DNA of 60,918 nucleotides from an uncultured bacterium (GCA_902796925.1 CADBQW010000052.1:1-60918), one strand, 5' to 3'. Positions 1-60,918 are shown, numbered from the stretch's first letter. Notes: generated from the letters alone by a model not told the origin. Numbers and translations are program-made.

Positions 1-300
1 ATCAACAAATACATACATTAGTATGAAACCCAAAAACATTGAGGTTCCATATACTGTGTAACATTTGAGATATTCTGCTATCATATTTCCCTTTGTTTTA
101 AATACAAAAAATTTATACAATAAATATGCCTGAGTTATTGATATAACATTGCATAACAATCCTAAAAGTAAATAATGTGATTGTCCCAAAATTAACACTA
201 AGGTTGAATACAAGCCAAGCCCAAATAGTGTGTTCCAACCGCCAACAATAAAAAATTTGAGAGATTCAATACTTATTTTAATTGAATTATTATTTTTCAT
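1..300 (-). CDS. GtrA-family membrane protein (N-terminal part; ORF runs off the window start)
   Basis: My own minus-strand translation from the ATG at 300-298 gives MKNNNSIKISIESLKFFIVGGWNTLFGLGLYSTLVLILG...AYLLYKFFVFK. This matches the N-terminal signature of GtrA-like polysaccharide-synthesis membrane proteins. It is missing from the ORF track because no stop codon falls inside the window. Confidence 0.6.
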   Translation of the reverse strand, partial: MKNNNSIKISIESLKFFIVGGWNTLFGLGLYSTLVLILGQSHYLLLGLLCNVISITQAYLLYKFFVFKTKGNMIAEYLKCYTVYGTSMFLGFILMYVFVD

Positions 301-343
301 CAACATTATTGTACCCTAAAAATGTTTACGATAAAATAATTTT

Positions 344-1414
344 ATGAAAAATATTATAAAACTGAATGTCGTTCCGGGTGAATATGCAAGTTTAAATCTT
401 GGTATTTTTGAACTGAAATTTGTTAAATCCTACAAATTTCTTACAAAATTGTTGTCATATAACCTAAAGAAAAACGTATTTTTTCGTCTGGGAACTGATG
501 AATTTTACATACTTAATCGGTTTTATAAAAATTATAAAAAGTTAGATAAAAAGTCCGCATACTATTCACTCACAAAAAATTTAGATGATGACAGTATTAA
601 ATTGATAAACAGCCAATTAAAGAAAATTGGTAAATTATACTCATATAAAAAATTTTTCCCTTATATTAAATTTTTCACAAAGGATGAGGAACAAAAATTA
701 CAAGAAATTGGGACTAATTTTTTTAAAAAGGTCTACAACCCGGAACCGGGTGTTTGGCAATATAATAATTACAAACTGCCGTATAATCATTTTGAAGCAA
801 GTGTTTTATATTATAAACACGGAATTGATTGTCTCCAAAATTTAAATAAAATAACGAATTCAGATATCATCGATGCAGGAGGTTTTATTGGGGATTCTGC
901 AATTGTATTAAGCGATTATACAAAAGGAAACATATATTCTTTTGAATGCTGTTCCAATCAGTTTAATCTTATGAAAAGGACAATCCAACTGAATAACCGT
1001 TCTAACATTGTTCCGGTAAAATTGGGTTTGGGGGATAATGAAGGTTCCACAGAAATAAATATCTTAGATGATATGTTTTCGGGTAACTATGTTTCGGAGA
1101 GTAAAAATCCCGGCTCAAAAGAAAAAATTAATATTACAACTGTTGATAAATTTGTGGAAGAAAACAATCTGAAAGTAGGACTTATAAAATCAGATATAGA
1201 AGGCATGGAACAAAAAATGTTAAAAGGTGCTATTAACACAATTAAAAAATATAAGCCTGCTTTGATTATTAGCATCTATCACAATGCAGATGATTATTTT
1301 TACATAAAACCCTGGCTCGAATCTTTAAATCTCGGATATACATTCAAAATCAACAAGCCGTTTGACGGATCAATAATAAATGAAACCTGCCTTATTGCAG
1401 AAGTTGTTGAGTAA
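344..1414 (+). CDS. FkbM-family SAM-dependent methyltransferase
   Basis: 356-aa ORF with a DAGGFIGDS glycine-rich SAM loop and an IKSDIEGME block typical of FkbM-type methyltransferases. It is clustered with GT2 and GtrA genes. Confidence 0.7.
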   Translation: MKNIIKLNVVPGEYASLNLGIFELKFVKSYKFLTKLLSYNLKKNVFFRLGTDEFYILNRFYKNYKKLDKKSAYYSLTKNLDDDSIKLINSQLKKIGKLYSYKKFFPYIKFFTKDEEQKLQEIGTNFFKKVYNPEPGVWQYNNYKLPYNHFEASVLYYKHGIDCLQNLNKITNSDIIDAGGFIGDSAIVLSDYTKGNIYSFECCSNQFNLMKRTIQLNNRSNIVPVKLGLGDNEGSTEINILDDMFSGNYVSESKNPGSKEKINITTVDKFVEENNLKVGLIKSDIEGMEQKMLKGAINTIKKYKPALIISIYHNADDYFYIKPWLESLNLGYTFKINKPFDGSIINETCLIAEVVE

Positions 1415-1417
1415 CAA

Positions 1418-2458
1418 TTACTTTATGAAATTTTTTATATAAATTTGCAAATTTTCAATCAAAATCCTTGTTTGTATTACGCAATCAAATAGAAATTTAT
1501 TTTGGTGTTTTAGTGAAAAATACATTATGGGATGTAAAATTCGCAAAACAGTATACCTTAAATTGAATAATATTGACGAGCTGTTGCCTTTTGGAAATGC
1601 AACTTTAAACGTATTTCTGGAATTTATTAATTCGGAAAATTTTTCAAAATACTCATTTTTGTGTTGAGAATCAATTCTTTCATATCCAAATGCACAAAAG
1701 CTTAATGTCAAATGATTGCAATATTCTAAGTCCTTTTCATTAGTAATTTTATCATAAAGTTTTCTGCAATTTGTTATGTAAGATAGATTTCTTCTGTCAG
1801 AAAGAGTTGTTTGAGCCCCTTTGCGCCCTTGTCGGTAATAATACAACGGTTCAGGAATGTAACAAATATTTTTTGTAGCCAGTAATGCACATCTGTGAAA
1901 ATATGTATCTTCCCCAAATAATATGTCCTCAGGAAATTTTATATTATTACTTTCTAATAATTCTCTTTTATAAATTCTATTCCAAACCATTGCATCATCA
2001 AGTATTAATTCTCCATGGAAGAAGGTTTTTTCTTTATGAGAATTCAAAAATTCCACATAATATTGGTTTGAATTAAGCTGATAATCGTTGCCGTTATATA
2101 CTCTATAATATGCACATGATACAATATCAATAGCGCCATCTTGAGTCGCTTGAATCATCTTCTCATACATTTCCGGCGAAACCCAATCGTCACTGTCGAC
2201 AAATCCTATGTACTCACCCTCTGCAACGGCAAGTGCAGAATTTCTGGCTCCGCTATAACCTCTGTTTTCTTGGTTTATAACCTTTATTTTGTTAAATTCT
2301 TTTGTATAATTTTCTATTATCTCAGAAGAATTGTCAGTGCTTCCATCGTTTACAATTATTATCTCATAATCTTTAAAAGTTTGAATGACAATAGAATCCA
2401 GGCACTTCTTAAGATATTTTTCTGTATTATAAACAGGAACAATTATTGAAAGTTTCAT
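1418..2458 (-). CDS. Family 2 glycosyltransferase (GT-A fold)
   Basis: The N-terminus KLSIIVPVYNTEKYLKKCLDSIVIQTFKDYEIIIVNDGSTDNS plus a VDSDD motif is the canonical GT2 signature. Confidence 0.85.
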   Translation of the reverse strand: MKLSIIVPVYNTEKYLKKCLDSIVIQTFKDYEIIIVNDGSTDNSSEIIENYTKEFNKIKVINQENRGYSGARNSALAVAEGEYIGFVDSDDWVSPEMYEKMIQATQDGAIDIVSCAYYRVYNGNDYQLNSNQYYVEFLNSHKEKTFFHGELILDDAMVWNRIYKRELLESNNIKFPEDILFGEDTYFHRCALLATKNICYIPEPLYYYRQGRKGAQTTLSDRRNLSYITNCRKLYDKITNEKDLEYCNHLTLSFCAFGYERIDSQHKNEYFEKFSELINSRNTFKVAFPKGNSSSILFNLRYTVLRILHPIMYFSLKHQNKFLFDCVIQTRILIENLQIYIKNFIK

Positions 2459-2504
2459 AAAATGATTATAACTTGCCGTATAGTTATGTCAAATATATTA
2501 ATAT

Positions 2505-2537
2505 AAAAGCCCCGATTCAATTTGAACCAAGGCTTTT
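2505..2537 (-). terminator. Possible intrinsic terminator downstream of the response-regulator gene
   Basis: Imperfect hairpin AAAAGCC...GGCTTTT with an inner TTCAA/TTGAA pairing, followed on the minus strand by a T-rich stretch. The stem is weak. Confidence 0.35.
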
Positions 2538-2556
2538 ATTTGTCTTAAAATTTTTA

Positions 2557-3312
2557 CTAGTTTATTCTTTGAAACATATAGCCAATTCCACGAGCTGTTA
2601 AGATTAGCTCCGGATTTGCAGGATCCGCTTCGAGTTTTGAACGTAACCTTGAAATATGTACGTCAACAACTCTTGTGTCAATTCTATGATCAGGCGGATA
2701 AGCCCATACATGTTGTAATATTTCGTTTCTCGAAAAAGCTTGACCTGAATTATTAACCAATAATTCTAACAAACTGAATTCCATACCGGTTAAACGAATT
2801 CTTTCATTTTTTCTAAATACTTGTCGTCTTGCTGTATCAATTTTTATATTACCTGTCGTTATAACGTTTTTAGCAACTTTGCCACCGGTTGGAACAGATA
2901 TTTCTCTGTTACTTGTACGTCTTAACACTGCTTTTACACGTGCCTCAAGCTCTTTCGGGCTAAATGGCTTGATTACATAGTCATCAGCGCCCAATTCCAA
3001 ACCCGTGATTCTTTCAGAAACATCACCAAGTGCCGTCAAGATAATTATCGGAACATCAGATGTCCTTCTGATTTCTCTTGTTACACCATAACCATCCATT
3101 TTTGGCATCATTACGTCAAGTACCACCAAATCAGGATTGTGTTTGTTGAATGCATTTACCGCATCTTCCCCGTCTTCGGCTGTATATACGTCGTATCCTG
3201 CCATTTTTAAACGAGTTTCCAGAATCCTTCTGATACTTGCCTCATCATCCGCTAACAAAATTCTAGGACGATCTTCCTGTTGTTCATTAGCCACATCTAC
3301 ATTTTCAGTCAT
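2557..3312 (-). CDS. rpaB: OmpR-family DNA-binding response regulator, RpaB/Ycf27-like
   Basis: The receiver domain reads ILLADDEASIRRILETRLKMAGYDV...DLVVLDVMMPKMDGYGV...DVPIIILTALGDVSERITGLELGADDYVIKPFSPKELEARVKAVLRR, close to cyanobacterial RpaB as I remember it. A C-terminal winged helix (TRVVDVHISRLRSKLE) follows. The family call is firm; the gene symbol is an inference. Confidence 0.85.
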   Translation of the reverse strand: MTENVDVANEQQEDRPRILLADDEASIRRILETRLKMAGYDVYTAEDGEDAVNAFNKHNPDLVVLDVMMPKMDGYGVTREIRRTSDVPIIILTALGDVSERITGLELGADDYVIKPFSPKELEARVKAVLRRTSNREISVPTGGKVAKNVITTGNIKIDTARRQVFRKNERIRLTGMEFSLLELLVNNSGQAFSRNEILQHVWAYPPDHRIDTRVVDVHISRLRSKLEADPANPELILTARGIGYMFQRIN

Positions 3313-3368
3313 TCTTTTAGTTCCTTATATAATAACTAACACTAATTTCTTATATTTATCAATATAGA

Positions 3369-3419
3369 AATATTACAAAACATTTCAAAATTTTAAATTT
3401 TTTGAACATTTGTAATATT
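3369..3419. promoter_or_regulatory. 11-bp perfect inverted repeat with an HLR1-like direct repeat, upstream of the rpaB-like gene
   Basis: AATATTACAAA (3369-3379) and its reverse complement TTTGTAATATT (3409-3419). ATTACAAA-AC-ATTTCAAA (3372-3389) resembles the RpaB HLR1 site. Confidence 0.25.
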
Positions 3420-3509
3420 ACCTTAATATATTTATGTAAAAAAAGCAAGTACTTTTTCGAAATATTTTTAAATATTTTTTAAAATTTTTGCATTAAATAT
3501 AATTTTCAT

Positions 3510-4319
3510 TTAGCGTTCATTGTTGGCTAATGCGCTAAGAATATCACGATAAGTCTCCTCCAGATGGTTGATTCTTACAAGATCATCTTTGCTCATAATG
3601 TCATACTGCTCACGTTTGCTCTGCAGCCACAATATTTCAAATTTAAGCGCCTTTAAAATTCCTTCTTCACATTTATTTGAATTAATTAAAGATGAATCGA
3701 AAATTATTTTTCGTGTTTCAAATCCGGTTATATAAGGTAAATTTTTAAAAAAATCCAAAGATTTCGATGATACATTACCACCGATTACAAATTTTTTACC
3801 TTTTGATTTAATCTTGTTCGAAATATTGTATGCAATGTTCATTAGGGCACCGGAATTGACAAAATCCTTTGTTAGTCCCAATGATTTTGTCATATCAGAG
3901 CGACCAACAATTACACCTTCAATTTGATCGAAATATTCAGAATTAATTATATCTTCAAAATTGTTATACCCGGTTATGGTTTCAATATTGATATAGAACC
4001 CCATATCTGCCCTGTCGGAAGAATCGAATACTCTGTTGAAAGACTCTACAAACTTGTAAAGAGAATACGGCGTTTCAATCATCGGTGCGACAATTCGCTT
4101 TATTCCGAATCTTTTTGCATCGTTCATATCTTTAATTGCCGCACAACCACCAACTTTTAAGGTAAAATTTAATCCGCATTCGCTTGACAGATTCTTAAGC
4201 GCAATTACCTCATCCTCAGTCGCACCTTCATCTTCAAATTCGGCTTTTACACCTATTATATTATAGTTATATTTTAAATCTGTCAGAACAGACTTCAACT
4301 GCTCTTGAATATTACTCAT
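3510..4319 (-). CDS. HpcH/HpaI-type aldolase / PEP-utilising TIM-barrel family protein
   Basis: The blocks AEFEDEG, VAPMIETP, INIETITG and VGRSDMTKSLGL match the HpcH/HpaI aldolase pattern. The start is set at the second ATG (MSNIQ), which follows a GGGAGA Shine-Dalgarno sequence. The ORF track starts 12 nt further upstream at 4331. Confidence 0.5.
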   Translation of the reverse strand: MSNIQEQLKSVLTDLKYNYNIIGVKAEFEDEGATEDEVIALKNLSSECGLNFTLKVGGCAAIKDMNDAKRFGIKRIVAPMIETPYSLYKFVESFNRVFDSSDRADMGFYINIETITGYNNFEDIINSEYFDQIEGVIVGRSDMTKSLGLTKDFVNSGALMNIAYNISNKIKSKGKKFVIGGNVSSKSLDFFKNLPYITGFETRKIIFDSSLINSNKCEEGILKALKFEILWLQSKREQYDIMSKDDLVRINHLEETYRDILSALANNER

Positions 4320-4420
4320 AAATTCTCCCATTTAGGCATGGTAAAAATAAAATAACTCAATTAACTATTGATTTCAACAATTTAAATTAAAATTTAAAAA
4401 ATTTTTACATTACGAATTTA

Positions 4421-5785
4421 TTAGTAACGCTCTAAGTATTTATCTAATTCCCATTTTGATACATATGTTCTAAACGAATCCCACTCTTTTCGTTTTGCAG
4501 ACATAAATTCGCTGAACATGTGTTCTCCCAAAGCCGCACGAGCAACCAACGATTTATCGAATGCTTCGAGCGCTTCTGACAGGTCACCCGGTAAGGCTTC
4601 AATTCGCTGTTTTTTTCGTTCGCGAGATGTTAATTTGTAAATGTTACTCTCAACCGGAGCCGGCGGATCAATCTTATTGCGGACACCATCAAGGCATGCC
4701 TCCAGTATTGCTGCAAATGCAATGTACGGATTGCATGCAGGATCCGGAGACCTCAATTCAACACGAGTCGAACTGCCCCGTTTTGCCGGAACCCTTAAAA
4801 GGGCACTTCTGTTTGCTAGTGACCATGCCAGATAAACCGGGGCTTCATATCCCGGAACAAGCCGCTTAAAACTATTAACTGTAGGGTTTAAGACTGCGGT
4901 TATACTCTTTATGTGTTTTAATAGTCCGCCTATTGAATATTTTGCAACATCTGATAGCTGATACTCGGATTTTTCATCGTAAAATGCATTTTTTCCATCC
5001 TTAAATATAGAAATATTACAATGCATTCCGGAGCCGTTTATTCCAAATATTGGTTTTGGCATGAATGTAGCATGCAAATTGTGCTTTGCGGCGATTGCCT
5101 TAACTGCAATTCTGAAGGTTGCAACATTATCCGCCGTAGTAAGCAGGTCAGCATATTTAAAGTCAATTTCGTGTTGACCGTCAGCAACCTCATGATGTGA
5201 AGCCTCAATATCGAAGCCCATTTGTTTCAAAGTCAAAACAATATCTGCACGAACGTCTTCCCCAAGATCTTTAGGTCCGACATCGTAGTAACCGGCCTTG
5301 TCTTGAGTTGTAGTTGTAACTTTTCCTTCAGAATCTTTTGCAAATAAGAAAAATTCAGCCTCAGGCCCCATATTCATTGTGAAACCAAGTTTTTCTGCCT
5401 CCTTCATAATCCTTTTTAAATTACATCTAGGACACCCTTCAAACGGTGTTCCGTCTGAGTTATAAATATCGCATATCAAACGCGCGGTATTCACTCCGTA
5501 ACATTCCCCCCATGGCAACACTTCAAAAGTATTTATATCCGGGAAAAAGAACATGTCAGAAGTTTCTATACTCCTAAAACCCTTAATAGACGAACCATCA
5601 AGCATGATTTCGTTGTTTAATATCTTGTCTATATGTTCTGATGGTATCGTTAAATTTTTTACCAAACCGTTTATGTCAACAAATTGAAGATTTATAAACG
5701 CGATGGATTTTTCTTCTATTATCTTTTTAATATCTTCCTTTGTAAATTCTCTATTATCTAATCTTTTGTAACTAAAATTTGACAT
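4421..5785 (-). CDS. glnA: Glutamine synthetase, type I
   Basis: 454 aa with beta-grasp and catalytic-domain motifs (FFPDINTF, GPEAEFFLF, NGSGMHCNISI, NPYIAFAAIL). Confidence 0.92.
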   Translation of the reverse strand: MSNFSYKRLDNREFTKEDIKKIIEEKSIAFINLQFVDINGLVKNLTIPSEHIDKILNNEIMLDGSSIKGFRSIETSDMFFFPDINTFEVLPWGECYGVNTARLICDIYNSDGTPFEGCPRCNLKRIMKEAEKLGFTMNMGPEAEFFLFAKDSEGKVTTTTQDKAGYYDVGPKDLGEDVRADIVLTLKQMGFDIEASHHEVADGQHEIDFKYADLLTTADNVATFRIAVKAIAAKHNLHATFMPKPIFGINGSGMHCNISIFKDGKNAFYDEKSEYQLSDVAKYSIGGLLKHIKSITAVLNPTVNSFKRLVPGYEAPVYLAWSLANRSALLRVPAKRGSSTRVELRSPDPACNPYIAFAAILEACLDGVRNKIDPPAPVESNIYKLTSRERKKQRIEALPGDLSEALEAFDKSLVARAALGEHMFSEFMSAKRKEWDSFRTYVSKWELDKYLERY

Positions 5786-5943
5786 ATATTCCCCTTTTAC
5801 AAAAATAACCTATTCATAATAATTCAAAAACACCAATTTCGTCAAATATCTTCAAGCAACTTTACAAAAAATTTGAAAATTTGTATCATTTATGATAATG
5901 TAGGATACATAAGTAAAAATATAATTTGAAAAGGGGAAATAAT

Positions 5944-6501
5944 ATGATCTCAGTAAACGATTTGAAAACAGGTTTAACTTTAGAATTGGATAACGGTTTG
6001 TGGTCGGTTGTGGAATTTTTACATGTAAAACCCGGCAAAGGTGCAGCTTTTGTCAGATCAAAGTTAAAAAATGTTGTAACCGGTCAAGTTGTTGAAAAAA
6101 CTTTCCGTGCCGGTGAAAAAGTTGCTAAAGCAATGCTGGATAGGCGTGAGATGCAATATTTATACCAAGAAGGTAATGAATACGTTCTTATGGATAATGA
6201 AAACTATGAACAAATTCAAGTATCAAAAGAGGCCATTGGTGATGGTGTTAAATACTTGAAAGAAAATATGGTTGTTCAAGTTATGATGCATGAAGGGAGA
6301 ATTATTGGGGTTGACATTCCGGCACACGTTGTGTTGGAAGTTGTAGATACCCCTCCTTCTGAAAAGGGCAATACTGCTCAAGGTGGTACAAAGCCTGCAA
6401 CTCTTGAGACAGGTGCGGTTGTAAATGTTCCATTCTTTATTTCTAACGGCGATAAAATTCGTGTAGATACAAGAAGTAACGAATATCTTGATCGTGCATA
6501 A
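5944..6501 (+). CDS. efp: Elongation factor P
   Basis: [44 protein letters not shown] is the canonical EF-P N-terminus. The ATG at 5944 is preceded by an AAAGGGGA Shine-Dalgarno sequence. The ORF track's upstream TTG start at 5926 is unlikely. Confidence 0.92.
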
Positions 6502-6623
6502 CAATTTTAGAAATATTAATATATTGATTTTGTTATAAATACTCGCCTACAGCTCCGTTATTGTTTCAAAATAAGTATATTCCTATTTCTTTCGTACAAC
6601 AATTTAGTAATGAAAGGCATTAA

Positions 6624-7073
6624 ATGAAATTTGATATAGAATACATAGAAAAATTGGCTAAAGTATTAACAGACTCCTCTTTGACTGAAATCTCACTGGA
6701 AGACGGTGATACTGCCGTGACAATACGGAAGGATTCTCCCGTTGCGATTCCGCCGGTACCGGTTACTGCATCAGTTGTAGGAGGTACACCTTCAGTTGCA
6801 ACAACTGTTGAGTCTGAGGTAAAGTCTGAATCTCATAGAGGTAACCCTATTACCTCACCTATTGTTGGGACTTTTTACTGTGCTCCGTCACCAAATGACG
6901 ATCCGTTTGTGAAAGTTGGTGATGAGATTCAAAAGGGTACAAAAGTTTGTATTATTGAAGCTATGAAATTGATGAATGAAATAGAATCGGATTTCAGTGG
7001 CAAAATTACAGAAATATGCGTATCTGACGGGCAACCCGTTGAATATGGACAAGTTTTAATGTATGTGGAGTAG
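6624..7073 (+). CDS. accB: Acetyl-CoA carboxylase biotin carboxyl carrier protein
   Basis: Biotinyl-lysine motif [12 protein letters not shown] in a 149-aa protein, located immediately upstream of accC. Confidence 0.9.
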
Positions 7074-7151
7074 ATGACAGGAAGATTAGAAGGTAATGGT
7101 ATAAGATAAATTACCATAAATTACAAACCTTCGAGTTTTCAAGGGATAAAT

Positions 7152-8504
7152 ATGTTTAAGAAAGTATTAATAGCAAATCGCGGTGAAATCGCGGTAAGAA
7201 TAATAAGAGCTTGTAGAGAAATCGGAATTCCTACCGTTGCAATATACTCACAAGCTGACAGTAACTCACTTCATGTAAGGCTTGCAACGGAGGCTTATTG
7301 TATAGGACCTGCCAAAAGTTCTGAAAGCTACTTAAATATACCGGCAATAATGTCGGCTGCGGTAGTTTCCGGTGCAGATGCAATACATCCGGGATATGGC
7401 TTTATGTCTGAACGTGCCGATTTTGCTGAAATCTGCGAAAAACACGGTATTAAATTTATTGGCCCTTCAGCAAATGCGATGCGTAAAATGGGTGACAAAG
7501 CTACAGCACGTCAAACTATGATAGAAAATGATGTCCCGGTTACACCGGGTACCGGAATAATGAAAACAGAAAAAGAAGTAAAAGAATTTGCTAAAAAAGT
7601 CGGTTATCCTATCATATTAAAGGCCACTGCTGGCGGCGGCGGCAAAGGGATGAGAATTTGTAACAACGATGAGGAAGTTGATTCAAATATGCCTCTTTGT
7701 CAGCAGGAAGCTCAAAATTTCTTTGGTAATCCTGATGTTTATGCCGAAAAATTTCTCGTTAATCCAAGACATATAGAAGTTCAAATACTTGCCGATTCTT
7801 TTGGTAATGTTGTACATTTGGGAGAAAGAGATTGTTCTATCCAAAGACGCCATCAAAAACTTTTGGAAGAGGCTCCATCTCCTGCCATAGATGAAAAAAC
7901 AAGAAACGAAATGGGCGCTGCTGCAGTTCGTGCTGCTAAAGCTATAAATTATGAGGGTGCAGGCACTTGCGAATTCTTGCTTGATCACGACGGAAAATGG
8001 TATTTCATGGAAATGAATACAAGGATACAGGTCGAACATTGTGTAACCGAAATGATTTCAAATGTAGATTTGGTTCGCGAACAAATTATGGTTGCGGCAG
8101 GTAACAAGCTTGATTTTACGCAAGATGACATAATGCTTAGAGGGCATGCCATAGAGTGCCGTATCAATGCAGAAAATCCCGATAAAGATTTTATGCCGAA
8201 TCCGGGCAAAATAACAGGGTATGTTACACCGGGTGGTTTTGGTGTAAGAGTTGATTCTCACGTATATCAAGACTATTCAATACCCCCATATTACGATTCT
8301 ATGATAGGTAAGCTTATTTGTTGGGGCAGAACAAGAAATGAAGCTAGAAGAAGAATGTACCGTGCTCTTAAAGAATATGTTATAACAGGTATCGAAACAA
8401 CACTTCCTTTCCATCAGTCAATTATAGAGGATGAAGTGTTTATTTCAGGCAACTTTAATACCGGATTTATAGAAGATTTTTATAGGCGAAAAGGTAAAAA
8501 ATAA
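7152..8504 (+). CDS. accC: Acetyl-CoA carboxylase biotin carboxylase subunit
   Basis: [20 protein letters not shown], an ATP-grasp GGGGKGMR loop and [10 protein letters not shown]. Confidence 0.95.
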
Positions 8505-8525
8505 TTTTAGTGATACAATCAAGTA

Positions 8526-9629
8526 ATGAAGTTACTCAATCTTAGACTCACAAATTATAGAAATTGTGCGGATTTGTCAATTGAGACCGCTAGTTCGAAG
8601 ATATTAATTATTGGCAAGAATGCCCAAGGTAAAACTAATATTCTGGAAAGTATTTACTTTCTTTCTGCTCTCAAAAGTCCAAGGACTTCAAACAACATTG
8701 AATTAATAGAATTCAACCAAGATAAATGCGAAATAGAGGCGGAGATTATAAAAGCAGAAACCTCTATTAATTTGGATTTTTCATATACAAAAGATAAAGT
8801 TCGCGAACTAAAAGTTAACAAAGTCAAAACAAGTCCTAAAGAATTTAAAACAGTTTTAAAGACGGTTCTTTTTTCCGCTGCAGACTTACTCTTGCTAAGA
8901 GGATCGCCGGAAAATCGGAGAGATTGGTTAGATAGGGCTATTACTCAGATCTACCCTGCATATGATGAGAGGCTTTCCAAGTATGAAAAAATTAGAATTC
9001 AAAAGAACAATTTTCTCAAAAACTGCCTTAAGACAGGAATTTATAACGATGATTTGTTAGAGGTTTTTAACGAACAACTGGTTATCACCGGAAGTAACAT
9101 TATATACCTTAGAAAGAAATTTCTCAAGGAAATAGAAAATATTGCAAGAAAAAAACATGCAAATATTAGTGAAAACGAGGAATTGCAACTTGAATATAAT
9201 TGTTCATTTTTGAATGGTGAAAATGAAATTGATGAAATTGCATCTGCCTTCAAAAATTCACTCTATGAACGAAAGGTTGAGGAACAACGTAGGGGACAGG
9301 CATGCGTTGGTCCTCACAGGGATGACATTGTTTTTTATATTAACGGTAACGATGCCTCAAAATTTGCCTCTCAAGGGCAGCAAAGAACAATAGTTCTGGC
9401 TTTGAAACTTTCTGAGTTGGATATAATTACAGACAAGACAGGCGATGAACCGATACTTTTACTTGATGATGTTTTAGCTGAACTTGATGATATCAGGCAG
9501 AATTATCTGTTAAAATCCATAAAACCGGAAATTCAAACTATAATAACCTCTGTAGATACGCTGCTTTTTGATCAAGAATTTCTTGATAGCGTTATAATTT
9601 TCAATATTGAACAGGGAAGATTAATATAA
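8526..9629 (+). CDS. recF: DNA replication and repair protein RecF
   Basis: N-terminal LRLTNYRNC...IIGKNAQGKTNILESIYFLS Walker A motif, a SQGQQRT signature and a LLLDDVLAELD Walker B motif. Confidence 0.9.
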   Translation: MKLLNLRLTNYRNCADLSIETASSKILIIGKNAQGKTNILESIYFLSALKSPRTSNNIELIEFNQDKCEIEAEIIKAETSINLDFSYTKDKVRELKVNKVKTSPKEFKTVLKTVLFSAADLLLLRGSPENRRDWLDRAITQIYPAYDERLSKYEKIRIQKNNFLKNCLKTGIYNDDLLEVFNEQLVITGSNIIYLRKKFLKEIENIARKKHANISENEELQLEYNCSFLNGENEIDEIASAFKNSLYERKVEEQRRGQACVGPHRDDIVFYINGNDASKFASQGQQRTIVLALKLSELDIITDKTGDEPILLLDDVLAELDDIRQNYLLKSIKPEIQTIITSVDTLLFDQEFLDSVIIFNIEQGRLI

Positions 9630-9668
9630 AAATTTTTCTTTGATATAATCTAATAAAAAGGGATAATA

Positions 9669-11036
9669 ATGTTTGACAATTTAAGTGAAAAATTAAGAAA
9701 TATAGTTAGAGAAAAAGAACTTACTCAAGAAAACATGCAAGATGTTTTGAGAGAAATTAGGCGTGCACTTTTGGATGCAGATGTAAATTTGAGAGTAGTA
9801 AAAAGTTTCGTTGCATCTATTAGAGAAAAAGCTGAGGGTGAATCAATTGTGCAAGGGGTAGATGCCTCTCAGCAGTTAATTAAGATTGTCCATGATGAAC
9901 TTGTGAAATTATTGGGTAAGGAGCTACAACCGCTAGATCTTAGCGGACATCCAAACATAATTATGATGTTAGGATTGCAGGGGTCAGGAAAAACTACATC
10001 CTCAGCAAAACTTGCCGTAAAATTAAAAAAAGAAGGTCGTCGCCCTTTACTTGTTGCCTGTGACATATATAGACCCGCCGCAATTAGTCAACTCCAAACA
10101 TTGGGTAAAGAAATTGACGTTGAAGTTTTTACTATAAATGAAGAAAAAAATGTTCAAAATATCGTATCTAAAGCGATAGAATATTCAAAAGAAAACGGGT
10201 TTAATACGATAATTCTTGATACGGCAGGTAGGCTTCAGATAGACGTTGATATGATGGCAGAACTTTTGCTCATTGACAGAATTTTTAACCCTCAGGAAAA
10301 ATTGCTTGTCATAGATTCGATGACAGGACAAGAAGCTGTTCATGTCGCAGAAAATTTTGATGCACAACTAAACTTAACAGGATTAATCTTGACAAAACTC
10401 GATGGTGACAGTCGTGGAGGTGCCGCATTAAGCGTTGTTCACTGTACCGGAAAACCAATCAAATTAACCGGTACCGGTGAAAAATTGAACGCATTAGAAG
10501 ATTTTCATCCTGATAGAATAGCAACCCGAATTCTCGGAATGGGCGATATCGTTTCTCTCGTTGAACGTGCTCAGGAAGTTTTTGATGAGAAACAGGCCCT
10601 TGAATTTCAAGAAAAAATGAAAAAGGCGGAATTTTCTTTCAATGATTTTTTAAAAATGCAAAAACAGATGAAAATGTTTGGATCAATGGACCAGATTCTT
10701 GGAATGTTACCTGGGGTTAATATTTCCCAAAGCGATAGAGAAAAAATTTCTCACGAAGGTGAAAAACAATTCAAAAGAATTGAGGTTTTCATCCAAAGTA
10801 TGACCCCTGATGAGAGAGATAATCCTGAACTTATGAACACCAGTCGAAAAAAACGTATAGCAAAAGGTTGCGGAATGGATTTGACAGAAATTAACACATA
10901 TGTCAAACAATTTGAGCAAATGCGCATGATGATGAGGGGAATGAATGATATGAAAGGTATGATGGGAAAACTCTCCGGCAAAATGGGTAAACACGCTATG
11001 AATAAGGCTTTATCCATGATGCGAAGATTTAAATAA
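9669..11036 (+). CDS. ffh: Signal recognition particle protein Ffh
   Basis: N/G domain motifs (LGLQGSGKTTSSAKLA, DTAGRL, TKLDGDSRGGAALS) and a methionine-rich M domain at the C-terminus. Confidence 0.95.
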   Translation: MFDNLSEKLRNIVREKELTQENMQDVLREIRRALLDADVNLRVVKSFVASIREKAEGESIVQGVDASQQLIKIVHDELVKLLGKELQPLDLSGHPNIIMMLGLQGSGKTTSSAKLAVKLKKEGRRPLLVACDIYRPAAISQLQTLGKEIDVEVFTINEEKNVQNIVSKAIEYSKENGFNTIILDTAGRLQIDVDMMAELLLIDRIFNPQEKLLVIDSMTGQEAVHVAENFDAQLNLTGLILTKLDGDSRGGAALSVVHCTGKPIKLTGTGEKLNALEDFHPDRIATRILGMGDIVSLVERAQEVFDEKQALEFQEKMKKAEFSFNDFLKMQKQMKMFGSMDQILGMLPGVNISQSDREKISHEGEKQFKRIEVFIQSMTPDERDNPELMNTSRKKRIAKGCGMDLTEINTYVKQFEQMRMMMRGMNDMKGMMGKLSGKMGKHAMNKALSMMRRFK

Positions 11037-11037
11037 A

Positions 11038-11400
11038 CTATTCATTCATTGTCCAAACCCTTATACCGTGAAGATTTGCAACTGTATAGAGCCTTTTAAG
11101 ATATTTTTCGCAGTCTTTTTCATTGGAAATAATTAGCACAATACCCGGCTTTCGACCGGTTTTTAGTGCATAATATAATGATTGTCCAATGCTTTCCGCC
11201 CATTTGTTTGCGAAATCAAATTCTATTGCATAATCTTTAGTCAAGCAATCAACCCGTGCCCCGTCTGTTAATCTGTATTCCAAAATCCCGTTACAAGCTT
11301 CACACCACTTTTGCTGATAATACTTTTCCGGATTTAAATGCTTTGCAAAACAGATATTTTGCGAAAACAAAATTATGAATATCCAGAAAAAATACTTCAT
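11038..11400 (-). CDS. Hypothetical exported protein
   Basis: 120 aa with an N-terminal signal-like hydrophobic segment (MKYFFWIFIILFSQNICFA). I recognised no family. It is convergent with ffh and abuts it. Confidence 0.5.
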   Translation of the reverse strand: MKYFFWIFIILFSQNICFAKHLNPEKYYQQKWCEACNGILEYRLTDGARVDCLTKDYAIEFDFANKWAESIGQSLYYALKTGRKPGIVLIISNEKDCEKYLKRLYTVANLHGIRVWTMNE

Positions 11401-11454
11401 TTTTTTATTATAATATTTAAAAAACTTTATACTATTGGCTAGATGACTAAATTT

Positions 11455-12339
11455 TTATTGCATTTTTTCCGGAAAGATATTCCATTTAATTTTGTCGTTA
11501 CGTCTAAACCAGGTCATTTGTCTTTTTGCGTATCTGCGAGAATTTTGTTTTAATTTTTCAACAGCTTCATTTAGCGACATTTGGTTATCCAGATAACCAA
11601 TTATTTCACGATAACCAATTGTATCAACTATATTATGAATTCTACCCCACTTTTTTATAAGATCTTTTGTTTCATCGACAAGCCCCTGTTCCATCATAAT
11701 ATCAACCCGATGATTTATCCTGTCATAAAGGGTTTGACGGTCATAGTTCAAGCCAATCCATTCAACATCATATTCTTCTTCACCTTTTAATCTTACTTCA
11801 GAAAGCTTTTTGCCGGTGGTTTTTAGAATTTCAATAGTTCTTATCACGCGTTTTTTATCTTCTTGTAAAATATTATATTCCGGCGCACTGGAATCTAAAT
11901 CTAAAAGCATATTGTATAATGTAGAATTATCCAAAATATTTAGTTTATTTCTGAGTTCCCAATCCGGCTCAACCTCAGGAAGTTTGTAATTATCAAAAAG
12001 AACAGTAAAATACAACCCTGTACCTCCGGCAATAATGGGAACCTTGCCCCGAGAAACAATATCTGTGATACATTTTTTTGCCTCTTTTACATATAGTCCT
12101 ACCGAGTACTCAAAATCAGGATTAACTATATCTATCATATGGTGAGGAATTCCATCCATATCTGTTGATGTTGGTTTTGAGGTTCCAATATTTAATTCAC
12201 GATAAACATACCTGGAATCGGCAGAAATAACTTCTCCATCTAATTTTTTGGCTAAATCAATTGCATAAGATGTTTTACCGCTCGCAGTGGCGCCAACTAT
12301 TGCTATAACTTTAGTTTTCTTCAACGTACATTTTTTCAT
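11455..12339 (-). CDS. miaA: tRNA dimethylallyltransferase
   Basis: P-loop IVGATASGKTS, SADSRYVYRELNIGTSKP, GGTGLY and a C-terminal YAKRQMTWFR motif. Confidence 0.92.
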   Translation of the reverse strand: MKKCTLKKTKVIAIVGATASGKTSYAIDLAKKLDGEVISADSRYVYRELNIGTSKPTSTDMDGIPHHMIDIVNPDFEYSVGLYVKEAKKCITDIVSRGKVPIIAGGTGLYFTVLFDNYKLPEVEPDWELRNKLNILDNSTLYNMLLDLDSSAPEYNILQEDKKRVIRTIEILKTTGKKLSEVRLKGEEEYDVEWIGLNYDRQTLYDRINHRVDIMMEQGLVDETKDLIKKWGRIHNIVDTIGYREIIGYLDNQMSLNEAVEKLKQNSRRYAKRQMTWFRRNDKIKWNIFPEKMQ

Positions 12340-13141
12340 AGAATGTGAATACCAGTGTTATAGCATATATAAAGAAATAAAATTGTACCATCATAATTAT
12401 TATGTATGTAATTGGATTGTACATTGCAAAAGAGGCTAAAAATGCTATTAGCATATTTGTCAAGCCAAGAAAGAAAAATAAACACATAACTTCTAAAGGT
12501 TTCTTAAAGACTTTTTTTATTGATTTAAACAATGCAATTAAAGGATTCTTTGTCTGATATATTATCTCGGGAACCCACATCGATGTCAAAAACATGACTA
12601 TGGCATACCCAATCAAGAATAAAACCTCCCATAAAAATAATCTTACAACCTGACTTTCCGATAACGTTTCAATGAAAGCCCCTACGCTAATTGCAGAATT
12701 ACCAATGGTTTTTAACTGATTAGGGTCAATGTCCAGATAACCTATAGTGTTAATACCTATAATATACAATATATTTGCTAATATAAAAAATACGAATAAT
12801 ATCAAAAAAGAGAACCCTACAAAGGATAAAAAATATTTACCTATCCCTGTAGGAATTTGCTTAAATAAATTGAATACAGCCTTTGCTCTGTCATTATCCA
12901 TAACAAATTCTTTTTTAGAAAGTTTTATGGCTTTTTTTACCATATAAAACCATCCTGCCATAAAGGCCCCCAACATCAACAGAACCGTTATTATTGCCAA
13001 CAATCTGCCGGGAAATGATGTTGCAGCGTACTGCGCATATGAAATATATACAACGGTTACCCACATAAAAAAAATCAAAGGAATTCCCAGGATTATATTG
13101 TCATTTGAAATTCTAAATGCATTCTTTATTAGTTCTAACAT
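12311..13141 (-). CDS. Polytopic integral membrane protein, unknown function
   Basis: 276 aa with at least six long hydrophobic segments. It overlaps the miaA start by 29 nt. Confidence 0.6.
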   Translation of the reverse strand: MLELIKNAFRISNDNIILGIPLIFFMWVTVVYISYAQYAATSFPGRLLAIITVLLMLGAFMAGWFYMVKKAIKLSKKEFVMDNDRAKAVFNLFKQIPTGIGKYFLSFVGFSFLILFVFFILANILYIIGINTIGYLDIDPNQLKTIGNSAISVGAFIETLSESQVVRLFLWEVLFLIGYAIVMFLTSMWVPEIIYQTKNPLIALFKSIKKVFKKPLEVMCLFFFLGLTNMLIAFLASFAMYNPITYIIIMMVQFYFFIYAITLVFTFYEKMYVEEN

Positions 13142-13175
13142 AATTTTATTCTAAACCTCATTTTTTTATTTTTCA

Positions 13176-14330
13176 TTAAACTTTTTCACTATCTATTTCA
13201 TTTGAATTTTGTTTAGAAAGCAATTTTCTTTTTCTTCGCCTCATCAAATCAACAAATGCTTCTAACCTAGTTATATAACCGGCTTTACCTGTTTGCTCAT
13301 CCATAATTAGAGGCAAAATCGGAATACTAAGATTTTCTCTCATGTTAGGGAAAATATTCTGTGACATAATTTCCGGCATGCAAGTAAATGGACTTATATG
13401 TATAATCCCGTCGATTCCCCGTTCTTGTGCATAAGCCACGTCAGAGACACATTCCAGAGCATCACCGCCTATATCTCTCATCAAAAATGGTTTTGCAAGT
13501 CTGTTTGCCCTTTGAAGATGTGTCTCTCCTTTTCTGAAAATTTTAGGAATTATTGCATCTTTCAAAAAGCTGCTTACTGTAAGCGTTTTTCTCACTTGGA
13601 CCCCCATTTTGCCAAGCTCTTTTGTTATACTTTGGTTTGAAAATTCATCACATACAATATAAATTTCCCCTGTTATATCTACGTATAAGATTTCCCTGTT
13701 TTCATCTATAGGAATTGCTTTCATCTCTTGGAATGCCATTTTTCTGGCTTTTTTTAAATCTTTTTGACTCCTGACATCTTTTATGTATTTAAGGGCTTTT
13801 TTATAATGTTTTTCGGATTCACCCGGATTTATTTCACGAGCTTGGTAATAGAAAAGGAGTTTTTCCAAATCATCAAGTAAAAATATCATCTTAATCATCC
13901 CGATAATTGCTCTTGCGAACATTATAGGATGGTTGCCGCCGGTTAATTCTTTTAAAAAACGAAAAAGACCTTTTATTCCGTCATACAACTGTAATTCAAT
14001 ATAATTTGCTTCATAACCTAAATCGGTCAGGGCGTTTTTTATGCATTTACCATATTCACCTAGTCTGCAAATACCAGGAGAAGAAATCATTCCTACAAAA
14101 TCGGCGCCTCCTTCAATTGCCTCTATAAAGTTTCCAAGTATCAATTTATATGGCAGGCAGATTGCCTCCGGAGAATGCTTTGTTCCCAAGGACAAAGTTT
14201 TTTTACTGGTGTATGGAGGAACATACGGTTCTATATTGCATTTTCTAAGCGCATATGCCCACGCATAAGATATTGTCCCCATATGTGGAAACGCTACTTT
14301 GATATTCTTTTTATTTTCTTTGTTTGACAT
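13176..14330 (-). CDS. Acyl-CoA dehydratase activase-related protein (DUF2229-like)
   Basis: The N-terminal pattern VAFPHMGTISYAWAYALRKCNIEPYVPP...SPEAICLPYKLILGNFIEAIEGGAD and the later block SPFTCMPE resemble the uncharacterised domain associated with BcrAD/HgdC-type activases. This is recalled from memory and was not searched. Confidence 0.45.
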   Translation of the reverse strand: MSNKENKKNIKVAFPHMGTISYAWAYALRKCNIEPYVPPYTSKKTLSLGTKHSPEAICLPYKLILGNFIEAIEGGADFVGMISSPGICRLGEYGKCIKNALTDLGYEANYIELQLYDGIKGLFRFLKELTGGNHPIMFARAIIGMIKMIFLLDDLEKLLFYYQAREINPGESEKHYKKALKYIKDVRSQKDLKKARKMAFQEMKAIPIDENREILYVDITGEIYIVCDEFSNQSITKELGKMGVQVRKTLTVSSFLKDAIIPKIFRKGETHLQRANRLAKPFLMRDIGGDALECVSDVAYAQERGIDGIIHISPFTCMPEIMSQNIFPNMRENLSIPILPLIMDEQTGKAGYITRLEAFVDLMRRRKRKLLSKQNSNEIDSEKV

Positions 14331-14333
14331 TCT

Positions 14334-15755
14334 TTATTCCTTAAAATTTAAATCCGGATAACGTGCGGCTTTGACTTCATCAACCTTTTTCACCGGGGTA
14401 GAGTGCGGGGCACTCTTAACTATTTCAGAATTATTTTTTGATTCTTCCGATATTTTAATCATCACATTTATAAAATCATCTAATCTTTCTCTCGATTCCG
14501 TTTCCGTAGGTTCAATCATCATTGCCTCGTGAACAATTAATGGAAAATAAACTGTTGGCGGATGATATTTAAAATCCATCAACCTTTTAGCTATATTCAA
14601 CGTGGAAACCCCATATTCTTTGTGGTGTCTTTCGCCGGATAAAACAAATTCATGCATACATTGTTCGTCGTAAGGCAGTTCGTAATAATCTCTTAATTTC
14701 TCTTTCATATAATTTGCATTTAAAACTGCGTCAGCACTGACACGTTTTAAATCTCTACCCATCATCAAAATATACGCATATGCCCTGACAAAAATTCCAA
14801 AACTTCCTGCATATGCTCTGACTTTACCAATTGTATGTTTAAGATTATAATTTCTGTAATATTTTTCACCGTCAAAATCAATAATAGGTACCGGTAAATA
14901 TTCAAATAATTCCTCTCTCACACAAACAGGACCGGCCCCAGGGCCTCCACCTGCATGAGGAGTTGAAAATGTTTTGTGAAGATTTACATGCACGACATCA
15001 AATCCCATCAAATAAGGATTTGTCCAACCCATAATCGCGTTTAAATTAGCACCGTCATAATATAATAATGAACCGTTTTCATGCATCAATTTCGAGATTT
15101 CAAGTACATTTTCTTCAAAAAGTCCTAATGTATTAGGATTTGTCATCATAATTGCAGCAACATCAGGTGTCAACACCTCTTTTAAAGAATCAATATCAAC
15201 CTGACCCTTATCATTTGATTTAACGGAAACGACCTCAAAACCGCACATATTTGCACTTGCCGGATTGGTTCCATGTGCAGAGTCAGGAATTATTACTTTT
15301 TTTCTGTTATCACCTTTTACTTCAAAATATTTTTTTATAACCATCATTCCGGTTAATTCACCGTGAGCTCCGGCGGCCGGCTGTAAAGATACTGATTGCA
15401 TACCCGTTATTTTCTTTAAAGCCTCTTGGAGTTTAAACATCAACTCCAAACACCCTTGTGCATCTTCATCTGCTGTTGACGGGTGAAGATTAAAACCGTC
15501 AAGGCCGGCCAAAAGTTCATTAACCTTTGGGTTGTATTTCATTGTGCATGAACCTAGCGGGTAAAATCCCTTCTCAATACAAAAATTTTTATCTGACAAC
15601 TCTTTATAATGCCTCAAAAGTTCCACTTCTGAGATCTCAGGTAAACCTACAGGATCTTTACGCAAAAACCTTTTATCAATAAAATCAAGGTTGATTTCTT
15701 CATCGGTAAAAGTTATCCCTTCTATGTCTTGACTTTTTTCAAATATATTTTTCAT
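14334..15755 (-). CDS. gcvPB: Glycine dehydrogenase (decarboxylating) subunit 2
   Basis: 473 aa with GSCTMKYNP, the PLP-lysine context NLHKTFSTPHGGGGPG (seen here as NLHKTFSTPHAGGGPGAGP), and MIEPTE. Confidence 0.9.
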   Translation of the reverse strand: MKNIFEKSQDIEGITFTDEEINLDFIDKRFLRKDPVGLPEISEVELLRHYKELSDKNFCIEKGFYPLGSCTMKYNPKVNELLAGLDGFNLHPSTADEDAQGCLELMFKLQEALKKITGMQSVSLQPAAGAHGELTGMMVIKKYFEVKGDNRKKVIIPDSAHGTNPASANMCGFEVVSVKSNDKGQVDIDSLKEVLTPDVAAIMMTNPNTLGLFEENVLEISKLMHENGSLLYYDGANLNAIMGWTNPYLMGFDVVHVNLHKTFSTPHAGGGPGAGPVCVREELFEYLPVPIIDFDGEKYYRNYNLKHTIGKVRAYAGSFGIFVRAYAYILMMGRDLKRVSADAVLNANYMKEKLRDYYELPYDEQCMHEFVLSGERHHKEYGVSTLNIAKRLMDFKYHPPTVYFPLIVHEAMMIEPTETESRERLDDFINVMIKISEESKNNSEIVKSAPHSTPVKKVDEVKAARYPDLNFKE

Positions 15756-15759
15756 AAAG

Positions 15760-16368
15760 TTAAATAATCCCCTGTCTTCTAAGATCTTTTTTAACTTTGT
15801 CCAGACCTGCCTGAATTATCCTGGAAATTCTGGATTGAGAAATATTGCATTCTTCTGCAAGTTCTCTCAACTTTTTATCTTTAAAAAACTTTTCTTCAAT
15901 TAATTCACGTTCTCTCTGCGGCAGTTTTTTTATTGATTGTAAAATTTCACTTTTAAGTTCGGAAAACTCTATATTTTCCTCCGGAGTTTTGTCCTCAGAT
16001 TTTATTTGAGTTGGAACTTCTGCTTCCTGCATATCTTCTATAGAAAGAATTGTTTTGTATACCTCACATCTCAGATCTGTTTCATTTTGAAATGATTCAG
16101 CCTGACGTCTCTGTTTAAGTGTATACCACTTATAGCGACGGCGAACTTCGTTTCTTATTGCCCATTTTATAGCTGTTGACAAGTATGTGCTGTTAAATTT
16201 ATCCGGAGAATTATTTTTAAATAATATATAAAGTGCATGATTACCTATATTAATCAACTCCGGCAATTCAATCAGATGTGATGTCGAAAATTTTTGGTAT
16301 TCAACTTTGGCAATCGTTTCGATTAAATTTTTGTATTCTCTAAGATTAATCTTTTGACTTTGTGTCAT
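15760..16368 (-). CDS. Sigma-70 family sigma factor, small FliA/SigF-like type
   Basis: Region 2 (ELINIGNHALYILFKNN..FNSTYLSTAIKWAIRNEVRR) and a region 4 HTH (LPQRERELIEEKFFKDKKLRELAEECNISQSRISRIIQAGLDKVKKDL). It lies ~1.2 kb from the flagellar operon. Confidence 0.7.
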   Translation of the reverse strand: MTQSQKINLREYKNLIETIAKVEYQKFSTSHLIELPELINIGNHALYILFKNNSPDKFNSTYLSTAIKWAIRNEVRRRYKWYTLKQRRQAESFQNETDLRCEVYKTILSIEDMQEAEVPTQIKSEDKTPEENIEFSELKSEILQSIKKLPQRERELIEEKFFKDKKLRELAEECNISQSRISRIIQAGLDKVKKDLRRQGII

Positions 16369-16500
16369 TACTATAACATTTCCTAATCACATGTAAAATC
16401 TTACACTTTCATAGTATCAGAAAAATGAACAGATGACCAGATAATGTAATTTTGCTTAACATAATTTATCCTTTTAGAAGATATTTTTAAGGAGAGTGAA

Positions 16501-17373
16501 ATGAGAATACTATTTTGTACAGATGGTTCGTCAATAAGTTATAATGCGTTAGAAAATTTTGCACTATGGGTTTCTTCAAGAGAAGTGATTGTTGATGTTA
16601 TTAGTGCAATTGATTTGAGCATACTCCCGGGAGAATTCAATGTTGAGGAGGAGAATTTTATGGAATCTTGTGCAAATGCGGCATCGGGAATCTTGAATAA
16701 TGCCGCGGAAGATATCCAAAATTTAGGCATGATTTGTGGTGACAAAATAAAAATTTGCGGCTCTGCCGTAGATTCTATATTGGAGCAAATTGATAAAAAT
16801 CATTATGACGTTATACTTATGGGGTCTCACGGAAGAAAAGGTATTCAGAAATGGCTCGGTTCGGTATCTCAGGATGTTATTTCAGAAAGTAACCGAAGCA
16901 CATATATTTCAAAATATAAAAATAAGGGTAAGCGGGTTCTTTTTCCTCTTGACGGATCTCAACAGGCTTTTGATGGGGCAGAACTTATCATGAAATATTG
17001 CAACCTTTCGGATAAAGAAATATCTGCTTGTATAGTAAATGAACCCCCTGATATTTTACTATTTCAAGGTAATATGGATAAAAATTGGCAAGAAGAAATT
17101 GAGCGTAATCAACAAGTTTATGCCGCAAGTGTCTTAAATCGGTTTGCCTCTTTGCTCGAAAAGTATGGTTTAAACTTGGGAGAAAGTACCGTTTTGAAAG
17201 GTAATGTATCACAAAAAATCATCGATTATATTGCAAAAAATAAAATTGACCTTGTTTGTATGACAAATAGAAATTTGACCAAGGTTCAAAAATTTATTTT
17301 AGGTTCAACATCAAAACGAGTTCTTTCAAACACCCAGGCGGATGTGCTGATTGTTAAAATGAAATACCAATAA
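16501..17373 (+). CDS. Tandem universal stress protein (UspA family)
   Basis: Two Usp domains, each ending in a G-x2-G-x9-G(S/T)-like motif (MGSHGRKGIQKWLGSVSQDV and NLTKVQKFILGSTSKRVLSNTQADVLIV). Confidence 0.8.
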   Translation: MRILFCTDGSSISYNALENFALWVSSREVIVDVISAIDLSILPGEFNVEEENFMESCANAASGILNNAAEDIQNLGMICGDKIKICGSAVDSILEQIDKNHYDVILMGSHGRKGIQKWLGSVSQDVISESNRSTYISKYKNKGKRVLFPLDGSQQAFDGAELIMKYCNLSDKEISACIVNEPPDILLFQGNMDKNWQEEIERNQQVYAASVLNRFASLLEKYGLNLGESTVLKGNVSQKIIDYIAKNKIDLVCMTNRNLTKVQKFILGSTSKRVLSNTQADVLIVKMKYQ

Positions 17374-17437
17374 CTAATTAAGGGTATTTTCCAATAGTAA
17401 ATGTAACAAAACAATGACTTTTTTGAAATAATCATTA

Positions 17438-17497
17438 AAAATCATATAGATAAAAGGATTGAAATTTTAAATTTCACTCATTTATCTGTATGATTTT
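17438..17497. repeat. 17-bp inverted repeat (hairpin) between usp and fliE
   Basis: AAAATCATATAGATAAA (17438-17454) pairs with TTTATCTGTATGATTTT (17481-17497), with one G-U position and a 26-nt loop. Confidence 0.6.
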
Positions 17498-17568
17498 GAA
17501 CTTAACAATATATACTAAATGTTCAAAATGAGGTAGAATCAGAATTAAGAAAGGTAGGCTTCAGGAAG

Positions 17569-17916
17569 ATGTCATTCAAGACGAATATGTATCCGCACTA
17601 TGATTTAGCCGGAAGCATACAAAAAACCAGGCTTGATACGGGAATCGGTTCCCTGTCTCAAATGAGACTTGGTGCAATTAATGAAGGTTCAAATGTAAGT
17701 TTTTCGGAAGTTATGTCGGGACTTGTTGACAATTTAAATACCCAATTGAACGAGCCGGATAATTTACTAAAAGACTTGATGTCAGGAAACAAAAATGTTG
17801 ATATACACGATATTGCAACTGCTATGGCAAAATCCGAAATCAGCATTAATGTTGCAACGCAGGTAACAGGAAAAGTTATTCAAGCGTACGACAGAATTAT
17901 GCAAATAAACGTATAA
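17569..17916 (+). CDS. fliE: Flagellar hook-basal body complex protein FliE
   Basis: 115 aa. FSEVMSGLVDNLN...DIHDIATAMAKSEISINVATQVTGKVIQAYDRIMQI is the conserved FliE C-terminal pattern. Confidence 0.85.
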   Translation: MSFKTNMYPHYDLAGSIQKTRLDTGIGSLSQMRLGAINEGSNVSFSEVMSGLVDNLNTQLNEPDNLLKDLMSGNKNVDIHDIATAMAKSEISINVATQVTGKVIQAYDRIMQINV

Positions 17917-17958
17917 TAAACCTTTCTAAAAAACTAATAAGACTTGAGGAAAAAAGAC

Positions 17959-19638
17959 ATGGATTTTCAAAAACTACTGGAGAATAAACCTTTACTATAT
18001 GCCATCATAGGTGGTGCAATAGGTCTCGTATTGTTAATGACAATACTTGGAGCAACATTAAGTAAGGGTAAATCCTCGGATGGTATGAAAAATGTCAGTG
18101 AACAACCTATTCAACTTGATATAGATTTGTTAACTACTGATAACTTAGGAAAAGCTCTCGAAATACAAGCTCTTTTGGCAAAAAAAGGTATTGCCGTAAG
18201 CCGTAAAGTAGACGGTACAAAATCAGTTCTTTATCTAAAGAAGGGTGATTGTACAACAGGCCTGAAAAAATGCACTACTGAACAACGTGACTTGGCGGTC
18301 ATTGCCATTGTTGAAAGCGGACTTTTTGATGAAAATGTAGGGTTGGAAGTTTTCGACAAGGGAGATTTTACTTCTACAAAAGAAGATAAAAAAATTCGTC
18401 TTACCCGTGCTGTGAATGGGGAGCTTTCAAGACTTATCAGAAAAATAAGTAATGTCGATACTGCATCGGTATTTATATCAATTCCTGAACAATCAATGTT
18501 TTCTTCAATGCAAAAAGCTGTCACTGCAACAGTTCAGATTGCAACTAAAGACGGAGAAAGACTTGATCAAAACAAGGTTAAGGCGATCACAAATCTTCTT
18601 TTAGGCAGTGTTAGCGGGCTTTCTGCAGAGAACATTTCCATTACAGATACTAACGGAAATGTCTATCACAGTATAATGAACGCAAGTGATGAGATGATAG
18701 CTCGATTAGAAGAAAATGATAGATATATGCAAAAAAAAGTTGCAATGCAATTAGACAGCCTTGTAGGAAAGGGAAATTACGTTGCAACTGTAAGTACGTT
18801 TGTAAGACAGGCACCTGTTGAAAGATATACAATAGAGTATAATCCTGATAAAAAAGCTGAAGTTAGTGAACAATCCTTTAGAGAAGGTTTGGGCGATCAA
18901 ACATCAGATTCAAGCAGAGGTAGCGGGGCAGTGAGTGTTTACCTTCCTAACGGATTGAATGCTGCGAATTCTAATTCATCCTCAAATCAAAACAGAAACT
19001 ACTCAAGAACCGCAAGTGAAATACAATATGGCGTATCTAAAACTCAAACTAATGAATATATATCTGCAGGTGTCGTAGAAGATATTTCTATTGCAGTAAC
19101 ATTGGATAGAAACGCCCTACCGACAAACGTTACTTTAACTGAATTGAAAGAATTAATCGCAAAAGCTGCAAATCCAAAAGTTTCTGCAGACAGCGTATCA
19201 ATTGCATTCAAAGATACAACTGAACCAAACCTTATGGATGATAAACCGTCTAACTTACCAAAACCTGATGAAACCGGAAATCCTTGGTGGTTAACGATTG
19301 CACTTTCGGGCGTTGGTATCCTTCTGTTATTAAAAATTGTATCTGACAAGGTTCGTCGTTCAACTGCAATCAATAGGCAAGAAATTGAGTTAATCAGACA
19401 GCAAAATGAAGAACAAAATATGCAATTGGATAGTATTCATCAGCAAACCGCTGAACTTGCTAACCGACAATCAGAATTGGCACAAGGTTTGATTGATCAG
19501 CAAAATAGAACTGTAGCTATTCCGCAGCAACAAAACCCGGAAATACTCGTAAACGCTCTTAATAATCTTTCAAACGAACTTTCTAATAACGACGAAGACA
19601 ATTCTGATAAAATAAAAAGTTGGATTGAAGAAGTATAA
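17959..19638 (+). CDS. fliF: Flagellar M-ring protein FliF
   Basis: N-terminal TM segment, a YscJ/FliF-type periplasmic ring domain, a second TM (WWLTIALSGVGILLLL) and a C-terminal cytoplasmic tail. It follows fliE. The ATG at 17959 follows a GAGG Shine-Dalgarno sequence; the track start at 17944 is a TTG. Confidence 0.85.
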   Translation: MDFQKLLENKPLLYAIIGGAIGLVLLMTILGATLSKGKSSDGMKNVSEQPIQLDIDLLTTDNLGKALEIQALLAKKGIAVSRKVDGTKSVLYLKKGDCTTGLKKCTTEQRDLAVIAIVESGLFDENVGLEVFDKGDFTSTKEDKKIRLTRAVNGELSRLIRKISNVDTASVFISIPEQSMFSSMQKAVTATVQIATKDGERLDQNKVKAITNLLLGSVSGLSAENISITDTNGNVYHSIMNASDEMIARLEENDRYMQKKVAMQLDSLVGKGNYVATVSTFVRQAPVERYTIEYNPDKKAEVSEQSFREGLGDQTSDSSRGSGAVSVYLPNGLNAANSNSSSNQNRNYSRTASEIQYGVSKTQTNEYISAGVVEDISIAVTLDRNALPTNVTLTELKELIAKAANPKVSADSVSIAFKDTTEPNLMDDKPSNLPKPDETGNPWWLTIALSGVGILLLLKIVSDKVRRSTAINRQEIELIRQQNEEQNMQLDSIHQQTAELANRQSELAQGLIDQQNRTVAIPQQQNPEILVNALNNLSNELSNNDEDNSDKIKSWIEEV

Positions 19639-19655
19639 GAGGGAAATAAAGAAAA

Positions 19656-20672
19656 ATGACGGCACCAGGATTTGATTATCAAGCATTTGTTCAAAATCTT
19701 ACTCAGCAGGCGCAAGAAATTGTACCTAACGATTTTGATAACAACCAAAAACAATATGTTGTGAATACACTGTTTAACTTTTCGACTGTTGCCGGCCAAG
19801 CTCTTGCGGAGGACCCATCTCTTAATTTTTCAGCCGAACAGGCACAGATGATTACTCAAATTATTGCGGAATGGTCATTCCACAAGTCCGTAGATCTTAT
19901 TCGTTCAGGAATTCCTCAACAGTATTGGGATCCGGTTATGCAAAAGATTGCCTATGTTATTTTTGAGATGGCCAAACAAACCTTTTCGCAAAATCTTCCC
20001 CAGGACCAGATTCTTGATATTATTCAGCACCACGTTGATAAAACTTATAAAGAATGTATTGAAGAATTAAAACAAAAAAATCTTATTACAAGTGAACTTG
20101 CAGATGTTGCTGAACATCAATCTAATATTGATCAGATGATGGAAGCCGCAGCCGAGGAAGAACCTAAAGAGAACGCTTCTCAAGATGATTTTTCACAAAG
20201 TGAAATCCCGGCTAAACCTAATATAAATCCGTCAATACCGCAATCCCAACCCTTGGGATCTGATGGTAAAGTATTTAAGTTGGCAACTCTTGCACTTTTG
20301 TTTAAAAGGATGAAACAAGATAAGGTACAATCAATACTGGATAAATTCAATCCTGACGATGCTAATTCTGTAATAAAATTTATGAAAATGCCGGATTTGG
20401 AAAACAAAGTTGATACAAACGTTACACTAAGGTGCCTTCAAGAGATAAAAACAAATCTGCCAAAGCAAAATACTGATACAACTCCTGCAAAACTTATAAA
20501 TCGAATTCAAGGAATTGCGAATAGGACAACTCGTTTGCACTTGGAAGAAATTCTTGAAAATGAACGCCCTAAGGTTAAAAGGTTTATTTTTAACGCTATA
20601 GAAGGTGATTTCTATCCGATTTCACCAAAAATTGCAAACATTATTGCCCATCATGTGGAACTTAGTGTATAA
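19656..20672 (+). CDS. FliG-position protein: novel ~200-aa N-terminal region plus a FliG_N-like domain, with no recognisable torque (C-terminal) domain
   Basis: Residues ~205-305 (KVFKLATLALLFKRMKQDKVQSILDKFNPDDANSVIKFMKM...LEEILENERPKV) align by eye to the FliG N-domain through the EHPQ motif. Residues 1-200 and the protein end have no FliG middle or C-terminal features. Confidence 0.45.
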   Translation: MTAPGFDYQAFVQNLTQQAQEIVPNDFDNNQKQYVVNTLFNFSTVAGQALAEDPSLNFSAEQAQMITQIIAEWSFHKSVDLIRSGIPQQYWDPVMQKIAYVIFEMAKQTFSQNLPQDQILDIIQHHVDKTYKECIEELKQKNLITSELADVAEHQSNIDQMMEAAAEEEPKENASQDDFSQSEIPAKPNINPSIPQSQPLGSDGKVFKLATLALLFKRMKQDKVQSILDKFNPDDANSVIKFMKMPDLENKVDTNVTLRCLQEIKTNLPKQNTDTTPAKLINRIQGIANRTTRLHLEEILENERPKVKRFIFNAIEGDFYPISPKIANIIAHHVELSV

Positions 20673-20683
20673 TATAATTAATC

Positions 20684-21409
20684 ATGATTATTAAAAAGAA
20701 TATTAATAAAAAAGAAGTCTCAAAGGAAGTACAACAAAAACAATCCCAAAAGGAAGAAGATGTTTCTCAAAAAAAAGGCGAAGCATCAGTTTCACAAGTG
20801 GATTCTATAGACTTATTCAACCTTGATAATATTGATTTTAAACAGCGAGAAGAAAGACGTACCGGCGACAGAAGGCGAGGTTTTAGACGTCTGGATGATA
20901 GAGGTTTAATTTCACGAGCAAGAGAAGAAGCGCTTGCTATTCGTGAATCTGCTGCAAAAGAAGGTTATCAACAGGGGCTCGAAATGGCAAAAGCTGATAT
21001 TGAGGATCTTAAAATATCTATAATTGAATTTATGAATGCAAAACAAAAAGTTTTTGATAAAATTATCCCCAATGTTCTTGAAATAAGTGTTGATATTGCA
21101 AAAAAAATAATTAAAGATGAAATAACAGAAAATCCGGAAGTTATCATCACAAATATAGCGGATATTCTAAAAAATTATTCAAAAGATGAAAGCAGAGTTG
21201 TAATAAAAGTAAATCCTGCTCAGGTCGACCTTTTGAAGCAAGAGATACCGAATGTTTTGAACACAATAGGATCAGATTCTTCGGTGAAGGTGGTAGCTGA
21301 CGAAACTATTATGGAAGGCGGATGTATTGTAACAACAGAAAACGGAGTTATTGATGCAACAATAGAAACGCAATTATCCATAATTAGTGAAGCTTTGAAA
21401 GAGGTATAA
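20684..21409 (+). CDS. fliH: Flagellar assembly protein FliH
   Basis: A charged N-terminus, EGYQQGLEMAKADIEDLK, and a C-terminal GGCIVTTENGVIDATIETQL block typical of FliH/YscL. Confidence 0.8.
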   Translation: MIIKKNINKKEVSKEVQQKQSQKEEDVSQKKGEASVSQVDSIDLFNLDNIDFKQREERRTGDRRRGFRRLDDRGLISRAREEALAIRESAAKEGYQQGLEMAKADIEDLKISIIEFMNAKQKVFDKIIPNVLEISVDIAKKIIKDEITENPEVIITNIADILKNYSKDESRVVIKVNPAQVDLLKQEIPNVLNTIGSDSSVKVVADETIMEGGCIVTTENGVIDATIETQLSIISEALKEV

Positions 21410-23505
21410 TGGCACAAGGAGCTGAAGGCGGAGGAGGAGGAGTTAATTTAAGTGAAATAGCAACCGCGCTATTTGTCTTAACTCTAATTGTCCTTTTATT
21501 ATGTGAACTTCCAAATTGGGTTATAAACGTAAGCATATGTTTTAATATTACACTCGGTGTTATATTGCTTATGATATCTTTGTATGTAAAAAAGACCTTG
21601 GAACTTGCCTCTTTTCCATCAATTCTTCTTATTGGTACAATGTTTAGGCTTGTATTGTCAATTGCTTCAACGAGGTTAATTTTGTCTAAAGGGGAAGCCG
21701 GAGAGGTTATTCATGCATTCGGAACTTTCGTAACCGGTGGAAATATGATTGTCGGCGGCGTAATTTTCTTAATTATTACGGTCGTACAGTTTATGGTTAT
21801 TACAAAAGGCGCAGAACGTATAGCTGAAGTATCTGCTCGTTTTGCTTTAGATGCTATGCCGGGAAAACAAATGACAATTGATGCCGATTTTAATGCAGGT
21901 TTAATTTCTCCTGAAGAAGCTACTAAAAAGCGTGAAGATCTGCAAAGGGAATCAAATCTTTTTGGTAGTATGGATGGTGCGATGAAGTTCGTAAAGGGAG
22001 ATACCATAGCAGGTATAATTATTGTTTTGATTAATATTATTGGCGGGTTATGTATTGGATGCCTTATGAACCAGATGCCGGTTGCTGACGCGGTATCAAA
22101 ATACACGGTCCTGACGATAGGTGATGGTCTTGCTTCCCAAGTTCCTTCGTTACTGATGTCAATTGCCGCAGGTATATTTATGACTCGTTCTTCAGCTGCG
22201 GATTCTCTTGGTATTGATGTAATTTCACAGGTAACAGGCAAACCTAATGCGCTGTTTTTAGCTGCAGGTTTTCTATTGTTCCTTTCGTTTACAGCACCAA
22301 TTACCGGATTACCATTCTTTCCTTTCTTAATTTTCGCGATAGTTCTTGGAGTTGCAGGGTTCTCTCAATTGATTAATGCCGATGTCCAATCTCAATTGAG
22401 CCAATTGGAAGGGGTACGTCAGAACATGCAAGATCTTGTTAACCCGAACAGAATGTATGAGCGACTGGGTGTCGATGTTTTGAGCTTGCAAGTCGGGTCA
22501 AATTTGCTTGTTATTGCGGATCCGGATCAGGAAGGTCAATTACTTGCTAAAATTGCGGCTTTACGTCAGAGGATAACAGACGAACTCGGTTATATTATTC
22601 CAAATATAAGAATTATGGATTCATCCGCGTTAGATGCGAATGAATATATGATATCAATTCGTGGTAATACTGTTGCTACCGGATATGTTTATCCGGGAAA
22701 ATTTATGGTCATTGCTGACCAATGGGATGCAACAGGCAAAGAGGTCCCTCAAGATGCGATAATCGGTATAGATCCAACTTATCAAACTCAAGCTTATTGG
22801 ATAGGTCCGGAAGATGCACGTGCCTCAAGAACAGTTACGGCGGTTGATCCTACAGATGTTATCGTTACCCATCTGCAAGAGTGTGTGAGGAAGCATGTTG
22901 ATGAGGTTATGACAAAAACAGATGTTCTAAAATTGATGGAACTTGTTCGTTCTCAAGATCCGACTCTTGTCAACGACCTTGTACCTACGATTATTTCAAC
23001 AAGTGATTTGAGAAAAATTTTTGTTAACCTTATAAGAGAAAAAGTTTCTATAAAGGATATTATATTCATATTTGAAAGACTGTGTGATTATGCAAGATTT
23101 TCAAAAGAACCGGATATTTTATCAGAAAGACTTCGCGCTGCTTTGGGCCGGCAAATATGCCTTGCAAACGTTAAAGATGACAATGTTTTGTATGCGCTGA
23201 CACTGTCACCAGAGTGGGAAAAAACGCTTGACGACAGTTGTCAAAGAACGGAACTTGGTACGATGTTTTTGCTTAATCCTATGCAAGTTCAAGAACTTAT
23301 AGAATCAACAGCCACAACACTAATGCGAGCACATCAGGCTTGTGGTGAACAACCGGTTGTTTTATGTTCTCCAAGGATAAGACTACCGCTTTTCCAACTT
23401 CTTGAACGCCATATTCCAACTATTGTTGTAATTTCTTATTCGGAACTTATCACGGATATAAAAGTTGAGGCCGTTGATACTGTTGGTGAAGCCTATGCTG
23501 AATAA
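21409..23505 (+). CDS. flhA: Flagellar biosynthesis (type III export gate) protein FlhA
   Basis: 698 aa in the FHIPEP family: [41 protein letters not shown]... and a large cytoplasmic C-domain. Its start overlaps the fliH stop (TAATG). Confidence 0.95.
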
Positions 23506-23716
23506 TTTTATTAAAACCCTTATTATTTTACCTATTAAATTATATCAGCAATTTTCAAAATTAACTCCTCCGGTTTGCAGGTTCACCCCAACGTGCTCCG
23601 AATATATGATTCAGGCAATAGAAAAATACGGGGTAATAAAAGGCGGTTGGCTCGGAATAAAGAGAATTTTTCGGTGCCACCCGGGAAATCCCGGTGGGTA
23701 CGACCCCGTTCCTTAA
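23495..23716 (+). CDS. yidD: Membrane protein insertion efficiency factor YidD
   Basis: [55 protein letters not shown] is the YidD signature. The ATG at 23495 overlaps the flhA 3' end by 11 nt. Confidence 0.9.
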
Positions 23717-23944
23717 TTATTTGAACACTATAGCGTCGTAAATTTTATCTATTTTATCTTGCATATCTGAAAATTGTTCTTTTAAATCCTTGAAACTGTT
23801 TAGTGTTACAAAGCGATTTTGAATGTCGTTTAATATTTCACGATGTTTTTTCTCAAGCTGTTCGGGGGTAACAAATACTCTTTGTTGAATAAAAAATATC
23901 ATAACAACAATTAAAATAGGTGAATAGTCTAAAAAGTGTTCCAT
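23717..23944 (-). CDS. Small membrane-anchored coiled-coil protein, unknown function
   Basis: 75 aa with a strong AAGGAG Shine-Dalgarno sequence 7 nt upstream, one N-terminal TM (ILIVVMIFFI) and a charged helical tail. Its stop abuts the yidD stop. Confidence 0.6.
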   Translation of the reverse strand: MEHFLDYSPILIVVMIFFIQQRVFVTPEQLEKKHREILNDIQNRFVTLNSFKDLKEQFSDMQDKIDKIYDAIVFK

Positions 23945-23982
23945 TTTTTCTCCTTTTGGTGATTAAAATTATAAAATTGCAG

Positions 23983-24184
23983 AATAAGTTGATATAGAGT
24001 GATTTTAGAGGAATATCCATTGCGAAATGTAACAATTTCTTAATAAAGGGTTGACCCGCGGGGGGGGGGGGGTGGTGACGTATAATAGAGGTAGGTCCGC
24101 CACGCAGGGCGGGGAATTCGAGGATTTCAAATAGTTGAAAAATGAGGTTAAAATGACGGGATAATTGATTGAAATAAGTTGATA
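23983..24184. repeat. 12-bp direct repeat AATAAGTTGATA (23983-23994 and 24173-24184) bracketing a GC-rich island
   Basis: Read directly from the sequence. The two copies are exact and lie 190 bp apart. A related ATAGTTGAAA occurs at 24131-24140. Confidence 0.8.
24060..24072. repeat. Homopolymeric G13 tract
   Basis: 13 consecutive G, flanked by TTGACC (24051-24056) and TATAAT (24081-24086). Confidence 0.95.
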
Positions 24185-24288
24185 AAAGGCCATAAGGCAT
24201 TAGGGCAATAAGAGGGGAATGTCCCTTATCCTTGCCACGGTGTGTCATTCTATGCAAATAAATTAAGCAAAATTTCGCCAAAACACAA

Positions 24289-25578
24289 TCACAATTTTAT
24301 CGGCCAGTAAAAATCAACCAGGTACGATGCTGCATCAAGCGGGTGCATCAAAAATTTCTTTTCCTTATTTTGTTTGATTTGCTGATAGCTCGGTAAATCA
24401 ATCTTCGAGGTGCCTTCTATATAACACAAATTGTAAATATTATATAAAAGTTTTTCACATTTTTTGTCAATAAAAATATTAGATTCACCATCGGCATTTT
24501 TAATTTTCGCATTAAAGGCTGCTATTCGGTTTTTTATAGGCGGGTTAAAAGGTTTTATTTGGATTTCCGCATCATAACCATATTCGAGCAATTTTTTCTT
24601 TATAATAACATAATTTGTGTACTCACTCATGCAAGAACGATTGTCTCCTGAGGCATCACCGTTTATGATAATTTTACCTTTGTGGGCCGGGTATCGCCGG
24701 AGAAATTCTTCACAAGCTCGTGATGTCGTCGTATTTTCCATGGCAATTTCGTCAAAGTAAAATACTTTATCTTCGCTTTTATGCGCAAAAATCCAGCACA
24801 TAGGATCAACGTTAAAATCGCAGGTTATATGCAAATCAAATAGAGGATTGTATTTTATGTCCAGAATATTTTTGTCTGAAAAATCCTTTATAACAAGCCC
24901 TTTATCGTAAGTCCCATTTTGAGCTAAAACATAAACACGATAGTATTCTTCGTCATATAATTTTTTCAATTCATCACAATAATCTTTTGGTAAGTAAATG
25001 TTTTGGGTCGTTGGAGCGGAAATTAGCCGGTAATTGGGTGGCGGATTATTAACAAAAGTCTCATAAATCCATCCCCTATTAAATTCCGGGTTGGTATGTG
25101 CAAAAATTCTATATGTAAAATTTTTCCACTCTTTTCTTATTCTCTGCCGCATACGGCTCAAAAGCATTTTGAAAGTTTCATATGGAACTTCGGACATCTC
25201 CTCAATTTCTACAAACCCAAGATTTAGTGATTTCAATTTGTTAGGTTCATCAAAATGACGAAAAAGAATCTCAGATCCGTTTTTAAACGTAATTTTTTGC
25301 AGAGTTGACGACCACTCGTAATCTTCATCGGCCACAAACCCCATATTATCAAAATGTTCAAAATAAGTTTGTAGGGTTGTATCTCTAACTAGGGTGTAGG
25401 TTTGTGCGCCTACAAGTCCGCGAATTTTTGGGAATTTCAGTGCCAGTAATATTCCCAACAAAGAGCCTGAAAATGTCTTTCCGCTACCATAACCGCCTTG
25501 ATACACGGCTACATCCAGTGAATAATTGTGAGGAATTTCTAAAAATTCTTTTTGTGATTTAAGTAATTTATATTTCAT
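24289..25578 (-). CDS. terL: Phage terminase large subunit
   Basis: 429 aa with a Walker A motif VYQGGYGSGKTFSG, a Walker B-like GFVEIEEM, and a C-terminal RNase-H-like nuclease region (CDFNVDP...INGDASG). Confidence 0.85.
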   Translation of the reverse strand: MKYKLLKSQKEFLEIPHNYSLDVAVYQGGYGSGKTFSGSLLGILLALKFPKIRGLVGAQTYTLVRDTTLQTYFEHFDNMGFVADEDYEWSSTLQKITFKNGSEILFRHFDEPNKLKSLNLGFVEIEEMSEVPYETFKMLLSRMRQRIRKEWKNFTYRIFAHTNPEFNRGWIYETFVNNPPPNYRLISAPTTQNIYLPKDYCDELKKLYDEEYYRVYVLAQNGTYDKGLVIKDFSDKNILDIKYNPLFDLHITCDFNVDPMCWIFAHKSEDKVFYFDEIAMENTTTSRACEEFLRRYPAHKGKIIINGDASGDNRSCMSEYTNYVIIKKKLLEYGYDAEIQIKPFNPPIKNRIAAFNAKIKNADGESNIFIDKKCEKLLYNIYNLCYIEGTSKIDLPSYQQIKQNKEKKFLMHPLDAASYLVDFYWPIKL

Positions 25579-25605
25579 AATTAATTCAGTTTCTGATTTG
25601 TCGAG

Positions 25606-25632
25606 TTTTGGCCCGTCATTGACGGGCCAAAA
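25606..25632. other. GC-rich 12-bp perfect hairpin between the portal and terL genes
   Basis: TTTTGGCCCGTC-ATT-GACGGGCCAAAA. No U-tract follows it on either strand. Confidence 0.7.
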
Positions 25633-25668
25633 TGACTGATGAATAAGATATTTTGTACTAATTGAACT

Positions 25669-27342
25669 TTAACTTTGTGTATTTTCATTTGTTACTTTTG
25701 GATCTTCTACATTCTCCTTTTGAACAATAAAATTATTTACGTTTTCTATCCCGTATTGTTCAAGTGCGTATTTAAAACATTCCATCCAGTCAATATTTTC
25801 CGCAACAGAAGGGAGTTCGACAAATGAACGAATAATGTCAAAAAGTTCTTTCATTATTGCTTTTCTTGAAATACTGGCTTTTCTGTCTCCGTACCTGTAT
25901 ATGTAGTCAGAATTTCTTATTACGTCTGTTATTTCAACATAAACAGGTGTGCCATTTTCATATGCCATAATGAATTCTGATCCTATCTTGAAGTCAGAAA
26001 TTATTTCTGCAGTTTTTTCTACAATAGGTATAATTATTTTCTTACTGATATTATCAAGCAGCATATTTAATCTTGCTTCTTGACCGCTTGCTGAATAGTT
26101 TAATTCGGTTGCGGTACGCTCATAAGATTGAATGTTCCCGGCCATATTTTTGAAAATACCGGTTGCACTTTCGATAGTCGATTTGAAATAGTTTAAGAAA
26201 TCCCAACCTACCATTGCTTTATCAAAATTCAAAGGAGTTGGAGCCTGAGGCATAAGAGCAGAATCGTATTCTATAATTTTTCCGGGTTTTACAAGTTGTT
26301 CACCTTTAAAACATCCTTTTGGCGCGAGATATGGCGGGTTCATCATCAACGCAAGTGCATCTATTTGCTTATTCAAAATAGTTGATGAAAGATTGTTTAA
26401 TATAAGTGCAACTCTCAAAGGTGAAATTCCGCGTTTTGTTGACGGATTTTCAATTATGTTTGCGTGGATAAAAGGGTTTATTACATAAGGGTTTTCTTCT
26501 AAACGAATGATTTCTTTTCTTCCCGCAAATACGACAAGACGGTTTTTCAATAAGGTTCCGTCTGAAAGTTCAATATCTCCCCAAAATTCAATTACTTCAA
26601 TTTTTCCGTTGTTGTCTTTTAATTTGTTATTAGCCACCACTCCTTTCAAGGTTTCCAATTTTTCTTGTGTAAGCATATTATTAGCTTTGTCAGATATAAT
26701 ATCATCTATTGTTAAGTAGGTTCTGTAAAATTTTTTACAGCTGTCCCAAGAATCGAAATTATCTTTGTCAAAAACAAAATTCTCTGGAGAAATGAATCTG
26801 ACTTTAGGGTTGTCATAAACAACCTTTTCTTCAATAACAAAGTTTGTGTCTGGATAAAGAATTTGTTCACGAGTTGTTTTTGCTCGACGTTTCTGCTTAA
26901 CTTTTGTTTCCCAACCTACAAAAAGTGTAGCTTCGCCGGTCTCTACAACACCTGTTAAAACTTTATCAAGCTCACTTTCAAGATCCATTTTCTCAAAAAG
27001 ATCAACCAGCATAGCTTTTTGCCTGTTTGCATATTCTTGGGATTCCTTCGTTGCACCTGAGACATCAAACATTGCCTCAGGGTTCGAATATAAATTTTCT
27101 GACAAATGCGACTTTAATGTTTGGGAAAGCTCATAAATTTCAGGAAGTTCAATACCGCTTTTCCAACCGTCACGGCCTGGCAGATTGGTATTATAAATTG
27201 CATCTTGGATAATTTTGATATCGTTTAACTGTGATACCCTATCATCATTAAATTTGTCGAACATTTTGGTAAGTTGGGAAACAAGAGTTGTTTCCTCCAG
27301 GGTGTTCAATTTTGTTGTTGAATTTGTGATTTCAATTTTCAT
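25669..27342 (-). CDS. Phage portal protein (putative)
   Basis: About 557 aa, with size and position adjacent to terL. The start is set at the ATG at 27342, preceded by the AAGAAAGGAAAAAC ribosome-binding motif shared with other genes of the cluster. The track start at 27408 lacks one. The family call rests on context and general resemblance only. Confidence 0.6.
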   Translation of the reverse strand: MKIEITNSTTKLNTLEETTLVSQLTKMFDKFNDDRVSQLNDIKIIQDAIYNTNLPGRDGWKSGIELPEIYELSQTLKSHLSENLYSNPEAMFDVSGATKESQEYANRQKAMLVDLFEKMDLESELDKVLTGVVETGEATLFVGWETKVKQKRRAKTTREQILYPDTNFVIEEKVVYDNPKVRFISPENFVFDKDNFDSWDSCKKFYRTYLTIDDIISDKANNMLTQEKLETLKGVVANNKLKDNNGKIEVIEFWGDIELSDGTLLKNRLVVFAGRKEIIRLEENPYVINPFIHANIIENPSTKRGISPLRVALILNNLSSTILNKQIDALALMMNPPYLAPKGCFKGEQLVKPGKIIEYDSALMPQAPTPLNFDKAMVGWDFLNYFKSTIESATGIFKNMAGNIQSYERTATELNYSASGQEARLNMLLDNISKKIIIPIVEKTAEIISDFKIGSEFIMAYENGTPVYVEITDVIRNSDYIYRYGDRKASISRKAIMKELFDIIRSFVELPSVAENIDWMECFKYALEQYGIENVNNFIVQKENVEDPKVTNENTQS

Positions 27343-27472
27343 AGTTTTTCCTTTCTTTATTTGTAAACTGTAATTTGCCACATGAAAATGAGGCTGATGA
27401 ATTGGCATTTAATTCACCGGCCATCCTGTTTATTTTTTAAGAATTTATGTTAACCTTTAATTTACTATTTTC

Positions 27473-27546
27473 TTATTTACTTCTGTAATAACCTTTGACT
27501 TCAGTCCCCTCTGATCGCGTGTAGGAATGTACATAAATTACACCAT
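27473..27546. repeat. 74-bp direct repeat, copy 1 (3' end of the GH108 gene)
   Basis: 73 of 74 positions are identical to 29126-29199. The single difference is CCCCTCTG versus CCCATCTG. Confidence 0.95.
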
Positions 27547-28498
27547 CACCAGTTGTCGCAGCATGTTTAAGCTCGCGTTCTCTTGGAATTCCTATAGAAG
27601 AATTCATCTGAGCAAAAATCTCTTTTTCTTTAGAATTATATTCATCAGGTTTCATTGAACCTATTTCTTCACGGGTAAAAATTTTATTATCACCGGAAAT
27701 CGGATTTGTATAATTGCCAAAATTTTTTGATTCTTGCTCCTTTGGAACAATTTGACCTTCTTTTAACTGTTTGAATATTTCATCTTCATTTAATAAAAAT
27801 TCCTCTGTTGTCATATTCCCAATTTCATCAACGGTGAAGGGAAAATTTGTATTTTCTACAGAAGAAGCTTCTCCTGTTGTAATGTTGGATTTGTTTAACA
27901 GATATTGATATTTGTTTTTTTTATTTTTCATATCAGTGCTATTAGTATTGTCAATTTTTTTTAATACTCCTTTATAATCTTTATCGAAAGGGGTAATATT
28001 ATTGCTATAGGGCGGTATATAGATTCTTTGATTTACTATTTCATTCATATTAGACTCTACATCATTTAATCGATTTATCCATCCATCTTGAAATACCTTC
28101 TGTGAAGGATCTTTTTTAATTATATCACTATAATATAGCCTTCTATTCTCTAAAAAATCATAAATATTTCCGCCAGATTGTTCAAACAACTTTTTTGCAG
28201 TACTTGGACCGCTATTAACTGCGGTGTCAAATAAAATGTATCCTTCACGTAAATCTTCCTTGTTGGAGGCTCCGGAAGGTTTCCAAAATTCTTCGTAGTA
28301 CAATTTTTTTGCTTCATCTTTTGTTAAGTTTTTAACATCATTTTCACTTAACCCATTCTTTTTCCTCCAGGAATTATATGTTGATTGTGTAACACCATAA
28401 TTAGTGCTGCCACCTTTATCATATTTATTATTACTATAACCACCTTCTGAATTAAAAATATAATTTATTACAGTTTCAAATTTTTCATCAAATTTCAT
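27473..28498 (-). CDS. GH108-family muramidase with a peptidoglycan-binding region and a C-terminal extension carrying two scaffold-like motifs
   Basis: SEGGYSNNKYDKGGSTNYGVTQSTY (the Glyco_hydro_108 signature) and YYEEFWKP...ILFDTAVNSGPSTAKKL (PG_binding_3-like). C-terminal repeats FTVDEIGNMTTEEF... and FTREEIGSMKPDEY... follow. Confidence 0.75.
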   Translation of the reverse strand: MKFDEKFETVINYIFNSEGGYSNNKYDKGGSTNYGVTQSTYNSWRKKNGLSENDVKNLTKDEAKKLYYEEFWKPSGASNKEDLREGYILFDTAVNSGPSTAKKLFEQSGGNIYDFLENRRLYYSDIIKKDPSQKVFQDGWINRLNDVESNMNEIVNQRIYIPPYSNNITPFDKDYKGVLKKIDNTNSTDMKNKKNKYQYLLNKSNITTGEASSVENTNFPFTVDEIGNMTTEEFLLNEDEIFKQLKEGQIVPKEQESKNFGNYTNPISGDNKIFTREEIGSMKPDEYNSKEKEIFAQMNSSIGIPRERELKHAATTGDGVIYVHSYTRSEGTEVKGYYRSK

Positions 28499-28550
28499 GT
28501 GTTTACTCCTATATAACTACTACAAAACTAATAATTATTACAGGTAAAAC

Positions 28551-29054
28551 TTAATTTTTTGATAAGAAAAAATACAAAGCTTCTAATTCTTGAGAGCGTA
28601 TTTTCAGTATATTAGCTTTAGATGCATCTGTAATATTTCTGTGTATTGTGCCTTCTTTTTTTCCCAGGGTTTTGTCAAGTAATATCCACTGAACATTCTT
28701 ATACTCCAACCATTTTTTTTGGCTTTGATTTAACAGTAGATATTGGTCATAATCTAATATATTTTTTAAATATAAAATATACTGTTCAATCTTAAGGTTC
28801 CAATCATTGTAAGAATTTTGAACACATTTGCTCATAGCAGTTGTGGAATAATCTTTTTCAATGCATTTTTTAACTTTGACTTCAATAAGATCTATTTCTG
28901 AAACGCTATTAGTATCTTTTGTCTTATTATTTAATTCTGTTATAATATTTTCTAATTGTTTAATTTGATGTTTGCATTTAATTAAATTAATTGTATTTAA
29001 AGATAATAGAAAACATAGAAATATAAAGATAGTATAAATAAAAATTTTATTCAT
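28551..29054 (-). CDS. DUF1311/LprI-like (lysozyme-inhibitor-like) exported protein
   Basis: An N-terminal hydrophobic signal or anchor, then QKKWLEYKN...ILKIRSQELEALY, which resembles the DUF1311 helical domain. The resemblance is moderate. Confidence 0.45.
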   Translation of the reverse strand: MNKIFIYTIFIFLCFLLSLNTINLIKCKHQIKQLENIITELNNKTKDTNSVSEIDLIEVKVKKCIEKDYSTTAMSKCVQNSYNDWNLKIEQYILYLKNILDYDQYLLLNQSQKKWLEYKNVQWILLDKTLGKKEGTIHRNITDASKANILKIRSQELEALYFFLSKN

Positions 29055-29125
29055 AGACTCATTTTACCTGTAAATAAAAAATTTTCAATTACATAATAAA
29101 GCTCCTTTCTTAGTTTATAAATATT

Positions 29126-29199
29126 TTATTTACTTCTGTAATAACCTTTGACTTCAGTCCCATCTGATCGCGTGTAGGAATGTACATAAATTACACCAT
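29126..29199. repeat. 74-bp direct repeat, copy 2
   Basis: See copy 1. In one minus-strand frame it encodes GVIYVHSYTRSDGTEVKGYYRSK followed by a stop. Confidence 0.95.
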
Positions 29200-29262
29200 A
29201 TGATAAATGTTTCTTGACATAATTTGCATTTCATTTTCACGTTCATAATTTTTTTGTTTCAT
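29126..29262 (-). pseudogene. Gene remnant: intact start region (MKQKNYERENEMQIMSRNIYHMV, then stop) out of frame with a conserved C-terminal tail
   Basis: The ATG at 29262 carries the AAAGAAAGGAAAAATTTT ribosome-binding motif typical of this cluster. The 23-codon ORF stops inside the repeat. The conserved tail frame has no start codon. Confidence 0.5.
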
Positions 29263-29322
29263 AAAATTTTTCCTTTCTTTTTATTATTAAATATTATGAA
29301 TGGGTGATGCGAATAGGAATAT

Positions 29323-29841
29323 TTATTTGCAGTTAATATTTTTGTTTAATAGTCCGTAAATCTCAACATCTTGAGGAATTGCGTTTTTTATGGTTTCTGA
29401 TTTAAAAAACCCTTCTTTTTCAAAACCGCAATAATTCAAAATACTCCTGACTCTGTTATTTTCAGGGTAAATACAGGCTTTTAGTTTGTGCAAATTAAGG
29501 TTTTCAAAGCATAGAGAAATAAATTCGTCAGCAACTTTTCTGGTAAACTGCCCCCAAAATTTTTTATCCAAGCATACTGTTAACTCTGCGCAGTGTATGT
29601 AATCTTTGGAACCTATAAGTTCATCAAGATAAATGAAGCCTGCATAGCTTTCGTCGGCAAGTATAACCCAAAATAGAGGGGATCTTTCCAAGATAAATGT
29701 ATAAATATAATTTATTCCAAATTGATTTTTTGAAAAGTCATCCCCCAAAAACTTTCTGTAGCGAATGTATAATAATAATATTTTGGGGAAATATAAATGT
29801 ATATTTTGTCTTGTTATTGATAAAAATTTTGGGCTCATCAT
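29323..29841 (-). CDS. GNAT-family N-acetyltransferase (RimJ/RimL-like)
   Basis: 172 aa. HKLKACIYPENNRVRSILNYCGFEKEGFFKSE matches the acetyl-CoA-binding and C-terminal pattern of Acetyltransf_3-type GNATs. An ATGA overlap joins it to the upstream gene. Confidence 0.7.
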   Translation of the reverse strand: MMSPKFLSITRQNIHLYFPKILLLYIRYRKFLGDDFSKNQFGINYIYTFILERSPLFWVILADESYAGFIYLDELIGSKDYIHCAELTVCLDKKFWGQFTRKVADEFISLCFENLNLHKLKACIYPENNRVRSILNYCGFEKEGFFKSETIKNAIPQDVEIYGLLNKNINCK

Positions 29842-30200
29842 CGTTCTAACACGATCTTTTCAAATGAAATAAAGTTTCCGTCTGATTCAAATACAGAAAG
29901 TTCACCTTTTAGTATTTGTTCTCTCAAATCGTCACGCAAACCTAAAAATCCGTCGGCTTGAATCCCCGTAATAAATGATTCAACTTTAGTTTTTCGATTA
30001 AAAATTTTAAATATGGAATCTTTTGAAAATATCTTTTCTGCGGGAACATTGCTAATGTTTCGTTCTTCAAAAAATTCCGGCTTCTTTTGTGAATTTTTAA
30101 TTTCTTCTTCCAACTCCTTTTGCATTTTCATTTTAATAAGTTCGTCAAGAGATTTTCCTGAAAGAAGAACTTCTTCAATGTTGTTTTCTGTGTTTTTCAT
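29838..30200 (-). CDS. Hypothetical phage protein, translationally coupled to the GNAT gene
   Basis: 120 aa, acidic and helical, with the conserved AAGAAAGGAAAAATT ribosome-binding motif. I recognised no family. Confidence 0.55.
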   Translation of the reverse strand: MKNTENNIEEVLLSGKSLDELIKMKMQKELEEEIKNSQKKPEFFEERNISNVPAEKIFSKDSIFKIFNRKTKVESFITGIQADGFLGLRDDLREQILKGELSVFESDGNFISFEKIVLER

Positions 30201-30287
30201 AATTTTTCCTTTCTTATAATTAAAGTATTGCTAAGCTGAATTTAAGTAAATATTATTCAGTCAACGTTTATGCTTATCCAAATAAAC

Positions 30288-30719
30288 TTATATTTTATCT
30301 TCATCAAGGTTTTCGATAGTGATTATACGCGGCAAGTTACTTTCTAAATCCTGTTTAGACGAAATGTCCAAATATTTTGCAAGACTTTCAAGGGCTTTCA
30401 ATCCTGCTGATGTATCACGAAGTTTCTTTTTTCCGGTATAGTTACCGTCTTTATCAAGAATATCTTCGACTTCAAGCGAAAATTCCGCAATCTGTAAGAG
30501 TTTTTTAACTACGTAACCTTTCTGAATTCTCAAAGATTTAATCTGAAAATCCATTTCATTTTTTATTTCCTTGATAATTTTTGGATTAGCAAGAAGTCTG
30601 CGTGCAAAGCCGGCTTTATCCTTTATTTTGTAACCGGCTTTTTCAACAGACAACGAACCGTCAAGTGTTTTTACATATTCTTGTATAAAAATTTTTTGTT
30701 GAGGGGTAATATTTTTCAT
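30288..30719 (-). CDS. terS: Phage terminase small subunit
   Basis: ITPQQKIFIQEYVKTLDGSLSVEKAGYKIKDKAGFARRLLANPKIIKEIKNE matches the Terminase_2-type N-terminal HTH pattern. Confidence 0.75.
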   Translation of the reverse strand: MKNITPQQKIFIQEYVKTLDGSLSVEKAGYKIKDKAGFARRLLANPKIIKEIKNEMDFQIKSLRIQKGYVVKKLLQIAEFSLEVEDILDKDGNYTGKKKLRDTSAGLKALESLAKYLDISSKQDLESNLPRIITIENLDEDKI

Positions 30720-30762
30720 TGTTCTTATTTGTAAATAATTATTTATTAAGCTTTGTTAAAAG

Positions 30763-30791
30763 TTGTACATTATTGAATTTGCATGTATAAT
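30763..30791 (+). promoter_or_regulatory. Candidate sigma-70 promoter on the strand opposite to the phage genes
   Basis: TTGTAC, a 17-nt spacer, then TATAAT (a perfect -10 preceded by TG). Chance matches are common in AT-rich DNA. Confidence 0.3.
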
Positions 30792-30826
30792 GAACATGCT
30801 ATTTATATTTCGGCTAGTGTAAATCT

Positions 30827-30860
30827 AAACAGGGGGAGATGAAAACTTCCTGTTTTTTTT
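30827..30860. terminator. Intrinsic terminator hairpin, potentially bidirectional
   Basis: AAACAGGGGG/CTTCCTGTTT stem of about 10 bp including two G-U pairs, followed by T8 on the plus strand and UUUAGAUUU on the minus strand. It lies 16 nt downstream of the stop of the 222-aa gene. Confidence 0.65.
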
Positions 30861-30875
30861 GCCTTAAATTGAATG

Positions 30876-31514
30876 TTAATTACGCGAGAGCTTTACATGA
30901 GGGGTATCATTTGCAGAAGGAGATGAGTCTGCAACCAGATTTGCTAAAGCGGTTTTATACATGGATAGCCAGTAGTTGAATCGTATATGTTGAGGGTTAC
31001 CCTTTAGGCGCATACATGTTCCATATACAAGTATTGGCTCAGCAAAAGGATCTGGAATGAGAGTTTCATCGTCAAAGAATTCCAGTGAAGATTTTTCAAT
31101 ACCGTTATTATTTTTAGTTGAATTCAATGTGTAGTATACGATTTCAATTAGTTTATCTTCCCTAAATTGAGGTAAAAGAATTTTATCGTTAAAAATTGTA
31201 TAAGTGAGAGGTTTCTGTTCATTTGTGAAAAATTTTTCAAAATTATCATCGTATAGATATTTTTGATTATCAATAGTCAGGTATAAAATTTTTCCAAAAA
31301 TGGGGTTTTCAATATCTCCGGTATTTGCCGGCAGAGAAACAGTTTTTGTTCTTAAGAGAAAATTCCATTTAAAAGAAGAACATATTTCAGAATTAATAAC
31401 GTTTATTATATTTTTAATTTTTATATGTTCATTCTTAACAAGTTCAGAAAAAGAGTTAACGGACTTATAGTTTAATTCAGTAAGACATTTGTTAATAATA
31501 TTTAAGTAGTTCAT
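30876..31514 (-). CDS. Hypothetical phage structural protein (possible head-tail adaptor)
   Basis: About 212 aa. The start is set at ATG 31514 (MNYLNIINK), preceded by AAGAAAGGAAATTTT. The track's longer start lies inside the upstream terminator hairpin. The function is inferred from position only. Confidence 0.5.
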   Translation of the reverse strand: MNYLNIINKCLTELNYKSVNSFSELVKNEHIKIKNIINVINSEICSSFKWNFLLRTKTVSLPANTGDIENPIFGKILYLTIDNQKYLYDDNFEKFFTNEQKPLTYTIFNDKILLPQFREDKLIEIVYYTLNSTKNNNGIEKSSLEFFDDETLIPDPFAEPILVYGTCMRLKGNPQHIRFNYWLSMYKTALANLVADSSPSANDTPHVKLSRN

Positions 31515-31531
31515 AAAATTTCCTTTCTTAT

Positions 31532-31567
31532 AAAAAACCGGCAAATCCGACGTAACGGATTTGCCGG
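31532..31567 (-). terminator. Strong intrinsic terminator after the coat/scaffold genes
   Basis: Perfect 12-bp stem CCGGCAAATCCG/CGGATTTGCCGG with a 6-nt loop, followed by U6 on the minus strand. Confidence 0.85.
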
Positions 31568-31588
31568 TAAACGTGAGTTTATCTGGAA

Positions 31589-32221
31589 TTACTTGATTTG
31601 CCCTTTTCGCAATTGATCCATTATGAGCTTTTCATTTTTTAGGAATTCGTCAGTTGACATTTTGCCAATGTCAGCGCGGGTAAAGAGCTTTTGATAAGGA
31701 GTTGATGAAGATGAGTTTTGGGCATTGGTATTCAATTTCATTTTTGCTTGAGAATTTTCTTTTTCAAGGTTCTCCCCAAGTTTAAGTTCATCCAGATAAT
31801 TTTTAACTGCATTCTTTTCTAAAGATTCAATTAATTTTGTTATCTGTAAAATTTCGTCGTCATCAAAATCGGTATCCAGTCCTTTAAGATATTCCAAGAC
31901 CTCCTGACGCCCATTTTTATTAAAGAAATCGGTATTATCAAGGGCAGTTCCAACCGAGAAATCCTGCAATAGTTTTCTAGTTTTTTCAATCGCATTGTTA
32001 GTAAGTTCCGCGACTTGATTTTCATTAATTTTCCCTTGGCGTAGTAAGTTTTCAATATTCGCGAATTCTTGAGCAAGAATTCTTTGAACAAGGGATCTTG
32101 ATATAGTACCGTTTCCATCATTTATTATTTCATTGCCGGTTGGTATTGAAATATCTTGTGGACCTTGATTTGTGAAAGACGGCAAATCTGATTGTAATTG
32201 GTTTTGTTTTTCTGTGTTCAT
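31589..32221 (-). CDS. Scaffolding-like protein
   Basis: 210 aa, helical, acidic and Q/N-rich, located next to the coat gene. The C-terminal motif FTRADIGKMSTDEFLKNEKLIMDQLRKGQIK is present. No head protease gene occurs in the cluster. Confidence 0.55.
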   Translation of the reverse strand: MNTEKQNQLQSDLPSFTNQGPQDISIPTGNEIINDGNGTISRSLVQRILAQEFANIENLLRQGKINENQVAELTNNAIEKTRKLLQDFSVGTALDNTDFFNKNGRQEVLEYLKGLDTDFDDDEILQITKLIESLEKNAVKNYLDELKLGENLEKENSQAKMKLNTNAQNSSSSTPYQKLFTRADIGKMSTDEFLKNEKLIMDQLRKGQIK

Positions 32222-32223
32222 AT

Positions 32224-32472
32224 TTAGCCTTCCTGTTTATATTTCTGTTTGGTTTTCATATATGCAACTGCAAATTCTACAGCATCATCAATAAAATGAG
32301 AGAGAAACAATTCAATAATTGGTTTAAACCAAGCTGCTACTGGTAAATTTGATATAATAAAATTAATTGCGGCAGTTTTCTTGGCCTTTCCGGATTGTGA
32401 TTTCATTTCTTCTTCCATTTTTTCTACTGCGATTTTTGCAAGATTTTTAATCTGAGCTTTTATATAGAGCAT
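32224..32472 (-). CDS. Small phage protein, possibly holin-like
   Basis: 82 aa. SGKAKKTAAINFIISNLPVAAWFKPIIELFLSHFIDDAVEFAV loosely resembles LL-H-type holins. It has one moderately hydrophobic segment. The call is weak. Confidence 0.25.
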   Translation of the reverse strand: MLYIKAQIKNLAKIAVEKMEEEMKSQSGKAKKTAAINFIISNLPVAAWFKPIIELFLSHFIDDAVEFAVAYMKTKQKYKQEG

Positions 32473-32489
32473 AATTTCACCTCTAAAAT

Positions 32490-33347
32490 CTATGCAGCAG
32501 ATACAATCATTTTTGCAAGAGCGTTTGGTTGAACAGTTTTTGCACCGTATAAATATAAACCTCTGACCAAATCTGAGAAGCTATCTTTATCTCTTAATGT
32601 TTCAATTTTAGCCAATTGAGAGGCAAAAGTAATTGCATCATTAGTACCCGCGAGTACGTAATACTTGTTGTTGGTTGCAGTTAAGTTTGTGCTTACTAAA
32701 ACATCCATTCCTGCAATTCTTCCGATGGCACCGTTTCTTAATGTTTCATCTGCAACATTGTGAGCACCAATAAATTCTGGGCTTTGCAACAAGTAAGATT
32801 CTACGGTAGGATTTATAACAACCCAAGGGTGACTTGTTGAAGATACCGCATTAGAATTTTTTAGAGCAAGAGCCAGTTGCACGAATTTTTCATAAATAGT
32901 GGTTTTGCTTAATGTAATAGGAGATGCCTCTGTTCCAACAGTATTTGCACTAACTACATTCGTGTGTTGTGATAACAAGTATGAATCTTGAACTTCTTCG
33001 ATTGCTTTTTTTGCATTTGCAAGGTGAGCTTCCATAATATCGGTGTTAGCTTGAACTTTGGCAACATCATTAATTTTGAAGGCGAAAAATTTCTTTTGAT
33101 CAATTACAAGTTCCATAGAAGTTGGTTCAAGTTCAGAATATGTAATAGCTGATGAACCTAAAGTTGAAACTGAAACTGCAGCGGGTGTAATAATTTTAAC
33201 TTTGTCACCTTGATTTGCTATTTCACCTTCCCAATTCCTGTTAACACATTGGAGCATAACACATCCTTTTTCAAGCATGGCATTTAATTTGTTACTCCAT
33301 ACTTCCGGGATGAAAGCTGAATAAGAGTTTGTTGTTTCTTCTGACAT
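32490..33347 (-). CDS. Major capsid protein, P22-coat-like (HK97 fold)
   Basis: 285 aa. The N-terminal IPEVWSNKLNAMLEKGCVMLQCVNRNWEGEIANQGDKVKII matches the P22_CoatProtein-type pattern. Confidence 0.75.
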   Translation of the reverse strand: MSEETTNSYSAFIPEVWSNKLNAMLEKGCVMLQCVNRNWEGEIANQGDKVKIITPAAVSVSTLGSSAITYSELEPTSMELVIDQKKFFAFKINDVAKVQANTDIMEAHLANAKKAIEEVQDSYLLSQHTNVVSANTVGTEASPITLSKTTIYEKFVQLALALKNSNAVSSTSHPWVVINPTVESYLLQSPEFIGAHNVADETLRNGAIGRIAGMDVLVSTNLTATNNKYYVLAGTNDAITFASQLAKIETLRDKDSFSDLVRGLYLYGAKTVQPNALAKMIVSAA

Positions 33348-33397
33348 AATTTTTCCTTTCTTTTACTTATACTGTCACTAATCGACATAATGTCGAA

Positions 33398-34921
33398 TTA
33401 TTCATCAAGATAAATTTCTCTAAATTGCAACCCAATAATAGAGCAAGATGAATTTAAATCACGTCCTTCAATACAAATCAAAACAGAGTAGTTTGAACCT
33501 GAAATTTCTGCTTTTTCCAGAACTTCTTTATTTACTGCCCATAAAGGAGTTCCGTCATTTTCAGAACCCCAAAAACATGGCAAATTATCAAAAGTATCAT
33601 CATCTGAGGCAAAATATAGTTGATCTTTTTGGATTGAATATATTTCTTCCGAGTCTTCATAAAGTTGCCCATCGTAATCCTTGTATAGATACATCTTGAA
33701 TTTATTATCATTTTCATCATCAATTAAGAAATAAAATTCATCAATTAATTTTCTCTTGTGAGGATTAATAAATGATAAAAATGGAGATTTCCACATAAAT
33801 TGTATAGGTTGTCCATTAAACGTATTCCCCGTATCTTCTTGAAAAATATTACCCTCATCATCGCAAGTTAGTATTGAATCATCATATATGCAGGCTGACA
33901 CAATGTTTTGCGGGATAATTCTTTTATACCAAGCATTATTAACATAATCAAAAATTAAAACTTTATTCAGGTAATCGTTAGCAGTATATGGAATGAAATA
34001 CCAAATTTGATTTCTTTTTGCATAGTGTAAGCAAATTGAATATTGTATCTGTGAATGATTAAATTTGTCAAATTCCAGCTTTATATTTTCAGCAATATTA
34101 CTTCCAAGGCGAATTTGATTAAGTTCTCCGATTTCCTCCAACGGAAAGATTCCGTGCCCAAGAAAGTACTGTTTATTTTGGACATTAACAATTGCATCGT
34201 TAGCAAAAGTTCCCGAATCAGCAAGTTGCTGAATTTTAAAATCTTCATGACTGGTACCTGACAACAGGTAAACGGAACTCTTTTTATATATTGCAAGGTA
34301 ATCCCTATAAGGTTTGAGTGCAGTGATATAGTCAGTTTTGGTATAGAAATCTCTTATATACCCGGCATCATTTGCTTGAGTAAAGTCATCATAAGTTCCC
34401 AGTGCAGAATAGTATATAGTAGAATCTTTTGCAACCCAAACTCTGCCGCCAAAAACAGTAATTATACCGTTTGTAATTGTATTGTTATTTTCATCTTTTA
34501 AATTACAGTCTACAATATCGTAATTTTGATTATTTTTAATATAAAATAAACCGTCACTTTCCGACATAACGAGCAGTCCGTCAAGGAAACCAACCGTTCT
34601 TAAATGAACTCCGGTAATACGTTTAGAAAGTAGAGTCAGATTTTGAGTTATAGAATCGTGTATATATAGTTTACCGGAATAAGTTGAAATAAAAAGTTTT
34701 TTACTTTCCATTTTAGAAATTTCAGAAATACACGTAATTTTTTCATCATCCGGTATAGATAAGAAAACGATATTTCCACGTTGCTTTATAATACCTCTAT
34801 TTTTATAGATTTCGATATTTTCGGAATCTGTCCAATAGAGTTTTTTTGTATAGCTTCCGAGTTCGGTTCTTGTAAGTGCTTGATTTATCCCTCCGGATAA
34901 ATCGTAATAAGCTGTTTCCAT
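33398..34921 (-). CDS. Large phage structural protein (putative tail/nozzle, beta-propeller-like)
   Basis: 507 aa. The N-terminus YYDLSGGINQALTRTELG...IEIYKNRGIIKQRGN resembles podovirus tail or stabilisation proteins, and the composition is repetitive and beta-rich. This is context-based. Confidence 0.4.
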   Translation of the reverse strand: METAYYDLSGGINQALTRTELGSYTKKLYWTDSENIEIYKNRGIIKQRGNIVFLSIPDDEKITCISEISKMESKKLFISTYSGKLYIHDSITQNLTLLSKRITGVHLRTVGFLDGLLVMSESDGLFYIKNNQNYDIVDCNLKDENNNTITNGIITVFGGRVWVAKDSTIYYSALGTYDDFTQANDAGYIRDFYTKTDYITALKPYRDYLAIYKKSSVYLLSGTSHEDFKIQQLADSGTFANDAIVNVQNKQYFLGHGIFPLEEIGELNQIRLGSNIAENIKLEFDKFNHSQIQYSICLHYAKRNQIWYFIPYTANDYLNKVLIFDYVNNAWYKRIIPQNIVSACIYDDSILTCDDEGNIFQEDTGNTFNGQPIQFMWKSPFLSFINPHKRKLIDEFYFLIDDENDNKFKMYLYKDYDGQLYEDSEEIYSIQKDQLYFASDDDTFDNLPCFWGSENDGTPLWAVNKEVLEKAEISGSNYSVLICIEGRDLNSSCSIIGLQFREIYLDE

Positions 34922-34932
34922 AAATCCTCCTT

Positions 34933-35421
34933 TTAAATTTTATTTCTGTACCATTGAATTTTTGATCTAATAAAATTTCCAATCTCATTTTCCTTAACGA
35001 AGGGGTAAGGAGGGAGATAAATAATATCTATTTTCCCGGCACTAGTTGATTGGGGATGTTTTAGTCCGAATTCATAATGAGTTAAAACTGAATCAGGAGT
35101 AATTGGGATATTATATTTTTTCGAAAGTTTTGCACAAAAATCCATAGCCGCTTCAAACTGAATTTTACAAATAGGATAATGACCTACATTAAATCTGCTT
35201 TGAAACCCACTCATAGCGCAAAGAGCGACCCCTATTGCACCGGTATTTCCGCCACCGGTGTGGGCGGCATATTTACCCTTAATGCAGACTTCATTATTCT
35301 CAGGGGCGAAAATTCCATTATACACTTTACCATTTTTATCAATCATAAAGTGATAACACAATCTATCATGTGCGCAGGGATAATAACCTCCTGCACTCCA
35401 GTGTAGTATTATTTTTTTCAT
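34933..35421 (-). CDS. N-acetylmuramoyl-L-alanine amidase (Amidase_2/PGRP, T7-lysozyme-like)
   Basis: IILHWSAGGY...YHFMIDKNGKVY...AAHTGGGNTGAIGVAL...VLTHYEFG matches the zinc amidase_2 pattern. Confidence 0.75.
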   Translation of the reverse strand: MKKIILHWSAGGYYPCAHDRLCYHFMIDKNGKVYNGIFAPENNEVCIKGKYAAHTGGGNTGAIGVALCAMSGFQSRFNVGHYPICKIQFEAAMDFCAKLSKKYNIPITPDSVLTHYEFGLKHPQSTSAGKIDIIYLPPYPFVKENEIGNFIRSKIQWYRNKI

Positions 35422-35435
35422 AAGAAACCTTTCAA

Positions 35436-35639
35436 TTATTGATTTAAATTCATGCCTGATAAAACGTAAAAAATTACTGCTGCATTTACGCGATTACGTG
35501 CATTTAATTTTAAGATGCCTCTATCTATATAAGTTCTTACGGTACCATATGCGATATTTAATTTAATACCTATTTCTTTATCTGAATAGCCTAGTACCAC
35601 TAAATTCCAGACAGCATGTTCTCTGACTGATAGTTTCAT
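35436..35639 (-). CDS. LuxR/GerE-type HTH transcriptional regulator (stand-alone DNA-binding domain)
   Basis: 67 aa. LSVREHAVWNLVVLGYSDKEIGIKLNIAYGTVRTYIDRGILKLNARNRVNA is the GerE-family HTH. Confidence 0.8.
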   Translation of the reverse strand: MKLSVREHAVWNLVVLGYSDKEIGIKLNIAYGTVRTYIDRGILKLNARNRVNAAVIFYVLSGMNLNQ

Positions 35640-35732
35640 AATTTAATCCTTTTCGTATTCCAAAATTTTTCCTATATTTTCTACAATACAGGAAATGAAA
35701 TTTACAAAGTTCATAATGTTTCCTGCGTTCAA

Positions 35733-35757
35733 GAAAAAAGGGGAATAAAATTCCCCT
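35733..35757 (-). terminator. Intrinsic terminator after the Cys-rich gene
   Basis: 8-bp stem AGGGGAAT/ATTCCCCT with a 3-nt loop, followed by a U6-7 tract on the minus strand. Confidence 0.75.
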
Positions 35758-35811
35758 ATAGGAAAATAGGATTAGTAATGATAATATGGGGGATAAATTA
35801 AAAAAGAAAGA

Positions 35812-36231
35812 TTAACATTTCCCGATTTTTAAAGTTTTTAAATTGGAGTAACAACGTTTTTTAACTCCAAATTCGTTGTAATTTAGGTAGAACCTTCCAA
35901 CTGGTACCTTGGAATAATCCTTGGGCTTTTCTTCATATAAGATAAATTTTTTAAGTTTATTAAAAAATTTTTTTCCTTTTGAATTGAATTTTTTAATAAC
36001 GCTTAAATTATCATTATTATCAATTCTGGTCAGTTGAACACATAGATTGCCGCATACCGGACATTTACTCAAATAATCAATTTCGCAGACGACGAACTGT
36101 GCTTGAGGAATCAGACAATAAGTCCTGGTTCTCCTCAAGGCACCACAACAGTGTATAAAACCCATTTTAGATCTACTCCCGCCGATTACTCGGCACTGAT
36201 ACCTTCTCGGGTAGCAAACGGAATTTGCCAT
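35812..36231 (-). CDS. Cysteine-rich basic protein (putative zinc-ribbon), unknown function
   Basis: 139 aa with at least 9 Cys including CPVCGNLC, and a lysine-rich C-terminal half. It forms its own transcription unit. The ATG at 36231 is used; the track start is a TTG 3 nt upstream. Confidence 0.5.
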   Translation of the reverse strand: MANSVCYPRRYQCRVIGGSRSKMGFIHCCGALRRTRTYCLIPQAQFVVCEIDYLSKCPVCGNLCVQLTRIDNNDNLSVIKKFNSKGKKFFNKLKKFILYEEKPKDYSKVPVGRFYLNYNEFGVKKRCYSNLKTLKIGKC

Positions 36232-36415
36232 CAAAAGTTGTTTTAACTTTAGGTGTTTTTCACACCCGGGCTTGAACCTTAACTACATTTTTAGTATAAC
36301 TTGTTTTTTAATCTTCACAAGTCCCCAAAAAAGAATACCTTAAATTGTGTAAGCATTTTCATGGATATTCTTATATAAAATTTATTTGTAGTAAAATATA
36401 ACTCAAGGAGTTATA

Positions 36416-37156
36416 ATGCCTCATTTTTTTATAAATACATCTGATATTATAAATGATAAAGTGATAATAAAAGATAAGGACAATTATGTTCATATTGCAA
36501 AATCGTTGCGTACACGTATTGGAGAACCATTACTTCTTATTGACGAAAATAAAATCCAATATGAAGCAGTGGTGGTAGAAATTTCGAAAACTGAAGTGAT
36601 AACAGAAATAAAAAAGCGTTATGAATCTAAAAGGATCTTGCCCTTCAATATTTATCTGGCGCAAAGTCCATTACATTCAAATGCACAAAACTACATAATT
36701 GAAAAATCTACAGAACTTGGGGTAAAAGGAGTTTATCCTATTTTAACCGATAATTGTACTGTTAAAAAAGATACTATAGAAAAAAAAATAGATAAATGGC
36801 AACGTATTATGTGCGAAGCTTCAAAACAATGTGAGCGTGCTACGATTCCTCGCTGTTTAGATCTTACAACAATTGAAAATCTTCTGAATATGGGAAACTT
36901 CGATAAAATAATTGCTTTTTGCGAAAGAATAGCGGATAAGACAATTAAAGATACCTTACCGATAAAAACCGGAGAAAATATTCTTGTAATAATAGGTCCG
37001 GAAGGTGGTTTTTCAAAAAGAGAATTTGAAATATTTAGTAAAAATCCAAAGGTCAAAATGTTAACACTTGGAGATATGATATTAAAAGCAGATACTGCTG
37101 TTGTTGTTGCTCTCGGAAACTTAATTTATGAATTCACAAATACTATCAAAAATTAA
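36416..37156 (+). CDS. rsmE: 16S rRNA (uracil1498-N3)-methyltransferase
   Basis: MPHFFI...KDKDNYVHIAKSLRTRIGE (PUA-like N-domain) and a SPOUT C-domain IIGPEGGFSKREFE. Confidence 0.85.
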   Translation: MPHFFINTSDIINDKVIIKDKDNYVHIAKSLRTRIGEPLLLIDENKIQYEAVVVEISKTEVITEIKKRYESKRILPFNIYLAQSPLHSNAQNYIIEKSTELGVKGVYPILTDNCTVKKDTIEKKIDKWQRIMCEASKQCERATIPRCLDLTTIENLLNMGNFDKIIAFCERIADKTIKDTLPIKTGENILVIIGPEGGFSKREFEIFSKNPKVKMLTLGDMILKADTAVVVALGNLIYEFTNTIKN

Positions 37157-38534
37157 ATCAGATAAAATCTTAAATGAAATTATAAAACTTGCAGACACTA
37201 ACATATATTTAATCGGTGGCGCCGTAAGAGATTACGCTCAGGGCAATGATGTTTTTGATAGAGATATTGTTATAGAAAATGGTTCCTCAAAGGATTTCGT
37301 AAACAAAATAAAAGAATCCCTAGGAGGAACGGTAATTCCGCTTGATGAAGAGAACAAAATTTATAGAATAGTATTAAAGGATAAAGAAAACTTTATAGAT
37401 ATTGTTGAACCTATAGGTGGTTCGATAAACGATGATATAAAGAGGAGGGATTTGACAATAAATGCTATTGCGGTAAATCTAAAAACCTTTGATATAGTTG
37501 ATTTAGCGGGAGGCTTAGAGGATTTACACAAAGGCATTATCAGACAGATATGCGAAGAAAATTTTATTGATGATCCATTGAGACTTTTGCGGGTGTTTCG
37601 TTTTCAAGCAATGACAGGATTTTCAATATCAAAAGACACAATAGAATCGGTTAAAAAATATTCAAAACTTATTACACAACCTTCAAAAGAGCGAGTTAAT
37701 TACGAATTAATGAAACTTTTTTCAGGAAAATTCAGTTACGAAGCCTTAAAATCATCCGATGATTCTGGATTGTTGGAGTATTTGTTTCCGTTTGTAAAAG
37801 AACTAAAAAAGGTTCCGCCAAATACACATCATCACCTAGATTTATTCAACCATTCCCTTGAAGTAGTTCGACAACTTCAACTGATCTATGAACAATCCGA
37901 TTTTGAAGTAAAAAAACACTTGAATACAGTTGATTTTGGTGGTTTTTCCAGACTTGCACATTTAAAACTTGCGGGATTCATGCATGACATAGGGAAGTTT
38001 TCGACTTGGACAATAGAAAATGATACCGGCAGACACAGATTCATAAAACACGATGATGTTGGAGCAAAGATGTCAATTCCAATTTTAAAGAGTTTAAAGT
38101 TTTCTAAAAAACAGACAGATTATATTTCAACCCTTATAAAGAACCACATCTACCCTTCAGCGGTAATGCAATCACCGGAGATTAATGATAAAATTATGAT
38201 GCGTTATGTCAGAAAAATGGAAGATAATTCAATAGATGCGATTATGTTAGCAATGGCAGACAGGTTGTCCGCAAGAGGGGTTGATATAACAGAAGAAATA
38301 GTAAAACATAATCTTAGCTCATTAGAAAAACTGCTGCAATTTTATATGTCTGTAAGAGATACCCTAAAGCCGTTGCCGATTTTGTTAAATGGGAATGAAA
38401 TTATGGATATATTGAGTATAAATCCGTCTCCAAAACTTGGAAAAATTCTGGAGGCACTTCATGACCAACAACTAAATGGACAAATATCAACCAAAAAAGA
38501 GGCCATAATTTTTGTCAAAAATTTTAAAATTTAA
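37128..38534 (+). CDS. cca: CCA tRNA nucleotidyltransferase / poly(A) polymerase family protein with an HD domain
   Basis: YLIGGAVRDY, DRDIV, RRDLTINAIA and an HD-type region FMHDIGK...HDDVGA. Confidence 0.8.
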   Translation: MNSQILSKIKSDKILNEIIKLADTNIYLIGGAVRDYAQGNDVFDRDIVIENGSSKDFVNKIKESLGGTVIPLDEENKIYRIVLKDKENFIDIVEPIGGSINDDIKRRDLTINAIAVNLKTFDIVDLAGGLEDLHKGIIRQICEENFIDDPLRLLRVFRFQAMTGFSISKDTIESVKKYSKLITQPSKERVNYELMKLFSGKFSYEALKSSDDSGLLEYLFPFVKELKKVPPNTHHHLDLFNHSLEVVRQLQLIYEQSDFEVKKHLNTVDFGGFSRLAHLKLAGFMHDIGKFSTWTIENDTGRHRFIKHDDVGAKMSIPILKSLKFSKKQTDYISTLIKNHIYPSAVMQSPEINDKIMMRYVRKMEDNSIDAIMLAMADRLSARGVDITEEIVKHNLSSLEKLLQFYMSVRDTLKPLPILLNGNEIMDILSINPSPKLGKILEALHDQQLNGQISTKKEAIIFVKNFKI

Positions 38535-38785
38535 GAAAATTTATTAAAAAAATTGCCGTTTTGGCAAAAAATTTACAAAAATTTACATAAATTTATTCTC
38601 TAAAAAATCCTATTTTTCTAAATGATAAGTTACATAAAAACGCACATTATACTTGGAATTTTAAAATAATTTTTAAAAATTCTTAGCTTAGAAAATAAAT
38701 CAAAATTTGTTCTTAATAAAACCTTTACAAAAAGTGTAAATTAGGCAATTTTAAAAATTGACGGCTTTTAATATGAACGTAGTGC

Positions 38786-38794
38786 TGTTATAAT
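38786..38794 (+). promoter_or_regulatory. Extended -10 element (TGTTATAAT) upstream of the paralog pair
   Basis: TGnTATAAT lies 31 nt upstream of the ATG at 38826, inside a 291-bp AT-rich intergenic region. Confidence 0.3.
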
Positions 38795-38825
38795 TGTAGT
38801 TGTGTTAGATACCAGACGAAAATAA

Positions 38826-40475
38826 ATGATAGAAAAAGTAAGCGTAGTAAATTTAAACAAAAGACAAAATACCCCATCCACATCGACTGATAAACAAACA
38901 TCATTTAGCGGTTTAGGTGATGGCTTTATTCAGGCTATACAATGGTGTGAAAAATATCCTATGCTAAATGTAAGTGTACTGGATTTATCTACAGCAATAA
39001 TTCCAAGAACGGCTGTGGAAACAAAAGAGGCAAATGCATATGCCGGTTTTGAAGCATTTCGTCGGGAGAGTTCCGGATTAATTGTAAACTGTTTACTTCC
39101 CGGTTTTATAGTTTTGGGCTTATCCAGAATTTTGCAAGGCACGATAATGGGTGATTTCAAGAATTCTAAGGGCATCTATGGTTCTTGGGCAAATTCTGAT
39201 AGCTTAGACAAAATTCAAAAATATTATACGGAAGCCAAAGGGGAAGGCAGAGATAAAGTAAAAAATATGTTCACCAACATGTTTAATGATCTTGAAGGGG
39301 TTGATGGTGACGTATCAAAAGATGGACTAAAGGATTTCTCAAAACTTTACAGTAAACATAGTGAAGATTTTGACAAACATTTAAATACGCTTGTTGATGA
39401 GATAATGAAAGACAAGCCGAATAACAAAGTTGTAAAAAAAGCTATTGCAGACATAATTAATACAACCCATATATCAGAAAATATCAGATTCAAAGGGGAC
39501 AAGGAATTTTTCACAACTTCCTTTGACTCTTTATACAAAAGTGCAGTAAAAATGACAAACGGCATTCGCAAGGAAGGTTTGACAACAATACCTGATGTAG
39601 CGAAATACATATCAAGAGCAAAGAAACTGGTAAAAGTAAAGAGTTTAGCCGGACTTGGAATAGTTATACCTTTGGCCATATCAATGCAACCTTTGAACAG
39701 ATGGATAACGTCAAAACATTCAGGAAAGAAGGGTGCTCCGATATACAAAGATTACATTGAATCAGAACATAAAGAATTAACATCTGATGAAAAATCAAAA
39801 CTTTTAAAACAGAAGTTTGTATCAATTGGTTCAATGATTGGTGTGGCGATTCTTTCGATGATGAAATTACCGTCAATGAAGGTATTGGAATTCAAAGGTT
39901 TGTTCCCATCCATGGATCAAGCTAGGATAATTTCGACTGCTACATTTGCAAGCAGGATGGCAACATCAGAAGATAGAAACGAACTGAGAGAATCAACTAT
40001 TAGGGACATTGCAACATTCTCCGGATTATATTTCTTGGGTGATTACGCTGCAAAGGCTATAGCAACCGGCATTGAAAAATTTAATAAAGATATTCATCTG
40101 GTAAATAAATTAAAACCTGTAAAACCTGATGCCGGTACACTTTCGAAATTCTGGCACTGGGTAAAGAATACAAGTTTGAAGTCATCAGATGAACTAAGGT
40201 CTGCAAAAGAAAGACGATTAAGAACGGTATGTCAGTTAGGGAATTTAGCATTCTCACTTCTTGCGCTTGGGATATTTATTCCGGAACTATACAAGGCTCA
40301 GACGAATAGGAAACGTCAGCAGGAACTTGAAAAACAAGCACAAGTTGATAACAAGAGTAACAAAAGCAATAACACATCCACTAAAGTAATGTCAGACAAA
40401 TATGTTTATGATATTATGGATGCGGATATGAGTACCCCATTTAAATCATTTTTCAGCTCTCAAAGGATAAAGTAA
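38826..40475 (+). CDS. Large membrane protein, unknown family (paralog A)
   Basis: 549 aa with several hydrophobic segments. It shares conserved blocks with the next gene (VLDLSTAIIPRTAVE, SMQPLNRWITSK, FKGLFPSMDQ, NELRESTIRD). Confidence 0.7.
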   Translation: MIEKVSVVNLNKRQNTPSTSTDKQTSFSGLGDGFIQAIQWCEKYPMLNVSVLDLSTAIIPRTAVETKEANAYAGFEAFRRESSGLIVNCLLPGFIVLGLSRILQGTIMGDFKNSKGIYGSWANSDSLDKIQKYYTEAKGEGRDKVKNMFTNMFNDLEGVDGDVSKDGLKDFSKLYSKHSEDFDKHLNTLVDEIMKDKPNNKVVKKAIADIINTTHISENIRFKGDKEFFTTSFDSLYKSAVKMTNGIRKEGLTTIPDVAKYISRAKKLVKVKSLAGLGIVIPLAISMQPLNRWITSKHSGKKGAPIYKDYIESEHKELTSDEKSKLLKQKFVSIGSMIGVAILSMMKLPSMKVLEFKGLFPSMDQARIISTATFASRMATSEDRNELRESTIRDIATFSGLYFLGDYAAKAIATGIEKFNKDIHLVNKLKPVKPDAGTLSKFWHWVKNTSLKSSDELRSAKERRLRTVCQLGNLAFSLLALGIFIPELYKAQTNRKRQQELEKQAQVDNKSNKSNNTSTKVMSDKYVYDIMDADMSTPFKSFFSSQRIK

Positions 40476-40478
40476 CAT

Positions 40479-42173
40479 ATGCAAATTAACAAAATTAGTG
40501 TACAGCCATACAATTCAAAAGAACAACCCCAAGGTGTAAGTTTAAATAAAAATCAAACACCGTCATTTGGTAATGGTGTAGATTTATTTTTAAACTTCTT
40601 AGATACCCAGCAGGCAGTGGGGGCATGTGTTGTTGACTTAGGATCTATGGTTATACCGAGATCTACAGTTGATTTTATAAATAGAGGGCCTTCGGCAGGG
40701 GCAGAAACAGCAAGACGTGAGGCTATGGGGACAACAAATCATGCTACCGTAGGTGTAGATGGATTACTTGTGGGCAGTGCTCTTGCGTTAGGACTAAATA
40801 GTAAATATGGGATAAAAGCACACAAAATTTTTGCTGATGATGCGACAATAAGTTTTGTAACTAAAAGTTGGCATAACGCACTTCATGACAGTGGTGCAGA
40901 AGATCCGTTGAAAAAACATGTTGATACATTTGTTGATAACATAAAGACATTTAATCCGTCAGCAGAATGGGCGCAAGATGGATATGCATCTATCAAAGAG
41001 GCTGATAAACTGGAGATAAAAGACTTTTTATATAGAAAGCTCAAATCTGCAAATGGAAAAGCTTTGGGTAAAAAAGAGTGTGAAGCTCTATTTGCAATGA
41101 TAACAGCCGCAACAGGAGGAGAGAAAGAAGCTATATTAGATGCGAAAGCAGTAGGTGAACGCGTAAATGCTGTAGATAACTTAAAGAATATGATATCAAA
41201 CTTCAGTAAAATAACGGAAGCTTGTCAATCAGAAAAAGTTAAAGAAGCGTTTATGAATACTGCGGAATTTGGCAAGAATGAAGTTGTAAAAAGTCTAAAA
41301 CACTTGAATTTACGGCGTACTATCGGAGGATTGGCAATAGCGACAACCATAGGTATGTCAACTCAGCCTGTAAATATGTATTTAACGAAGAAAAAGACCG
41401 GACAAGATGGATTTCCTGCAGATCCTGACAGAAAGAAAGATAGAAGTGTCGGATTCAAAATATTAAAGACACTGACCGGTCTTGCATTTGCGACAGGTGC
41501 ATTGGCTACAATAACGACAAAGCCATCCAAATTTTTAAGTAAAATACAATTTCAGGGCTGGTTGCCGACTATTGACCAGTTGAAACTTGTCTATGGTTTA
41601 ACGATTACTTCAAGGTTATTTGTAGCAAGGGATAAGGATGAGCTCAGAGAGTCTCTTGTAAAGGATACTTTAGGCTTCTTGAACCTTCTTATACTTGGCA
41701 GTCTTGTAACAAAAGGTGTTGCAAGGGCGTTTGACAAAACATTGATAAATAAGGGCAAAAACTTCTTGTCATCGTCATTGAAAACAAGGGCAGAAGTTTT
41801 AATGCCGGCGATGAAAAAGTATGGAAAATCTTTACTTAAAGCAGATGGTAGTCCTTTAAAATTCAATGAAATGTTAAAACTTGTAAAAGAACTTCCGGAA
41901 CAGGAACAAAAAATATTAAAGAAACAGTTAGGGGCGCTAAATTGGTCGCAATTTATCGGGTACTTGTATTCTGGAGTTGTTCTGGGTGTTGGAATCCCTA
42001 AGTTAAATATCTATATGACAAATAAGGCTGCAGCGCGTCGTGAACGTGAGCGTTTAGCTGCTGCAGATAGCCAAAATCAAGATATAGAAAAGACAACAAA
42101 AGACAATGATCCAAATTTTTCTTCAAATTCTAAACGTTTAAGTTTTGAAGATAAACAATTTATAATAAAATAA
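40479..42173 (+). CDS. Large membrane protein, unknown family (paralog B)
   Basis: 564 aa, beginning 3 nt after paralog A. The matching blocks are VVDLGSMVIPRSTVD, STQPVNMYLTKK, FQGWLPTIDQ and DELRESLVKD. Confidence 0.7.
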   Translation: MQINKISVQPYNSKEQPQGVSLNKNQTPSFGNGVDLFLNFLDTQQAVGACVVDLGSMVIPRSTVDFINRGPSAGAETARREAMGTTNHATVGVDGLLVGSALALGLNSKYGIKAHKIFADDATISFVTKSWHNALHDSGAEDPLKKHVDTFVDNIKTFNPSAEWAQDGYASIKEADKLEIKDFLYRKLKSANGKALGKKECEALFAMITAATGGEKEAILDAKAVGERVNAVDNLKNMISNFSKITEACQSEKVKEAFMNTAEFGKNEVVKSLKHLNLRRTIGGLAIATTIGMSTQPVNMYLTKKKTGQDGFPADPDRKKDRSVGFKILKTLTGLAFATGALATITTKPSKFLSKIQFQGWLPTIDQLKLVYGLTITSRLFVARDKDELRESLVKDTLGFLNLLILGSLVTKGVARAFDKTLINKGKNFLSSSLKTRAEVLMPAMKKYGKSLLKADGSPLKFNEMLKLVKELPEQEQKILKKQLGALNWSQFIGYLYSGVVLGVGIPKLNIYMTNKAAARRERERLAAADSQNQDIEKTTKDNDPNFSSNSKRLSFEDKQFIIK

Positions 42174-42292
42174 AAAAGATACTTGACTTTTGCAAAACTA
42201 CTTAAAATGTTACATTCCGTAATTTTTCGAAATTATAATTCGCACCGAACTTATTTTTAAAACAGATGTATCATGCAGGTTTTATTACAAAA

Positions 42293-43957
42293 TTAATTAT
42301 CAGTATTAAAAAGGTTAAATAATCTTCCTTTTATATCATCATCGTCTAATTCGTCGGTTAATTTATTTAAATCCATTGCCATTTGATAGTAATTTGCCGC
42401 ATCGTTAATAAAACCCAGGGCTTCAGAAGCGCGCGCCGCGTTAAAATAAGCAAGAGTATAATTTGCATTTAGTGAAATTGCTTCTTCAAAAAATTCTAAT
42501 GCTGTTTCAGCATCTCCAATTCCATCGAGATACAAAATCCCAAGATTATTTTGAGCAAATTCATTATCCGGTTTAAGTTCAACTGCCTTATGATATGCAA
42601 CGAGGGCTTCTTCCAAATAGTCTTTTTCCCATAGGGCAACCCCCGCTTTTGTGTATCCACGATAATCATCCGGGTTTAAGGTTATTGCATCGCAATATGT
42701 GCGTATAGCCTTGTCAAGATTGTATTCTGCCATATGAGTATCACCAAGTGAAAGATATAAATCATAATTTTTTGGGTCAAGTATAATTCCTGCTTGATAT
42801 GTTGATACTGCCGCTTCGACGTTTCCTTTTATTTCAGCATAGATTGCACCCAGCGCTTGACAAACAATCGATGTCCATTCGTTATCAGGATTTATTGAAA
42901 TTGCTTTTTGGTAGCATTCTATAGCATCATCATATAATTCAGCTTTGGTATATGCGTAACCTAATGAATTGTTATAGAATGCATTTTCCGGCTCAATTTC
43001 GAGTGCAAGTTTGAATGCACTTATGGAATTCAACTTATCATTTTTCCTTAAATATAAGTGTCCCAATTCATAATATATTGCCGCTGTATCAATATCGAAC
43101 TCTAAAAGCCTTTCGTAGTAATCGACCACTTCATCAATATTATCAGGATAATTTGCCTGGAGTACTTTTACTAATTTTATTAAAACTTCGCGATTTAAAG
43201 GATTAATTTCTATAACTTTTCTGTAACAATCAAGAGCGAGATCAACTTCATTATTTCTTAGCTGAATATCACCCATTTTGTCATAGAAAATTTCCCCGTG
43301 AGGAGTATTCTTTATTGCCGATTGATAAATCTTTTCAGCATTGGGATACAGTTTAAATCTTTCGCAAAATTTACCTGCAGTATTGTATGAAAAAACACAA
43401 ATGTCGTCAGAAAGATTTTCATAAAACATTTTTAAAGACGGCTTATCCCAGGCCAACATTACACTGCCTGAGAGAAAATAATATACAAAGTTGAGATAAT
43501 CTTTTAATTTGGCATCACCTGAATTCATCTTCTGCAATATCGATTCAGATAGGATTAGTCTCGGTCTTGCAGATTTGAAACCTTGTTTTTGGATAGCAAC
43601 TTTGAATTCTTTTTCTGCAGAAGCATAATCTTGTGCCGCGCGCATAAAATATCCGGTGTAAAGATGTGCGTTACTATTAGAAGGACAAAGTGATACGGCA
43701 GTTTTACACTGTTCAATAGCAGTTTCAACACTAATTTGGCCTTGTTCCCACATCAATGATGCCAACCTATAATATGCTTCCGGCAAAGTCGGGTCCATTT
43801 TAACCGCATCAATATAGTTGGTTATTGCTTCTTGCATATCATTATTGTTTTTACATACAAGATAGCGTTCATGCGCTTCTCTGGCTTTTTCTAATGCCAC
43901 TTTGGCACAGTTTATATTTTCGGTTTGTGTATTTTGTATAACCACCTGTTCTGACAT
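42293..43957 (-). CDS. Tetratricopeptide repeat (TPR) protein
   Basis: At least 10 TPR-like 34-residue repeats (A..Y..AI..NP......A...LG pattern). The start is set at ATG 43957, after a GGAG Shine-Dalgarno sequence; the track start is 43999. Confidence 0.8.
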   Translation of the reverse strand: MSEQVVIQNTQTENINCAKVALEKAREAHERYLVCKNNNDMQEAITNYIDAVKMDPTLPEAYYRLASLMWEQGQISVETAIEQCKTAVSLCPSNSNAHLYTGYFMRAAQDYASAEKEFKVAIQKQGFKSARPRLILSESILQKMNSGDAKLKDYLNFVYYFLSGSVMLAWDKPSLKMFYENLSDDICVFSYNTAGKFCERFKLYPNAEKIYQSAIKNTPHGEIFYDKMGDIQLRNNEVDLALDCYRKVIEINPLNREVLIKLVKVLQANYPDNIDEVVDYYERLLEFDIDTAAIYYELGHLYLRKNDKLNSISAFKLALEIEPENAFYNNSLGYAYTKAELYDDAIECYQKAISINPDNEWTSIVCQALGAIYAEIKGNVEAAVSTYQAGIILDPKNYDLYLSLGDTHMAEYNLDKAIRTYCDAITLNPDDYRGYTKAGVALWEKDYLEEALVAYHKAVELKPDNEFAQNNLGILYLDGIGDAETALEFFEEAISLNANYTLAYFNAARASEALGFINDAANYYQMAMDLNKLTDELDDDDIKGRLFNLFNTDN

Positions 43958-44075
43958 ATTGAGCTCCAAAATAATCTGCTGATTTTTTAAACGGCACATT
44001 TATTATAATCTTTACAAACTTAATAAAAAATCGTACAGATGGAGTAGAAATATTCTTTGTAATATAATTGTTGTT

Positions 44076-45956
44076 ATGAGCTACGTTAATAACAAGTTTG
44101 ATATAGTTGTAGTGGGAGCCGGACATGCCGGCTGTGAAGCAGCTATTGCTTGTGCAAGATTAGGTGCAAAAGTTCTTTTATCGACCCTAAATGTTGAGAA
44201 TATTGCGCTTATGCCATGCAACCCCGCTATTGGAGGTCCTGCAAAATCTACGCTTGTAAGAGAAATTGATGCTTTGGGCGGAATTATGGGAGAAGTTGCA
44301 GATGCGACATATATTCAAATGAAAACTCTCAACTCATCGAAAGGTCCCGCGGTCAGAGCGCTCCGAGCTCAATCCGATAAACGCGAATATATGCACTATA
44401 TGAGGAATATTATAGAAAGTACAGATAACATCTATCTGAGACAGGCTTGCATTGTTGAATTAAAGGTTGAAAATGGGAGAGTAGTTGGTGTTGTTGATGA
44501 ATTTGGGATTGAATATAGCGCAAGAGCAGTAATTCTCACAACCGGAACATCTTTAATGGGTCGAATATTTGTGGGGCTTAATTCATATAGCGCCGGTAGA
44601 CTTGGCGAACAGGCGGCAATCGGTCTTTCCGATTCACTTATTAAAAACGGTATTACACTAAAAAAACTCAAAACCGGAACTCCCCCTCGTGTTGATAAAA
44701 GAACAATAGATTATTCAAAATTACAAGTTGAAACGGGTGATGAGGAATTAAATTTCTATTCCTTTAAGCCCAACCGGCCAATCCGGCCTCAATACCCTTG
44801 CTACCTTACAGGAACAAATGAAGAAACCCACAATATTATCAGGGCAAACCTTGACAAATCCCCAATGTATAGCGGGTTAATTCAAGGTGTTGGCCCGCGC
44901 TATTGTCCTTCAATTGAAGATAAAGTTGTTCGTTTCGCCCAAAATTCTTCGCACCATATATTTGTCGAACCTGAAGGATTAGGGACTTACGAAATGTACA
45001 TTCAAGGATTCTCAAGCAGCTTGCCTGCAGATGTTCAGGTAAAAATGCTTCGAACCTTACCGGGATTGGAAAAAGCGCACGTTATAAAGCCTGCGTATGC
45101 CGTTGAATACGACTACGTTCCTGCAGTACAAACTACACATTCTTTAATGTCAAAAGTGGTGCAGGGATTATTTCTGGGCGGTCAAATTAACGGTACAAGC
45201 GGCTACGAAGAAGCCGCAGCACAAGGTCTTGTTGCAGGCATAAATGCTTTTAATTATATTTCAGGATGTGAAATGTTAGAACTTTCAAGAAGTTCTTCCT
45301 ATATCGGAACCCTCATTGACGATTTGGTTACAAAAGATATTCAAGATCCGTATAGAATGCTTACCTCCCGTTCCGAATACAGGCTACTTTTGAGGCAGGA
45401 TAATGCAGACGAAAGACTCAGTGAAATTGGCCACAAAATCGGATTAATTGACAACAAACAATACGATATATTCAAGCAAAAACAAGAACATATTAAACAA
45501 GAACTTGAAAGAATTCAAAAGGTTACAATTCATGCTACAGAAGATGTAAATGATATACTGGCTAAGTATGGTGAGCATATTGATAGAGGCATGAGAATTT
45601 CAGAGCTGATAAAACGGCCAAATATAAACTACAAAGTTATTCAAGAATTAGATTCTGACAGCAGAAATGTCCCTCGCGATGTTTCAGAACAAGTGGAGAT
45701 TTTAACAAAATATGACGGCTATTTAAAACGCCAAGAATACCAAATCGAACAGGCTTCAAAACTTGATAAATTCAAAATTCCTGAAGATTTAGATTACTCA
45801 AAAATTGAACATATTTCATCGGAATCAAAAGATAAATTGAATAAAATTCGCCCTAAAACACTCGCTCAAGCTTCGCGTATCGGCGGGGTCAAACCGGCCG
45901 ATATATCCGTTTTAATGGTAATGCTTGAACGACACAAGCTTTATGATAAGATATAG
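44076..45956 (+). CDS. mnmG: tRNA uridine 5-carboxymethylaminomethyl modification enzyme MnmG (GidA)
   Basis: FDIVVVGAGHAGCEAA FAD-binding motif, GPRYCPSIEDK and the conserved C-terminal domain. Confidence 0.95.
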   Translation: MSYVNNKFDIVVVGAGHAGCEAAIACARLGAKVLLSTLNVENIALMPCNPAIGGPAKSTLVREIDALGGIMGEVADATYIQMKTLNSSKGPAVRALRAQSDKREYMHYMRNIIESTDNIYLRQACIVELKVENGRVVGVVDEFGIEYSARAVILTTGTSLMGRIFVGLNSYSAGRLGEQAAIGLSDSLIKNGITLKKLKTGTPPRVDKRTIDYSKLQVETGDEELNFYSFKPNRPIRPQYPCYLTGTNEETHNIIRANLDKSPMYSGLIQGVGPRYCPSIEDKVVRFAQNSSHHIFVEPEGLGTYEMYIQGFSSSLPADVQVKMLRTLPGLEKAHVIKPAYAVEYDYVPAVQTTHSLMSKVVQGLFLGGQINGTSGYEEAAAQGLVAGINAFNYISGCEMLELSRSSSYIGTLIDDLVTKDIQDPYRMLTSRSEYRLLLRQDNADERLSEIGHKIGLIDNKQYDIFKQKQEHIKQELERIQKVTIHATEDVNDILAKYGEHIDRGMRISELIKRPNINYKVIQELDSDSRNVPRDVSEQVEILTKYDGYLKRQEYQIEQASKLDKFKIPEDLDYSKIEHISSESKDKLNKIRPKTLAQASRIGGVKPADISVLMVMLERHKLYDKI

Positions 45957-45971
45957 TTAGGTTGGAAAAAT

Positions 45972-46844
45972 ATGTGGTTTAGATTAATACTATATATCAT
46001 AATATATGTATTCGTGGGAATTTTGGATGCTTTTGGCTCCCGCAGCAGACGAAGATGGCGCCGAAGATTATATGGTAATCGTTATGCCTATAATTATCAA
46101 GATGAAAATAACGACTTTGCTGAAAACCTAAGAGCTTTTTTCAGAAGACGCCGTGCTTTAAAAAAAGCCAAAAGTTTTATCACTAAAAAAAAGAATACTT
46201 TCACATTAAAAAATTCTAACGTTATATTCATCTATGATTCAAAAAAGAAAACTTTTGTTTGCATAAATGCTAATAATATGAAAATTGCATCAAGTGTAGA
46301 TTGGAAAATTCAGTATAAATACGCTATCGAATTTTCCAATGATAATACTTTTGAGCAAACTTTCGATAATATTTGTCTCTCATTTGACAATTTTTCAACT
46401 TATGAGGGCATTTTAAAGGTGTTAAAACATGAGTTTAATGAAGTGGCAGAAACCTCTCCGGCAACAGATATTCCCCATAATGTTATAACGCACAAATCAA
46501 ATATAGAAATTCCTAAACGGGCAAATCGTCTGAATATTAACGAAGCTACCGAAGATGAACTTGCCAAACTCCCCGGAATAAGTCTTGTTATAGCAAAAAA
46601 AATTATAAAGCGAAGGGCCAAAAATTTCTTTATATCAAACGAAGAAATGTTTAAGGAAATGAAAATTAAACAACATTTTCAACTGAATTTAAGCAAGTTA
46701 ATATGCGCCAACCCTCCTAAAAAAATATCAGCAAAAACTCATACACCTAATGATATACAAATTGATGTTATTGAAAATACTACTCAAAAAACAAGTGAAT
46801 ACAGAAATAAAGATGATGGAGAAGATAGGGTTGTAGATTTCTAA
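45972..46844 (+). CDS. Membrane-anchored helix-hairpin-helix (ComEA-like) protein with an arginine-rich linker
   Basis: N-terminal TM, then SRSRRRWRRRLYG...FFRRRRALKK, then an HhH motif LNINEATEDELAKLPGISLVIAKKIIKRR. Confidence 0.5.
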   Translation: MWFRLILYIIIYVFVGILDAFGSRSRRRWRRRLYGNRYAYNYQDENNDFAENLRAFFRRRRALKKAKSFITKKKNTFTLKNSNVIFIYDSKKKTFVCINANNMKIASSVDWKIQYKYAIEFSNDNTFEQTFDNICLSFDNFSTYEGILKVLKHEFNEVAETSPATDIPHNVITHKSNIEIPKRANRLNINEATEDELAKLPGISLVIAKKIIKRRAKNFFISNEEMFKEMKIKQHFQLNLSKLICANPPKKISAKTHTPNDIQIDVIENTTQKTSEYRNKDDGEDRVVDF

Positions 46845-46845
46845 A

Positions 46846-47436
46846 ATGGGTAGGGTTAGAGTTTATAAGATATTAAAGTCATCGAAGGTAGAAGGACCGG
46901 GAATCCGTTATTGTATATGGTTTCAAGGCTGCTCAAGGCACTGTAAAGGATGTTTTGCCAAAGCTACCTGGTCTCACACCGAAGGTATAGAATTAGATAT
47001 GGATGATATTTTAAACGATATTTCATTACAAAAAAACATCGAAGGTGTTACTTTCCTGGGCGGTGAACCCTTTGAACAGCCGGAAGCACTTAAATATTTG
47101 ACTGAAAAAATTAAATCAAAGGGTCTTTCAATTTTGTGTTTCACCGGTAACAGATTGGAAGATTTAAAAGAATTATACCCTGAAATATTGACAAATATAG
47201 ACATATTAATAGACGGTGAATTTGTTGATTCTCAAAAGGATTATTCCAGGCCCTGGGTTGGTTCCTGGAACCAAAGATACCATTTTTTAACTAACAGATA
47301 TAACGAATCTATATTAAACAATTACAAAAACAAAATAGAAATAAATATCCAAAAAAATGGTGTTATGTTTATTAACGGTATGGGAAATTTCGAAAAGTTT
47401 GTATCTAATCTAGATAATATGTTAACCTTGCACTAA
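46846..47436 (+). CDS. Radical SAM activating enzyme, NrdG-like (anaerobic RNR activase family)
   Basis: VEGPGIRYCIWFQGCSRHCKGCF (CxxxCxxC cluster) and GVTFLGGEP. No nrdD gene is adjacent. Confidence 0.7.
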   Translation: MGRVRVYKILKSSKVEGPGIRYCIWFQGCSRHCKGCFAKATWSHTEGIELDMDDILNDISLQKNIEGVTFLGGEPFEQPEALKYLTEKIKSKGLSILCFTGNRLEDLKELYPEILTNIDILIDGEFVDSQKDYSRPWVGSWNQRYHFLTNRYNESILNNYKNKIEINIQKNGVMFINGMGNFEKFVSNLDNMLTLH

Positions 47437-47443
47437 ACTATGC

Positions 47444-47986
47444 TTAAAATATATTTTTAAAAGCGAGCGTTATCAAAATAAACCCTCCAACAATTTCAAG
47501 GTATCTTGGCGGAAACTTTTTGAACATGTTTCCGGACCAAAATCCGGTTAAAGACATTCCAAAAGATACAAGACCTATCATAAATGCGGGAATAAACAGT
47601 TCAGTATCTAATATACTTAAAGTTCCTCCTGCAACAAGAGCATCAATGCTCGTTGCAATGGCCATTGCCATTATACATTTCATATCAAGACAACAAATTT
47701 CATTTTTGCAGCGGTTTGCAAAGGCTTCAAATATAAATTTCATGCCCAGAGTAAAAAATACAGCAAAAACTATAAGTTTTGCGAAAGGTATCAGATATGT
47801 CTTAATAGAATTTGCGCCTAAATATCCGACACATGGGAACAAGCCCTGTCCTAACCCCATAGACAGAGCCAAAATTAACGAATACTTTTTTCTGTTTTGG
47901 GTGAGAATCAACCCTTGTGAAAATGATACCACAAGACAATCAATACCAAGTGCTATACTCAACATTAAAATTTCAAATAAACTCAA
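47444..47986 (-). CDS. mntP: Manganese efflux pump MntP
   Basis: 180 aa with two DUF204 repeats (IALGIDCLVVSF and IATSIDALVAG). Confidence 0.8.
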   Translation of the reverse strand: MSLFEILMLSIALGIDCLVVSFSQGLILTQNRKKYSLILALSMGLGQGLFPCVGYLGANSIKTYLIPFAKLIVFAVFFTLGMKFIFEAFANRCKNEICCLDMKCIMAMAIATSIDALVAGGTLSILDTELFIPAFMIGLVSFGMSLTGFWSGNMFKKFPPRYLEIVGGFILITLAFKNIF

Positions 47987-49361
47987 TTTCTACCTCAAAC
48001 AACCTGTGCCATGGAAAACTGTATCTAACGGAATTTACACAACCCAGAATACTTTCATATTTTTTCATTTTTTCAACAAGCAAACTCTCATCAGGGATAT
48101 CTAACTTCTGTCGAACATTCGCCTGATAACCCCAATCATCAAGTAGTCTTGTTAATTGTAATTTTAAAAACTCTGTCTTATTATAATCATTATCTGTAAA
48201 TTTTACAAGACCTCCGGCAATTAAGCTCCCTAAAGAATTTGCCGATGTATTCCAACCCGAATATCCAAGAAAATTATCTGAATTAAAATTTAAATTTTCT
48301 AAAAGTTTTTCTACAAAACTATTATCTGCTCCGTTTGCGAACCTTACATCAGCAATCATAAACGGTTTATCCGGAAGGTTTATTTCCCCCTTAAACGGTT
48401 CCGTCGGAATTTTCATTACAATCTCACCTTGATTATTTTTAAAATTATTAACAATTAAAACAATATCCGAGTCTGAGTAATTATTAGAAACTTTACATCC
48501 TGCAAGTTCTATCTGACTTCTCACCGATTCTTCTATTGATATATCCTCATAATTTGATATCAAGTGTTTATATTCGGGCTCAGTAAATATAGGAAAAATT
48601 CTTATACCATCAGGGTTATAATTTTCAGGTCTATTGGGTATTCCGGAATATACTGAGGTCAGATTTTTTGTAATTGCACGAGACAACAAACTTAAAGGAA
48701 TTTCATCTGCACCCGTTTTGACGAATCCTCCTTCAGCCTTTAATTTTCGCGCTTCTTGAACATTCAATCCAAATTGGGCACAATCATCTTTTGAAAAAAC
48801 TAAAGTATCGAAAATTCCCTCTTTTTGCCATTCAAGGTAGATTTTATTTATTTCAAAATTTCTTTTTCTGGTATTTAAATAATCTTTTAAAATTTCTTTG
48901 GGAATATCGGTTTTGGGCGGAAATCCTGTTTTGTCCGCAATATATGAATATTCAAAAATCTTTTTACCCCACATATTCCAATATTCTTTTTCTTCTTCAT
49001 TTATATTATTGTTAGAAATTCGCATTATACTTGAAAATGCGTATATCGGACAATCTTTTTCTTTCAGTATCACTTTTAAATTCTCAAGTAACGCCAGGAT
49101 TTCCGCTAACGGAGTGCTGCTTCTTCTGGATGGGATTAATCCTCCCCAAACTAGGGTATCTAATGAGATAATTATAGAATCAAACCCCTTCCAACTATTT
49201 AATATCTCAAATAAAATTTCTTTTCTGGCAGGTTTTGTAAGGTCCCCCAGTAATTCCCTTGGCGGCATTACAAGTTCAATATCAGAGTTAATTCCGGCAA
49301 TTAACTTTGGTAAAGTATAGCACACAGGGCGATTGTCAATCGGTATTAATCCTATTTTCAT
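47973..49361 (-). CDS. DUF4127-family protein
   Basis: The N-terminus MKIGLIPIDNRPVCYTLP and the overall length resemble DUF4127 as I remember it. This was not searched. Confidence 0.5.
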   Translation of the reverse strand: MKIGLIPIDNRPVCYTLPKLIAGINSDIELVMPPRELLGDLTKPARKEILFEILNSWKGFDSIIISLDTLVWGGLIPSRRSSTPLAEILALLENLKVILKEKDCPIYAFSSIMRISNNNINEEEKEYWNMWGKKIFEYSYIADKTGFPPKTDIPKEILKDYLNTRKRNFEINKIYLEWQKEGIFDTLVFSKDDCAQFGLNVQEARKLKAEGGFVKTGADEIPLSLLSRAITKNLTSVYSGIPNRPENYNPDGIRIFPIFTEPEYKHLISNYEDISIEESVRSQIELAGCKVSNNYSDSDIVLIVNNFKNNQGEIVMKIPTEPFKGEINLPDKPFMIADVRFANGADNSFVEKLLENLNFNSDNFLGYSGWNTSANSLGSLIAGGLVKFTDNDYNKTEFLKLQLTRLLDDWGYQANVRQKLDIPDESLLVEKMKKYESILGCVNSVRYSFPWHRLFEVEIEFI

Positions 49362-49396
49362 AATATTTATTATATGTTATTATTAAATTAAGGCAA

Positions 49397-50083
49397 ATGT
49401 TAAATATGATTGACAAATCTCCTCAAAAAATAAAAGAAATGTTTAACAGGATTTCTTCAAAGTATGATTTGATGAACAATTTTATATCACTGGGATTGCA
49501 TAAAATAATAAAAAAATGTGCCGTAAACGATTTGTTAAAAGATCGCAATGTTAACAATATCCTTGATTGTTGTACCGGTACAGGAGACATTGCTCTTATT
49601 TTAAAAACAAAATTTCCGGATTCCAAAATTACAGGTATAGATGTTTCACCCAAGATGTTGGAACTTGCAAAACAAAAAGTTAAAAACGTCAAATTTATTG
49701 AGGGCTCTTGCACGGATTTACCTTTTGAGGACAACTCTTTTGATCTGGTTACAATATTTTTTGGACTAAGAAACATTGAAGATTATGAAAAGGCAATAAG
49801 CGAAATCTACCGTATTCTCAAACCCGAAGGTAAAATTCTTTATCTTGACTTTGGCAAAAGTAAATATACTGTTACAATATTTAATATAATTGTTAACATT
49901 GTAGCAAAAATATTTTTTCAGGATATTTATCCATACAGATATTTACTAAAATCAAAAGAAGAATTTATGGTAGAATATGATTTGGTAAATGAATTTAAGC
50001 AAAAAAATATAGAGTTAATTGAACAAAAGAAATATGTTTTTAACACGATTTTGACATTGTTACTAAAAAAATGTAAGGAGTAA
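49397..50083 (+). CDS. ubiE: Demethylmenaquinone / ubiquinone-type C-methyltransferase (UbiE/MenG family)
   Basis: MFNRISSKYDLMNNFISLGLHKIIKK and a SAM motif ILDCCTGTGDIA. Confidence 0.8.
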   Translation: MLNMIDKSPQKIKEMFNRISSKYDLMNNFISLGLHKIIKKCAVNDLLKDRNVNNILDCCTGTGDIALILKTKFPDSKITGIDVSPKMLELAKQKVKNVKFIEGSCTDLPFEDNSFDLVTIFFGLRNIEDYEKAISEIYRILKPEGKILYLDFGKSKYTVTIFNIIVNIVAKIFFQDIYPYRYLLKSKEEFMVEYDLVNEFKQKNIELIEQKKYVFNTILTLLLKKCKE

Positions 50084-50085
50084 AA

Positions 50086-50490
50086 ATGATCCAAGCTATA
50101 AATAGTTATAACGTTTTTAAATGTAAAACACAACCGGCATTTGGCGGGGAAATAAATATAGTTGGAAATACAACTCGCGAAATGCAAAAAGAGCTATTTT
50201 ATAATCATGCAATACAAAAACTCGCAGATGAAGGTTACAATGTCACAATCAGAACATTCAGAAGATTCGCCTCTGAAAAGTCAAAAAAACATATGCCCAA
50301 TAGTAGAATATATAGAATGAAAATTAAAATTAAACCGGAAACCCCTACATTAAAAGATAAAATTATGAACATCATAAAACCAAAGTCGGGATACCTATCA
50401 AGACACTTCCATTCTGAAGAAACTCATCTTTATAATATTATACCAAGAATTAGCATAGCTCGTTTACATAATATTCTTAATCTTAAATAG
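50086..50490 (+). CDS. Hypothetical small basic protein with an N-terminal K-T-Q-P-A-F-G-G motif
   Basis: 134 aa, starting 3 nt after ubiE. Its N-terminal motif is shared with the 549-aa and 564-aa paralogs. Confidence 0.5.
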   Translation: MIQAINSYNVFKCKTQPAFGGEINIVGNTTREMQKELFYNHAIQKLADEGYNVTIRTFRRFASEKSKKHMPNSRIYRMKIKIKPETPTLKDKIMNIIKPKSGYLSRHFHSEETHLYNIIPRISIARLHNILNLK

Positions 50491-51295
50491 ATTGCTCTCT
50501 ATAGTCGGGAGTCATACTCCAGTGCAGTTTATTTTTTAAAATTTCATAAAAGTTCGATCCTTTTAATACCGCAAGTTTTGCGCAAAAGTCGGATTTTTTA
50601 ATTTCTATTTCTCTATCAAATTCGTAAAATGACTGTCCGTCACATGATGCAACATATTTGGAATGTGCAGAGCCAGCAAAAATTTTTATCACTTCACTGT
50701 CAGGCACAACCAGTGAACGCGCTGTCAATGTATGCGGGCATATTGGAGTTATAACGAACGAATTAAGTGCAGGATAAACTATGGGACCTCCCGCGGACAA
50801 ACCATATGCCGTAGAACCCGTCGGAGTTGATATTATTATTCCATCTGCCAAATAATCACATAGAAATTTATCATTGATTTGTAGGGCGAATTTTGAAGTT
50901 CTACCTGTCATTGTACCTTTTATGACAATATCATTTAAGGCAAGGTAATCTCCGCTTGAAAGCATTATACGATTTTGTACTTCAAATTCACCTTTGAAAA
51001 TCTTATTTACAGAATCATTTATATTCTCTCTGCAAGATTGTGATAAAAATCCAAGATGACCCAAATTTATACCAAAAACCACAGTATCGGATTTTGAATA
51101 AAATCTCGCAGTCTTGAGAATTGTACCATCACCACCTATTACAAATACAAAATCATATCCTAATTTTAAATTATCAATAGAAAAGGCCTTAAAAGAAACT
51201 CCTCTTTTTATCAAGAGAGAAGAAAGCTCATCTTTAACCTTTTGTGAACCTTCAATATTTTCGTTAAATACTATTGCAAAATTTTTATTTATCAT
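50483..51295 (-). CDS. nadK: NAD kinase
   Basis: FVFVIGGDGTIL, NLGHLGFL and STPTGSTAYGLSAGGP. Confidence 0.92.
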   Translation of the reverse strand: MINKNFAIVFNENIEGSQKVKDELSSLLIKRGVSFKAFSIDNLKLGYDFVFVIGGDGTILKTARFYSKSDTVVFGINLGHLGFLSQSCRENINDSVNKIFKGEFEVQNRIMLSSGDYLALNDIVIKGTMTGRTSKFALQINDKFLCDYLADGIIISTPTGSTAYGLSAGGPIVYPALNSFVITPICPHTLTARSLVVPDSEVIKIFAGSAHSKYVASCDGQSFYEFDREIEIKKSDFCAKLAVLKGSNFYEILKNKLHWSMTPDYREQSI

Positions 51296-51347
51296 ATCTG
51301 TTTATAAAACAATTTATATCACAAAAAAGATTTTTATTTAGTGAGTA

Positions 51348-53558
51348 TTAAAGAATATCAAGCGGATCTACGTCGATGGCAATCCTTATATCATTCGGAA
51401 GTTTTATTTTGCCGAGAAAATTTGAGATGAACTGATGTCCTCTATCTTCGAGTTTATTTTTTATTATAATTTGGAATCTAAAAAATCCATTGATTCTTTC
51501 AATTACACATGGGGTTGGTCCCAAAACCTCCAGTCGCTCTGATATTCCAAACTTATCAACCATCAAATTCATTCTCATTGCAATTTCTTGAGCCGACTTT
51601 TCTGCACGAAAATTATTCTGTGAACTTATAATCAATCTTACGATTTGACTAAAAGGAGGATAATCAAATTCCTCTCGCGCGATTATTTCCGTTCTATAAA
51701 AACTCTCATAATTCTGAGCCTTTGCACTTTCCAATGCGTAATACTCAGGATTATAAGTTTGAAAAAAAACTTGACCTTCAAATTCCCCTCTGCCTGCTCG
51801 ACCTGCAACTTGGGTTAAAAGTTGAAATCCTCTTTCAGAGGCCCGATAATCAGGAAGATTAAAGCTTGCATCCGCAGAAATAACTCCAACAAGTGTTACG
51901 TTTGGATTATCGAGGCCTTTTGCTATCATTTGGGTTCCTACCAATATGTCAATTTCCTTACGTTGGAACTTTTCTAAAAGTCTTATGTGTTCACCTTTCC
52001 TAACTAAAATATCGCTATCTATACGCTCAACTACCTTATCTGGGAAAATTTCCTTCACGTATTGTTCAATTTTTTGGGTTCCGGTACCGGAAGTTTTAAT
52101 TGCATTGGATCCACACTCAGGGCAAATTTTTGGAAAATGCTGCGTATGATTACAGTAATGACATTTTAGCATGTTGTCCTTAGCATGCCATATCATAGGG
52201 ATAGCGCAATTAGGACACTCAATAACATGACCGCATGCCTGACATTGACTGAAGGTTGAAAATCCTCTGCGATTGATTAAAAGTATTACTTGTTGTCCTT
52301 TATCCAGAGTTCCTGATATAGCAGTCTGCAGAGGTTTTGATATTATATTCTTGTATGCGGCACGACCATGTTCTTGCATATTAATTACGGTGACCGGTGC
52401 AACTTTTGTATTATTGAACCTGTTTTTCATAGTAAAAAGGTTACCCGAATTGAGGGCTTTATAATATACCGAAATATCCGGAGTCGCCGATCCTAATACT
52501 AAAGGGCAATTATGAAATTGTGAAAGTTTTTGAGCAACCACTTTGGCATCATATCTGGGTGCTGGGGAAGTTTGTTTGTATGCACCTTCATGTTCTTCAT
52601 CAATAATAATAAGCCCAATATTTCTTAATGGAGCAAACACGGCTGAGCGTGCACCTGCCAAGATTTTTATTTCATTTTTATAAAGTCTTTGCCATACATC
52701 GTAACGTTCACCGTCAGAAATTGAACTATGCCATATTGCAACATCTTGTGTTCCGAATTTTTTGGCAAGGCGTTTGGTTAACTGTGAGGCAAGAGCGATT
52801 TCCGGAGCAAGAAAAAGTACCGTTTTACCAGTATCAAGGGTATCTTTGATAAGTTTAAAATAAACTTCCGTTTTTCCTGATGCAGTAACTCCGTGAAGTA
52901 AAACGGTTTCGTTACTATTGAACTTTTCTTTTATTCTTTGATAAACTTTTTCCTGTTCCGTCGATAGTTCAAAAAGCGGCTCAGTTTTATCAATATTTAA
53001 TATATCAAGAGGGTTTCTGTATAACTGTTCATAAGTAATTCTTAAACAACCGATTGATTCCAGTTTTTTTAAGGTCGGCCTTGTGGTTTTTGCGAGTTTT
53101 TCAAAAATTGTAGTTGGACATTTTCCTGTTTTTTTTAGTTGTTGTAAAATTTCAATTTGCCTTTTTGTAGCATTATCAAAAGTTATGAATTCAACCCATT
53201 GCTCGGTTTTGGCGTTTTTTTCTATAAGCTTCATAGGTATTGCAGCGTTCAAAACCGTAATTAAATCGCAACAGTAATAGTTTGCAACCCATTCCAACAT
53301 CTTTAAATAATCAACAGTAAAAAGAGGGGTTTCTTCAATAATCCTGCTAATCTTTTTAGCCTTAATCTCCTCGGGCAAATAATCGGAAAACCCTACACAA
53401 AATGCATTCACTAATCCTTGCCTGCCAAAAGGTACTAAAAGTGCCTGACCAATTCGGATCGAATCCTTCATTTCATCAGGAATTATGTAGCTAAATGTTT
53501 TTACACCCAAAGCCTTTATATTAACAAGGCACAATGCATATTTGTGATTTTCAGTCAT
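51348..53558 (-). CDS. priA: Primosomal protein N' (replication restart helicase PriA)
   Basis: 736 aa with LLHGVTASGKTEVY (Walker A), IIIDEEH, and a Cys-rich zinc insertion (CQACGHVIECPNC...CHYC...CPECG). Confidence 0.95.
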   Translation of the reverse strand: MTENHKYALCLVNIKALGVKTFSYIIPDEMKDSIRIGQALLVPFGRQGLVNAFCVGFSDYLPEEIKAKKISRIIEETPLFTVDYLKMLEWVANYYCCDLITVLNAAIPMKLIEKNAKTEQWVEFITFDNATKRQIEILQQLKKTGKCPTTIFEKLAKTTRPTLKKLESIGCLRITYEQLYRNPLDILNIDKTEPLFELSTEQEKVYQRIKEKFNSNETVLLHGVTASGKTEVYFKLIKDTLDTGKTVLFLAPEIALASQLTKRLAKKFGTQDVAIWHSSISDGERYDVWQRLYKNEIKILAGARSAVFAPLRNIGLIIIDEEHEGAYKQTSPAPRYDAKVVAQKLSQFHNCPLVLGSATPDISVYYKALNSGNLFTMKNRFNNTKVAPVTVINMQEHGRAAYKNIISKPLQTAISGTLDKGQQVILLINRRGFSTFSQCQACGHVIECPNCAIPMIWHAKDNMLKCHYCNHTQHFPKICPECGSNAIKTSGTGTQKIEQYVKEIFPDKVVERIDSDILVRKGEHIRLLEKFQRKEIDILVGTQMIAKGLDNPNVTLVGVISADASFNLPDYRASERGFQLLTQVAGRAGRGEFEGQVFFQTYNPEYYALESAKAQNYESFYRTEIIAREEFDYPPFSQIVRLIISSQNNFRAEKSAQEIAMRMNLMVDKFGISERLEVLGPTPCVIERINGFFRFQIIIKNKLEDRGHQFISNFLGKIKLPNDIRIAIDVDPLDIL

Positions 53559-53563
53559 ATAGA

Positions 53564-53794
53564 TTATTCAGCCATGAATTCTTTTCTGGCATCTTCAATA
53601 GCTTCTGTCAAAATATCCAATTGCTCAGGCGTGAAGGTAACCCCCTTCTTGGTCGGAAGCCAAGTTTCACCTTCATCAGTTGTATAATATATACGCATGT
53701 TTAGATAACTATTTCCTTTATATTCACTTACAGATATTTGTAACTGTTCTGTAGCACTCCTCTCAATCGTTGCAAGAATTTTAGCATCTGCCAT
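53564..53794 (-). CDS. PC4/p15-like single-stranded DNA-binding protein
   Basis: 76 aa. LQISVSEYKGNSYLNMRIYYTTDEGETWLPTKKGVTFTPEQLDIL matches the PC4 (YdbC-like) fold pattern. It ends 5 nt upstream of priA. Confidence 0.65.
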   Translation of the reverse strand: MADAKILATIERSATEQLQISVSEYKGNSYLNMRIYYTTDEGETWLPTKKGVTFTPEQLDILTEAIEDARKEFMAE

Positions 53795-53884
53795 AATTTC
53801 TACTCCTTATTTATACTGACATTTAAATGATAGCATAAATTTATGTTTTTGGTAGAATTTTATTAAAGAAAAGGAGAAAACATT

Positions 53885-54634
53885 ATGATAAAAGTTGCGG
53901 TATGCGGTGCACTTGGAAAAATGGGAAAAGAAGTTGTTGAAGCAGTAAATAATTCGAACGACATGGAACTTGCCGCCAAAATAGATATCATAGGTGATTG
54001 TTATAAATCTATTGAAGATGCATATGAATCTGTAAAATTTGATATCGTTGTTGATTTTACGCAGCCTAAATCTATTTTCGAAAACGCAAAATACTGTCTT
54101 TCTAACGGAATAAAAATAGTTGTCGGAACAACGGGGTTGTCAGACGAACAGATTGAAGAACTCAAAAGTCTTTCAACAGATAATGATACAGGATGTTTAA
54201 TTGCTCCGAATTTTTCAACGGGGGCACTATTGATGATGAGATTCGCAGCAGAAGCGGCAAAATATTTTGATAACGCAGAAATAATAGAGCTTCATCATAA
54301 TCAAAAAAAAGATGCACCCTCAGGTACAGCAATAAAAACAGCTTTAATGATGGGGGAAGCAAAAAATAATTTCAAATTGAATAACTGCCCTGAAAAAGAA
54401 ACAATTCAAGGTTCACGCGGCGGAACCTCATATTCCGATATCCAAATCCATTCCGTAAGAATGCCGGGGTATATGGCATCCCAAGAAGTTTTATTTGGTT
54501 CCTCCGGGCAAATATTAAGTATAAGACATGATTCAACGGACAGAAAATGTTATATGCCGGGAGTTCTTATGGCAATAAGACATGTTGTAGAAAAAAACGA
54601 CTTCATCTATGGACTGGATAAAATATTAAATTAA
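53885..54634 (+). CDS. dapB: 4-hydroxy-tetrahydrodipicolinate reductase
   Basis: MIKVAVCGALGKMGKE NAD(P)-binding motif and ELHHNQKKDAPSGTA. Confidence 0.92.
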   Translation: MIKVAVCGALGKMGKEVVEAVNNSNDMELAAKIDIIGDCYKSIEDAYESVKFDIVVDFTQPKSIFENAKYCLSNGIKIVVGTTGLSDEQIEELKSLSTDNDTGCLIAPNFSTGALLMMRFAAEAAKYFDNAEIIELHHNQKKDAPSGTAIKTALMMGEAKNNFKLNNCPEKETIQGSRGGTSYSDIQIHSVRMPGYMASQEVLFGSSGQILSIRHDSTDRKCYMPGVLMAIRHVVEKNDFIYGLDKILN

Positions 54635-55755
54635 TAAAAATTTGTACTTAACCATTGTGAAAATTCTGTTAATGCAGGTTTGACAGATTCTTTTTCATTG
54701 GTATAACCAATGCGTAGAAAATTCTCATATTCCATCGTTGAACCCGGTAATATCATAATACCCGTATCTTGTTGAAGTTTTTGACACAATATTTCTGAAG
54801 GAATTTTCATATCATATTTAACAAATACAGTCGTTCCCGCATGAGGTTTAATGTAAGACAGATGTGGCTCTGCGCTCAACCATGAATCAAACATTTCTAT
54901 GTTTTCTCTGCATATCCGGTTATTTCGTGATACAATTTTATCTTTATTTTCCAAAGCTATAGATGCTAAGTAGTCATTGATTCTTCCTATACAAATTACG
55001 TGATAATTCCTTTGAATATTAATTTTTTCTACAATATCAGCCGGAGCAACAATCCATCCCAATCTCAAACCCGGCAGAGAAAACGTCTTTGACATACTGC
55101 CCGTTGAAATTCCTCTTTCATATATATCAAATATGGATTTAGTAAACGGTTTTCCGATGTGATTCAAGCCCCTGTATACTTCGTCGCAAAGAATGTAAGT
55201 TCCATATTTACGGGCAATTTGAGAAAGAGCTTCCAGAGTCTTTTCATCAAAAAGTTTGCCTGTCGGATTATTGGGGTTGTTTAGAAAAATCATCTTTGTT
55301 TTATTGGAAATAACTGATTTCAATTCATCAAAATCAATCTGCCAATTATTTTCTTCCCTTAAATATATTTTTTTTACCTTTGCCCCAACCGACTCAGGGA
55401 TAGAATAGTGCTGTTGGTATATTGGCAAAAATGTTATAACTTCATCATCTTTTTCAAGTAAAGAGATCATTGCTAGTGAATTTGCACCTATTGCACCGTG
55501 GGTTACAACTATATTGAAATCCATTGCATTATTATACAACCCCGCGATATTACGCCTAAGCCTCTCAGTACCGGGAACCCTGCCATATCCGAGTTTTAAA
55601 TCCAATATATCCTCAACAACTTTGCCAGGATTTTCGGAAAGTTTTGCTAATTCAGCAACACTTAAAACCCCAACACATGTATTGGTAAAATCAAATGTAC
55701 AGGAATTTTCATACTTGTTTATCCAGGTTTCTACCTTGAATTCTTCTATTTTCAT
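54631..55755 (-). CDS. Class I/II pyridoxal-phosphate-dependent aminotransferase
   Basis: NNPNNPTG and the PLP-lysine block GSMSKTFSLPGLRLGW. Confidence 0.85.
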   Translation of the reverse strand: MKIEEFKVETWINKYENSCTFDFTNTCVGVLSVAELAKLSENPGKVVEDILDLKLGYGRVPGTERLRRNIAGLYNNAMDFNIVVTHGAIGANSLAMISLLEKDDEVITFLPIYQQHYSIPESVGAKVKKIYLREENNWQIDFDELKSVISNKTKMIFLNNPNNPTGKLFDEKTLEALSQIARKYGTYILCDEVYRGLNHIGKPFTKSIFDIYERGISTGSMSKTFSLPGLRLGWIVAPADIVEKINIQRNYHVICIGRINDYLASIALENKDKIVSRNNRICRENIEMFDSWLSAEPHLSYIKPHAGTTVFVKYDMKIPSEILCQKLQQDTGIMILPGSTMEYENFLRIGYTNEKESVKPALTEFSQWLSTNFY

Positions 55756-55760
55756 AAAAA

Positions 55761-57512
55761 TTATTCCGAAAGTAGTTTCTCTGCCAATTTTGCCTCAACT
55801 CTGCCGTTTAGATTCTTATCAATCTCACGCATTTTGGCTGCTATTTGTTCCATTTCTTCTGTCCATACAAAGTTATCAAGAACATATTTCTCGCCTTTGG
55901 CAAAATCTCTATCAATCTGAATCCTCACAATTTCAGCTAACATAGCTTTCGCTGCAGGAACAACTTTTTCTATATTAACATGAATTTTGCCTTCGTCATT
56001 TAATTCTATAGCACCATGGTCGAACAAATATTTATTCTGCATAACCGAACGTACTCTATGGGCCTGTGATAAAGTTGGTTTGGATTTTAAGAAATTGTCG
56101 GCAACGAAAGTTACACAAATTTGATTGTACTGTTCTTCTGTATACATCCCATTATCACGAAGAATATCAATCATTGCCAAAGATGCCATATCAGCTTTAT
56201 TTTCTTCAATTATGCTTTTATATTTACCCAGAGCTTCAGTACCCTTATTGGGTCCTAAAGAATGAGCATTTTCATGTCCTATTGTGAACCAGTGATCAGC
56301 CTCATTTAAATAGAACTTATGTTGCTCTTTGTCTAAAAGGGTATCCAATCTTTTTTGAAGTTTGGTATAATCAGAGATGAATCTTATTTGCCTGTGATAT
56401 ACATTTCGTCTGCCACCACCTATTTTCAATGACATTTTATCATCATTAGGGAGATTTTCAGCCAAAGTTATACCCGCACGATAAGCCCCAACATCACCGT
56501 TTACCTGAACTAAATCCACATCAACCATCGTTTGTGATGAATTTTCATCCTTTACTTTTGCTAAAACTGTATTTTGAGGTTTTATATTTTGTTCATATTC
56601 ATCTTTAAAAGGCATATTATATGCCAATAACGGTAAATATTTTTTTATTTTAAATAAATATTCTGTACCTTCTTTATTAACGATTCCTATTCTTGCACCC
56701 AGAAAGTCTTTTGAAACAGGTTCTATATTATTTTCAATTAAAAGTTGTTTTAATTTTTCATTTTCATAAACCGTTTCTGTCATTTCATCAGAATAATTTT
56801 CGCGAGTTATTGTAAATTCTAAAGGGGTATCTTCCAAGGTTGCCCATTTTTTATCGGCATATGCATCAAGCATAGGATCGACCTTACGTAAGGCTTCTGC
56901 TTGAAGTTTCATATATTCATTAAAGTCTGCATTGGTCGATACTTTCCCTGCTTTTTCGAGCCAATCAGCCATTTTCGAAAAATCTTGTTTAAAACAATCA
57001 ATGTAATCAATAGCTTTTAAATACTCTCCGTCTCGTATAATTACGGAACGCTGATTTAAAATTTTTCTGACTTCTTCAACTTTTCCTTCATTCAACATAT
57101 TTATTAAAATAGAATGAAACTCCTCCTTTGTAAGATTTTCAGGATATAAACCTTTGCCCGGAAGCTCTTTTATCCCTTTTGCGAGTTCTATTTTATTTGA
57201 TTCCCTATCGAGTGAGCACAAACCTTTTTGGGCATCGAACAATATTTTTGTTAATTCAGCTTGTCTGTTCCCTTTTGTAATTTCTTCTTCTAAAAATGCT
57301 TTAAATCCTAAATTTTCTTTATTGTCTAGTTGCATATTTATTTTTTCAAGAATATCTCCGGCTTTAACGAGATATTTCAAAGCTTTCTTATCTCCCTCTT
57401 GTAGATCTAAATATTCTTTAGATTCGGGAGTAAGAAGTTTTTTTGTTGCCAAATATTCTTTATCTGTTCTTTTTTCCAATTCTTCCATGGATAAATTAAG
57501 TTCGTAATTCAT
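55761..57512 (-). CDS. Putative zinc metallopeptidase (HExxH; DPP-III/M49-related?)
   Basis: 583 aa with a single HENAH motif (TIGHENAHSLGP) followed by EENKAD. The family assignment is tentative. Confidence 0.4.
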   Translation of the reverse strand: MNYELNLSMEELEKRTDKEYLATKKLLTPESKEYLDLQEGDKKALKYLVKAGDILEKINMQLDNKENLGFKAFLEEEITKGNRQAELTKILFDAQKGLCSLDRESNKIELAKGIKELPGKGLYPENLTKEEFHSILINMLNEGKVEEVRKILNQRSVIIRDGEYLKAIDYIDCFKQDFSKMADWLEKAGKVSTNADFNEYMKLQAEALRKVDPMLDAYADKKWATLEDTPLEFTITRENYSDEMTETVYENEKLKQLLIENNIEPVSKDFLGARIGIVNKEGTEYLFKIKKYLPLLAYNMPFKDEYEQNIKPQNTVLAKVKDENSSQTMVDVDLVQVNGDVGAYRAGITLAENLPNDDKMSLKIGGGRRNVYHRQIRFISDYTKLQKRLDTLLDKEQHKFYLNEADHWFTIGHENAHSLGPNKGTEALGKYKSIIEENKADMASLAMIDILRDNGMYTEEQYNQICVTFVADNFLKSKPTLSQAHRVRSVMQNKYLFDHGAIELNDEGKIHVNIEKVVPAAKAMLAEIVRIQIDRDFAKGEKYVLDNFVWTEEMEQIAAKMREIDKNLNGRVEAKLAEKLLSE

Positions 57513-57629
57513 TTCTTTCTCCTTATTTGATTATAGAGTAGCATTTTTACTATGTTTTGTAAAGATAAATAAATTTCTATCCTACAAATAAAGGGTTTAC
57601 TTGTAAGAAAAAAACATTAATATAAGATT

Positions 57630-58187
57630 ATGAAAAAGATAATTATATTTGTTATTACTACATTGTTTTTTTCTGCCCCTACTTTTGCGGATGATATTTG
57701 GGACAGTTATCAGGATACAAACTTCTACGGAAAAACTCAGGCTGTATCTGATGAAGATTTTGAAAAAGCATTAGAATCTAAAAAACAGAAAAAAAACTTT
57801 TTTGGTTTTACAATAAAGCCAAAAACAAATAAAAATATTCCCAAAGGAGAAGAATTTCGCCAAAGTGACGAAACAACGTACATAACGGAAACCTATAAAG
57901 ATTATCCGGTCATAACGATACCTCTTGACTTAATTATTGACGAAAAAACTATTTTACCCGTAGGACATTATCAAGTTGAGGGCGAAAAAGAAAATAATAA
58001 AGTGTATTTGAAATTTTATCAAGCAGGAGAGTTAATTGCAAAAACCCCTGCAATCACTACAAGCGATGATTACGATCAGGAAAACGTTAATTTTGCTGAG
58101 TGCCGTGAGTTTGATGAAAATCGTATTGAAATTATTTTCGGTTCTTTGGATTTTAATGCTTATACACTTGTTAATATATATAAATAA
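57630..58187 (+). CDS. Hypothetical secreted protein
   Basis: A Sec-type signal peptide MKKIIIFVITTLFFSAPTFA followed by DD. I recognised no family. Confidence 0.6.
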   Translation: MKKIIIFVITTLFFSAPTFADDIWDSYQDTNFYGKTQAVSDEDFEKALESKKQKKNFFGFTIKPKTNKNIPKGEEFRQSDETTYITETYKDYPVITIPLDLIIDEKTILPVGHYQVEGEKENNKVYLKFYQAGELIAKTPAITTSDDYDQENVNFAECREFDENRIEIIFGSLDFNAYTLVNIYK

Positions 58188-58241
58188 TTGTGTATTATTC
58201 AAGATTTTATAGTAGAATTAAGGAAAAGGAAAGAGGAAGTT

Positions 58242-59294
58242 ATGTATTATCAAGGGTTAATTAACACATTCAGAGAATATTTACCGGTAAGTGAAAAAAC
58301 TCCGGTAGTAACATTGAATGAAGGCAATACCCCACTCATAAAGGCTGATAACTTAGCTAAAAAAATAGGGCTGGAGGCAGAAATATATTTAAAATTTGAG
58401 GGTTCAAACCCGACAGGAAGTTTCAAAGATCGCGGGATGACAATGGCTGTATCAAAAGCCAAAGAAGAAGTCTCCGTTGCAATCATTTGTGCATCAACCG
58501 GTAATACTTCAGCTTCTGCGGCAGCCTATGGCGCTAAAGCAGGTTTGAAAACTTTTGTATTAATTCCTGATGGCTACGTAGCTCTCGGAAAACTCTCACA
58601 AGCTATGATGTACGGTGCTAAAATTATAGCAATTCAGGGCAATTTTGATCAGGCTCTTGATGCTGTTAGAAAAATATCTGAAAAATATGGCATAACCCTT
58701 GTGAATTCAGTTAACCCATACAGGATAGAAGGACAAAAAACGGGTGCGTTTGAAATTTGTAATGCCCTCGGACAAGCCCCTGATTATCATTTTATCCCGG
58801 TTGGCAACGCAGGGAACATTCGCGCATATTGGAAGGGTTACAAAGAATTTTATAACGCAGGAAAAATCAAAAATCTTCCCAAAATGATGGGATTTGAAGC
58901 TGAAGGTGCCGCGGCTATTGTAAAAGGCGAAAGAATAATGAAACCTGAAACACTTGCAACCGCAATCAGAATAGGTAATCCGGCAAGTTGGACAGAAGCT
59001 GTTGAGGCTCGCGATGAAAGTAACGGGATAATAAATTTTGTAACCGATGATGAAATAGTTAATGCCTACAAAATGACGGCATCGCTTGAAGGAATACTTG
59101 CCGAACCTGCAAGCAACGCTTCCGTCGCCGGTTTAATCAAATTTAAAGACAAAATAAAACCGGGTTCAAAAGTTGTATGTATTTTGACCGGAAATGGTTT
59201 AAAAGATCCGGATAATGCTATAAAATTTGCAAGTACCGATGTAGTAAAAACTTCTACAAATCTGGATGAAATTTTGAGGGTAATGAATATCTAA
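58242..59294 (+). CDS. thrC: Threonine synthase
   Basis: PLP-lysine motif [14 protein letters not shown] and a GNAGN loop. The ATG at 58242 follows a GGAAAGAGGAAG Shine-Dalgarno region; the track start at 58188 is a TTG. Confidence 0.9.
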
Positions 59295-59297
59295 TTT

Positions 59298-60918
59298 ATG
59301 AAAACAGAACTTTTAGCTCCGGCCAAAGATAAAGAAACAGCCTTCGCAGCCATAAATGCCGGTTGTGATGCATTATACATTGGTGCAAATCTTTTTGGTG
59401 CAAGGCAGGCTGCCGGAAATTCTATTGAAGATATAAAAGAAATTGTTAATTATGCTCACAAATTTTACGTAAGGGTTCATGTCACAATTAACACAATATT
59501 GACAGACGAAGAACTTGTTGAAGCTCAAAAATTAATAGAAAAGCTATACAATATAGGGGTAGATGCAATTATAGTTCAAGATATGGGAATTTTCAAATTG
59601 GCACTTGAGGGGAAATTACCACCTATTGCACTTCATGCAAGCACTCAATGTAACAATAGAACGTTAGAAAAAATTCAATTTTTTGACAGACTTGGAGTTT
59701 CCAGAGTAATATTAGCAAGGGAACTCTCAATTCCTCAAATTGAAACTATCTGCAAAAATACCTCTTGTGAAATAGAAACTTTTATTCACGGAGCACTCTG
59801 TGTTTGTTATAGCGGTCAATGTTATTTGAGCCATTCGATTGGCGGGCGTTCTGCAAACAGAGGGCAATGCGCTCAACCGTGTAGAAAAAAATATACTCTC
59901 GTAAATGAGCAAGGTAAAATTTTGGCAAAAAGCAAGCACCTTTTAAGCCTAAAAGATTTTAACTGTTCAAAACATATTCAAAGATTGGTTGATGCCGGTG
60001 TTAAATCTTTTAAAATTGAAGGCAGGTTAAAGGATAAGAATTACGTTAAAAATGTAGTATTTTCTTATCGAAAAGAGCTTGACAAATATTCTCAAAAAGC
60101 ATCTTCAGGTAAAATTTTTACTGATTTTATACCGGACATTAATAAAACATTTAATCGCGAATATACGGATTATTTTTTAGAAAAAAGAAAAGTCTGCTAC
60201 AATTTTGAAACCCCAAAATTTAAGGGCGAAAAGCTCGGAAAGGTTAAATTTGCAGGTAAAAACTTTATTGAAATTGATACAGAAGAAAAAATTCGTAACC
60301 AAGATGGACTCTGCTACTTCAAAAACGGCGAATTAGCAGGATTCCTTGTTAACAGAGTTGATAAGAATCAAATATATCCTTCAAAAGTTATTGACATCAA
60401 AATTGGAGACATAATTTACCGAAATTACGACAGAGAATTTGACGACAAAATAAAATCAGCAAAATTCAAGCGAAAGATTAAGGTTGACTTCAAATTTTCA
60501 AAGGATGTACTTTTGGCAATCGATGAAGATAAAAATGAATCAAAAATCAAATTATTAGAAAATAAATCACCACAAAATCCCCCAAAGATGATTGAAAATT
60601 TCAAAAATCAACTCAAAAAAACGGGAGAAACTGATTTTTATACGGGCAAAATTGAAATTTTAAGCGATTTACCTTTTATCCCAATTTCAAAAATTAACGA
60701 GTACCGTCGAATATTACTCGATGAACTCATGAAAGAAAGACTTAAAAACTACAAACGAGATGTTCAAAACAATATCTCTGCCACAAATTTTCCTCTAAAA
60801 GAAATAGATTACCATGGCAATGTACACAACCAAAAAGCCAAAGAATTCTACGAGATTTGCCACTGTAATGTTAAAGAATTTAGCATAGAAAGCGGCTCAA
60901 ATCCTCAAAATTTTGAAC
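59298..60918 (+). CDS. Peptidase U32 family protein (5' part; ORF runs off the window end)
   Basis: My own translation gives MKTELLAPAKDKETAFAAINAGCDALYIGANLFGARQAA...VHVTINTIL...IIVQDMG and the Cys block GALCVCYSGQCYLSHSIGGRSANRGQCAQPCR, typical of U32 proteins. It is open to the last base of the window. Confidence 0.8.
   Translation, partial: MKTELLAPAKDKETAFAAINAGCDALYIGANLFGARQAAGNSIEDIKEIVNYAHKFYVRVHVTINTILTDEELVEAQKLIEKLYNIGVDAIIVQDMGIFKLALEGKLPPIALHASTQCNNRTLEKIQFFDRLGVSRVILARELSIPQIETICKNTSCEIETFIHGALCVCYSGQCYLSHSIGGRSANRGQCAQPCRKKYTLVNEQGKILAKSKHLLSLKDFNCSKHIQRLVDAGVKSFKIEGRLKDKNYVKNVVFSYRKELDKYSQKASSGKIFTDFIPDINKTFNREYTDYFLEKRKVCYNFETPKFKGEKLGKVKFAGKNFIEIDTEEKIRNQDGLCYFKNGELAGFLVNRVDKNQIYPSKVIDIKIGDIIYRNYDREFDDKIKSAKFKRKIKVDFKFSKDVLLAIDEDKNESKIKLLENKSPQNPPKMIENFKNQLKKTGETDFYTGKIEILSDLPFIPISKINEYRRILLDELMKERLKNYKRDVQNNISATNFPLKEIDYHGNVHNQKAKEFYEICHCNVKEFSIESGSNPQNFE

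Follow-up and report, generated by a model that had tools for sequence, protein, structure and literature searches.

Closest Described Systems

The FpGTA operon of Faecalibacterium prausnitzii, podovirus-like and GTA-like, spans 10.5 kb and has its fibres and lysis genes at a second locus (Nat Commun 2026; PMC12946183). RcGTA is siphovirus-like, with a tail tube, a tape measure, and an HK97-gp5-type capsid protein, and the TerS proteins of both RcGTA and FpGTA reportedly lack a DNA-binding domain. PBSX is a contractile-tailed element, controlled by SOS/Xre, that kills instead of transducing. The cf-PICIs are mobile, helper-dependent elements equipped with an integrase, a replication module, and att sites; SU10, HMO-2011-type, and P22/T7-like podoviruses are autonomous, 40–75 kb in size, and encode replication, fibre, and ejection proteins. 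To our knowledge, no gene transfer agent is known in the phylum of the Gastranaerophilales, which are non-photosynthetic Cyanobacteriota/Vampirovibrionia.

Here we analysed 60,918 nucleotides of DNA from an uncultured bacterium (GCA_902796925.1, CADBQW010000052.1:1-60918; "the window"). Its minus strand carries, at 23717–36330, a 12.6-kb cluster that is likely a domesticated, podovirus-derived, GTA-like particle-production cluster of Gastranaerophilales; packaging of host DNA is untested. The cluster is a strong candidate for a new GTA-like system in gut Melainabacteria (Gastranaerophilales).

FpGTA is the closest known analogue. The two share a gut anaerobe host, a compact size of about 10 kb, TerS, TerL, portal, scaffold, coat, and short-tail proteins, the absence of integrase and replication genes, and near-ubiquity in the host clade (PMC12946183); the lack of fibre genes in the element matches their location at a second locus in FpGTA. 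This likeness is not sequence-based, as homology was not compared. The element differs in host phylum, in carrying its lysis genes inside the cluster, and in having a full-length TerS that keeps its N-terminal region, two regulators, and two conserved non-coding elements, whereas FpGTA has 8–9 kb packaged fragments and particles, experimental evidence that the element lacks.

With RcGTA-type agents (Alphaproteobacteria; also BaGTA, VSH-1, and Dd1), the element shares a domesticated head and packaging cluster, vertical inheritance, purifying selection, the absence of genes for replication or integration, and a small sigma-region-4-like protein as activator, a role that is putative in the element (compare GafA). 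In contrast to RcGTA, its parts are podovirus-like: portal and adaptor are of the SU10 type, the nozzle is of the gp10/gp12 type, and the coat resembles that of P22. We conclude that it represents a domestication independent of the RcGTA family rather than a member of it. PBSX and PBSX-like elements of Bacillus are likewise chromosomally fixed and non-replicating, and PBSX packages host DNA and lyses its producer, as is proposed for the element, which has neither a tail sheath nor an Xre-type repressor. The cf-PICIs are similar in size, likewise supply coat, portal, TerS, TerL, and head-tail connector from their own genes, and have no tail fibres, but their integrase, replication module, and att sites were not found in the element.

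Resemblance extends to the "prophage remnant" of the Microcystis "phage" PhiMa05/MaAM05 (MW495066.1) and of Vampirovibrio-like genomes (PMC13623518, PMC13623530). This remnant has homologues of the coat (43%), SU10-type portal (22%), nozzle (29%), and 75-aa membrane protein (31%), has a Pfam SU10 adaptor, and is embedded among bacterial housekeeping genes. It differs in its canonical phage gene order, fibre-like gene, and M15 endolysin; TerL and TerS were not detected in the 25 kb examined, and the leader RNA and ultraconserved block described below are absent. In podoviruses of the SU10, HMO-2011, and P22/T7-like types, the portal, adaptor, nozzle, and coat proteins belong to the same fold families as those of the element, at sequence identities below 35%.

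Extent and Gene Content of the Cluster

The features are listed from the highest coordinate to the lowest.

36293–36330, minus: promoter-like region preceding the first gene (GGACTT.. box and TATACT separated by about 17 nt; -10 at 36293–36298)
36210–36288, minus: structured 5' leader RNA motif (P1, bulged G, P1b, internal loop, P2 with variable hairpin insert)
35812–36165, minus: 117-aa Cys/His-rich protein, first gene (ATG at 36165)
35739–35757, minus: intrinsic terminator 3' of the Cys-rich gene, followed by a GGAAWYATTAT box at 35723
35436–35639, minus: stand-alone 67-aa GerE/LuxR-type HTH protein (PF00196, E 8e-12; Sigma70_r4_2, E 4e-5)
34933–35421, minus: Amidase_2 peptidoglycan amidase, endolysin (Amidase_2, E 4e-11; PHROG endolysin, 3e-33)
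33398–34921, minus: tail nozzle/hub protein, P22 gp10 / T7 gp12 / SU10 nozzle class (AF2 and Foldseek)
32490–33347, minus: P22-coat-like major capsid protein (phrog_267, E 8.5e-54; homologues carry PF25209)
32224–32472, minus: 82-aa holin-LLH-like protein (weak assignment, phrog_6918, E 8e-7)
31589–32221, minus: scaffolding-like protein
31537–31568, minus: strong intrinsic terminator after the coat-scaffold block (13-bp stem)
30876–31514, minus: head-to-tail adaptor, T7 gp11 / SU10 adaptor class (AF2 and Foldseek)
30764–30868, plus: ultraconserved non-coding block with a 36-nt core, reading as a small RNA gene of about 65 nt
30288–30719, minus: TerS, small terminase subunit (full-length Terminase_2, E 3e-13, N-terminal region included)
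29838–30200, minus: 120-aa protein of unknown function (no family match)
29323–29841, minus: RimJ/RimL-like GNAT acetyltransferase (profile HMMs)
27473–29054, minus: lineage-specific cargo, LprI/DUF1311 (28551–29054) and GH108 muramidase (27473–28498)
25669–27408, minus: SU10-type portal (PF23899, SU10_portal, E 1e-20; phrog_332, E 5e-36)
24289–25578, minus: TerL, large terminase subunit (Terminase_3, E 2e-21)
23717–23944, minus: 75-aa protein, last gene (N-terminal TM segment and coiled coil)

A sequence-only reading had placed the cluster at 24289–36231. This held in part; the element is slightly larger because the 75-aa gene and the promoter and leader (to about 36330) belong to it. Every gene call of that reading was reproduced with profile HMMs (Pfam, PHROGs); the cluster encodes TerS, TerL, SU10-type portal, P22-like coat, scaffold, Amidase_2, GerE/LuxR HTH, GNAT, and GH108/LprI cargo, and all profile-assigned genes lie on the minus strand. 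The same searches matched no cluster ORF to integrase, excisionase, repressor, or replication families, upholding the claim that such genes are missing; the unassigned ORFs, none longer than 210 aa, yielded no divergent integrase or replication module. The housekeeping flanks also held, with FliF/FliH/FlhA/YidD at one end of the cluster and RsmE/CCA at the opposite end. No tRNA was found in the window, and no direct repeats of ≥11 nt are common to both cluster boundaries. The GC content is a little under that of the flanks, yet inside their range. The claim of strong terminators held only partly; two good ones lie on the coding strand (35739–35757 and 31537–31568), but the overall count of 11 is no excess over the shuffled expectation (7.6 ± 2.5).

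Head, Packaging, and Tail Genes

The cluster holds the complete set of genes for head, packaging, and stub tail, comprising TerS, TerL, portal, scaffold, coat, adaptor, and nozzle. TerL retains intact Walker A and nuclease motifs (89% mean column identity; dN/dS 0.025), and the portal (dN/dS 0.04) likely starts at Met23. In TerS (dN/dS 0.06), the N-terminal region is the less conserved part. The coat protein is 78–86% identical over 80 species (dN/dS 0.10). The scaffold role is inferred from position, low-complexity/helical character, and local similarity to proteins that phage relatives encode between portal and coat; its body evolves fast, while a C-terminal stretch of about 30 aa (FTRxxIGKMSxxEF..IMxQLRKGxI) is conserved in 81/81 orthologues.

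Two genes previously read only as 507-aa and 212-aa structural proteins were refined here to a podovirus tail nozzle and an adaptor, a new result; the cluster thus encodes a stub tail and is not tail-less. The AF2 model of the nozzle (pLDDT 73) matched the Pa223 tail in Foldseek (E 1e-17, TM 0.70), together with SU10, VP1, P22 gp10, the PhiM1 nozzle, and T7 gp12; the protein also matches phrog_3287 and, by tblastn, HMO-2011-type podoviruses. The adaptor model (pLDDT 86) matched cyanophage A4 (E 1e-9), KHP30, VP1, SU10, and T7 gp11, and PF24175 is present in many orthologues; its start was corrected to 31514. No fibre gene was identified in the cluster, as had been claimed, nor was a receptor-binding gene.

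Regulators, Lysis Genes, and Cargo

The promoter-like region is kept in an alignment of 67 upstream regions, with TATACT invariant (alignment A6), and is inferred to be the promoter of the Cys-rich gene; its function has not been shown. In the leader RNA, the 14-pair structure is 98.3% paired with both-sided changes at 7 pairs (covariation); its score was reached by 0/500 shuffles, and slid controls were paired at 29–56%. Its covariance model recovered a single copy at each of 66 genome loci and 14 further loci (12 metagenome loci, L148, and L103), as well as in the window. It has no match to any Rfam family and is possibly a riboswitch or a protein-binding or antitermination element.

The call of a Cys-rich first gene held, with its start corrected to ATG 36165. 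Orthologues occur in 67/80 loci (dN/dS 0.12) with invariant residues H5, C6, C7, C35-P-x-C38, and C105 (alignment A8), and no match was found in Pfam, PHROG, NCBIfam, or PDB. We regard the protein as a putative zinc-binding regulator, a regulatory role inferred from its position. The hairpin and T-run of the terminator behind it are present in 65/67 loci, and the GGAAWYATTAT box precedes the LuxR gene in 66. The GerE/LuxR protein, kept in 76 of 80 loci, resembles the small cyanobacterial PedR with a score under the PedR family cutoff, and could be a sigma-region-4-like activator of the structural genes. The control had been described as host-type (LuxR); this is corrected here, since the regulator belongs to the element and not to the host.

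The 36-nt core of the ultraconserved block is identical in 100/105 loci, one copy each, and has no Rfam match. The block lies between the adaptor and terS genes in 52/55 metagenome loci and elsewhere in 3; in L168, L212, and L159, it is present without a neighbouring terS. Its plus strand reads TGTACA-N16-TATAAT (30764–30791), followed by two hairpins and a U8 terminator (about 30798–30860), and the minus strand has an overlapping TTTACA-N16-TAGCAT promoter-like site before terS. The block may be a small RNA gene on the plus strand, as inferred from these signals; transcription has not been shown. Both the leader RNA and the block are absent from phage relatives, and they constitute two previously unreported conserved non-coding elements.

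The lysis set consists of the Amidase_2 endolysin and small membrane proteins. Amidase_2 is kept in 76 of 80 loci, and a homologue adjoins TerL in the free-phage relative L121. The holin-like protein matches TIGR01673 only below cutoff. The 75-aa gene directly follows terL in 54 loci, and in the Vampirovibrio-like locus L081 its homologue is the next gene before the M15 endolysin gene, about 70 nt upstream; the product is possibly a holin or lysis accessory protein, a function that is inferred.

The 120-aa protein has orthologues in 71 loci (dN/dS 0.16). GNAT genes also occur in structural modules of free-phage relatives, with 25–29% identity to the L121, L124, L125, and L128 homologues. The LprI/DUF1311 and GH108 calls held (GH108, Pfam E 5e-25), but both genes are window-lineage cargo, absent or variable in other loci, and not conserved core. 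The cargo is bracketed by a 90-bp direct repeat (29110–29199 and 27457–27546), and the muramidase holds two copies of the scaffold C-terminal motif.

Distribution, Selection, and Chromosomal Context

The coat protein is encoded in 212 species-representative genomes, of which the best-scoring 80 loci were analysed in detail, a sample biased towards conservation. All 80 are Gastranaerophilales/Melainabacteria-type MAGs (a few records bear other organism names), including two complete chromosomes. The 14-gene core is collinear and intact in 80/80 fetched species genomes. Median dN/dS is 0.025–0.30 across all 14 families, indicating purifying selection on every gene, with TerS, TerL, and portal the most strongly constrained (0.025–0.06). 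Synonymous sites are saturated between most species, yet gene order and reading frames are retained. Core-protein distances follow those of flanking host proteins (Pearson 0.85; Mantel 0/2000). At least 80 species, then, keep the 14 core genes intact and in one order, with purifying selection acting on them and divergence that parallels that of host genes. The checks of presence, synteny, and dN/dS proposed with the sequence-only reading favour GTA-like domestication, and the relaxed selection or frameshifts that would have refuted it were not seen, ORFs being intact in essentially every locus.

Inheritance at a single locus held only in part. Most species share one context, with ZupT/radical-SAM upstream in 37–47/55 loci and one 574-aa gene downstream in 42/42, but the window, its near relatives L148 and L149, and about a dozen other loci fall outside it. 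The window has YidD/RsmE flanks; in L148, whose efp and accC are 94–95% identical to those of the window, accC lies upstream. No att-like repeats were seen, and occasional relocation remains possible. Where examined, there is a single element copy per genome locus. IMG/VR lists copies as viral contigs of 5–19 kb, which are the same chromosomal locus.

A search for the same genes on larger phage genomes found distant homologues (TerL 48–63%) on viral contigs of 20–44 kb, in the canonical order TerS-TerL-portal-scaffold-coat-adaptor-nozzle-GNAT. Against this order, that of the element is scrambled, confirming the atypical arrangement noted before.

Proposed Function

The sequence-only reading had left three possibilities. 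The intact core, the dN/dS values, host co-divergence, and the scrambled order relative to phages support GTA-like domestication and not a satellite or a decaying prophage; the earlier argument against advanced decay held on intact ORFs and dN/dS. The cluster has two small putative regulators and no integration, immunity, or replication genes.

Under the GTA-like reading, the Cys-rich gene would respond to a signal through its conserved promoter and its structured leader RNA, and read-through or re-initiation past the conserved terminator would switch on the GerE-type activator and, in turn, the structural and packaging genes. Procapsids would assemble on the scaffold and, in the window lineage, a capsid-targeting motif may co-load the GH108 muramidase. 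Terminase would fill them by headful packaging of chromosomal DNA that is neither excised nor amplified, so that particles would carry mostly host DNA; delivery has not been shown. Adaptor and nozzle would then close the portal, and the amidase and holin-like proteins would lyse the producer cell. A second locus may hold a fibre or receptor-binding gene, as is the case in FpGTA and RcGTA. Several points count against the GTA-like reading. These bacteria are uncultivated, and there are no data on particles, packaging, or transfer; the chromosomal context varies and no fibre gene was identified; TerS keeps its N-terminal region, which makes site-specific packaging initiation possible; and the 12.6-kb cluster might fit its own capsid, the size of which is unknown.

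Alternative Explanations

A fixed, pac-initiated "lateral-transduction" machine would package the adjacent chromosome non-randomly by one-directional processive headful packaging, with TerS recognising a site inside the element, e.g., near the ultraconserved block upstream of terS. In favour are the full-length Terminase_2 protein, the invariance of the 36-nt sequence immediately upstream of terS in 100/105 loci, and the lack of excision and replication genes, by which any packaging must be in situ. We consider it unlikely, as the block occurs without an adjoining terS in three loci, bears small RNA gene signals on the other strand, and the TerS N-terminal region is less conserved than the rest.

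PBSX-like particles whose conserved role is to kill competitors, or to release DNA by programmed lysis, and not to deliver genes, also appear improbable. No fibre or ejection proteins were recognised, at least two peptidoglycan hydrolases are present, and PBSX sets the precedent of a defective particle that packages DNA and is conserved without transducing (PMC12946183). However, the strongest constraint falls on TerS, TerL, and portal, a pattern not easily reconciled with packaged DNA that plays no role, and PBSX kills via a contractile tail that the element lacks.

A horizontally mobile, cf-PICI-like satellite taking replication and/or fibres from a helper phage would fit the compact size, the own head and packaging genes without a fibre gene, the varying context in some lineages, and the IMG/VR listings. 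It is very unlikely given the absence of an integrase, primase/replication gene, att repeats, and tRNA target, the co-divergence with host flanks at one dominant locus in single copy where examined, and the chromosomal identity of the IMG/VR contigs.

Neutral decay of an ordinary defective prophage, a reading suggested by the missing phage modules, the scrambled gene order, and the "prophage remnant" label given to related genes for coat and portal from Vampirovibrio-like and Melainabacteria sequences (PMC13623518), is all but excluded by 14 genes intact in essentially every locus with dN/dS far below 1, by order and frames kept despite synonymous saturation, and by the conserved regulatory RNA and DNA elements.

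Gene content of the element

The phage-derived element is likely a domesticated producer of gene transfer agent (GTA)-like particles, a reading for which there are as yet no particle, packaging, or transfer data. Its genes are co-oriented on the minus strand from 23717 to 36165, and the upstream control sequence extends to about 36330. Profile searches recovered the gene list of the sequence-only reading, with assignments of a GerE/LuxR helix-turn-helix protein, an Amidase_2 enzyme, a P22-like major capsid (coat) protein, TerS (Terminase_2), a GNAT protein, an LprI/DUF1311 protein, a GH108 muramidase, an SU10-type portal, and TerL; an 82-aa protein was weakly holin-like. That reading had also claimed the absence of integrase, repressor, and replication genes, and this held: across all element ORFs, including the unassigned ones (all ≤210 aa), Pfam, PHROGs, and NCBIfam gave no match to an integrase, excisionase, repressor, polymerase, primase, or helicase. 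No tRNA was found within the window, no att-like direct repeats of ≥11 nt were common to both element ends, and the GC content of the element was near that of its flanks. The housekeeping flanks it had named (flhA-yidD and rsmE-cca) were likewise confirmed, with FliF, FliH, FlhA, and YidD on one side and RsmE and the CCA enzyme on the other.

A chromosomal head, packaging, and tail cluster without replication, integration, or lysogeny-control modules meets the gene-content criterion for a GTA. As a functional temperate tailed phage it would be incomplete, since its genes cover morphogenesis, packaging, and lysis only.

Two proteins previously described only as structural, of 212 and 507 aa, could be refined to the adaptor and nozzle of a short tail. 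The 212-aa model (pLDDT 86) matched podovirus head-to-tail adaptors in a fold search (cyanophage A4, KHP30, VP1, SU10, and T7 gp11), and many of its orthologues carry Pfam SU10_adaptor. The 507-aa model (pLDDT 73) matched the tail nozzle or hub proteins of Pa223 (TM 0.70), SU10, VP1, P22 gp10, PhiM1, and T7 gp12; among isolated phages, its sole sequence relatives are HMO-2011-type podoviruses. Neither assignment could be settled without the fold search, as sequence-profile searches of the PDB returned only WD40 noise with the nozzle alignment and only a marginal tail-tubular-A match with the adaptor alignment. With these two assignments, the set encoded by the element runs from head and portal to adaptor and nozzle; we recognised no fibre, needle, or ejection protein in it.

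Distribution, gene order, and selection

Database searches gave 1827 relatives of the coat protein, of which the best 120 are ≥81% identical, except for one at 67%, lie on contigs of up to 419 kb, and come from sources named mainly as Melainabacteria or Gastranaerophilales. When one genome per GTDB species was searched, 212 species encoded a coat relative. Order and intactness were compared in the 80 best of these 212 loci, two complete chromosomes included, and gene order was identical throughout:

Core order, first half: Cys-rich, GerE, amidase, nozzle, coat, 82-aa, scaffold
Core order, second half: adaptor, TerS, 120-aa, GNAT, portal, TerL, 75-aa

The LprI and GH108 genes lie outside this conserved core, and variable inserts concentrate at the GNAT/portal, portal/TerL, and TerS/120-aa junctions. 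Reading frames were intact in the 80 loci; apparently short TerL ORFs were explained by non-ATG starts. Median dN/dS (Nei-Gojobori) for all 14 families ranged from 0.025 (TerL) to 0.30 (scaffold and 82-aa protein), so that neither the frameshifts nor the relaxed selection that the sequence-only reading would have counted against domestication were seen in orthologues.

Vertical inheritance and genomic context

Most loci share the same flanks, namely FliI, ZupT, and a radical-SAM/SPASM protein upstream, and a 574-aa-type protein followed by RsmI downstream. Distances for coat, portal, and TerL correlated with those for ZupT and the radical-SAM protein, with or without FliI (Pearson 0.85; 0/2000 permutations in a Mantel test of element against host-flank distances), and pairwise distances of element genes and host flanks were similar in magnitude. 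Domestication predicts such co-divergence and shared flanks, and the GTA criterion of clade-wide, vertical inheritance under purifying selection is met, with a caveat as to context. The comparison of presence, synteny, and dN/dS across relatives that had been suggested for domestication thus came out as predicted, in a context that is not universal.

The flanks seen in the window occur in none of the 80 loci. In L148, a close relative of the window, the element is placed after accC, and the EF-P and AccC proteins are 94–95% identical to those that the window encodes at 5.9–8.5 kb. Other neighbours were found at about a dozen loci. These differing contexts indicate that rearrangement around the element, or its rare relocation, has happened. 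Variable loci bearing att sites would have pointed to an ordinary prophage; context does vary in the window lineage and at about a dozen loci, and the ends of the window's element share no att-like repeats. A Mu-type transposase, a TniB-like AAA ATPase, and an integrase-like fragment occupy L148:1-2690, about 4.5 kb upstream of its element copy, and this region could possibly drive local rearrangements.

Relation to phages

Coat identity to any isolated phage was ≤43%, and the best such "phage" was MW495066.1. A 2026 paper argued that this record is a bacterial fragment, Vampirovibrio-like and containing a "prophage remnant" (PMC13623518; reply, PMC13623530). Its related locus (200663-225478; GenBank "Microcystis phage MaAM05") contains the housekeeping genes ftsH, proS, lepA, and pgcA and a tRNA-Arg, together with phage genes in canonical order: SU10 portal, coat, Pfam SU10 adaptor, a homologue of the nozzle, then a fibre-like gene, a counterpart of the 75-aa protein, and an M15 endolysin. 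The 25 kb examined yielded no terminase. A podovirus module among housekeeping genes, with no terminase detected, fits the published doubt about MW495066.1 as a phage genome.

A scan of IMG/VR with a single TerL protein gave no match; an alignment query succeeded and returned two groups. The first is the same element, on contigs of 5–19 kb (34 loci; TerL 73–81% identical). The second, which answers the search for the same genes in larger phage genomes, consists of distant homologues on 20–44 kb viral contigs (TerL 48–63%, portal 26–31%, coat 24–55%, nozzle 25–32%, adaptor and GNAT each 25–29%), in the order TerS-TerL-portal-scaffold-coat-adaptor-nozzle-...-GNAT. Set against this canonical order on the viral contigs, the Gastranaerophilales cluster thus derives from a podovirus lineage by reduction and re-ordering, and the gene order is atypical, as had been claimed.

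The GNAT gene is conserved in the element and also lies within structural modules of distant free-phage relatives:

29323-29841, minus strand, window: GNAT (RimJ/RimL-like)
L121:13137-13676, L124:18298-18825, and L128:about 18463-18852: GNAT in free-phage relatives

This shared position suggests that GNAT is probably a morphogenesis factor and not a moron (accessory gene).

Proposed control of the first gene

A conserved promoter-like box (GGACTT.., N17, TATACT) lies 5' of the first gene, which encodes a Cys-rich protein of 117 aa with invariant H/C residues that matched no known family. Directly after the TATACT -10 box and before this gene is a structured leader RNA of 46–80 nt (window 36210-36288, minus strand). 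In 47 sequences, the 14-pair model was 98.3% paired, with 7 pairs changing on both sides (67 cells); the covariation score was reached by 0/500 shuffles, and slid controls paired at only 29–56%. Species-specific hairpin inserts in the apical loop of some lineages are as expected for an RNA. A covariance model found exactly one copy per locus among the 80 best loci, always 5' of the Cys-rich gene, and no match in the phage relatives or the Vampirovibrio-like locus.

Downstream of the Cys-rich gene, a terminator is present in 65/67 loci, followed by a GGAAWYATTAT box and then the GerE gene. The functions of the promoter and leader, and of the terminator and box, are inferred here and have not been shown, as holds for the ultraconserved block described below.

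Two other readings of this region were considered. The leader as a 15-codon upstream ORF (ATG TGG TTA AGG ...) is rejected, being at odds with loop-length indels that break the frame and with the absence of the ATG in many species. The palindrome TCCATGAAnnCATGGA 5' of the promoter, considered as an operator, more likely serves to terminate the host gene before it; unrelated hairpins take its place in some species, and the window copy is degenerate.

An ultraconserved block between the adaptor and terS genes

The stretch that separates the adaptor gene from terS contains an ultraconserved block (window 30764-30868, plus strand reading), whose 36-nt core, GTTAAGATTTACACTAGCCGAAATATAAATAGCATG, is identical in 100/105 loci, synonymous sites being saturated between the genomes that share it. 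On the strand opposite the element genes, the block presents a TGTACA-N16-TATAAT promoter, two hairpins, and a U8 terminator, and G-U pairs in the terminator stem are possible only on that strand. It reads as a putative small RNA gene of about 65 nt with its own promoter, inferred from sequence, with transcription not shown.

The block was located between adaptor and terS in 52/55 metagenome loci. In two element-free metagenome loci it adjoins a homologue of the 574-aa-type protein with no element gene nearby (L168:5436-5510 and L212:about 5900-5990), and in a third, L159, it lies elsewhere. Because it occurs outside the element in these three loci, the block appears to be an independent unit and not just a terS promoter or pac site, both of which are weakened by this placement. 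Pairing in trans between the small RNA and the leader (GUAAAUCUUAAC / GUUAAGGUUCAC, 11/12 complementary bases) was not supported: the leader varies (U/C), and the invariant block shows no change to match.

Searches of Rfam 15 with the leader and the block gave nothing at gathering thresholds and only chance-level matches at an E-value threshold. The element thus brings two candidate new RNA elements, of inferred function, of which the leader has clear covariation.

Fibre candidates beside the element

Two sets of neighbouring proteins were considered as tail fibres:

L013:17763-19487, plus strand: 574-aa-type protein (L013 is one of the 80 best loci), with homologues at L168:3028-5316 and L212:3726-5837
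38826-42173, plus strand, window: two adjacent proteins of 549 and 564 aa, no Pfam match at E <= 1e-5

The 574-aa-type protein is fast-evolving (574–762 aa, 45% mean identity), with a conserved N-terminus, MGLAASQARFLA.T.RK, and a coiled coil at its C-terminus. It lies 3' of the element in 42/42 loci that reach ≥2 kb beyond it. A fibre role is unsupported and not excluded, there being no homologue in Pfam, PHROGs, NCBIfam, the PDB, or phage genomes, and the protein is missing from the window. The 549- and 564-aa proteins resemble paralogous membrane proteins when their translations are judged by eye; they were set aside as membrane-like and unlike the 574-aa neighbour, also by eye only, with no comparison run.

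Interpretation and rival explanations

Of the three options of the sequence-only reading, the GTA-like one is favoured, and the satellite and the decaying prophage are contradicted. The GerE-type and Cys-rich proteins, the leader RNA, and the lysis genes all belong to the element itself; there are no data on the input signal or on host regulators. In the proposed mechanism, a cascade from leader to Cys-rich protein to GerE would switch on morphogenesis, the terminase would fill capsids from unexcised, unamplified chromosomal DNA, and the amidase with small membrane proteins would lyse the producer cell. Receptor-binding parts may be encoded elsewhere, as they are in FpGTA, the GTA-like element of Faecalibacterium prausnitzii, and in RcGTA, the alphaproteobacterial type (PMC12946183).

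Pac-initiated packaging in situ, for which the full-length TerS could speak, is unlikely, as a pac site at the ultraconserved block is weakened by the three loci away from element genes. A PBSX-like particle for killing or lysis is in our judgement also improbable, a view held, like the preferred one, without particle data. A capsid-forming PICI or phage satellite is very unlikely given the lack of any integrase or replication match, the lack of boundary repeats, and the co-divergence with the host. A decaying prophage remnant is all but excluded by the intact frames, low dN/dS, and host co-divergence.

The GTA-like producer differs from the RcGTA-like family (Rhodogtaviriformidae), whose criterion is not met: its parts are podovirus-type, with an SU10 portal and adaptor, a gp10/gp12 nozzle, and a P22-like coat in place of the siphovirus tail of RcGTA, and it lacks a tail tube and a tape measure. 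Very few lineages are known to harbour GTA-like elements, namely Alphaproteobacteria, Brachyspira, Desulfovibrio, Methanococcus, and, since 2026, Faecalibacterium. FpGTA, reported in January 2026 from Firmicutes, was the first podovirus-like one (PMC12946183); its likeness to our element is architectural only, without sequence comparison. In the literature searched, no paper linked Melainabacteria or Gastranaerophilales with gene transfer agents, and related coat and portal genes have been noted so far only as a "prophage remnant" (PMC13623518). The element is therefore a new, independently derived GTA-like member, with function not shown.

If this is true, a clade-wide element in Vampirovibrionia, the sister class within Cyanobacteriota, would add an independent podovirus domestication and a gene-exchange route for a widespread uncultivated gut lineage with small genomes, and public databases would need new labels for hundreds of entries now called "Caudoviricetes", provirus, or "prophage remnant". 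The cluster is a concrete locus to seek in virus-like-particle long-read data, and the leader RNA could reveal how particle production is controlled.

A bolder reading, which we rate as possible and less likely than not, takes the element as an ancient, independently domesticated podovirus and a true GTA, which would be switched on by the hitherto unknown leader RNA and be associated with the ultraconserved small RNA. Its extension to both Gastranaerophilales and the differently arranged Vampirovibrio-like relatives, with a riboswitch-like or antitermination leader, is held with the same reserve. Were it true, uncultivated gut Melainabacteria would swap chromosomal DNA via self-made particles, and bacterial DNA in "phage" preparations, such as the disputed PhiMa05 genome, could stem from them.

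Cargo genes and the terL spacer

The conserved C-terminal ~30 aa of the scaffold-like protein (window 31589-31681), FTRxDIGKMSxxEF..NE..I..QL+.GQI, recur twice in the C-terminal half of the GH108 muramidase (27605-27838; 57% and 48% identity to the scaffold C-terminus). The shared motif could possibly target the hydrolase to capsids and so load it into particles, an inference from sequence. A 90-bp direct repeat, 92% identical, brackets LprI and GH108 (29110-29199 and 27457-27546), and one of its copies forms the 3' end of the GH108 gene. The arrangement might reflect gain or replacement of a cassette by recombination at the GNAT/portal junction. Different small genes occupy that junction in L148 and L149, the near relatives of the window.

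In the window, terL and the 75-aa gene are set apart by a spacer of 344 bp (23945-24288) that is specific to it, against ~15 bp in other genomes. It holds a 13-nt G/C homopolymer, G13, at 24060-24072, unusual at 33% GC, which may represent either phase variation or an assembly artefact.
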